Shown piece after piece: positions 1 through 38,829 of a stretch of DNA of 38,829 bases (its first letter is position 1; each line of letters begins with the position of its first letter). A program made the translations under genes and the position numbers. A model generated the notes under the pieces. The model was not told where the DNA came from, did not search any database, and saw nothing but the letters and a program-made list of their open reading frames with translations. Where the stretch lies: the IMG/VR virus record IMGVR_UViG_3300020395_000036, positions 1 through 38,829 of that record, one strand, 5' to 3'. This DNA comes from a virus. Taxonomy: Duplodnaviria; Caudoviricetes.

Positions 1-237
1 GTGAGTACCAAACAAAAACACTCTATGAATAGAGCAATCGGAACAGTAAGAGCAACTGATACAAATATCAAGGGGCATGTTCTGAGAGCGTCGTCAGGTG
101 GCGGCATGACATTTACCAAAGCAGGAGGTCTTGGGAAGTGTATGGTCAAAGACCTGGATGCAGTAATAGTTCGTGCTAAGGCACAGTACAGAGCAGACAG
201 ACGTGCAATGATCTTAGAAGGTAGTGCCACTTCGTGA
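1..237 (+). CDS. hypothetical phage protein (small, basic; may be 5'-truncated by the window edge)
   Basis: Open frame from base 1 (GTG; in-frame ATG at 25) to TGA 235-237; GC-richer than the downstream genes. Confidence 0.6.
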   Translation: MSTKQKHSMNRAIGTVRATDTNIKGHVLRASSGGGMTFTKAGGLGKCMVKDLDAVIVRAKAQYRADRRAMILEGSATS

Positions 238-245
238 ATTGGCAC
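224..245. repeat. inverted repeat GTGCCA-N10-TGGCAC
   Basis: gtgcca 224-229 and tggcac 240-245 are exact reverse complements and span the stop of ORF 1..237. Confidence 0.7.
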
Positions 246-252
246 AGTTGTT

Positions 253-283
253 GGGGGTCGGGCGTTCGCCCCCCGTGCCGCCC
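253..283. other. GC-rich stem-loop-forming tract in the non-coding region
   Basis: gggggtcgggcgttcgccccccgtgccgccc: gggc(260-263)/gccc(268-271) stem with G5/C-run extension; far more GC-rich than the rest of the window. Confidence 0.55.
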
Positions 284-390
284 TGAAAACGAATGGATCC
301 CCTAAGCTATAAAGTGTTACGGAAGCGAGGTCAATATTACAATGGAACTCAAATTTTTTTTCGCTGTGTAAAAACGCCCACAGGGTTGAC

Positions 391-419
391 TTGCGAATTA
401 TTAAGTTTTAATATATAAT
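391..419 (+). promoter_or_regulatory. sigma70-type (host RNA polymerase) promoter
   Basis: TTGCGA 391-396, 17-nt spacer, TATAAT 414-419, just upstream of ATG 441. Confidence 0.65.
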
Positions 420-440
420 GGAAAAACAGAATACCACATA

Positions 441-608
441 ATGCTAAAAAATAATCCAGAGGACAAACGCCCCATAGAAGTTGATACAGTATCTGGTGAG
501 TATTATATAAGAATCCCTGAATGGGCTATTAATGATCAGGGTTGGTTTGAAGATACAGAATTGAAGTTTAAAACAGATGGCGATGAACTCATTATCACAG
601 AAAGTTAG
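441..608 (+). CDS. AbrB/MazE/SpoVT-like small DNA-binding protein (55 aa; not in the ORF track)
   Basis: Manual translation MLKNNPEDKRPIEVDTVSGEYYIRIPEWAINDQGWFEDTELKFKTDGDELIITES*; the IRIP..GW..TEL.F...GDELII pattern fits the swapped-hairpin fold; lies directly after a promoter. Confidence 0.75.
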   Translation: MLKNNPEDKRPIEVDTVSGEYYIRIPEWAINDQGWFEDTELKFKTDGDELIITES

Positions 609-771
609 TACGTATCACATCTATCTAAGAGGAGAGTGTCTCTTCAAGGATCTTGATGAATATGAGTTTAAGTTGATATGGGGAAGGATATATCAGTCAT
701 ATTTTAAAGATGAACTAACATATGAAGAGATTGAACTTGATGATGGTATAGCAGAAGATGCAAGTTATTGA
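577..771 (+). CDS. hypothetical cyanophage-type protein
   Basis: 64-aa ORF overlapping both neighbours; similar to ORF 2058..2216. Confidence 0.65.
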   Translation: MAMNSLSQKVSTYHIYLRGECLFKDLDEYEFKLIWGRIYQSYFKDELTYEEIELDDGIAEDASY

Positions 772-1249
772 TAATTTTTTACAACAGGAATATTATGATC
801 ACCTGTATAGTATTATAACTGGTACACAGTTTCCTTGGTTATTTCAACATCAGGTAGCAACTAATTTTGAAGATCCAAGAGCAAACTTAGATCATTATTA
901 CTTTGTACATAGTTTATTTCATGCGTATAGAATAGAAAGCCCCCTCTATGATAACTTTGTACATTTGTTTGAGGCACTGGAAGTAGACTTTTTATTCAGG
1001 GCAAGAGTGTTATTATATGTGAATCAAGGAAAACAAATTATACATGATAGACATATAGATCACGGAGAAACTTGTAAAACAGCATTAATCTATATGAATA
1101 CTAATGATGGTTTTACTGAATTTGAAACAGGTGAGAGGGTTGATAGTGTGAAAAATCGGTTGTTGGTTTTTGATGGTTCAGTTCTTCACAGTAGCTCAAC
1201 ACCCACTAATACAAAGGATAGGATGTTGTTATCCGTAACCTATGTTTAA
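758..1249 (+). CDS. 2OG-Fe(II) oxygenase superfamily protein
   Basis: N-terminal VIDNFL, HxD (RHIDH), TALIYMN..DGFT, NRLLVFDG, distal His (LHSS) and C-terminal Arg (DRM). Confidence 0.85.
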   Translation: MQVIDNFLQQEYYDHLYSIITGTQFPWLFQHQVATNFEDPRANLDHYYFVHSLFHAYRIESPLYDNFVHLFEALEVDFLFRARVLLYVNQGKQIIHDRHIDHGETCKTALIYMNTNDGFTEFETGERVDSVKNRLLVFDGSVLHSSSTPTNTKDRMLLSVTYV

Positions 1250-1250
1250 G

Positions 1251-1279
1251 TTGACATAGACTACATAATGGGATATAAT
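1251..1279 (+). promoter_or_regulatory. perfect-consensus sigma70 promoter
   Basis: TTGACA 1251-1256, 17-nt spacer, TATAAT 1274-1279, upstream of ATG 1303. Confidence 0.85.
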
Positions 1280-1302
1280 ATTGGTATAACATTACGTAGG
1301 TT

Positions 1303-2058
1303 ATGGCTAAAGGATTTACAGTTAAGGCGAAATCCCCTGTGGTAAAAAAAGAAGCAGAGTGGGATTTTGAGAAAGCAAAAGAACTCATCAAAGGTAAAAC
1401 AGTAGTATTCTGTTTACCTGGTCGTGGAGTCTCATATACATTTTTAAAAAGTTTTGTACAGTTATGCTTCGATCTTGTCCAGGCGGGTGCTTCGATACAG
1501 ATCTCACAGGATTACTCCTCTATGGTGAACTTCGCTCGGTGCAAATGTCTCGGTGCGAATGTACTGAGAGGACCGAATCAGAAACCTTGGGACGGCAAGT
1601 TACAATATGATTATCAGTTATGGATTGATAGTGATATAGTATTCAACTCTGAGAAGTTTTGGCAAGTGCTATTAATGGAGAAAGATCTTGCTGCTGGTTG
1701 GTATTGTACTGAAGACGGCAAAACCACCTCGGTAGCACATTGGTTAGAAGAAGATGATTTCCGCACGAATGGTGGGGTTATGAATCATGAAACCATCGAA
1801 AGCATCTCGAAAAGAAAGAAACCATTTACCGTGGATTATACAGGGTTTGGATGGTTACTTATTAAGAATGGTGTATTTGAGCATGAGCAAATGCCTTATC
1901 CTTGGTTCGCTCCTAAGATGCAAGTCTTTGAAAGTGGTGAAGTACAGGATATGTGTGGCGAGGACGTTTCGTTCTGCCTAGATGCGAAGGAGGCAGGTTT
2001 TGAAATCTGGTGTGATCCTCGTGTTCGTGTAGGTCATGAGAAGACTAGGGTAATCTAA
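1303..2058 (+). CDS. GT-A fold (GT2-like) glycosyltransferase-like protein, conserved type in T4-like cyanophages
   Basis: VVFCLPGR N-terminal strand, NFARCK helix, DxD motif (LWIDSD), TGFGWLLIK, GEDVSFC, C-terminal VGHEK. Confidence 0.75.
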   Translation: MAKGFTVKAKSPVVKKEAEWDFEKAKELIKGKTVVFCLPGRGVSYTFLKSFVQLCFDLVQAGASIQISQDYSSMVNFARCKCLGANVLRGPNQKPWDGKLQYDYQLWIDSDIVFNSEKFWQVLLMEKDLAAGWYCTEDGKTTSVAHWLEEDDFRTNGGVMNHETIESISKRKKPFTVDYTGFGWLLIKNGVFEHEQMPYPWFAPKMQVFESGEVQDMCGEDVSFCLDAKEAGFEIWCDPRVRVGHEKTRVI

Positions 2059-2216
2059 TGACTCTTTATAATATTCTAATTGATGGTAAGATTGCCTTTG
2101 AGGGATTAACCCAAGAGGAGTATTTTGATAAAACAGAGGATTTGGCACAGCAGTTTTATAACTGTGGTGTGCCTGATCCAACTTCTATAAAAACTGAAAT
2201 GATTGAGGATGACTAA
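2058..2216 (+). CDS. hypothetical protein (52 aa; not in the ORF track)
   Basis: MTLYNILIDGKIAFEGLTQEEYFDKTEDLAQQFYNCGVPDPTSIKTEMIEDD*; TAATG overlaps at both ends. Confidence 0.75.
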   Translation: MTLYNILIDGKIAFEGLTQEEYFDKTEDLAQQFYNCGVPDPTSIKTEMIEDD

Positions 2217-2368
2217 TGGCAGTTAAAACAAAAATGGGTGGATTCGGTACTGGTGATTACATACAGGCAACCCCGAAGAAGACTCGGCAAGGAACAGGAA
2301 AGCATACGAAATACGCAGCATCGTCTCGTAATTCGGCACGTAAAAAGTATAGAGGGCAAGGGAGATGA
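2216..2368 (+). CDS. small basic protein ending KKYRGQGR (50 aa; not in the ORF track)
   Basis: MAVKTKMGGFGTGDYIQATPKKTRQGTGKHTKYAASSRNSARKKYRGQGR*; TAATG start overlap and ATGA stop overlap; as I recall, this type occurs upstream of gp25 in marine T4-like phages. Confidence 0.8.
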   Translation: MAVKTKMGGFGTGDYIQATPKKTRQGTGKHTKYAASSRNSARKKYRGQGR

Positions 2369-3009
2369 ATAATTCTCCCTTTTTTAACGTCATTCATCAT
2401 GACAACTTTATTTCAGAGTTTCATTCCAATATTGATTGTGATTATTTGATTGATTACTATGAGAAACTAGTAGACGCTGGTGCTGTAGGACCTAGAAGTA
2501 ATCGAAACATAGTTGAAGATGAACAAGTAAACGTGAATGGTTTACTACAAGTAGATGAAATTACACATTCAATTACACAAGTTTTTAGAGAATGGCATAG
2601 TATAGTGCTTGCTGCTGTTCAAGAATACTATAAAAAGTATCCTATTTTGAATACTCGCTCTTTTGAGTTTAAATATGCTAAGTTTCAGAAGACTCGTCCA
2701 TCTCAAGGATATCATATGTGGCATCATGACTCTGATCCAGAGGATCCTTACCGTAAATTAGTCACTTTATTATACCTAAATGATGATTTTGATGGTGGAG
2801 AAACGGAATTTCTATATCAGCAATGCCGCATTACACCAGAAAGAGGTAAATTCGTGCTTTTTCCAGCACCTTGGACTCATACACACCGTGGAAACCCTCC
2901 AATGGGTGGAAATAAGTACATAATGACTGGTTGGGTTGAAGAATTTCCTTCAAATAAGATACAGTTTCAGGATTTTGGAGAGGAAATAGCACCTATTTTA
3001 CAAAATTAG
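2365..3009 (+). CDS. 2OG-Fe(II) oxygenase, prolyl-4-hydroxylase-like
   Basis: QKT.P..GYHMWHHD (HxD), LYLNDDFDGGETEF, LFPAPWTHTHRGNPP, KYIMTGW. Confidence 0.9.
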   Translation: MNNSPFFNVIHHDNFISEFHSNIDCDYLIDYYEKLVDAGAVGPRSNRNIVEDEQVNVNGLLQVDEITHSITQVFREWHSIVLAAVQEYYKKYPILNTRSFEFKYAKFQKTRPSQGYHMWHHDSDPEDPYRKLVTLLYLNDDFDGGETEFLYQQCRITPERGKFVLFPAPWTHTHRGNPPMGGNKYIMTGWVEEFPSNKIQFQDFGEEIAPILQN

Positions 3010-3018
3010 AAAATCGAG

Positions 3019-3026
3019 TATAAATA
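3019..3026 (+). promoter_or_regulatory. T4-type late promoter (gp55-dependent)
   Basis: TATAAATA upstream of gp25; a second variant CTAAATA at 3040-3046. Confidence 0.8.
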
Positions 3027-3053
3027 AAGTGAGGTAATACTAAATAAACCATC

Positions 3054-3458
3054 TTGATAATAGAAAAACGACAATCTAGAGGATTTAAAGACATAAGTTT
3101 ATCTTTCATACCTCATCCTGTTACGAAAGATTTGCCTGTTTTAACGAATGAACGTGCTATTATGCGTTCTGTTCGTAATTTAGTAGAAACAATACCTACA
3201 GAAAGGTTTTTTAATGCCATTTTAGGTACTGATATACGTGGAAGTTTGTTTGAAAACTACTCAAATACTACAATAATGGTAATTGAGGATCAAATTAAGA
3301 CAACTTTACGTAACTTTGAACCTAGAGTGGGAAATGTATCCATAGAACTCGTTGGATCACCTGATCGTAATGCATTTGAAGTGACTGTTTTTTATGATAT
3401 TCTAGGTATTCCTCTCCCAAGGCAGAGATTTACCTTTATATTAGAACCAACTAGGTAA
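3054..3458 (+). CDS. gp25: baseplate wedge subunit gp25 (GPW/gp25 family)
   Basis: FKDISLSF..HP, AI.RSVRNL..T..TERFF, FEPRV motifs; TTG start; directly before gp6. Confidence 0.92.
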   Translation: MIIEKRQSRGFKDISLSFIPHPVTKDLPVLTNERAIMRSVRNLVETIPTERFFNAILGTDIRGSLFENYSNTTIMVIEDQIKTTLRNFEPRVGNVSIELVGSPDRNAFEVTVFYDILGIPLPRQRFTFILEPTR

Positions 3459-3462
3459 AATA

Positions 3463-5397
3463 ATGCCATATACACAGTTTTCCGACCTTGATTTCGGTCA
3501 AATTAAGACACAAATACGAAATTATCTTCAATCAAACTCAAATTTCACTGATTTTGACTTTGAAGGATCAAATTTCTCTGTTTTAATTGATACTTTAGCA
3601 TATAATACGTATATTAACTCATTTAATGCGAATTTGGCAGTAAATGAGGTATTTTTAGACTCAGCAACTATAAGAGAAAATGTAGTTTCGTTAGCAAGAA
3701 ACATTGGATATGTTCCTCGTTCCGTTACTTCATCAAAAGCAACTATAAGTTTTCAAGCAAGAATAGAAGATACTACTGCTACAATCACTCATCTTACGCT
3801 AAATCCTGGTTTAGTGTGTGTTGGTAGTGCAAATGATACAACATATAGATTCTCAATAACAACCCCAGTAACATCTAGAGTATATACTGATGCTTCAGGG
3901 AATAGGGTATCTGATTTTGAGGTAGACGTCATTCAAGGTACATATTTAACAAGTAATTTTGTTGCTAGAATACCTTCTGATCAGAAATTTATCTTAGATA
4001 ATGCTCAAATTGATACTTCAACAATCAAGGTAAATGTACAAAATTCTCAAATTGGTAGTCTTGGTAGAGAATTTAAAAAAGTTGATAATATTTTAAATTT
4101 AAATAAGGATTCTGAAATTTATCTATTACAAGAAATTCAGGATGAAAGAGTTGAAATATTGTTTGGTGATGGATATTTTGGTAAGCAACTAACAAATGAT
4201 GATATTATTACTGTTCAGTACATTGTTAGTAATGGTCCTACTAGTAATGGAGCAAGTGTTTTTGACTTCCAAGGATCATTTAGTAGACCTGATGGTGTTC
4301 TAATAAGACCAATCGCTGCTGTAGATGTAACAACTGTCAGACCTGCCAGTAACGGTTCCTACAACGAAGATATAGCATCAATCAAGTATTTGGCTCCTAG
4401 ACTGTATTCGGCACAGTACAGGGCGGTTACACCAAGGGATTATGAGGCAATAATCAAGACAATCTACCCTGCGACTGAATCAATTGCTGTTGTTGGTGGA
4501 GAAGAACTATCACCTCCACAATTTGGTAAGGTACAGATCAGTATTAAACCAAAAAATGGTACTTATGTCTCTGATTTTGATAAGCAACAGATTAAAAATA
4601 AATTAAAGAGTTACGCTATTGCTGGTATAAACTCTGAAATTATTGATCTTAAAATGCTATATGTTGAGATTGATTCAACGGTTTACTACAATACTTCACA
4701 AGTTAGTGATTCTGCCACACTTAAATCATTAATAATAAATTCACTTGAGACTTATGGTAATACAGTGGATATTAATAAGTTTGGTGGTAGATTTAAATAT
4801 AGTAAAATTAATCAACTTATTGATAGGGTTGATGATGGAATCACCTCTAACATTACAAAAGTGAAAATTAGAAGAGATTTGAAGGCATTAATTAATCAAT
4901 TTGCTCAATATGAACTGTGTTTTGGTAATAAATTCCATATTAATCCAGAAGGATATAATATTAAGAGTACTGGATTCTATATTTCTGGATGGAAAAAGGT
5001 TGTTTATTTGACTGATATTCCAAATACCAATGAAAATGGTAAATTAGATAATAGTGAAAAGGGTGTTATTTGTATTGTTTCTAAGGATACTGACGATCAA
5101 ATGAAAATCGTTGCCAAGGATATTGGTATAGTTGATTATAAAAAGGGTGAAATCATACTTAACACTATAAACATAACATCTACAATTGCTGCTAACAATC
5201 TAGTTGAAATTCAAGCGTTTCCTGACTCTAATGATGTTATTGGATTGAAGGATTTATACCTAAAATTTGATACATCTAATAGTACGATAAATATGGTTAA
5301 AGATGTAATTGCTTCGGGTGAAGATGTATCAGGCGTTGTATTCTCCAGAGATTATTACACTTCAAGTTATTCTAACGGAACACTAGAAAGAAAGTAG
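3463..5397 (+). CDS. gp6: baseplate wedge subunit gp6
   Basis: LDFGQIK, FTDFDFEGSN, LAYNTY, FLDSATIRENVVSLARNIGYVP, FGDG, QYRAVT..DY motifs. Confidence 0.95.
   Translation: MPYTQFSDLDFGQIKTQIRNYLQSNSNFTDFDFEGSNFSVLIDTLAYNTYINSFNANLAVNEVFLDSATIRENVVSLARNIGYVPRSVTSSKATISFQARIEDTTATITHLTLNPGLVCVGSANDTTYRFSITTPVTSRVYTDASGNRVSDFEVDVIQGTYLTSNFVARIPSDQKFILDNAQIDTSTIKVNVQNSQIGSLGREFKKVDNILNLNKDSEIYLLQEIQDERVEILFGDGYFGKQLTNDDIITVQYIVSNGPTSNGASVFDFQGSFSRPDGVLIRPIAAVDVTTVRPASNGSYNEDIASIKYLAPRLYSAQYRAVTPRDYEAIIKTIYPATESIAVVGGEELSPPQFGKVQISIKPKNGTYVSDFDKQQIKNKLKSYAIAGINSEIIDLKMLYVEIDSTVYYNTSQVSDSATLKSLIINSLETYGNTVDINKFGGRFKYSKINQLIDRVDDGITSNITKVKIRRDLKALINQFAQYELCFGNKFHINPEGYNIKSTGFYISGWKKVVYLTDIPNTNENGKLDNSEKGVICIVSKDTDDQMKIVAKDIGIVDYKKGEIILNTINITSTIAANNLVEIQAFPDSNDVIGLKDLYLKFDTSNSTINMVKDVIASGEDVSGVVFSRDYYTSSYSNGTLERK
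5287..5293 (+). promoter_or_regulatory. candidate internal late promoter for gp7
   Basis: ATAAATA inside the 3' end of gp6, about 105 nt upstream of the gp7 start. Confidence 0.45.
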
Positions 5398-5398
5398 A

Positions 5399-8300
5399 AT
5401 GAGTATAGAATTTGAGAAGAGAGTTCAAGTAAATAGGATTATTGAGAGTCAGCTACCCGAATTTGTGGTTGCTGATTTTCCATTAGCTACAGAACTATTA
5501 AAAACTTACTACATTTCCCAAGAAAATCAAGGTGCTAACGCAGATTTACTTGATAATCTTGATCGGTATATTAAAGTTGACAATTTAGTTCCTGAAGTTA
5601 TTACTGGAACTACTACTTTAACTAAAGAAGTAGTCATAACTGAAACAGAAATTCTAGTTAATTCTACTAAGGGATTTCCTTCTTCATATGGTCTTTTAAA
5701 GATTGATAATGAAATTATTACATATACTGGAAAAACAGATACTAGTTTTACTGGATGTATTCGTGGATTTAGTGGAGTTACTGGGCATCATGTTGGTATA
5801 TCATCATCTTTAGATCATGTTAATAGTGAGCATTTAGTATTTGAGGATACCAATGCCTCTGGTCATGCTAACGAATCTACAGTTACTAATCTTAGTGTTT
5901 TATTCTTACAAGAGTTCTATAAGAAGATAAAGAGGACATTTTTACCTGGATTAGAAGATAATAAGTTTGCTGATGGTATTGATGTTGGTAATTTTATAAA
6001 GAATGCTAGATCATTTTACCAATCAAAAGGTATTGCAGAATCGATTAGAATACTTTTTAAAGTATTATATGGTGTTGAAGCAGAAGTTATAGATCTTGAA
6101 GAACGTTTGGTTAAACCATCAAGTGCTGAATATATTCGTAGAGAAATTATTATTGCTGATGCTCTTAATGGTGAAGCTCAAAATTTAGTTGGACAAACAA
6201 TATTTAAATCAACTGATTTAAGAACTAATGCTTCAGTATCAGAAGTTGAAGTTTTAACTAGAGATAATAAACTTTATTATAAATTATCTCTTTTTGTAGG
6301 ATTTAATGATAAAGATTTAATAGAAGGTACATTTACTATACCTGGCAAAACAAAGGTATTGGAGCAAGTTGTTCCTGGTGAATCTATTGTTTCGGTAGAT
6401 AGTACTATTGGATTTGGGCAGACTGGTAACTTTACAGTAGATTATCTTGATGGTAATGTTGGAATTATTACATATACCTCTAAAACAGTTAATCAATTCT
6501 TTGGATGTAGTGATATAACTGGTAATATTGGAATTGCTAGTGATTTAAGATCAACCGAAACTATATTTGGGTATGAAAATGGTGATTTAAGTAAGAGAGT
6601 TGATTTAAGAATTACTGGAGTAGTATCTGATTTTGTTCCAGAGTCTGATATAGCATTAATTTCAGAAAGACAGGAGATAACTGTAAAGAATGTAGGTGAA
6701 TTTATTCAAAATCCATCAGAAACTACTCAATCATATAAACAAATATTTGCTAATTCTTGGATTTATAATACAAGTTCTAGATATGAAATAAATGGATCAA
6801 TTAATAGTGGTACAACATCATTTACCTTTTTAAGTAAAATTGATAAGTCTAGTTTAAAGGTTGGTGATAGTTTTGATATTATTCGCAGAGGAACTAATAT
6901 TAGAGTTGGTGGTGGTATAGTTAAGAGGATTGATAGTGATTATGTATTTACTGGAGAAGGTGTTAACTATATTGCTAATGAACCACATTCTTCTGTATTT
7001 TATGATATAAGAAGGAATTTAAGGAAAGCAAATTATGATACTGGAAATCCTAATGCAATAAAGTTGTCTGATGGTACTAATAAGATTATTGCGGATACTT
7101 TAAATGTTTATGTTGATAGGGATGATTTTGGATATGCTGCTTCTAACTCATTATCAAGTCATAAGATCAATCAGGAACCATTAAATGGCACTATTCCATC
7201 TGGAGCACCTCCTAATATACAAACAGGTACTATTAATGCTCTAACAGGGGTTGAGATTGATTTTACAGAGATTAAGTTTGCTGAGAAGGTTAAGTTCCGT
7301 ACTGGAGATTCGATAATTTATACTTCTGACAAACCACTTCTTGGTTTGAATAATGGATCTAAGTATTTTGTTAAATCAGATTCTACTGAAAAGGTTATAA
7401 GGTTATATGATACAATTAATGCGATTGAAAGAGATGCTGCTAAAGAATTTAATCAACCATCAGATCCAAATGCAACGCATACATTTACATTAGAAGATCA
7501 TTACAATAAAGAAATAATACCAAACAATATTTTAAGAAAATTTTCTCTTGGTCAAGATTTAAATATACCTTCAAAAGAGCAAAAACAATCTAAAAATATT
7601 GGATTATTGATTAATGGTGTTCAATTAAGATCTAACACCAATGATGATTTTATAACTTATGGACCAATTGAAAAAACAGAAGTATATAATTCTGGTGAAG
7701 GATATGATGTAGTTAATCCACCTAAAATTAGAGTAGGAAATGCTAATACCTTTATAAAACCAAATGGAACTGTTGGTATTGGTACGACAGCACTTGTAGA
7801 ACCAGTTATTAGGGGAAATGTTAAGGAAATATTGGTAGATCCACAAGATTTTGATATTGATAATGTTTCTTCAGTAAGATTGACTGGTGGTAATGGTAAG
7901 GATTGCTTCTTACAACCAGTAGTTGGACCAAGATATAGAGAAGTTGAGTTTGATAGTAGAGATATCTTCTTCTCAGGTGGATTGGATGTACAAGAAGAGA
8001 CTATAACATTCAAATCTGAGCATAATTTTGTTGATGGGCAATTAATTTATTATAATAAGAATGGTCAAGATGCTATTGGAATTACACCATTTAAATCAGC
8101 AGCAACAACCGTAACAGAATATCTTGTAAATGGAGCACCTTATTATGTTAAGGTACTTAATCCAAAGAGAATTAGGTTATTTAAGAGACCTGAAGAGGCT
8201 ACATTTGGTGTAGCTGGTATTAATACTATAGGATTTTCTACAGCAACAACTGCTGCTGGTATTCATAAGTTTAGAACAGAAGCTAAAAATACGTTAAATT

Positions 8301-11300
8301 CTGTAAAAGTTATTAATCCTGGTTACGATTATCAATATAGAAAATTACCAGTAAGTCCATCTGGAATTTCTACTTCTTATGATACTATTAATTTTGTAAA
8401 TCATGGATTTAGAGATGGTGATATTGTTGAATATTCGACTGATGGAACTACTATTGAGGGATTGGATACCTCATTGTCATATCTTGTTATTAAGATAGAT
8501 GCTAATTCCTTTAGATTAGCAAAATCTGATGCTGTTGGTGTAGCAAGAACCGATTTTGAAAGAGGAAAATATGTTGATTTAAGATCAACTGGAACTGGAT
8601 ATCAAATATTCAAATACCCTGATATCAAAATAGAAACTACTGTAAGTTTTGCCACAACAGTTACTGGATCATATGAAGGAAAAATAACTCCTATTATTGA
8701 AGGTGAGATAATTGATGCATACACCTATGATAATGGTAGTAATTATGGTTCATCCATTATTAATCATATTATTAAACCTGACGTTGAGATAATAAATGGA
8801 AAAGGTGCTGAAATAAAGGCATTTATAGATGCTGGTAAGATTTTAGATATTATTGTTCTTAATGGTGGTCAAGAATATAACTCATTACCACATATAAAAA
8901 TAGAAGGTCCTACTGGTAATGGAGCAATATTAAGACCAATTATCTCTAATGGTAAATTGGATGATATTGTTGTTATTAATCCTGGTATTGGATATTCTTC
9001 AACTGATACTAATGTTTATGTTGATCCTAGAGGAAAGAACGGGTTATTAAGTCCACAAATAAGAAGATTGGAGATAGATGATATTCAGAAGAGAGGTATG
9101 AATATTCATTTAGAACCTAGTGGAGATGATGGTTTAATATATGAAGTAAAGGCATATGACCAATCATTAAGAGATGAATTTGGTGACTCTGGTATTAATA
9201 ATGCTGGTATAGGTACTCATTCACCCCTAATAGGATGGGCATATGATGGAAATCCAATATATGGTGCTTTTGGTTATTCTGTACCAAATGATATTGGTGA
9301 AGTTAAGAGATTAAAATCTGGATATGTTAAAGATAACACTTGGTATGATCGCCCAGAGCAAGATTCTGGATATTTTCTTGATGATTATAAATTTGATGGT
9401 AGTGGTGATTTAGACAAATATAATGGTAGATTTTGTAAAACACCTGAGTTTCCAAATGGTGTTTATGCTTATTTTGCGACATTAGATGAAAATGAAAATC
9501 CACAATATCCATATTTTATAGGAAAAACCTATAGATCACCATTTATTTCTGATAATCTTTCTTTAAATCAGAAATTTGATTTCAATAATTCAACTCTTTC
9601 TAGAAATACTTTACCATATAAAGTAAATGATAGGTATGCGAATAATGATTTTATTATTGAATCTAATGAAATTATTAAACAAAAATCAGTTATTGAATCT
9701 GTAACTAGGGGTGTTGTAGATACATTCCAAGTTTTAGATGGTGGAAAAAATTATAAGGTAGGTGATTTTACTTCATTTGATAATGAAGGTACTGGTGGTA
9801 GTGGTGCTAGAGGTCAAGTTGATCGTATTGTTGGTATTGGTGTTTCTAATATTAAGACTGAATTAACTACATTTGAGAATGCTACTCTCATTTGGAAAGA
9901 TGCCCAAACAGTTGAAGCACACTTTTTACCAAAAATTGAGTTAAATGATCAAGATACTGTATTAATTTCTGGATTAAGTACTGCTAATTACAAATTAAAC
10001 AACTCATTTAAGGTTGGTATTAGTACCGATATTATTGGATTAGCAAAGACAATGACTGTCAATAATAATCCAAATGGAAAAACTGAGGATATTTACGTAA
10101 ATATTATACCAAATACTGTATCTGTTGGTGGTTCTTTACGAGTTGGTGATGAAACTCTTAAAGTATTAAACCTATATGGTTTAGAAAAGATAATTAGGGT
10201 ACAAAGATATGGAACAGGTATTGGTCATACTTATAGTTCTGAGATAGATGTATTAAACAATAGAATAAGTATTCCTGTCAAATCTAATTATTTTGATTCA
10301 AAATTAAATGACTTAGTACATTTTAATGGTCATCAGTCTGTAGGTTTAGGTACTACTTGTGGATCAGTAATTGATTATGAGTATGGTGAGATTACAAATA
10401 CTACAAATGTCCCTCAACAAAGCATTTACTTACCAGGTCATCCATTTAGTAATGGGCAGAAGATTAAATTATCAAAACCATTAACTGCTACTTCATTCTT
10501 GGTTAGTAGAGATGATGATGCATCAAACCAATTCTATATTCCAGACCAATCAACCGCTATTTCAGAATTATATGTTGTAGATAAAGGTACTGATTATATT
10601 GGTCTTGCTACTAATGTTGGTGCTGCCAGTACCGAAAGTGGATTATTCTTCTTTGGTAATGGTGATAATAATTATCAATATCTAATAGAATCTGATCATG
10701 ATCAGTTAACTGCTAATATTGATAGAGTAGTTTCTACAGTTACTACAAAAGTAGCATTGGCAAATACAACTACTCATGGATTGGCAGTAGGTGATCTAAT
10801 TGATTTAGATGTTGTCCCTAACATTGCTGTTGGTATTGGATCCACTGCTCCATTAACTGTTTCATTTAATGATGAGCATCAGAAACTATTAATTAATGAA
10901 GTTAGTTTCAATGCTACCGCAGTTGTATTAAACACTGATACAATCACCATACCTGATCATGGATATAAGACTGGTACTAAGGTATTTTATGATAATCAGG
11001 AAATAATATCAGGATCGTCTTTAGTTGGTGGTCTTTCTGTTGGGGCATATTATGTCCATACAATTGACTCAAATACTATTAATTTGTGTGAAACATATAA
11101 AGATTCTATAGTAACTCCTCCTAGAATAGTAGATTTAACTGGACAAGGCAATAATAAGCATACTTTATCATTAATTAACCCACCAATTACAGTTGTTAAA
11201 AATTCAGATTTAACATTTGGAGTTGGTTCAACCTCATTAGAGAATTATAAATTAAAATTCTTCTATGATAGAGAATTTAAGAATGAATTTGTAAATGCTA

Positions 11301-14300
11301 CCAGTTATGACCCATTAGAATCTGTTCAAGCATCATTTAGTGTTGTTGGTGTTGGAACTGTTGGTGTTGGAACATTCTCATCTAGTCCTGTAGTTGGTGC
11401 TGCTGTATCAATTGGATTCAGTACTGCTTGTCCATCGGTATTATATTATGCTCTTGAGCATAATGGGTATATTAGTACTGCTGATACAGGTGTATATGAT
11501 TATTCAGAAATCAGATTTGTAGATAGTGCTTATAGTGGAGAATTTAGAGTATTTGATGTTGATGATGAAACATTTAAGATTTCTCCTAGATCAGTACCTG
11601 AAGTATTAGAATATCATGATAATCAGTGTGATTTATTTGAGTATTCTAGTAAATCTGGAAATATAGTTGGACCTATTAAGTCTATAAAAACAATTTCTGA
11701 AGGATTTAGTTATAAGAGTATACCTGGATTTACTTCTATTACTAGTGCTGATGGTGAAAATGCTAATGTTGTGGCATTATCAACATCTATTGGTAGAATT
11801 AATAACTTAAGAATTATTGATTATGGATTTGAATATTCTGCTGATAAAACTTTAAGACCTGAGGCATATATTTCACCTATTGTTAGAGTTGATGATTTAG
11901 ATGTAATTGAGTCTATTAAAGTTATTAATCCTGGAGCAGAATATTTAAGTGCTCCTGATGTAATCCTATTCAACCCAGAATCTAAAAAGGTTGTTGATAC
12001 TACTTCATTACTGGCAACTGTTCCTAACCAAGGAATATCTGAAATTAACGTAATAGCACCAATTAAAGGTTTAGATTCTGTAAACCATAGAGTTATTACT
12101 ATCAATAATTCTAATGGTATAGGAATTGTTTCTATGACTACAGAAGGCACTGTTGCCAGATGTGTAATGGAAACACCGATCAATGGATATGATGTTCCAC
12201 CATTTGCTCCTGGTGATGAAATATTTGTTGAAGGTATATTAATGGGTTGGGAATCTGGTATTGGTACTCAGACTTCTTCAACTGCTGGTATTTCTACAGA
12301 AGGAACAGGATATAACTCAGAAGATTATGATTATCAGTTCTTAAAGGTTAAATCTTATGATTCATCAAACCCAGATGTACTGAAATTTGATTTGGTTGGT
12401 TTAACTACAAATCCAGGAATTGCTAAAACATATCAGACTGGATATGCTAATATAGTTAACCGTAAGAATTATCCAGTATTTGAGACTGATCAAAAGAGAG
12501 CAGAATTTACAATTAGTGAAAATTTATTGGTTAGTCAAGGAAATCCTTTTGTGAAGAGTGATCTTACTGTTACTGAAACAAGAGATGATTATATTAAGGT
12601 AGATGGTTTAGATAATCTTAGAATTGGAGATAGAATAGCTGGAGAATCTTCAGGAACTAGTGCTACTGTTGTTGGTATTGATAACCAATACGCTAAATTT
12701 AATGTTGATTATTCCAATAGACAAGATTATGGGTGGACTGATAATACTGGTAAATTAAGCGAAGATTTCCAAGTAACACCCAATAATGATTATTTCCAAA
12801 ATTTATCATACTCCATTAAGAGTGAAAAAACATGGGATGATATTGTAGATCCTGTTAATAGGTTGGTTCATCCTGCTGGACTCAAGAATTTTGCAGATAC
12901 TGTTGTTGAAACTACATTAGTAGGTGTTGGTATTGGATCCACATTCTTTACTACACCAACATTAGTTCTTGATGTGGTTGGTGAGAGAAGGGTAGATACT
13001 ATTAATGATTTTGATCTTGGTATTGATTTTGAACCAAGAGAATCTGGAAATACTCGTGATTCTAAGTTTGTTGATTTCCAAAATGCTAAATTAACAGATT
13101 ATAGTAAGTGTAAGACAAATAGAGTATTGATACATGATGATATAAGTGGAAGATTCTCAAGTAAAGGAATACAGGATTTATTTACAGAAATAGAAGAACT
13201 TAATACAAATTATGCTCGTTATTTGGTTCAAATTGTTGATGCTGATACATTTGATATTCAGATTAGTGATTTAATAGTATTAACTTCTACAGAAAATGCT
13301 TATTTGATTGAGAAATCATTAGATTACTCTAATATGAAATTGGGTGATTTTTCTGCTGATGTTGATTACTTTAAGAGAAAAACTTTATTATTTACCCCAA
13401 CAGATAAGTTTGATAAGGATCATGATATTAAACTCCTTAAGACTTCATTTAATACTGATAATATTACAGATGGTACAAAAGAATTTGGGTCTGTTGATTT
13501 AATTGGTAACAATGTTTCTGTTAGTGCTGGTCGAACAATGTTCTCAGCAACTATTAGTGGAACTACACTAACAACAACTGATTTTGATCTTCTTGGTCTT
13601 AAGCATGTAAATGGACTTCCTACTACAGATTCTTTGGTCGGAATCGGTACTACAGTATCTGGTTTGGGTCTAATAAAGGATACTCTAGGTAATGAACTTA
13701 CTGAGATTGTAAGTATTGATAGTTCAAGTACAGCAACAATAAAGATCAATCCTGATACTACTCCAAATGCTCCCACAGTACCTTCTACTTACACTACACC
13801 TGTTACGGGTCAATTTGGATTTATCAACACCCCATACTTCGTTAACAACGGTGTTGGTGGATTAGATCCAGTAGCAGTTCCTATTGGTGTTAGTACATCA
13901 AATATTATGGAATTTGCTGATACTAATTGTAATGCTTTCTATGCTAGTGTTGTTGCTAAGGATGATGTTACTGGTGAATTAGATTATACAGAAGCAATTG
14001 TTAATGTTAATGGTAGTGATGTATCAATATCTCAACTTTATGCTGATTTAACTCAGACTTCTCTCAGTATTATTGATAATGGAACGGTTGGTATATTAAC
14101 CGCAAGTTATGATTCTGGTACTATTAAATTTGATTGTATTAATGAAAGGCGTTCTACTATAAGATTAAGTACATCTGTTGTTGGATTAGGTACAACTAGT
14201 GCTGGTATAGGAACCTATAGATTTAACGTTCCTGGGCAACCACAAGGGGCAGAAAGAACTGCTAGGTATGAATCAACATATAACACAACTGAAGTTGGTA

Positions 14301-17300
14301 CAGGTGTAACTGTGGCATCAATTGATAGAACTATTGATAGTACTGTTAAATCTATTATTAAAGTTAGACAGGGTGATAAATTTGCTATACATCAACCAAT
14401 TCTAATACATGATCAGAATAATGATGCTATTACTGTTCAATATCCTCATATTGGTGAAGTTTCTGGTTTAGGTACTTTTGGATCAGAAACAGATACTCAA
14501 AATGTAAATTTAGTATTCTATCCAGATGATACTGGATTAGTTGAGGTTCAATCATATAATGAAGTCTTTAATACTATTAACGATTTTGCTAATGAACCAG
14601 ATGTTCTACAATATGGTCCTGTTACTAGTGATCTATTATTAACATCATATGATGGTGTTAACGGAACAAGAGGTAATAAAGTTAATTTCAATTTAACATA
14701 TCAAGGTATTCCAATATATGTTAAGAAATTTAATCCTACAGACACTACAAGGGTTATAACAGATTCAACTCCAGGTGCTGGAACTACTTTCGCTATACCA
14801 AATCATTTCTTTAATACAAATGAAGAATTAACTTATACACCAGAATCTACTTTTATTGGTGTTCCTCCTGTTTCAGTTGGAATCGCTGCTACATTAGATG
14901 CTGATGGTAGTTTAGTTACTGTTATGCCATCAAAAGTATTTGTTAAGGCAGGTAGTGCTGATAAATTCCAAATATATTCTAGAAAAGAATATATTGATGT
15001 AGGAAATCCAATAACAATAACAACTAATGGTTCTGGTAATGCTCATAAGTTTGAGATGACCAAGAAATTGAGTAAAACTGTTATTGGTCTTGATGGAATT
15101 GTTCAACAACCAGTTACATATACTGCGATAAAGCATAGTTTACCTTCTAATATTGGTATTGGAATTTCTCAATTTGCTTTAAGTGGAATTAGTTCAGTTC
15201 AACCAAGAGATGTATTAAAGATTAATAATGAGTATATGAAGGTTGAGCAAGTTGGATTTGCCACAGAAGTTGATGCGACAATTAACTCTAGTGAGGATTG
15301 GGCATCCATACCTGTAGTTAGGGTTAAGAGAGGTGCTTTAGGAATTGATGCTTCTACTCATAGTGCTGGAGACGAAGTAAGAATACATAGAGGTTCATTC
15401 AATATTGTTGATAGTACAGCATGGTTCTTAGATCCACCTAAAGGTAATACTAGATCAAGAAGAAATGATACTAATATTCCTTATGTTAGAGCAGAATATA
15501 GTGGTAGAACATTCTTAAGGACAAATTATGATACCAACATGGTATTTGATGATATTTCAGATTCCTTTACTGGAATAGGTAAGACATACACATTAACTGT
15601 TGGTGGTGCTAATACTGTTACTGGTGTTGGTGTTGGAAATGGAATTCTATTCATTAATGGGGTATTCCAGACACCATTAACTTTAAACAACTTAGGTAAT
15701 AATTATGAAATAGAAGGAAATGCTACTGCTGGCGTATCTAGTGTTACATTTACTGGAATTAGTTCTGAAAATGGACAAAAAATCGAATCTGAGTTTGATA
15801 TTAATCAAAATCAACTTCCAAGAGGTGGACTCATTGTTTCTATGGGATCAACGACTGGACTTGGTTATGCTCCTTTAGTTGGTGCTAGAGTTTTAGCAAA
15901 AGAAACTAATGGTGTACTTGATAGTATTGTAAGCATTGCTTCTTCAGTAGGTCCTATTGGTTCTGGTATTGAGACTGCTCATTATGATCCTGTTACTGGA
16001 ATTATGACAGTTACAACTAATACTGTTCATGGTTTTGCTTTAGAGAGTCCAGAAACAGTTAAATTAGAAGATCTACATTTTACTTGCCCAACATACACTA
16101 TTGGTCAACCTATTACTGGTACAACATATAATCCAGCAACAGGTGATATGGTTATAAAAATTGCTGGTCATGGACTTTCAAATGGTGATTCAGTTAAATT
16201 AAAAGAAGAATCAATCACATTTAGTTGTGGATTTGGTGGTGCTACTGGTTCTGCTGCTGAAAAGTCATATCCTAGAAAGACTGATCCTGCCTATGACAGA
16301 TATATGTACATATCTGATGTTACTACTGATACTTTCAAGGTTAATGTACTATTTGGAGTAACACCTACCAATACAGATGCACATACATTTGTAAGTGCTA
16401 CTACTGATTGTGTCCAATCACTAAACTATATTGGAGTTACTACATCAATATTCCAAAATCACGAAAGACCTATTCCATTGGTTGGAGTAACTTCAGAAAG
16501 AAGTTTCCAAGTTAATGTTGGTATTACTAGTATTCATCACAACTATTTGAAAGGTGGTGGTGTATATGCGTTCTATGATGAGTTGACACCAGGATCTGGA
16601 TATCGTGAACCAGTTTCTATTGGTGTTACTGATATCAATTATCTTCATAAGTTTGTAAGTGCTACTACAGATGCGATAACAGCATATACAGGATCATTCA
16701 TGGGTCAGAATCTAAATCCAACTTTAGCGGATTATAATTCTGAAACTGGTAGTTTATTATTCACAACAGAGGTACATGGAATACCAGAACCAGTTGATCT
16801 TGATATTAATGATGCTAAGTATGATGCTAGAGTTGGTATTTTAACAGCATATGCTGGTACAAATTTTGATGTTAGTGGTGCTACATATGATCCAACAACA
16901 GGTAATATGGTTCTTGAAATTGGAGATCATGATGTAGATACTAATGATAAAGTTAAGATTGCTCCAAATTCAATAACATTTAGTTGTACTTTTGACAATC
17001 AGGTTGGTATAGATTCTCACAAATCATATCCTAGATCTTCTGGAACAGGTAATGCTGGTGGAGGTGCTGATCCAGCATATGATACTTATTTGAATGTTAT
17101 TGCTGCTGATAAATTAGCTGGAACAATTACTGTAAAAGTATTAACAACAACACCATCAACAAATACAGATCCTCATTTATTCGTAAGTGCTACTGATGGT
17201 TGTGTATTTGTTCCAAGAGTCTTTACTAATAATGAACAAGTTAAGTTTGTAGATGGAGCAATTACCTTCAAATGTGATATGGATGGTAATACTACAGAGC

Positions 17301-20300
17301 ATCCTTATCCAAGATTAAGTGATCCAGCAAGAGATAAGTGGTTATTAGTTTCTCAAGCAAATAATAATAAGTTTGAGGTTCAGGTTGGAATGAGTCCATT
17401 AGTTGGTTGGACTCCACAATTAACAGGTACGAGTTATGATCCAAATACTGGATTAATGGTTCTTGAAATAGGAGCTCATACTCTAAAAGCTGGTGAAAGA
17501 GTTAGATTAGATCCATTATCATTGAAGTTTAGTTGTGGATTTGGTGGTGCTACTGGTTCTGCTGCTGAAAAGTCATATCCAAGATCTACTGATCCTTATT
17601 ATAACACTGCTATTCCAATTCAATCGGTAACAGAGACTTCTATTACACTACAAGTATTGACTTCTGTACCCTCAACAAACACAGATCCTCATACATTTGT
17701 CAGTGCTACTACTGGTGCTGTTAAGTCTGGTGGTTTCTATCCACATACTTATGTTTCATCTATAGCAAAGGGTGTGAGAGCAACAAAATCAATGAAGATT
17801 GCTACCAATTCATTAACCTTTAAGTGTTCTAAAGATAACTTCATTGGAAATCATACTTATCCAAGAGCAACTGATCCTGCATATGATACATTCTTACCTA
17901 TTACTGGTGCTTCACAGAATACACTATTAACCAATATTGGACCTGGTGGTGGAGCAGGAACTGGAGCAGTTGTAACCGCAATGGTAGCACCAAATAGACA
18001 TAAGTTTGTAAATGCTATTGGAACACACAAATATGTTGATTCTATAAGTGATGCTGTTACTGTTGCTGGTGTTAAGAGAGATGTTAGTAATGCTGTTTAT
18101 ACTCCAAGTACAGGAGATTTCACATTAACAATCGGTAATCATAGTTTCACTACTAGTGATACAGTAACTATTGCTCCCAAAGCAATAATCATGACATGTG
18201 ATGCTGATTCTCATGGATCAAATCATGCTTATCCAAGACCAACTGATCCAGCATATAATACTCCTTTAGCAATTACTGCTGTAACTGCTCAAAAAATTAC
18301 ATGTAATGTTGGAAAACCTGCACAGATAGAAAGTGTAACTGCTGATGTTGGTGGTCCATTTACTGCTAATACTGCTGCTTATGATCCTCAGTCTGGTATT
18401 ATGACAGTAACTACTGCTAATGCTCATGGATTTACCGCTTCAGATACGTTATCTACAAATACTGCAATATATGACCCAAGAGCTGGTGTTTGTACTATAA
18501 CTACAACTACTAATCATGGATTATCTAATGGTGATTGGGTTAAGTTAGAAGATAATTCTATATTCTTTGAGTGTTCTGAGGACAATTATGCTAGTGAGCA
18601 TTCTTATCCAAGAAGTACTGATCCTTTATCTAATAAGTGGGTTCAAATTACAATTGACGGTGCTGATAAAATTGAAATTCAAGCATTATCAACACTACCT
18701 TCTACAAATATTTCAGCACATCAATATCTACGTTCTGTAGAAAATAACATTCAGAAAGCAAATAATAGAGTTAAATTTGCTACTGGATCTTTAGTTTTCC
18801 AGTGTAACAAAGATCAGTACTCCACAAACCATGCTTATCCAAGAACAACTGATCCATATTATGATACCTTTATGGGTGTAGAGACTATTGTTTCTACTAA
18901 GAAATTTACTGTAAATGTTGGTAAATCTCCTGCTGGTACTGGTGGTGCTTTAGAATTTACTATTGTGGATGGTGGATCTGGATATGTAAATCCAGAATTA
19001 ATGATTCCTCAACCAGTTTATGAAGATATGCCTATAGTTGGTGTTTCTAGACTAGGTGTAGGTAAGACTACAGATACTGGTGAGAACCTATTGCTTAACA
19101 TAAAGGTAGGATCTGCTTCAACTGCTGTTGGTATAGGATCAACATTATTTGAAATATCAGATTTTGCTATATCAAGACCTGGTCATTCATTTAAGGTTGG
19201 TGATAGATTTAAGCCTATTGGATTGGTTACATCTTCAGAATTAAGAGAACCTCTTAAAGAGTTTGAACTTGAAGTTGTTGAAATCTTTAATGATTTCTTT
19301 GCTGCTTGGCAGTTTGGTGAAATTGACTTTATTGATAATATCGAAAATCTCCAGAATGGTGTTAGAAGAAGATTCCCATTATTCTTTAATGGACAACTAT
19401 TAAGTTTTGAAACTGATGAAAATGATTCTATATCTTCAGATATAGATTTGAATGCAGTATTACTTATTTTTGTTAATGGTGTTATTCAGACACCTGGTAT
19501 CGCTTATCAGTTTGAAGGTGGTGCTACATTTACATTCACTGAAGCACCTGATACAGGTGATAAAGTTGATATATTCTTCTATCTTGGACAAAGAGGTATT
19601 GATGTTGAGATTATCGACATTCAAGAAACAATAAAACCAGGTGATGATATTAGATTACTTCGTTATGTTCCTGGTAGATTAGATCAAAATAGAAATAGAA
19701 CAGTTAAAGAAATATTATCTTCTGATATTCTTGAAACTGACATTTATACAGGTCCAGGTATTGATAGTTTGGATGATTTTATATGGAGACCAGTTGATTG
19801 GGAAAAACAGAAGGTTGATAAGATTATTGAAGGTAGTTTAGTAAGTAAAGATAGAGAATCTATTGAACCCTGTGTTTACCCTACAGCAAAAGTTATTTCA
19901 GATGTTAAAATTGATTCTGGTATAGGTCTTGATTTACAAGATGGAATATTTGTAGATGATGCTGAAATTTTCTTCTATGAAGAAGGACCACTTCGTCTTC
20001 CTAGTTCTGAGCGTTATGGTGTTACAGTAGATGCTGTAGATACCATCTTAATGCCAGCAGCTCCAGATCAAACTCCTGCAGATGTTACTTTAGTTTTGGG
20101 TAATAATGTTGGTACTGGAAATACTGAGGTTACTTCATATACAATTGCTAACAATGGTAAAGGTTATTTGACTACACCTACTGTTAGAATATCAAATCCA
20201 CCAGAAATTGGTGTTGGTATTGGATCTACTGCTACTGCTACAGCAACAATTTCAAATGGATCTTTGACAGCATTAACAATTACAAGTTCTGGATATGGAT

Positions 20301-20932
20301 ATAAGGTAGCACCTCAAGTGATAATTGAAAATCCTTTATATAAGACTGAAGATGTTAATCTTATTAAGTATGGACAAGGATTTACTGGTATTATTACAGG
20401 TATAGGAACTGCTGTTGGAACTGGTGGACATCCACTTGCTCTTGAGTTCTTCTTTAACGTAACTGATGGTAAGCAAGCAAGTTTACTTCAGGCAGGATAT
20501 CCAATTCTAGTTAAAGAAACATCTATTGGTGATGGTGTTACTTCTGTTGATAGTCATGATACTTCAATTGTTGGTATAGGAACAACCTTCCTAGATAATA
20601 TTTACAAGGTACATTCAATAACTGTAGCAGGTGATAAGGTTGCCAAGATTAAGTGTAATGTACTAAGTACAACTAACCATGTAGGTTTAGCTTCTACAGG
20701 TAGATATCTAACTGGAAATGTTGGGGTAACTACTTGTTTGGGTAAAATTACTTGGGGTAGATTATATGGAGACACCACAACTAGAGAAGCAAGTCCAATT
20801 TCAATTGGTGTAACTGGACTTACTATTGATTCTGGTTTATCTACATTCCCAACAATTCAAAGGAGAAATAATGTATTGGGTTCTCTTAAAGGATTGAGGA
20901 ATACAGGTGCTATTAGATTACAAGTATTATAA
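5399..20932 (+). CDS. gp7: giant baseplate wedge initiator gp7 (5177 aa) with repeat and accessory domains
   Basis: Between gp6 and gp8; IESQLPEFV, FIKNARSFYQSKG..SIRILFKVLYG, DYFQNLSYSIKS..LVHPAGLKNF gp7 core motifs; many G.GY repeats; YHYH-type domain. Confidence 0.88.
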   Translation: MSIEFEKRVQVNRIIESQLPEFVVADFPLATELLKTYYISQENQGANADLLDNLDRYIKVDNLVPEVITGTTTLTKEVVITETEILVNSTKGFPSSYGLLKIDNEIITYTGKTDTSFTGCIRGFSGVTGHHVGISSSLDHVNSEHLVFEDTNASGHANESTVTNLSVLFLQEFYKKIKRTFLPGLEDNKFADGIDVGNFIKNARSFYQSKGIAESIRILFKVLYGVEAEVIDLEERLVKPSSAEYIRREIIIADALNGEAQNLVGQTIFKSTDLRTNASVSEVEVLTRDNKLYYKLSLFVGFNDKDLIEGTFTIPGKTKVLEQVVPGESIVSVDSTIGFGQTGNFTVDYLDGNVGIITYTSKTVNQFFGCSDITGNIGIASDLRSTETIFGYENGDLSKRVDLRITGVVSDFVPESDIALISERQEITVKNVGEFIQNPSETTQSYKQIFANSWIYNTSSRYEINGSINSGTTSFTFLSKIDKSSLKVGDSFDIIRRGTNIRVGGGIVKRIDSDYVFTGEGVNYIANEPHSSVFYDIRRNLRKANYDTGNPNAIKLSDGTNKIIADTLNVYVDRDDFGYAASNSLSSHKINQEPLNGTIPSGAPPNIQTGTINALTGVEIDFTEIKFAEKVKFRTGDSIIYTSDKPLLGLNNGSKYFVKSDSTEKVIRLYDTINAIERDAAKEFNQPSDPNATHTFTLEDHYNKEIIPNNILRKFSLGQDLNIPSKEQKQSKNIGLLINGVQLRSNTNDDFITYGPIEKTEVYNSGEGYDVVNPPKIRVGNANTFIKPNGTVGIGTTALVEPVIRGNVKEILVDPQDFDIDNVSSVRLTGGNGKDCFLQPVVGPRYREVEFDSRDIFFSGGLDVQEETITFKSEHNFVDGQLIYYNKNGQDAIGITPFKSAATTVTEYLVNGAPYYVKVLNPKRIRLFKRPEEATFGVAGINTIGFSTATTAAGIHKFRTEAKNTLNSVKVINPGYDYQYRKLPVSPSGISTSYDTINFVNHGFRDGDIVEYSTDGTTIEGLDTSLSYLVIKIDANSFRLAKSDAVGVARTDFERGKYVDLRSTGTGYQIFKYPDIKIETTVSFATTVTGSYEGKITPIIEGEIIDAYTYDNGSNYGSSIINHIIKPDVEIINGKGAEIKAFIDAGKILDIIVLNGGQEYNSLPHIKIEGPTGNGAILRPIISNGKLDDIVVINPGIGYSSTDTNVYVDPRGKNGLLSPQIRRLEIDDIQKRGMNIHLEPSGDDGLIYEVKAYDQSLRDEFGDSGINNAGIGTHSPLIGWAYDGNPIYGAFGYSVPNDIGEVKRLKSGYVKDNTWYDRPEQDSGYFLDDYKFDGSGDLDKYNGRFCKTPEFPNGVYAYFATLDENENPQYPYFIGKTYRSPFISDNLSLNQKFDFNNSTLSRNTLPYKVNDRYANNDFIIESNEIIKQKSVIESVTRGVVDTFQVLDGGKNYKVGDFTSFDNEGTGGSGARGQVDRIVGIGVSNIKTELTTFENATLIWKDAQTVEAHFLPKIELNDQDTVLISGLSTANYKLNNSFKVGISTDIIGLAKTMTVNNNPNGKTEDIYVNIIPNTVSVGGSLRVGDETLKVLNLYGLEKIIRVQRYGTGIGHTYSSEIDVLNNRISIPVKSNYFDSKLNDLVHFNGHQSVGLGTTCGSVIDYEYGEITNTTNVPQQSIYLPGHPFSNGQKIKLSKPLTATSFLVSRDDDASNQFYIPDQSTAISELYVVDKGTDYIGLATNVGAASTESGLFFFGNGDNNYQYLIESDHDQLTANIDRVVSTVTTKVALANTTTHGLAVGDLIDLDVVPNIAVGIGSTAPLTVSFNDEHQKLLINEVSFNATAVVLNTDTITIPDHGYKTGTKVFYDNQEIISGSSLVGGLSVGAYYVHTIDSNTINLCETYKDSIVTPPRIVDLTGQGNNKHTLSLINPPITVVKNSDLTFGVGSTSLENYKLKFFYDREFKNEFVNATSYDPLESVQASFSVVGVGTVGVGTFSSSPVVGAAVSIGFSTACPSVLYYALEHNGYISTADTGVYDYSEIRFVDSAYSGEFRVFDVDDETFKISPRSVPEVLEYHDNQCDLFEYSSKSGNIVGPIKSIKTISEGFSYKSIPGFTSITSADGENANVVALSTSIGRINNLRIIDYGFEYSADKTLRPEAYISPIVRVDDLDVIESIKVINPGAEYLSAPDVILFNPESKKVVDTTSLLATVPNQGISEINVIAPIKGLDSVNHRVITINNSNGIGIVSMTTEGTVARCVMETPINGYDVPPFAPGDEIFVEGILMGWESGIGTQTSSTAGISTEGTGYNSEDYDYQFLKVKSYDSSNPDVLKFDLVGLTTNPGIAKTYQTGYANIVNRKNYPVFETDQKRAEFTISENLLVSQGNPFVKSDLTVTETRDDYIKVDGLDNLRIGDRIAGESSGTSATVVGIDNQYAKFNVDYSNRQDYGWTDNTGKLSEDFQVTPNNDYFQNLSYSIKSEKTWDDIVDPVNRLVHPAGLKNFADTVVETTLVGVGIGSTFFTTPTLVLDVVGERRVDTINDFDLGIDFEPRESGNTRDSKFVDFQNAKLTDYSKCKTNRVLIHDDISGRFSSKGIQDLFTEIEELNTNYARYLVQIVDADTFDIQISDLIVLTSTENAYLIEKSLDYSNMKLGDFSADVDYFKRKTLLFTPTDKFDKDHDIKLLKTSFNTDNITDGTKEFGSVDLIGNNVSVSAGRTMFSATISGTTLTTTDFDLLGLKHVNGLPTTDSLVGIGTTVSGLGLIKDTLGNELTEIVSIDSSSTATIKINPDTTPNAPTVPSTYTTPVTGQFGFINTPYFVNNGVGGLDPVAVPIGVSTSNIMEFADTNCNAFYASVVAKDDVTGELDYTEAIVNVNGSDVSISQLYADLTQTSLSIIDNGTVGILTASYDSGTIKFDCINERRSTIRLSTSVVGLGTTSAGIGTYRFNVPGQPQGAERTARYESTYNTTEVGTGVTVASIDRTIDSTVKSIIKVRQGDKFAIHQPILIHDQNNDAITVQYPHIGEVSGLGTFGSETDTQNVNLVFYPDDTGLVEVQSYNEVFNTINDFANEPDVLQYGPVTSDLLLTSYDGVNGTRGNKVNFNLTYQGIPIYVKKFNPTDTTRVITDSTPGAGTTFAIPNHFFNTNEELTYTPESTFIGVPPVSVGIAATLDADGSLVTVMPSKVFVKAGSADKFQIYSRKEYIDVGNPITITTNGSGNAHKFEMTKKLSKTVIGLDGIVQQPVTYTAIKHSLPSNIGIGISQFALSGISSVQPRDVLKINNEYMKVEQVGFATEVDATINSSEDWASIPVVRVKRGALGIDASTHSAGDEVRIHRGSFNIVDSTAWFLDPPKGNTRSRRNDTNIPYVRAEYSGRTFLRTNYDTNMVFDDISDSFTGIGKTYTLTVGGANTVTGVGVGNGILFINGVFQTPLTLNNLGNNYEIEGNATAGVSSVTFTGISSENGQKIESEFDINQNQLPRGGLIVSMGSTTGLGYAPLVGARVLAKETNGVLDSIVSIASSVGPIGSGIETAHYDPVTGIMTVTTNTVHGFALESPETVKLEDLHFTCPTYTIGQPITGTTYNPATGDMVIKIAGHGLSNGDSVKLKEESITFSCGFGGATGSAAEKSYPRKTDPAYDRYMYISDVTTDTFKVNVLFGVTPTNTDAHTFVSATTDCVQSLNYIGVTTSIFQNHERPIPLVGVTSERSFQVNVGITSIHHNYLKGGGVYAFYDELTPGSGYREPVSIGVTDINYLHKFVSATTDAITAYTGSFMGQNLNPTLADYNSETGSLLFTTEVHGIPEPVDLDINDAKYDARVGILTAYAGTNFDVSGATYDPTTGNMVLEIGDHDVDTNDKVKIAPNSITFSCTFDNQVGIDSHKSYPRSSGTGNAGGGADPAYDTYLNVIAADKLAGTITVKVLTTTPSTNTDPHLFVSATDGCVFVPRVFTNNEQVKFVDGAITFKCDMDGNTTEHPYPRLSDPARDKWLLVSQANNNKFEVQVGMSPLVGWTPQLTGTSYDPNTGLMVLEIGAHTLKAGERVRLDPLSLKFSCGFGGATGSAAEKSYPRSTDPYYNTAIPIQSVTETSITLQVLTSVPSTNTDPHTFVSATTGAVKSGGFYPHTYVSSIAKGVRATKSMKIATNSLTFKCSKDNFIGNHTYPRATDPAYDTFLPITGASQNTLLTNIGPGGGAGTGAVVTAMVAPNRHKFVNAIGTHKYVDSISDAVTVAGVKRDVSNAVYTPSTGDFTLTIGNHSFTTSDTVTIAPKAIIMTCDADSHGSNHAYPRPTDPAYNTPLAITAVTAQKITCNVGKPAQIESVTADVGGPFTANTAAYDPQSGIMTVTTANAHGFTASDTLSTNTAIYDPRAGVCTITTTTNHGLSNGDWVKLEDNSIFFECSEDNYASEHSYPRSTDPLSNKWVQITIDGADKIEIQALSTLPSTNISAHQYLRSVENNIQKANNRVKFATGSLVFQCNKDQYSTNHAYPRTTDPYYDTFMGVETIVSTKKFTVNVGKSPAGTGGALEFTIVDGGSGYVNPELMIPQPVYEDMPIVGVSRLGVGKTTDTGENLLLNIKVGSASTAVGIGSTLFEISDFAISRPGHSFKVGDRFKPIGLVTSSELREPLKEFELEVVEIFNDFFAAWQFGEIDFIDNIENLQNGVRRRFPLFFNGQLLSFETDENDSISSDIDLNAVLLIFVNGVIQTPGIAYQFEGGATFTFTEAPDTGDKVDIFFYLGQRGIDVEIIDIQETIKPGDDIRLLRYVPGRLDQNRNRTVKEILSSDILETDIYTGPGIDSLDDFIWRPVDWEKQKVDKIIEGSLVSKDRESIEPCVYPTAKVISDVKIDSGIGLDLQDGIFVDDAEIFFYEEGPLRLPSSERYGVTVDAVDTILMPAAPDQTPADVTLVLGNNVGTGNTEVTSYTIANNGKGYLTTPTVRISNPPEIGVGIGSTATATATISNGSLTALTITSSGYGYKVAPQVIIENPLYKTEDVNLIKYGQGFTGIITGIGTAVGTGGHPLALEFFFNVTDGKQASLLQAGYPILVKETSIGDGVTSVDSHDTSIVGIGTTFLDNIYKVHSITVAGDKVAKIKCNVLSTTNHVGLASTGRYLTGNVGVTTCLGKITWGRLYGDTTTREASPISIGVTGLTIDSGLSTFPTIQRRNNVLGSLKGLRNTGAIRLQVL
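9218..9525 (+). other. YHYH-family-like domain within gp7
   Basis: HSPLIGWAYDGNPIYG...DLDKYNGRFCKTPEFPNGVYAYF...YPYFIG. Confidence 0.75.
16220..16272 (+). repeat. 53-nt exact direct repeat, copy 1
   Basis: tttagttgtggatttggtggtgctactggttctgctgctgaaaagtcatatcc, identical to 17528-17580. Confidence 0.9.
17528..17580 (+). repeat. 53-nt exact direct repeat, copy 2
   Basis: Identical to 16220-16272 (encodes FSCGFGGATGSAAEKSYP). Confidence 0.9.
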
Positions 20933-20936
20933 TGAC

Positions 20937-20944
20937 TATAAATA
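20937..20944 (+). promoter_or_regulatory. T4-type late promoter
   Basis: TATAAATA in the gp7-gp8 intergenic gap. Confidence 0.8.
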
Positions 20945-20965
20945 AACAATAAAAGTATATTTAAG

Positions 20966-22597
20966 ATGCCAGCGATTGTTACTGACCAATTTAGAATACT
21001 TAACGCTAGTAATTTTGTAGATTCTGTTACAAATAATAACTACTACGTTTTTATTGGTTTGCCAAACCCAACCCAAACAAAAGAGGGTGGTATTATAGGG
21101 TATGGTAGATCCGAAACTTGGAATCAGTCTTCAGAAACACCTAGACCACTTGATAGTTTTTCCAGCAATGCTCATGTTGGAGATATTATGATGTTTGGTA
21201 AGAAAATACAAGCAAAGAATATAAGAAGAGTTATTAAGAGAATTGACTGGAAAGCTGGTGAAAGATATGAGATTTATCGTGATGATTATAGTCGTGAAAA
21301 TCAAAGTCCAAATACTCAAGCAAATAAGTTATACAGATCCAGATATTATGTAATGAACTCTGAATACAAAGTTTATATTTGTATTGATAATGGTGGATAT
21401 GGTTCTAATACATCTCAGACTGCTAAAGGAAATGTATCTCAAGATGAGCCAACATTTACTGATTTAGAACCATCTAAAGCTGGTAGTAGTGGTGATGGGT
21501 ATTTGTGGAAATATCTATTTACAGTTTCACCTAGTGATATTATTAAATTTGATTCTACTGAATATGTTGCTGTTCCTAATGATTGGGAAACTAGCACAGA
21601 TCCTCAAATAAGAGCAGTTAGAGAAAATGGAGATTCTATTTTAAATAATAACCAAATTAAACATGTATATATTGAAGATGCTGGAAAATCTTATTCAAAT
21701 TTAACTGGACAAGAAGTTAACATTGTTGGTGATGGAATTGGTGCTAAAGCAAGAGTTGATGTTAATTCTGATGGCAATATTACTGATATAACCGTTACTT
21801 CTGGTGGTAAGGGATATAGTTATGGATTAGTTGATTTGGGTGCGGTTAATACCAATTCAGGTGGATCAAGTGCTAAATTAGTTCCTATTATTCCTCCAAG
21901 TAGAGGACATGGTTATGACATTTATCAAGAATTGGGAACCGATAAGATTTTAATTTATGCTAGATTTGATGATAGTACTAAAGATTTCCCAGTAGATACT
22001 AAATTTGCTGTAGTTGGTATAGTAAAAAATCCTACTAAGATTGATCAAGTAACAGTCTTTAATGAAAATCAGTTTTCATGTTTAGATGCTATGTTATTTA
22101 AAGATGATCAATTAAGTCAAGATCCAACTCAACAAGTGACAGGAAATCCACAAGTAGGTGAAGTAATTGAGCAAACACAAACTGATGCTTTGTCTGGTGC
22201 TTCAGTTAAAGCAAGAGCATATGTTGCTTCATTTGATGAAGATACTAAAGTATTAAAATATTTTACTGATAGATCATTAAATTATAGTGGATCTCAGGAT
22301 CAAACAGATTATATTGGTATATCTACATTGGGTAGACATTATTCCTTTACTTCATCTGATGGTGTTGTTGAAGGAAAAACTTCTGGATTTAAGGGTTATA
22401 TCAATAATAAGTATACTGGAATCACAACTAATCCTACTGGAAATAAGCAAGTTGATCTAGGAATGGCCTTCACAGAAGGGTTGGCGAAATCCGAGATAAA
22501 TAAAGGATCAGGGGAGTTGGTTTATATTGACCATCGACCATTGATTGCTCGAAATGAGCGACAAAAAGAAGACGTTAAAATCATCCTGGAATTCTAA
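20966..22597 (+). CDS. gp8: baseplate wedge subunit gp8
   Basis: MPAIVTDQFR, RRVIKRIDW, YYVMNSEYKVYICIDN, DGYLWKYLFT, SGELVYIDHR..I.R..RQKEDVKIILEF. Confidence 0.93.
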   Translation: MPAIVTDQFRILNASNFVDSVTNNNYYVFIGLPNPTQTKEGGIIGYGRSETWNQSSETPRPLDSFSSNAHVGDIMMFGKKIQAKNIRRVIKRIDWKAGERYEIYRDDYSRENQSPNTQANKLYRSRYYVMNSEYKVYICIDNGGYGSNTSQTAKGNVSQDEPTFTDLEPSKAGSSGDGYLWKYLFTVSPSDIIKFDSTEYVAVPNDWETSTDPQIRAVRENGDSILNNNQIKHVYIEDAGKSYSNLTGQEVNIVGDGIGAKARVDVNSDGNITDITVTSGGKGYSYGLVDLGAVNTNSGGSSAKLVPIIPPSRGHGYDIYQELGTDKILIYARFDDSTKDFPVDTKFAVVGIVKNPTKIDQVTVFNENQFSCLDAMLFKDDQLSQDPTQQVTGNPQVGEVIEQTQTDALSGASVKARAYVASFDEDTKVLKYFTDRSLNYSGSQDQTDYIGISTLGRHYSFTSSDGVVEGKTSGFKGYINNKYTGITTNPTGNKQVDLGMAFTEGLAKSEINKGSGELVYIDHRPLIARNERQKEDVKIILEF

Positions 22598-22603
22598 AGT
22601 AAA

Positions 22604-25600
22604 ATGCCACAAAAGACTAATTTAAATATAAGTCCTTATTACGATGATTTTGATAAGGCGAAGAACTATTATAAGGTTTTGTTTAAACCTGGATACCCAG
22701 TTCAAGCAAGAGAATTAACAGGATTACAATCAATATTACAGAATCAGGTAGAATCTTTTGGTAATCATATCTTTAAAGAAGGATCTATGGTTATTCCTGG
22801 ATCTGTTACATATGATAGTACATATTTTTCATGTAAAGTAAATCCAGATCATTTAGGAATAGATATTAGCATTTATCTTGATGCTTTAATAGCTAATGGT
22901 GGAACTAAAATAAAAGGTCAGACATCTCAAATTTCAGCAAAAATTATAAATTATATTCTACCACCAAAAGAAGGTGTTGATGAAATTACAATATTTGTTA
23001 AATATACAAGTTCAGATACTGCTGGTGAAAGTACACATTTTCCAAGTAGTGAGATAATTGTACTTGAAGAGAATGTTACTTATGGTAATACAACAATAAA
23101 TTCTGGAGATACTGTACTAACTTTAGTTTCTGATAACCCTACAGCAACTGGTTCTGCCGTAGGTGTCGATAAAGGTGTATATTTCTTAAGAGGAACTTTT
23201 GTAGATGTACCAAAAGCAACAGTTGTTTTAGAACCATATTCAAATAAACCATCATATAGAGTTGGTTTTGAAATAGTTGAAGAAATTGTAACATCAAATG
23301 ATGATACTAGTTTAAATGATAATGCTAAAGGATTTACAAATTACGCTGCTCCTGGTGCTGATAGATTTAGAATAACTACAAAATTAACTAAAAAAGCACT
23401 TGATGACTTTGATGATATTAATTTTGTTGAATTAGTTAGAGTTAGAAAGGGTGAAATTAAAAAGATACAAAATTCAACAGTATACTCTGAAATTAGAAAG
23501 TGGATTGCTAAGAGAACATATGATGAATCTGGTAACTATGCTTTAGATCCATTTAATGTAACTGTCCAAAATTCTCTTAATGATGAGATAGGATCTAATG
23601 GTCTATATCTAGATACAGAAAAAACTGATGAAGGTGGCACACCAACAGACGATTTAATGTGTGTTAAGTTGTCTCCAGGTAAAGCATATGTTAGAGGATT
23701 TGACGTTCCTTTGCCAGGTACTACAGTTCTTGATGTTGATAAGCCAAGAGATACTAAAACAATAAAATCATCGAGTGTCCCATTCAGGATGGGGAGTCTC
23801 TTAAGAGTTAACAATGTAGAAGGAACTCCTTTTGTTAGTATTGGTACTAAAAAGGGTGGTGCTGCACAAGTTGGTGTTGGTAATACTGTTGCTCTTTATG
23901 CTAGAAGAAAAGGATCTACCTCAGGTGCTACACCTCAAAATGACGTTGGGTCAGCAGTAGTTGGACAAGCAAGAGTATATTCATTTAATGCTTCAGACGA
24001 TACTTATAAGGGTGATGATACTGAATGGGATCTTTTCTTATATGATGTACAAACTTATACAGTTCTTACGATAGATCCAGGTCAAGGTGGATTATTGTAT
24101 CAATCAGGAACTTTAGCACCATCAGGTTCTAGAGTAAGGGGTATGAATAGTGGTGCTACAGGATATGTAGAGGATCATCCTAATACCAATGAAATTAATA
24201 TTATTCAAACATCAGGTACTTTTGTACAAGGTGAAAAAATAGTATTTAATGAAAGAACAAGTAATGTTGGTGTTAATACTTCAACAGCAACTATAGAAGC
24301 AGTTACAACATATACAACTGATGATATAAAATCAGTTTTCCAACAATCTGATGATATTGGTGGATTAGGTGCTGCTTTTAGTGCTGATGCTGTTTTATAT
24401 CCAAGAACTTTACCTAATTTCTCAAAAGGAGATATACTTAATGTTGAAGATGATAAAGGAACATCTTTAAATAGAAGATTTAGTGGTAATATTGGTATAA
24501 AAACCGATAGTATTATTCAATATAATGTAGCAGGTACTATTGATGGTAATTCTGTTCCTGTACCAAAATGGAATAGAGTTTCAGCAATATCAGCAAATGG
24601 GACAGAATTAACTTTTGATACTATAGAAACTGTTGATAATCTTTGTAATGGTATGAAGTTAAGTGGTGGAGCAAAGTCAGAGTCAACATTCTCAGTAATG
24701 TCACCTAGACTTATAAATCTCAATCGCTCTGGTTTATACAGTAAGTTAGCAAAGAAAAATATTGCTTCTGCTGATTTTTCAAGTTCAAACTTAACTATTA
24801 CTAGACAACTTAGAAATAGAACAGTATCTGCTACTGGAATAACAATTAATGCAAGTGAAGCATTTGAAAATTCGGGTGAAGATGGTGCTCTAGGTATTAC
24901 TACAGCATTTTTTGAACCATTTGATGCTGAGAAGTATTCTATTCATTATTCTGATGGTACTATAGAGAAATTAACTTCAGATCAAGTAGTTATTACTACT
25001 GGAGGATCTGTTATTAATTTCAAAGCATTGGCAAAGACTAGTGGAAGTGCTGATGTAAATGTTACGTTAAAGAAATTAGGAATTGCTAGTAGAACAAAAA
25101 ATTATATTAGAAGTGAAAAACTAGAAGTAACAAAATCAAATAATGTTTCTACAGAAGCAAGTGGTCTGTCTCAAAGTAAATCATATGGTTTAAGAGTAGA
25201 AGATCAAGAAATATCATTGAATGTTCCAGATGCCGTAAAGGTATTGGCAGTATATGAGTCTACAAATACAGCAACACCAGTTTTAGATTCTTTAGAATTT
25301 GTTTCTGGTTTAGGATTAGATGTTAATACTTATGTTGGAGAACAAGTTATTGGTACTCAAAGTAGGGCGATTGGTCAAGTTGTTAATAGAAAAAGTGCAA
25401 CAACAACTGAATTTGTTTATTTAAATGGTAATAAGTTTGTAAAAGGTGAAACAGTAAAATTTAAGGAATCAAATATAAGTTCTGTAGCCCAGAAAGTGAC
25501 AGAGGGTAGTTATGTTGATAGAACAGATAATTATGATCTTGATAAAGGTCATAGAAAACAGTTCTCAGATTACTCTAGAATTGTTAGAAAAGGTACTTCT

Positions 25601-28600
25601 GGTAAACCTTCTAAGAGATTATTAATTATTTTTGATTACTATGAAGTAGCTCCAAATACAAGTGGAGATTTCTTTACAGTAAACTCATATACTAAGGAGA
25701 GATACACTAAGGATATTCCAGCTATTGCTGGTAATAGAGCATCTGATGTTCTTGATTTTAGACCAAGAGTTAGAAAGTTTGTAGAATCTGATCTTCCATT
25801 TACAACAGATGCGAAATCACCTTTTGCTTATAGTCATAGAATATTTGAAACAACAACTAGATACGTTGTTACTCCAGATGAAAGTACTATTGTTGGATAT
25901 AGTTATTACTTACCTAGAATTGATAAGTTAGTTATTAATAAGAATGAACAGGTAAAATTAATAAAAGGTGTATCTGATGATAGACCAGCACCACCTACTG
26001 AGGTTGGTGATTCTATGGAGATCGCACAAATAACATTACCCCCATATTTGTATGATCCCGTCAAAGGACCAGCAATAAGAATGTATGATAATAGAAGATT
26101 TACTATGCGAGATATTGGAAAACTTGAAAAGAGGATTTCCAATCTTGAAGTAATGACTTCTTTAACGGCACTTGAATTAGATACAAAGTCTCTTCAAGTG
26201 ACTGATGCTGATGGTACAGATAGATTTAAGAGTGGTTTTGTTGTTAATGATTTCAAAAATAGAGATTTTATCAATTTTAATGGCGAAGATTCTTCTAGAT
26301 GTGACGTTGATGTAATTAATCAAGAGTTAATTAGTGCTGTTGATTCTTGGTCAATGAAAGCAGAACTAGGAGTTAATCCTGCTATTGATGTTCAAACTGC
26401 TGATATGTCATCTAATTTAAGTTTATTAGATCCAAATTGTCAAAAAACAGGTGATTTAATAACTCTTAAATATGATGAAGTAGAATGGATTAATCAACCA
26501 CAGGCATCTGGTTTTGAAAATATCAACCCATTTAATGTTATTGTATACGTTGGTGCTGTTAAATTAGATCCACCATCAGATAATTGGACTAGAACAATTT
26601 ATATTGATAACTTTAGGCAAGAATCAACAGGAAATACTTGGAATACTATAGCAAACGTTGTTTCAGATACAACTACGACTGATACTGATGTATCTGTAAC
26701 TTCCGAAGAAATTGAAACGGATCAAGATGTATTTGATGGAAATCATGTTGACACTACAACCACAACCACAACTACTACAACACAAACAGTAGAAACTAGT
26801 TTCACCAATCAAATGACTGGTGATAATAGAGAAATGGATTATATTGAGAGTGTTAAGATAAGTGGTGCAACAGATCCATTTATGAGATCTAGAAATGTTT
26901 ATTTTGCTGCTAATGGATTAAAACCAGATACAAAGCATATTCACAAATTAGATAGTGGTGTACCAGATGTCTTCCCTAAATTAATTGAGATTACAACAAC
27001 ATCAGGATCTTCTGGATTCTCCGTAGGTGAAAATGTTAAAGTTATGAACGGAGGTGTTCAGATAGGATATGTTAAGGCACAAGCACCTAATCACAAGTTT
27101 GGAGATACTAATAGACCAGAATTTGCTGCTGGATTAGGACATCCTGCAGTTACTGTAGAGAAATATACGGTTGATCCATTTGATATGTCAAGACCTGGTC
27201 CTGCTTCTACATATTCTTCAACTTCAGTATTGTTTAACTGTGATTGTATTGCTTTAGCAAATAGTGATAATTATTGGGGTTATGTTCTTAAAGGAGCAAC
27301 ACTTATTGGAGAGACAACAGGAACTGAAGCAACTGTAACCAATATTGATTTAATGTCTGATAATTGGGGAGATGTTCTTGGAGCATGGTTCTTTAGAGAT
27401 GCTAATGTAACACCACAACCATCAGTATTATTCTATACTGGAACAAAGACATTTAGGATAACTGCCAATACAACAGGAGAATTTGTTCCTCCAGGTGCTG
27501 GTGCTCTTTCTAGTGATGCCACAGGAACATATAGGGCAACTGGTACTATCTTAACTCAAACTACAGGTACTGTTGGAGTTAGAAACCCACCCCCACCTGC
27601 ACAAAAACCTAATGAGATTACTAGTACGGTAAATGTAAATTCTGATTCTTCCACAACAAGAGTAGAAGCACCGTATAGGGATCCTCTAGCACAATCATTT
27701 ACTGTTGATGAAACAGGGGCATTTTTAACTTCTGTTGATGTATTCTTTAGAACTAAAGATGATAATGCTAAAGTTTTTGTTGAACTTAGAGAAGTTGAAT
27801 TGGGAACACCAACTACTTTCCTTGTTCAAGATTTTGCTCAGACTACATTAAATCCAGATCAAATTAAAGTTTCAACTGATGCTTCCGAAGCAACAACTGT
27901 TAAATTCCCATCACCAATTTATCTAGAGTCTGGAAAAGAATATGCTATCGTATTCTTATCACCAGGATCTGATGGATTTGAGATGTATGTTGCTACTATG
28001 GGTGAAAAGAATCTCACTCCACCTGTAGGATTACCAGCAACCAGTGATCAATCACAATTTGGTGTGGTAACTAAACAGTATATTGGTGGTAGTTTATTTA
28101 AATCACAGAACGGTTCAATTTGGACACCAAGTCAGTATCAAGATCTTAAATTTACTCTCAGAAAAGCAGCATTTGCTTCTTCAGGAACTGCTACATTCTA
28201 TAATACTTCTATTGAACCTGGTAACGGTAATACAATGAGATTACCAACTAACCCAGTTAGAACATTACCAAGAAAAATTAGATGTTCAGTTACAAATATC
28301 ACTGAAACAGAAGCTGAGTCTATTCCAGTTGGAAGAAAAATCAGTACTGGTTTAATAACAGATAAAGAAGACAATTCAATTACTGGTGTAATTGAAGATA
28401 GAGGTGGTCCAATAGAATCTGCTAAATTAAAACTTATCAATAAGGGTGCTGGATATTCTGCAGGTACTACTGCTGAACAATCTGGCGATAAAAATGTTGC
28501 TGCTGCTGAGTTCATTTCTAATGGTAGTGGAACAGGAGCAACAGCAAACGTTACAATTGATAATGTTAATGGGGTTGTAAAATCAATTAATAGTAATACA

Positions 28601-30208
28601 AATGGTTCTGGTTATGTTGTAGGTGAAATTTTAACACTTAATGTGGAAGGTACTTCAGATTTGAATAGAGGTGCTGGTGCTCAGTTTGTAGTAACTGATA
28701 TTAAAGCAGATATTGATACATTATTCTTAACTGATGTTCAGGGTGAGAAATTTGTTACTAATGACAATATTATTCATTATGGAGCAGCAAATGATACAAG
28801 AACACTTTTAGGCAATAACGCAAAACATTCAGCAGATTCTGTTGTTGTTAGTGATCAAAATTCTGGAAATGTCTTAGAAGTGATACAGCATAATCATGCA
28901 CATCATGGAGTTAATAACAAAATTAGAATTACTGGAGTTTATCCCGATACAGTTAAGACAACAATTACGCAAGATCTTGGTCAAGGTGATACACAGGTTT
29001 CTGTTGCTAGTACCAATCCAGAGTTTAAGTATTTTGGTGGAATTTCAACTGATAGAGGACAGGCATTAATTAATGGTGAAGTTGTAGATTATATTACTTC
29101 TCCTGGTAATATATTAAGCCTATCAGCAAGAGGGCAAGGTGATACTATTGCTTTATCTCATTTTGAGGGTGATAGTATTCAACCATATGAAGCTAATGGT
29201 ATGCCTTTAGTTATGATTAATACTGATCATGATATACCTAGTACTCAAACATTGAGAGATGCTTCTAATATTGACAACTATTTCTTAGAAATAGATAGAT
29301 CACTAATAAGTAGTGGAAATAGATCAACTGGAAAAAATCAAATTAGTTTTACTAATGAAAGAGCTATTGGTGGATCAAATTCTTCAATATCACAAAATCA
29401 TCAGTTTAATTCATGTTCTGCTAAATTAAATGTTATCACACCAGGTACAACTCGTGTTAGTTCTTCCTTTAGAACTATAAGTGGTACTAGTGCTGATGGT
29501 AATGAGGTTTCCTTTATCGATCAAGGATTTGAACCTACTATTCTTAATGAAACAACATTCTTCCCAACTCCTAGACTTGTTGCTTCTAAACTTAATGAAG
29601 CAGAGAGATTAGATTCCTTACCTAGAAATAAATCTCTTACTCTAACTGTTGATTTTAATTCAAGTGATCCTAATTTATCACCAGTATTAGATGTTCAGAA
29701 TGCAAACTTTATTCTTGGTAGAAATAAAGTTAATAATCCAATTGGTGCGGATAATTATGCCACTGATGATAGAACAAATCAAATTAGTGGAGATCCACAT
29801 GGATCAATTTATGTTACAAAGAAAGTTAACTTAAAGCAACCATCAACTTCTTTGAAAGTATTTGTTGCTGCTAATGTTCAACCAGAAGCAGACTTTAGAG
29901 TTTATTATAGATTATTTACTGGAGATTCTAGTGAAGTTAAACAATCATATAGAGCATTCCCAGGATATAAGAATCTAATCGATAGTAATGGTGATGGATT
30001 TGGTGATACTGTTATAGATTCATCTAATAATGATGGTAGAGCAGATGCTTTAGTTAAGAAGAATGGTCAAGAGGACTTCTCAGAATACCAATTTACTGCT
30101 AATGATTTGGAGCAGTTTAGTGGATTTACAATTAAGATTGTAATGACATCTACTAATGAATGTGTTCCTATTAGACTTAAAGACTTTAGAGCAATTGCTT
30201 TAGCGTGA
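22604..30208 (+). CDS. vrlC: VrlC-like (DUF4815-type) large baseplate/tail structural protein, 2534 aa
   Basis: NLNISPYYDDFD..YYKVLFKPG..VQARELT.LQSILQNQ, APGADR, RTYDESGNY, YYLPRIDK, RFKSGF, DPLAQSF, GSLFKSQN, C-terminal FRAIALA. Confidence 0.85.
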   Translation: MPQKTNLNISPYYDDFDKAKNYYKVLFKPGYPVQARELTGLQSILQNQVESFGNHIFKEGSMVIPGSVTYDSTYFSCKVNPDHLGIDISIYLDALIANGGTKIKGQTSQISAKIINYILPPKEGVDEITIFVKYTSSDTAGESTHFPSSEIIVLEENVTYGNTTINSGDTVLTLVSDNPTATGSAVGVDKGVYFLRGTFVDVPKATVVLEPYSNKPSYRVGFEIVEEIVTSNDDTSLNDNAKGFTNYAAPGADRFRITTKLTKKALDDFDDINFVELVRVRKGEIKKIQNSTVYSEIRKWIAKRTYDESGNYALDPFNVTVQNSLNDEIGSNGLYLDTEKTDEGGTPTDDLMCVKLSPGKAYVRGFDVPLPGTTVLDVDKPRDTKTIKSSSVPFRMGSLLRVNNVEGTPFVSIGTKKGGAAQVGVGNTVALYARRKGSTSGATPQNDVGSAVVGQARVYSFNASDDTYKGDDTEWDLFLYDVQTYTVLTIDPGQGGLLYQSGTLAPSGSRVRGMNSGATGYVEDHPNTNEINIIQTSGTFVQGEKIVFNERTSNVGVNTSTATIEAVTTYTTDDIKSVFQQSDDIGGLGAAFSADAVLYPRTLPNFSKGDILNVEDDKGTSLNRRFSGNIGIKTDSIIQYNVAGTIDGNSVPVPKWNRVSAISANGTELTFDTIETVDNLCNGMKLSGGAKSESTFSVMSPRLINLNRSGLYSKLAKKNIASADFSSSNLTITRQLRNRTVSATGITINASEAFENSGEDGALGITTAFFEPFDAEKYSIHYSDGTIEKLTSDQVVITTGGSVINFKALAKTSGSADVNVTLKKLGIASRTKNYIRSEKLEVTKSNNVSTEASGLSQSKSYGLRVEDQEISLNVPDAVKVLAVYESTNTATPVLDSLEFVSGLGLDVNTYVGEQVIGTQSRAIGQVVNRKSATTTEFVYLNGNKFVKGETVKFKESNISSVAQKVTEGSYVDRTDNYDLDKGHRKQFSDYSRIVRKGTSGKPSKRLLIIFDYYEVAPNTSGDFFTVNSYTKERYTKDIPAIAGNRASDVLDFRPRVRKFVESDLPFTTDAKSPFAYSHRIFETTTRYVVTPDESTIVGYSYYLPRIDKLVINKNEQVKLIKGVSDDRPAPPTEVGDSMEIAQITLPPYLYDPVKGPAIRMYDNRRFTMRDIGKLEKRISNLEVMTSLTALELDTKSLQVTDADGTDRFKSGFVVNDFKNRDFINFNGEDSSRCDVDVINQELISAVDSWSMKAELGVNPAIDVQTADMSSNLSLLDPNCQKTGDLITLKYDEVEWINQPQASGFENINPFNVIVYVGAVKLDPPSDNWTRTIYIDNFRQESTGNTWNTIANVVSDTTTTDTDVSVTSEEIETDQDVFDGNHVDTTTTTTTTTTQTVETSFTNQMTGDNREMDYIESVKISGATDPFMRSRNVYFAANGLKPDTKHIHKLDSGVPDVFPKLIEITTTSGSSGFSVGENVKVMNGGVQIGYVKAQAPNHKFGDTNRPEFAAGLGHPAVTVEKYTVDPFDMSRPGPASTYSSTSVLFNCDCIALANSDNYWGYVLKGATLIGETTGTEATVTNIDLMSDNWGDVLGAWFFRDANVTPQPSVLFYTGTKTFRITANTTGEFVPPGAGALSSDATGTYRATGTILTQTTGTVGVRNPPPPAQKPNEITSTVNVNSDSSTTRVEAPYRDPLAQSFTVDETGAFLTSVDVFFRTKDDNAKVFVELREVELGTPTTFLVQDFAQTTLNPDQIKVSTDASEATTVKFPSPIYLESGKEYAIVFLSPGSDGFEMYVATMGEKNLTPPVGLPATSDQSQFGVVTKQYIGGSLFKSQNGSIWTPSQYQDLKFTLRKAAFASSGTATFYNTSIEPGNGNTMRLPTNPVRTLPRKIRCSVTNITETEAESIPVGRKISTGLITDKEDNSITGVIEDRGGPIESAKLKLINKGAGYSAGTTAEQSGDKNVAAAEFISNGSGTGATANVTIDNVNGVVKSINSNTNGSGYVVGEILTLNVEGTSDLNRGAGAQFVVTDIKADIDTLFLTDVQGEKFVTNDNIIHYGAANDTRTLLGNNAKHSADSVVVSDQNSGNVLEVIQHNHAHHGVNNKIRITGVYPDTVKTTITQDLGQGDTQVSVASTNPEFKYFGGISTDRGQALINGEVVDYITSPGNILSLSARGQGDTIALSHFEGDSIQPYEANGMPLVMINTDHDIPSTQTLRDASNIDNYFLEIDRSLISSGNRSTGKNQISFTNERAIGGSNSSISQNHQFNSCSAKLNVITPGTTRVSSSFRTISGTSADGNEVSFIDQGFEPTILNETTFFPTPRLVASKLNEAERLDSLPRNKSLTLTVDFNSSDPNLSPVLDVQNANFILGRNKVNNPIGADNYATDDRTNQISGDPHGSIYVTKKVNLKQPSTSLKVFVAANVQPEADFRVYYRLFTGDSSEVKQSYRAFPGYKNLIDSNGDGFGDTVIDSSNNDGRADALVKKNGQEDFSEYQFTANDLEQFSGFTIKIVMTSTNECVPIRLKDFRAIALA

Positions 30209-30342
30209 GGAATTCTGTAAATCCAGCAACTAAATTTATTATAGATCCTAGTGGATCTGGTAAATTAGTAAAATTTCATCTCCCAATAGATCTTAGAACT
30301 GTTGAGGATAAATTAAAACAATATCCGTTTAATCAGATATGA
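30205..30342 (+). CDS. hypothetical protein (45 aa; not in the ORF track)
   Basis: GTG start overlaps the vrlC stop (GTGA) and its stop overlaps the next ATG (ATGA): MRNSVNPATKFIIDPSGSGKLVKFHLPIDLRTVEDKLKQYPFNQI*. Confidence 0.6.
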   Translation: MRNSVNPATKFIIDPSGSGKLVKFHLPIDLRTVEDKLKQYPFNQI

Positions 30343-30539
30343 AAACCTTTAAACAGTTTATAGAAGATTACTCAGTTGGTGGTGGTTTAACACCTAAACA
30401 GATGTTAGGTCCTGGTACTCAGTGGTTTAGAACTCCTGCTGAAAAAATGAAAGAAAATCAAAGATTTATAAGAGTTGCTCCAGGATTTATTCCAAATTGG
30501 TTACAAGCAAAAAAATCCAAATCAGTTAAAAAAGCATGA
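30339..30539 (+). CDS. small basic protein with a T4 capsid-targeting-like N-terminus (candidate internal head protein)
   Basis: MKTFKQFIED resembles the T4 IPII/IPIII targeting sequence MKTYQEFIAE. Confidence 0.65.
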   Translation: MKTFKQFIEDYSVGGGLTPKQMLGPGTQWFRTPAEKMKENQRFIRVAPGFIPNWLQAKKSKSVKKA

Positions 30540-30736
30540 TACCAGTTGAAGGACATAAAGATCTATTTCGTGATGAGAAAACAGGTGCTATAGTCAGTAC
30601 GGATACTAGTGGATATAGTAACTATATTACTAGAAAAAACAAAAAACTTGATGAAAGAGCAGAATTGGATGCGATGAAGAATGATATTAATGAGATTAAA
30701 CAACTACTTAAGAATTTAACTAATCAGATAACATAA
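30536..30736 (+). CDS. conserved T4-like hypothetical protein (C-terminal coiled coil)
   Basis: PVEGH..LFRD..TGAIV N-terminus, then EL..MK.DI.EIK.LL heptads; usual position after vrlC. Confidence 0.8.
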   Translation: MIPVEGHKDLFRDEKTGAIVSTDTSGYSNYITRKNKKLDERAELDAMKNDINEIKQLLKNLTNQIT

Positions 30737-30743
30737 ATAAATA
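30733..30743 (+). promoter_or_regulatory. late promoter (two overlapping ATAAATA)
   Basis: ATAAATA at 30733-30739 and 30737-30743, upstream of ATG 30769. Confidence 0.65.
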
Positions 30744-30768
30744 TATAGATTCTGAATTGCTTACATAA

Positions 30769-30996
30769 ATGGCAGACATTAAGGTACGAATTGGGCAACA
30801 TAATGCAGTGAAGGTTGTTTCCTCACTTGCTGGTGCTCAGGGACTATCTCTCTCAGAGCTCAGTGATGTCAATGCCTCGACTCTGTTAAATGGAATGGTA
30901 TTAGTCTACAATTCAGCAACCCAGAAATGGGATGCTACTAATGAATTAACACCTGGAACGGAACAAAATTTAAACATTAACGGGGGTAACTTTTAA
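30769..30996 (+). CDS. small virion structural protein (fibre-associated)
   Basis: LSELSDV....NG.VLVYN....KW motif typical of phage fibre repeats; ends INGGNF like the LDGGTF end of the next gene. Confidence 0.7.
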   Translation: MADIKVRIGQHNAVKVVSSLAGAQGLSLSELSDVNASTLLNGMVLVYNSATQKWDATNELTPGTEQNLNINGGNF

Positions 30997-32568
30997 ATGG
31001 CTAGTATTATAAGGATCAAACGATCCTCTGGTACTGATAAACCCGCCAGTCTAAATTGGGGTGAATTAGCATATGTAACTGGTATTGGTAGTTACGGTGG
31101 TATCAACCAATATAAGGATAGGATATATGTTGGTGATGATGGGAATAATGTTCATTCAGTAGGTGGTCATTTCTACACCTCTATGATGGAACACGCAGCA
31201 GGTGCTATTGCTGGTGTTCAAAATACAAGAAACCAAGATGGTGGTATAGTTGCGATACTTGATAATCAGAGAAAGGTTGATCAGTGGAATGTAGATAACC
31301 TTAGAATGGATTTGAATACAATATCATCTACTAATGTGGATGGTGATGTTATATTCAATACTAATGGTGATGGACATGTTAATGTTGTAGATGATACATA
31401 TCTGTCATTTGGTTCTGATAAAGATGCCAAAATAGAATATGATGAAGACGGTGATGATAATGTAAAGGTAACTGGTGCTTCATGGGAATTTGATACTAGT
31501 GTTAAAGTTACTGGTAGATCTAAGTTTGGATGTGTTGGAATAAGTTCTAATGTTATTGAAACTGAAGCAGGATGTGGAGATCTTCTGTTTATTGACCCGT
31601 ATCCAGATGGATTAAGTAATGAAGGTACTGTTGTTATAAAAGGTAGTTTACAAGTAGATGGAACAACAACATCTGTAAACTCTACAACATCAACTTTAAA
31701 TGACCCTATTCTACACTTGGGTGATCTTACTAGTGAAAGAACAGTAACACAACCTGTTCTTACTGGTATTAGCACAATTACTTTAGATTCTGTTATTGGT
31801 ATTAATACTGGTGATGTTATTTCTGGAAGTTCTGCTTTGTCAGCATCTGGTGTAGCAACAGTTACTGAGTATGATACTACTACTAGAATAGTTACTATTG
31901 ATCAAACAATAGTTGCTTCTGGTATTACTACCACTACACAGTTAACTATTACTCACGCATACGATACTAATACTGATCGTGGTATTTCTTTCGGATACAA
32001 TACAAGTAATGGTGCTGGTAATAATAAGATGGGATTCTTTGGTTATATTGACCAAACAAATCCAGGTAGTAGTGCTGTAGAAAGATCTTGGACTTATATT
32101 CCTGATGCTAGTACTGCTAATGCTTTAGTAACTGGAACTAGAGGATTCCTTGATATTAAAGGTATATACTATCAAACAGGTGATTTCAATACTCACGGTG
32201 TTGTATATTTTGATGAGAATGGACTACAGACATCAACTAATGCTGTAGCATCTCCCGTTAACACATCAAAACAAGTATTGACTGCTGTTACTAAAATAGA
32301 CATGGGTTTATCTGGTAATGTAACAGTTAGTGTTGGTGATATTATTAGACAAGATACCAGTAATGCTTATGGTGTTGTTGAGACTGGTTTAACTGGTAAT
32401 TCAATAAGTTTGGTTGGTGTTGAAGGTACATTTGATACTACTAACAATTTAAGAAAAGAAGGTAATAATGGTGCAATTGAAAACTTATCCGTAACAGCAT
32501 CCTCTGTTAGTGTGATATATACTAATAAGCCTAGTTGGACTTCTACACTAGACGGAGGTACTTTCTAA
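30997..32568 (+). CDS. tail-fibre-like structural protein
   Basis: MASIIRIKRS..P..L.WGELA N-terminal attachment-type motif, V.I.G.LQVDGTTT.VNS, DRGISF; beta-rich Gly/Thr/Asp composition. Confidence 0.7.
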   Translation: MASIIRIKRSSGTDKPASLNWGELAYVTGIGSYGGINQYKDRIYVGDDGNNVHSVGGHFYTSMMEHAAGAIAGVQNTRNQDGGIVAILDNQRKVDQWNVDNLRMDLNTISSTNVDGDVIFNTNGDGHVNVVDDTYLSFGSDKDAKIEYDEDGDDNVKVTGASWEFDTSVKVTGRSKFGCVGISSNVIETEAGCGDLLFIDPYPDGLSNEGTVVIKGSLQVDGTTTSVNSTTSTLNDPILHLGDLTSERTVTQPVLTGISTITLDSVIGINTGDVISGSSALSASGVATVTEYDTTTRIVTIDQTIVASGITTTTQLTITHAYDTNTDRGISFGYNTSNGAGNNKMGFFGYIDQTNPGSSAVERSWTYIPDASTANALVTGTRGFLDIKGIYYQTGDFNTHGVVYFDENGLQTSTNAVASPVNTSKQVLTAVTKIDMGLSGNVTVSVGDIIRQDTSNAYGVVETGLTGNSISLVGVEGTFDTTNNLRKEGNNGAIENLSVTASSVSVIYTNKPSWTSTLDGGTF

Positions 32569-32577
32569 CAATAGATT

Positions 32578-32814
32578 ATGCAACAACCAAATAATGGAAG
32601 TGACGTTGACGTTAATGTTTTAGTGAATCTATATCATCAAAGACTTTCTAATACATTAAATCAAAATGTTCTTTTAGAAGCAAAAATTGAAACAATGAAA
32701 AGAGATTTTGAAGAAGAAAAAAACAGTCTTCTACAAGATATAGCAGAATTACAAGAAAAAATTGAGTCTGCTCCTAAACCTAAGAAACCAACTAATAATA
32801 TAGCATCAAGATAA
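32578..32814 (+). CDS. hypothetical coiled-coil protein
   Basis: 78 aa with LNQNVLLEAKI heptads; lies between the fibre gene and gp13. Confidence 0.75.
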   Translation: MQQPNNGSDVDVNVLVNLYHQRLSNTLNQNVLLEAKIETMKRDFEEEKNSLLQDIAELQEKIESAPKPKKPTNNIASR

Positions 32815-33660
32815 ATGGCGAAACCATCAACCAGACAAGGACTTATTGATTATTGCTTAAGAAAGCTAGGTGCTCCTGTATTGGAAATTAATGTTGCTGA
32901 TGATCAAATAGATGATTTAGTTGATGATGCTATTCAATTATTTAATGAACGTCATTTTGATGGTGTTGAGAGAATGTATCTTAAATACAAACTCACACAA
33001 GATGATATTGATAGGGGAACTGGAAAAGGTACTGATGGAGTTGGCATTGTAACAACAACAGGAACATCAACTAATATATCTGGATATGGCACTACTACAA
33101 GTAATTGGTATGAGACTTCCAATTTTTTACAGGTTCCAGATTCTGTAGTTGGAGTAGAGAAAATATTTAAATTTGATACCAGTTCAATATCTGGTGGAAT
33201 GTTTAGTATAAAGTATCAGTTATTTTTAAATGATCTTTATTACTTTAATTCTGTAGAATTGCTTCAGTATGCTATGGTAAAATCGTATCTTGAAGATATT
33301 GATTTTCTGTTAACAACTGATAAGCAAGTAAGATTTAATAAGAGACAAGATAGATTATATTTGGATATAGATTGGGGTGCTGAAACTAAAGGTAATTGGT
33401 TAATACTTGATTGCTATAGAGCGTTAGATCCAAATTCATTTACTCAAGTTTATAATGATGTATTCTTAAAACAGTATCTCACTGCTCTCATAAAGAGACA
33501 ATGGGGTCAAAATATGAGTAAATTTAAGGGTGTTAAGTTACCAGGTGGCATAGAAATGAATGGAGCAGAGATTCTTCAGCAAGCAGAATCTGAATTGGAG
33601 ACTTTACGAGGTAGAATGTTCTCTGAGTATGAGTTACCACCATACGACTTTATAGGATAA
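32815..33660 (+). CDS. gp13: neck protein gp13 (head-tail adaptor)
   Basis: LIDYCLRKLGAPVLEINV, QWGQNMSKF.GVKLPGG..MNG motifs. Confidence 0.95.
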   Translation: MAKPSTRQGLIDYCLRKLGAPVLEINVADDQIDDLVDDAIQLFNERHFDGVERMYLKYKLTQDDIDRGTGKGTDGVGIVTTTGTSTNISGYGTTTSNWYETSNFLQVPDSVVGVEKIFKFDTSSISGGMFSIKYQLFLNDLYYFNSVELLQYAMVKSYLEDIDFLLTTDKQVRFNKRQDRLYLDIDWGAETKGNWLILDCYRALDPNSFTQVYNDVFLKQYLTALIKRQWGQNMSKFKGVKLPGGIEMNGAEILQQAESELETLRGRMFSEYELPPYDFIG

Positions 33661-33664
33661 AAAT

Positions 33665-35074
33665 ATGGCATTAAATCCATTTTTCCTACAAGGTGCTCAG
33701 TCAGAACAAAGACTAACACAAGATTTAATAAACGAACACCTAAGAATGTTTGGTGTTGAAATAACATATATTCCAAGAAAATTTATAGGGACTGATGATG
33801 TTTGGAATGAAGTAGAATCTTCTAAATTTGATGATAATTTCAGTATAGAAGCATATGTTAATACATATGAGGGTTATTCTGGTGCTGGTGATGTATTAAC
33901 TAAATTTGGTATGAATATTCGTGATGAAGTTGATCTTACAATATCTAAAGAAAGATTTGAAGATTTCATCGCACCATTTATGGCAGGTTTAGATGATGGT
34001 ACTGATGATAGTGAAATGGTTTTAACATCTAGACCAAGAGAAGGTGATTTAATATATTTTCCTTTAGGACAAAGATTATTTGAAGTTAAGTTTGTAGAAC
34101 ATGAAGATCCATTTTACCAATTAGGTAAGAATTATGTTTATCAACTTAAATGTGAACTCTTTGAACTTGAAGATGAGGTTATTGATACTTCTATAGAAGC
34201 AATAGATACTCAAGTTAAGGATGAAGGTTATATTACAACACTTAAGTTGGTTGGTCTTGGAAGAACTGCTATTGCTACAGCATCAATAGGTAGTGGATAT
34301 GTAGAAGAAATATTCTTGAATAATGATGGATCAGGATTTACTTCAGCACCAACTATAACCTTTAGTGATTCACCTGCTAATGATACCACTAGAGCAATTG
34401 GTATAATGACAACCAGAGCAAATGTCACTTCTATAGAAAAGATTTTGGTATTGAATGCTGGTTCTGGATATAGTACTCCACCAACTATTAGTTTTAGTGG
34501 TGGTGGTGGAACTGGAGCAGCAGCAACTTGCTCTATTGGATCTGGATATAATGGTGTTGTTAGAGTTAATGTTATAGATGGTGGAGTTGGATATGGAACT
34601 GCACCTACTGTCACTATTTCTGCTCCTGGAAATGGAGTACAAGCAACTGGTATATCATCTGTAGGTCCTAGTGGACAAAATAGAATTGTTAAATTTGTTT
34701 ATGTTGATAATCCAGGTAAAGGATATACTTCAACACCAACAATAACTATTGCTGATCCAGAATCTATGGTTGGTGTAGGAACTTATCAATATAATGAAAC
34801 AGTTAAAGGTTCTAGGTCTGGTACAACTGCTACTGTTAGAAATTGGGACGGTGACACTAAAATACTTTTAGTTACAAATGTTGGAATTGGATCAACTGTA
34901 GCTGGATTTTATAGTGGTGAAGAAATTGTTGGACAAATATCAGGAGCAGCATATGCTACTGCTTCATATGATTCTGATGATGCTAATGATAAATATAGTG
35001 ATGGTGATGAGTTTGAGTTCCAAGCTGATCAAATCATTGATTTTACAGAATCTAATCCCTTTGGTGTAGTTTAA
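33665..35074 (+). CDS. gp14: neck/head-closure protein gp14 with internal G.GY repeat extension
   Basis: MALNPFF, EQRL.QDLINE, RPREGDLIYFP, FEVKFVEHE.PFYQLGK, DFTESNPFG. Confidence 0.93.
   Translation: MALNPFFLQGAQSEQRLTQDLINEHLRMFGVEITYIPRKFIGTDDVWNEVESSKFDDNFSIEAYVNTYEGYSGAGDVLTKFGMNIRDEVDLTISKERFEDFIAPFMAGLDDGTDDSEMVLTSRPREGDLIYFPLGQRLFEVKFVEHEDPFYQLGKNYVYQLKCELFELEDEVIDTSIEAIDTQVKDEGYITTLKLVGLGRTAIATASIGSGYVEEIFLNNDGSGFTSAPTITFSDSPANDTTRAIGIMTTRANVTSIEKILVLNAGSGYSTPPTISFSGGGGTGAAATCSIGSGYNGVVRVNVIDGGVGYGTAPTVTISAPGNGVQATGISSVGPSGQNRIVKFVYVDNPGKGYTSTPTITIADPESMVGVGTYQYNETVKGSRSGTTATVRNWDGDTKILLVTNVGIGSTVAGFYSGEEIVGQISGAAYATASYDSDDANDKYSDGDEFEFQADQIIDFTESNPFGVV
34989..34995 (+). promoter_or_regulatory. 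candidate internal late promoter for gp15
   Basis: ATAAATA about 80 nt upstream of the gp15 start, inside the gp14 3' end. Confidence 0.4.
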
Positions 35075-35916
35075 TGTTTGGTACATATTTTTATCACGAG
35101 ATAATAAGAAAAACTGTTATTTCTTTTGGAACAGTATTTAATGATATACATGTTCGCCATCAAGATAATACGGGAAAAGATCTTGTTGATACTAAGGTTC
35201 CTATTGCTTATGGACCTAGACAAAAATTCTTAGCAAGAATACAACAGCAACCAGAACTTAATAAAGCAATTGCTATAAGTTTGCCAAGAATGTCATTTGA
35301 GATGACATCTGTAACTTATGATCCGTCAAGAAAATCTGGTATTACTCAAACATTTAAAGCAAAGGATGGTAAGAAATTTAAGAAAGTATTCATGCCTGTT
35401 CCTTATAATTTAGGATTTCAATTAAATATTCTAACTAAATTACAGGACGATTCCTTACAAATACTTGAACAGATATTACCTTTCTTTCAACCAGGTTATA
35501 CATTAACAGTAGACTTAGTAAATTCTATTGGTGAAAAAAGAGATATTCCTTTAATATTAAATGGCATTTCTTATTCTGATGATTATGAAGGTAACTTTGA
35601 TACTAGAAGAGCATTAATATATACTTTAGATTTCACTGCCAAGTCTTACATGTTTGGTCCTATCGCAGATACTACAGATGGACTTATTCGTAAGGTTCAG
35701 GTTGATTACTATTCAGATACTGACACGAGAACTGCTAACCGTGAAATGAGATATAGAGTAGAATCAACTGCTAAGAAAGATTATAATGATGACCAGGTTA
35801 TTGATGCTGCTGACAACATGTTAATAGAACCAGGTGATGATTTTGGTTTTACAGAAACCAGAGAATTTTTTGGTGATTCTAAAGAGTACAGTCCCACTCG
35901 TAAAATAGATATTTAA
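35074..35916 (+). CDS. gp15: tail sheath stabilizer/completion protein gp15
   Basis: MFGTYFYHEIIRK, VPIAYGP.QKFLAR, LPRMSFE, PVPYN, QILEQILPFFQP. Confidence 0.95.
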   Translation: MFGTYFYHEIIRKTVISFGTVFNDIHVRHQDNTGKDLVDTKVPIAYGPRQKFLARIQQQPELNKAIAISLPRMSFEMTSVTYDPSRKSGITQTFKAKDGKKFKKVFMPVPYNLGFQLNILTKLQDDSLQILEQILPFFQPGYTLTVDLVNSIGEKRDIPLILNGISYSDDYEGNFDTRRALIYTLDFTAKSYMFGPIADTTDGLIRKVQVDYYSDTDTRTANREMRYRVESTAKKDYNDDQVIDAADNMLIEPGDDFGFTETREFFGDSKEYSPTRKIDI

Positions 35917-35918
35917 TT

Positions 35919-36353
35919 ATGAAAGATAATTATGATGATTTGAACGAAACTTTTAATACTGAACTTGAAGTTCAGCAGGTTAATGAAAATGGTTGCGTCC
36001 GAAGAAAGGAAGCAACCACTGATATTACTGATGATATTGACAAGGACTATAAGTATACTAGAGCACAATTATATTCATTAATAGAGAAAGGTCAAGAAGC
36101 ACTTAATGGTATATTGGAACTTGCTGGTGAAAGTGCTAGTCCAAGGGCATATGAAGTTGCTGGACAAATTATTAAGTCAGTTGGTGATACAACAGATAAG
36201 TTGGCAGATTTACAGAAGAAAGTTAAAGATTTGGATGAGGATGCTATAAAAGCACCAAGTAATGTTACGAATAATGCCTTATTTGTTGGTTCAACCAGTG
36301 AATTATCAAAGATGCTAAAAGATGGTATTCTAAATAATAATAACGCCAAATAA
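35919..36353 (+). CDS. gp16: terminase small subunit gp16
   Basis: DYKYTR..LY.LIEKGQEA, SPRAYEVAGQ, NNALFVGSTSEL.KML. Confidence 0.93.
   Translation: MKDNYDDLNETFNTELEVQQVNENGCVRRKEATTDITDDIDKDYKYTRAQLYSLIEKGQEALNGILELAGESASPRAYEVAGQIIKSVGDTTDKLADLQKKVKDLDEDAIKAPSNVTNNALFVGSTSELSKMLKDGILNNNNAK
36330..36336 (+). promoter_or_regulatory. candidate late promoter for the 771-aa gene
   Basis: CTAAATA variant inside the gp16 3' end, 25 nt before ATG 36362. Confidence 0.45.
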
Positions 36354-36361
36354 CTTGTTCA

Positions 36362-38677
36362 ATGGACAATATTAGAGTAAAGAAAGAATCTTTATCGGAT
36401 TGGAGATCTCAATTTGAAATAAAAGAAGATCAGGTTGATGAAGGTATTGTAGATTCTATTAAAGATAAACTTAACTTTGTTAAACACACAAAGGATACTG
36501 TTGACAAATATAATAATAAATTGAGAAAAAATGCTGATGCAATTAACGAGATAATACCTGGTACAGCAAAAGTAAGTGAAGAAGTTGAAGGTGGTATAAG
36601 TGTACAGAATTATGCTGATGGCGTTCAGTTTAATGAAATAGAGACTGTAGATATAATTAAGGCAGAACCACTTAATTCTTCTAATTGGAGAAATGAATTA
36701 GATATTTTGGGTGAAGGTAATAGAACAAGATATAAGGGAATTTCTATATCTGGTTCAGGTAATAAGAAAGATATGTCTAAGGGACCAAATGAAAAGGCAC
36801 TTATAGATTATACAAAGATTCAAGCAAAAGCAGATAAAAAGAAAGAAGTAGTTGCTGCTTCACATGAAGTAGAAGGTGATCTTGTTGATGAAGGATTAGT
36901 AAGAGGTGCTCTTCAAGGTGCTGGACTACTATGGAAATTAGGTAAATGGGCGATTCCAAAAGCAGCTAGAGCATTAAGAAATAAAGGTGCTGCTGATATA
37001 AACAAGTTTAAAAAGTCTCAGGAATTAGTTAAAAGAGTTAATAATATTGAAAAGATAAGAGCAACAAAGTCTCTAAAAGGTACTGATGTAAAAGGTGTTT
37101 TTACTAAGAGTAAGGTAAAACCAGGACTTAATAAAGTAAACTGGCAATCCACAGTTCCTGTAGTATCAAATAGAGTATCTACAACATCAAGTAGAGCATT
37201 AACTGGTGGTGTTGAAACTGCTAAAAAAATTGGTAGTAAAGTTACAAAAGTAAAAAGACAAAAGATTACTGCAAAAGCACAGGAAGTATTAGATAAAATT
37301 AAGAGTGGTAAAAAACTTCAGAGTAGAATGGATGCAGCAGTATCTACTTCTAGAAAACCAGGCACTCTTTCCCAGAGAACAGATGATCTTATTGCTAGAA
37401 TAAGAGCAGATAAAGGAAGTGCTATAGTTAAATCTCAAAAAGGGTCTTTAGCAACTCAAAAATCACGGGCATTAACTAAATTACAGAATAGATCGTCTTC
37501 TATTACCACCACACCATCTTCTAGTGTAACTAGAACTTCAGGTTCAAGTATAACTAAAACTCCAAATACAAAGGCTAGTAATGCTACTGTTGATGTTAAA
37601 GCAACAACAGTTAAACAAGATTTAAAATCAGCTAAACCATATTCTGCTAAGAGAGAATATGCCAAAGGTTGGATGAGATATAATAAAGCAGCAAGTGCTA
37701 CTTTAAGAGCAGATAAAGCATCAGCAATAGCAAGAACTGCTGCTTCTGGTCTGGTTGGTTTAACTGTAGGTGGAAAAGTAGGACAGGACTTGGGTAAATC
37801 TAAAGATACTACAAAAGATTTATCTTTAGAAAAAGATAAGAAAGAGTTAGATACATTAAAGAAAAAGGATAAGGTTGAAACGAAAACATCAAAGGCAACA
37901 CCAGAGATTAAAAAAGAAACACCAAAAGTAACACCAGAGATTAAAAAAGAAACACCAGAGATTAAAAAAGAAACACCAAAGGTAGCACCAGCACCAGATC
38001 AAAAAGATCCACCAAATGAAAATAAAGCAATTATTGATACAGAAAAGAAAGAAGTTAATCCTGAGAAAAATCCAGAAGTTAAAGTTATAAAATCTTCACC
38101 AAAGGATAAATCATCTACAGAAGATTCTGAAAAATCTGCTTGGTTACATAAGACTAGAAATAGTCCAGCAGCAAAATCTGGTAAATTTAGTGATGATCAA
38201 AGATGGGAAACTCAAAAGAAACATCGTAAATGGAAAGCGGATAGAAAAAAGAAAAGAGAAGTTAGTGAAGGTGCTGTTACTGCAGTAAGAGTTGCTTCTA
38301 AAATCCCTTGGAGGAACGTACTTGGTGGTGTATCTGCACTAACAGGTTTATCTGGAATGGTTCATCAATCTAGACAAGATGCTTTACCTGATGGAGATAT
38401 TCCTGCTGATATTAAAAAGCAAATGGAGGATGACGACTCTATTGAAAATTCAGCAAATATACCTGGTGTCAATATAGGCAGACCAGATTTAGAGAAGCAT
38501 ATGGGTACTAAGGAAAAACCTAAAGCAATGAAAGATAAGTATGATAAGGATGCTCTTAAAAATTCTCCTAAAGATCAAGATATATTAGATGCTAATAATT
38601 TGAAGGGAACTGAAAAGGCAAAAAGAATGCTAGAAATAGCAAGAAAATACAATAAGAAAAATAAGGACAAAAAATAA
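36362..38677 (+). CDS. Lys-rich, largely low-complexity protein; candidate internal head polyprotein
   Basis: 771-aa ORF after gp16; repeated S[DN]WR..[FL] motifs and V/L-x-E-G sites; no catalytic motif recognised. Confidence 0.75.
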   Translation: MDNIRVKKESLSDWRSQFEIKEDQVDEGIVDSIKDKLNFVKHTKDTVDKYNNKLRKNADAINEIIPGTAKVSEEVEGGISVQNYADGVQFNEIETVDIIKAEPLNSSNWRNELDILGEGNRTRYKGISISGSGNKKDMSKGPNEKALIDYTKIQAKADKKKEVVAASHEVEGDLVDEGLVRGALQGAGLLWKLGKWAIPKAARALRNKGAADINKFKKSQELVKRVNNIEKIRATKSLKGTDVKGVFTKSKVKPGLNKVNWQSTVPVVSNRVSTTSSRALTGGVETAKKIGSKVTKVKRQKITAKAQEVLDKIKSGKKLQSRMDAAVSTSRKPGTLSQRTDDLIARIRADKGSAIVKSQKGSLATQKSRALTKLQNRSSSITTTPSSSVTRTSGSSITKTPNTKASNATVDVKATTVKQDLKSAKPYSAKREYAKGWMRYNKAASATLRADKASAIARTAASGLVGLTVGGKVGQDLGKSKDTTKDLSLEKDKKELDTLKKKDKVETKTSKATPEIKKETPKVTPEIKKETPEIKKETPKVAPAPDQKDPPNENKAIIDTEKKEVNPEKNPEVKVIKSSPKDKSSTEDSEKSAWLHKTRNSPAAKSGKFSDDQRWETQKKHRKWKADRKKKREVSEGAVTAVRVASKIPWRNVLGGVSALTGLSGMVHQSRQDALPDGDIPADIKKQMEDDDSIENSANIPGVNIGRPDLEKHMGTKEKPKAMKDKYDKDALKNSPKDQDILDANNLKGTEKAKRMLEIARKYNKKNKDKK
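37898..37984 (+). repeat. intragenic tandem repeat (21-nt unit x3, 12-nt unit x2)
   Basis: acaccagagattaaaaaagaa at 37898, 37931 and 37952; acaccaaa[a/g]gta at 37919 and 37973; encodes TPEIKKE and TPKV. Confidence 0.9.
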
Positions 38678-38829
38678 ATGAAAATATTATCTGCTGAAAC
38701 AAATCTAGGATCTGCCACTAATGTTAGTAACGCCCCTGTTGTAAGACTTTTTAATAGTGGTTCTTCTAATATCCTTGTAACTAGAAAGGATTATAATGCT
38801 GTAGTCGTAGGATCTTTTATGGTTCCTTC
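38678..38829 (+). CDS. partial hypothetical (probably virion) protein, cut by the window end
   Basis: ATG directly after the TAA of the previous gene: MKILSAETNLGSATNVSNAPVVRLFNSGSSNILVTRKDYNAVVVGSFMVP..., open to the edge. Confidence 0.7.
   Translation, partial: MKILSAETNLGSATNVSNAPVVRLFNSGSSNILVTRKDYNAVVVGSFMVP

Follow-up and report, generated by a model that had tools for sequence, protein, structure and literature searches.

Recursive insertion of a protein domain into copies of itself is rare. The best-described case is Si3 of the cyanobacterial RNA polymerase β′ subunit (RpoC2), for which the accessible text of three papers reports a recursive, bifurcating self-insertion (PMC13114784, PMC11515920, PMC10895346). 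Since Si3 is fixed within its lineage, growth by recursive insertion cannot be watched there. Small barrels have been described in phage tails too: according to the parts of one report available to us, the K1F endosialidase barrel binds polysialic acid, is a hotspot of host discrimination and is largely permissive to substitution (10.1101/2025.10.06.680778), and FCCH domains are described as facing outwards on siphovirus tail tubes (PMC13576161). For the Prochlorococcus phage P-SSM2, the text of Sullivan et al (2005) mentions complex repeats in orf111, which it likens to tandem fibre motifs (PMC1079782).

The stretch of DNA analysed here (the window; 38,829 nucleotides) comes from a P-SSM2-like T4-type cyanophage. 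Its ORF of 5,177 aa (5399..20932, + strand) encodes gp7, the baseplate wedge initiator, as the earlier note had proposed: the phrog_2885 profile matches its two halves with 2,428 and 1,407 bits, and it lies between gp6 and gp8 (gp25 and gp6 upstream, gp8 downstream), the same order as around P-SSM2 gp7. We take gp7 to be located in the baseplate of the virion, as in T4 and as the record annotations imply. The protein carries nine copies of a unit of ~105 aa, which we parse as 1[X], A[B[C][D]] and F[E][G]; an HMM search did not find the unit in eight other ORFs of the window. In our estimate it is somewhat better than an even bet (about 55%) that the nested copies are barrels forming three branched clusters, through which the baseplate would touch host-surface sugars at many weak contact points.

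Motif order and boundaries of the nested copies

Nine starts of the Y.P.TG type lie at 15983, 16127, 16733, 16820, 16886, 17435, 18098, 18380 and 18470; a tenth match of the regular expression, at 18860, is spurious. The region also contains nine [FM]xC motifs, nine H.[FY][VL] strands and eight YPR motifs, as against two [FM]xC and no YPR in the remaining ~4,100 residues of gp7. Only eight of the nine copies carry YPR because copy 1 is of a second subtype (FxC..GVTT[ST]IF[PQ]D). With the missing YPR of copy 1 entered as a closing mark, the order of start, Cys and YPR marks forms balanced brackets, which none of 300,000 random orders did. An HMM trained on contiguous copies (X, C, D and G) was run along the window ORFs, a check that the earlier note had proposed with C, D and G. 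Its matches to copy E and to the pieces of the split copies follow the predicted order (profile 3-41 at 15968-16087, 25-81 at 17225-17386, 21-77 at 17765-17926, 2-81 at 18080-18310, 3-29 at 18365-18448 and 25-83 at 18755-18925). We regard the nested architecture as almost certainly real.

The three insertion sites are loops of a Gly-rich backbone, which runs unbroken where an allele is empty; all features lie on the + strand. Backbone piece 1 (PRGG..., the start of the Gly-rich stretch; 15818..15961), part of a continuous 115-116 aa in the empty alleles of S-SRM01 (L132) and S-SKS1 (L133), leads into the N-part of the YPR-less copy 1 (15962..16087; motifs and HMM), a copy uninterrupted in the orthologous loci L112, L113, L115, L116 and L122. 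Directly after its Cys (FTC) sits the complete copy X (16088..16417), a 110-aa block missing in L160, L162, L057 and L122. Copy 1 then resumes (GVTTSIFQ...VNVG...HHNY; 16418..16579) and gives way to backbone piece 2 (PGSGY...SIGVTD; 16580..16636), both placed by allele comparison. The second tree opens with the N-part of copy A, which is circularly permuted with its HKFV strand first (16637..16789) and uninterrupted in L111-L116 and L119. Inside A lies copy B in three pieces, beginning with YDARVG (16790..16870; motifs and allele comparison), continuing with FKC...YPR...VQVG (17222..17395; HMM) and closing with an HTYV strand (17729..17779; motifs). Between these pieces, at the third level, are two complete copies: C (16871..17221), seen as a single 351-nt in-frame gap in L142, and D (17396..17728; motifs and HMM). 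The C-part of A (KSMKI..FKC..YPRATDP..NIG; 17780..17944), placed by HMM and by its match to the C-half of the uninterrupted allele, is followed by backbone piece 3 (GGGAGTGAVVTAMV; 17945..17986; allele comparison). Copy F, again permuted, starts with an HKFV strand (17987..18016; motifs and allele comparison) and receives the complete, likewise permuted copy E (18017..18325), a 103-aa block missing in L160, L162 and L057 and also in L021 and L150. F continues with YDPQSG..HGF (18326..18445), holds the complete copy G (18446..18757) and ends with NNRVKF..FQC..YPR..VNVG (18758..18934), all three placed by HMM, before backbone piece 4 (GTGGALEF...GVSRLG; 18935..19057; allele comparison). Inserted copies enter five different loops, and two circular permutants are present.

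The earlier note had read nesting three levels deep from the translation, and motif order, HMM matches and orthologue alleles all bear it out. Its circular permutation also stands, the H.[FY]V strand coming first in uninterrupted A and in the window's E. Its nine motif-bearing copies were found where it had placed them, except that copy 1 has no YPR and B no first His; the nesting of its copies held as well, but allele comparison moved the edges of X, C and E to those given above.

Natural alleles and probable recombination between copies

Related phages preserve the architecture at every stage between an empty site and ten copies. Among 52 orthologous stretches with both anchors, 115-116 aa correspond to no copy, 218-219 to one, 314-326 to two and 437-441 to three; above a stretch of 537 aa, 855-876 aa correspond to seven copies, 963-988 to eight and 1,071-1,092 to nine, followed by 1,147 aa and, at the top, the 1,184 aa of P-SSM2 with ten. 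The slope is 110 aa per [FM]xC (r 0.99). The truncated L023 was excluded from this ladder and from the loop comparison; the latter also omitted L001 and L139, which hardly differ from the window. In S-T4, Sf-CH8, S-CAM7 and ACG-2014f, which are outside the 52 because the anchor pattern was not matched, the first site is filled by at least two copies of the copy-1 subtype. As S-SRM01 and S-SKS1, two cultured phages, have no copy here, the tree is dispensable for them.

Branches come and go independently. All four combinations of C and E were seen (both in the window, only C in L021, only E in L142, neither in L030), and the whole F tree (316 aa) is missing in L113, L115, L111, L122 and L132; among the aligned alleles, none lacked D alone or G alone. 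The C-half of uninterrupted A found the C-part of copy A as its best window match in six of seven alleles; its N-half matched A best in only four of the seven and E in three. The single-block absence of X, C and E, together with uninterrupted copies 1 and A, upholds the earlier proposal of growth by insertion of whole domains into loops, and the comparison of nesting trees across cyanophage gp7, also proposed then, independently confirms the brackets. Direction does not always appear to be gain: judged by its B sequence, L142, 87% identical to the window over aligned residues, seems to have lost C secondarily. At the one junction inspected, neither end of the inserted C showed an obvious direct repeat by eye. 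The occurrence of 0-10 copies at the same spot in related phages suggests a branched, adjustable appendage that would help the virus to hold on to its host. The surviving rungs, the independent presence and absence of branches and the traces of recombination allow the rules by which nested architectures grow to be tested directly.

One such trace lies between X and D. The 57-nt tract from Cys to YPR in X (16220..16276) and its counterpart in D (17528..17584) are identical at 56 of 57 nt, compared with 57% identity upstream. Over 15 loci the identity of the two tracts is 0.925 within genomes and 0.887 between genomes; a permutation gave 0 of 100,000, a value that is no true probability because the 15 loci are related. 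The test took the 15 of 34 listed stretches in which X and D alike have the 14-residue loop; of the others, L057, L160 and L162 have no X, and the remainder carry a different loop in at least one of these copies. The pattern suggests gene conversion. In addition, B[D] plus the C-part of A matches L054 (phrog_701/18802 type) at 55% over 242 aa, so a pre-nested B[D] block may be common to gp7 and another gp7-like family. Overall, we think it probable that recombination drives the turnover of copies.

The unit recurs in tail-fibre-class proteins. A profile search returned 757 representatives at E<=0.001 among 1.84 billion, and all ten classified carrier ORFs are baseplate, virion or fibre-class proteins. 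Some related proteins show longer balanced arrays, the window being a shallow example with three levels. On other giant proteins the automatic bracket parser, which has no closing mark for the YPR-less subtype, made 0-4 errors and failed to close 0-6 copies in each. In S-SSM7, where gp7 is in two halves, the intervening ORF of 340 aa is, by eye, not a stand-alone copy of the unit.

Fold of the unit and competing readings

Structure prediction makes the unit a six-stranded β-barrel, resembling the barrel of endosialidases and the FCCH domain of E1 enzymes. Copy X folded alone gave pLDDT 95 and pTM 0.86. A single unit aligned with the phi92 endosialidase barrel (4hiz) at Z 6.6 (rmsd 2.3, 73 residues aligned) and the predicted model of copy G with UBA6/UBA1 FCCH at Z up to 8.8 (rmsd 2.5, 76 aligned). 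Such a match is middling, concerns a common fold and shows no function. Foldseek found no match of the single unit in the PDB at E<=0.001 and only diffuse matches (TM <=0.07) for the whole regional model, and a 103-copy profile run against the sequences of solved structures gave 11 matches at E<=10, the best at 0.039 and none convincing.

The regional model (1,080 residues, pTM 0.41) was built from an alignment, A1, that omitted the short alleles with uninterrupted A, so that it is a test independent of them. All four backbone pieces have pLDDT <50, so that the model shows no folded outer domain hosting the copies; most split pieces form blocks at 64-91, whereas residues 204-216 of copy 1 fall under 50. 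X (91-206), C (346-466), D (527-639), E (731-835) and G (874-985) align as self-contained barrels. Fold-search ranges of compact known barrels, which give only the first and last aligned residue, span the split in copy B (324-658; 3a35_A with 72 residues aligned and rmsd 3.3, 9io5_D with 56 and 2.2, 8vjh_D with 67 and 2.9), copy 1 (43-252; 8ck1_A, 75 aligned, rmsd 3.0) and copy F (847-1035; 8i4m_A, 62 aligned, rmsd 3.4, Z 3.5); no row spans copy A (274-709), and two straddle copies (1ep3_B at 325-696, 5vj7_B at 351-517). The model thus predicts, indirectly, that split copies 1, B and F reassemble into barrels.

We favour a model in which the nine barrels would likely fold into three branched clusters facing outwards on the baseplate. 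The two ends of such a barrel would lie side by side, so that a copy could be plugged into any surface loop, even of another copy, presumably without unfolding the recipient barrel, and recombination between similar copies would supply, swap and remove units. Exposed on the virion surface, the clusters would be candidates for binding host LPS or another glycan; that the barrels bind the host surface at all we judge an even chance. More tentatively, a self-assembling protein tree may diversify host attachment in marine cyanophages, with a barrel plugged into five of its own loops, pre-nested cassettes shuttled between baseplate and fibre genes, and a putative Cys-YPR binding loop homogenised by gene conversion. 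If so, receptor binding would vary in a fourth way, in addition to module swapping, point hypervariation and tandem expansion, and the whole history of the tree from 0 to 10 copies could be read from living alleles.

It is also conceivable, if rather unlikely, that the nesting is real and the barrels bind nothing specific, serving as a spacer, a shield against proteases or grazers or a brace of the baseplate, and accumulating near-neutrally by recombination. Empty alleles in cultured phages, a copy number of 0-10, FCCH domains without a sugar role among the nearest folds and the reported permissiveness of the K1F barrel would all fit such decoration. It accounts less readily for finding the classified carriers only among baseplate, virion and fibre-class proteins, or for 103 aligned copies that all share Cys, Tyr and Pro and nearly all share Arg and Asp, although the latter argument is partly circular since the profile used to select the copies already contained these motifs. 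If the Cys instead formed a metal site with His or Asp in each barrel, the appendage would be a multivalent metal binder or metal mimic. The Cys is indeed present in 9/9 window copies and 116/116 contiguous copies, and short loops often read C-x2-D-x5-H-x-YPR; yet X, C and D keep the Cys in loops without this extra Asp and His, copy B has no first His, and both conserved His recur, by eye, in Cys-less barrels elsewhere in the same gp7. These observations leave the Cys/His/YPR metal or ligand site of the earlier note unsupported, and we hold the metal reading to be quite improbable.

The pairing of the halves raises a different question. Rejoined A, B and F scored 83-89 bits on the profile and rejoined copy 1 only 26, and four mispaired controls scored 73-93; as these do as well as cognate halves, the profile cannot choose the pairing. 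The gene could accordingly be nested and the protein interdigitated, its strands swapped between copies into a rigid rod or plate, as the text of PMC11515920 describes domain swapping for Si3. The two straddling fold-search rows would agree with this, but X, C and E can each be removed as one block with flanks unchanged, and the five contiguous copies model as self-contained barrels, which leaves interdigitation improbable. Degenerate tandem repeats, with partial copies that never reassemble, would recall the published likening of the P-SSM2 orf111 repeats to tandem fibre motifs. This reading is very improbable: motif counts balance (9/9/9/8), most split pieces are modelled with the pLDDT given above, and natural uninterrupted alleles join exactly the predicted halves, which largely refutes it.

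Comparison with known systems

We return to a model of branched, nested barrels, for which P-SSM2 gp7 (AAX44489; Salacisavirus; 5,195 aa) offers a close counterpart. This orthologue has its tree at the same site and is 35.6% identical over the region; it differs in having ten copies, with no C and two extra units in the third tree. The tree is a specific and variable candidate for host attachment in Prochlorococcus and Synechococcus myoviruses.

The phage endosialidase barrel (PF12195; phi92 4hiz, K1F 1v0e/3gvk/3ju4) is likewise a small barrel in a tail protein (Z 6.6-7.4, rmsd 2.1-2.5), but occurs once per chain inside an enzyme and does not nest. The alignment covers 73-80 of ~105 residues, the Cys-loop-YPR element apparently falling outside the aligned parts. 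PF12195 (End_beta_barrel) matched four of 103 copies at E<=0.1 (best 0.0028), with no match at its gathering score in the gp7 half holding the region; no propeller domain was matched in the gp7 ORF. E1 FCCH (PF16190) shares the six-stranded closed barrel (Z 6.0-8.8) and is single-copy; it matched nine of 103 copies at E<=0.1 (best 4e-05), copy X not among them, and reached 16.4 bits in that gp7 half against a gathering score of 29.5.

The earlier note knew of no description of this architecture, a claim that Si3 overturns: recursive self-insertion is published there, and the A1-B1-C-B2-A2 pattern of homologous domains is present here as A[B[C][D]]. What appears to be new, judging from sequence, is recursive nesting in a virion protein with variable copy number; we found no description of a virion protein with nested domains in a literature search that covered mainly the text of open papers. 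As an insertion-tolerant scaffold with five usable loops and two permutants, the barrel could serve for branched single-chain proteins. As far as the accessible text on Si3 goes, both systems place a small β domain within its own copies, with bifurcating nodes, 8-10 domains and circularly permuted family variants. In contrast, the Si3 unit (SBHM/HABAS) is a four-stranded open sheet hosted by RNA polymerase β′, whereas the unit of gp7 is a predicted six-stranded closed barrel; HABAS/SBHM is not among the matches listed, the top ones being six-stranded barrels. Si3 belongs to an enzyme subunit, has a lineage-fixed build, reaches six levels and is partly domain-swapped; gp7 is a virion protein with three levels in the window, 0-10 copies among its relatives and signs of ongoing recombination.

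The host gene and the order of its marks

The nested region lies inside an ORF of 5,177 aa (5399-20932, + strand) whose neighbours are gp25 and gp6, then gp8, a DUF4815 protein, gp13, gp14, gp15 and the small terminase. This ORF encodes the gp7 protein of a marine T4-like cyanophage: its profile match is phrog_2885 (baseplate wedge subunit), among annotated records it is closest to Marine virus AG-345-F15 (65%) and Prochlorococcus phage P-SSM2 gp7 (36% over the region), and 378 of 378 matching records carry the names Synechococcus, Cyanophage, Prochlorococcus or Marine virus.

The earlier note had described nine copies of one unit (here 1, X and A to G), nested rather than in tandem. A motif listing found its motifs at the places described, with nine starts, nine [FM]xC marks and nine H.[FY][VL] strands in the region. 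YPR, which the note had included in the unit, occurs in eight of the nine and nowhere else in gp7; copy 1 is a second subtype without it, and copy B lacks the first His. Taken in order, the marks resolve into the brackets 1[X], A[B[C][D]] and F[E][G], each bracket enclosing an inserted copy; 0 of 300,000 shuffled orders could be parsed in this way. The HMM check proposed in the note gave the same picture, since a profile built from four contiguous copies (X, C, D and G) and mapped along gp7 picked up E as well as the split fragments, in the order set by the brackets. Circular permutation was also borne out: the strand closing X, B, C, D and G stands first in A, E and F.

Elsewhere in gp7 there is a YHYH domain (PF14240, E 1e-22; about 9215-9493), and additional barrels with the H.[FL]..G[DQ] pattern but no Cys lie at about 7990-8280, 8380-8620 and 10420-10720, with a weak End_beta_barrel match (E 0.004) near 8380-8520. 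Read by eye, about 10760-11600 runs from the start of a Cys-less barrel through an unrelated domain to the barrel's closing strands; that domain itself encloses a complete Cys-less barrel, a possible mixed nest. In S-SSM7 (L082, 1902-20996), gp7 is annotated as two halves of ~3,000 aa, separated by a virion protein of 340 aa. Outside gp7, a 771-aa ORF past the small terminase (36362-38677) has a strong A skew and no Pfam or PHROG match, and about 790 bases (30209-30996) contain no ORF of at least 80 aa, where P-SSM2 has several short genes.

Natural alleles of the nested region

At the level of sequence, we regard the comparison of natural alleles as the decisive test of nesting. Stretches from relatives (L-numbers denote related loci) were cut between the anchors PRGG and GVSRLG, and the 52 anchored stretches form a length ladder in which each copy adds about 110 aa. 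S-SRM01 and S-SKS1 have 115-116 aa between the anchors and no copy; L122-L124 carry copy 1 alone; L112, L113, L115 and L116 carry copies 1 and A, each uninterrupted; and L111, L114 and L119 carry 1[X] plus A. Higher classes have seven, eight and nine copies, and P-SSM2 has ten. The empty alleles reveal that the three trees occupy three gaps in one Gly-rich backbone, an outer level missing from the earlier note.

Inner copies are present or absent as single whole blocks. Copy C is missing from L142 as one 351-nt in-frame gap; L160, L162 and L057 lack X (110-aa gap) and E (103-aa gap), and E is missing too from L021 and L150. All four combinations of C and E presence and absence exist, a pattern that requires either recombination or gains and losses that happened more than once. 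No allele without D alone or G alone was seen among the compared relatives. For the uninterrupted A copies, the best match of the C-half was the C-part of the window's A in six of seven alleles, and that of the N-half was A in four of seven. The alleles agree with the order of the marks, and we consider the nesting well supported as a real feature of gp7.

At the site holding 1[X] in the window, the first in the backbone, the YPR-less subtype (FxC..GVTTTIFPD) forms a larger array in S-T4 (L134) and Sf-CH8 (L135), and this array too appears to be nested. The whole ORFs of L045, L037, L040, L052 and L075 encode giant proteins, gp7-like or of the fibre type, in which the unit recurs 16-28 times and up to seven closing strands follow one another. 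Starts, Cys marks and closing strands balance at 22 in L045, 19 in L037 and 16 in L040, and the runs of closing strands in the sequences of all five point to deeper nesting.

Probable growth by insertion and recombination

Copies would have entered through five different loops of the unit. Within B, C follows the first hairpin and D precedes the last strand; B in A and G in F both follow the His turn; X interrupts copy 1 past the Cys; and E sits in F past the permuted first strand. Domain insertion and circular permutation both require chain ends that lie close together. L003 shows a sixth point of entry, where the guest is not a barrel: the last piece of F aligns with a 68-aa unrelated insert past the YPR loop; L005 has the same length.

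Recombination has left visible traces. A 57-nt tract from Cys to YPR is identical at 56 of 57 nt between X (16220-16276) and D (17528-17584), compared with 57% over the 81 nt upstream. Over 15 loci the tract identity is 0.925 within genomes against 0.887 between them, with no such excess upstream (0.575 against 0.571). Moreover, the two copies co-vary, with FGG in both in the window and YNG in both in L013, L142 and L070. Gene conversion of this loop is likely, the signal being suggestive because the 15 loci are related. Copy D shares 72% identity with a copy in a protein of a different class (L054) and at most 57% with any sibling, and the block from the middle of B via D to the C-part of A is 55% identical to L054 over 242 aa. 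From these resemblances, pre-nested blocks appear to move between genes. The L054 block, B[D]-like and pre-nested, lies in a different gp7-like family (L054:1-10482, residues 1127-1367). Since L142 has probably lost copy C, trees would shrink as well as grow. Recombination, including gene conversion and transfer of pre-nested blocks, probably drives the turnover of copies in the trees.

Predicted fold, possible function and known systems

Copy X, folded from an alignment of 103 copies, gave a confident model (pLDDT 95, pTM 0.86). Among solved structures it was closest to two barrels, that of the phi92 endosialidase (Z 6.6) and that of E1 FCCH (Z 6.0), with phage tail proteins and reductase-type barrels further down; named matches among predicted viral structures (E<=0.001) were cyanophage proteins, either uncharacterised or assigned to tail, fibre or baseplate. 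For the whole region of 1,080 residues, a model built with 50 orthologous rows reached pLDDT 75 and pTM 0.41 (barrel pieces mostly 64-91, backbone pieces <50). Compact known barrels superpose on this model at 2.2-3.4 A over residues 43-252 for copy 1, 324-658 for B and 847-1035 for part of F. Because they align across split ranges, the separated pieces must sit together in the model, an indirect read-out that suggests reassembly of these copies. No structural match spans copy A, and two match rows straddle different copies. The profile scores of rejoined copies (83-89 bits) fall within those of mispaired controls (73-93), so the profile cannot discriminate pairing.

Whether the region provides multivalent host-surface binding is, in our analysis, close to an even bet. 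The unit occurs in baseplate, virion and fibre-class proteins, and its nearest phage fold is the endosialidase barrel, which in K1F is a polysialic acid binder that influences host discrimination (10.1101/2025.10.06.680778). On tail tubes, FCCH-like barrels point outward (PMC13576161), and a weak FCCH match is mentioned for Avs-1 gp23 (PMC13612043). However, a common fold does not show function, and alleles without any copy are viable. The metal site suggested earlier found no support when loops were compared among copies.

The architecture, for which the earlier note gave no precedent, has a published one in Si3, a part of cyanobacterial RNA polymerase in which one domain is recursively and bifurcatingly inserted in itself (PMC13114784, PMC11515920, PMC10895346), with eight domains at six levels (PMC13114784). 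The words 'phage' and 'viral' are absent from the main text of that 2026 survey (PMC13114784), and our literature search turned up no description of nested domains in any virion protein. Sullivan et al. (2005) described complex repeats in P-SSM2 orf111 and compared them to tandem fibre motifs (PMC1079782). The gp7 unit is probably not a member of HABAS; in its predicted fold it resembles the barrels of endosialidases and FCCH domains, but it falls below their Pfam cut-offs. Its likeness to Si3 lies in the build of the nested region, to which the window adds a near-complete allele ladder and traces of recombination.
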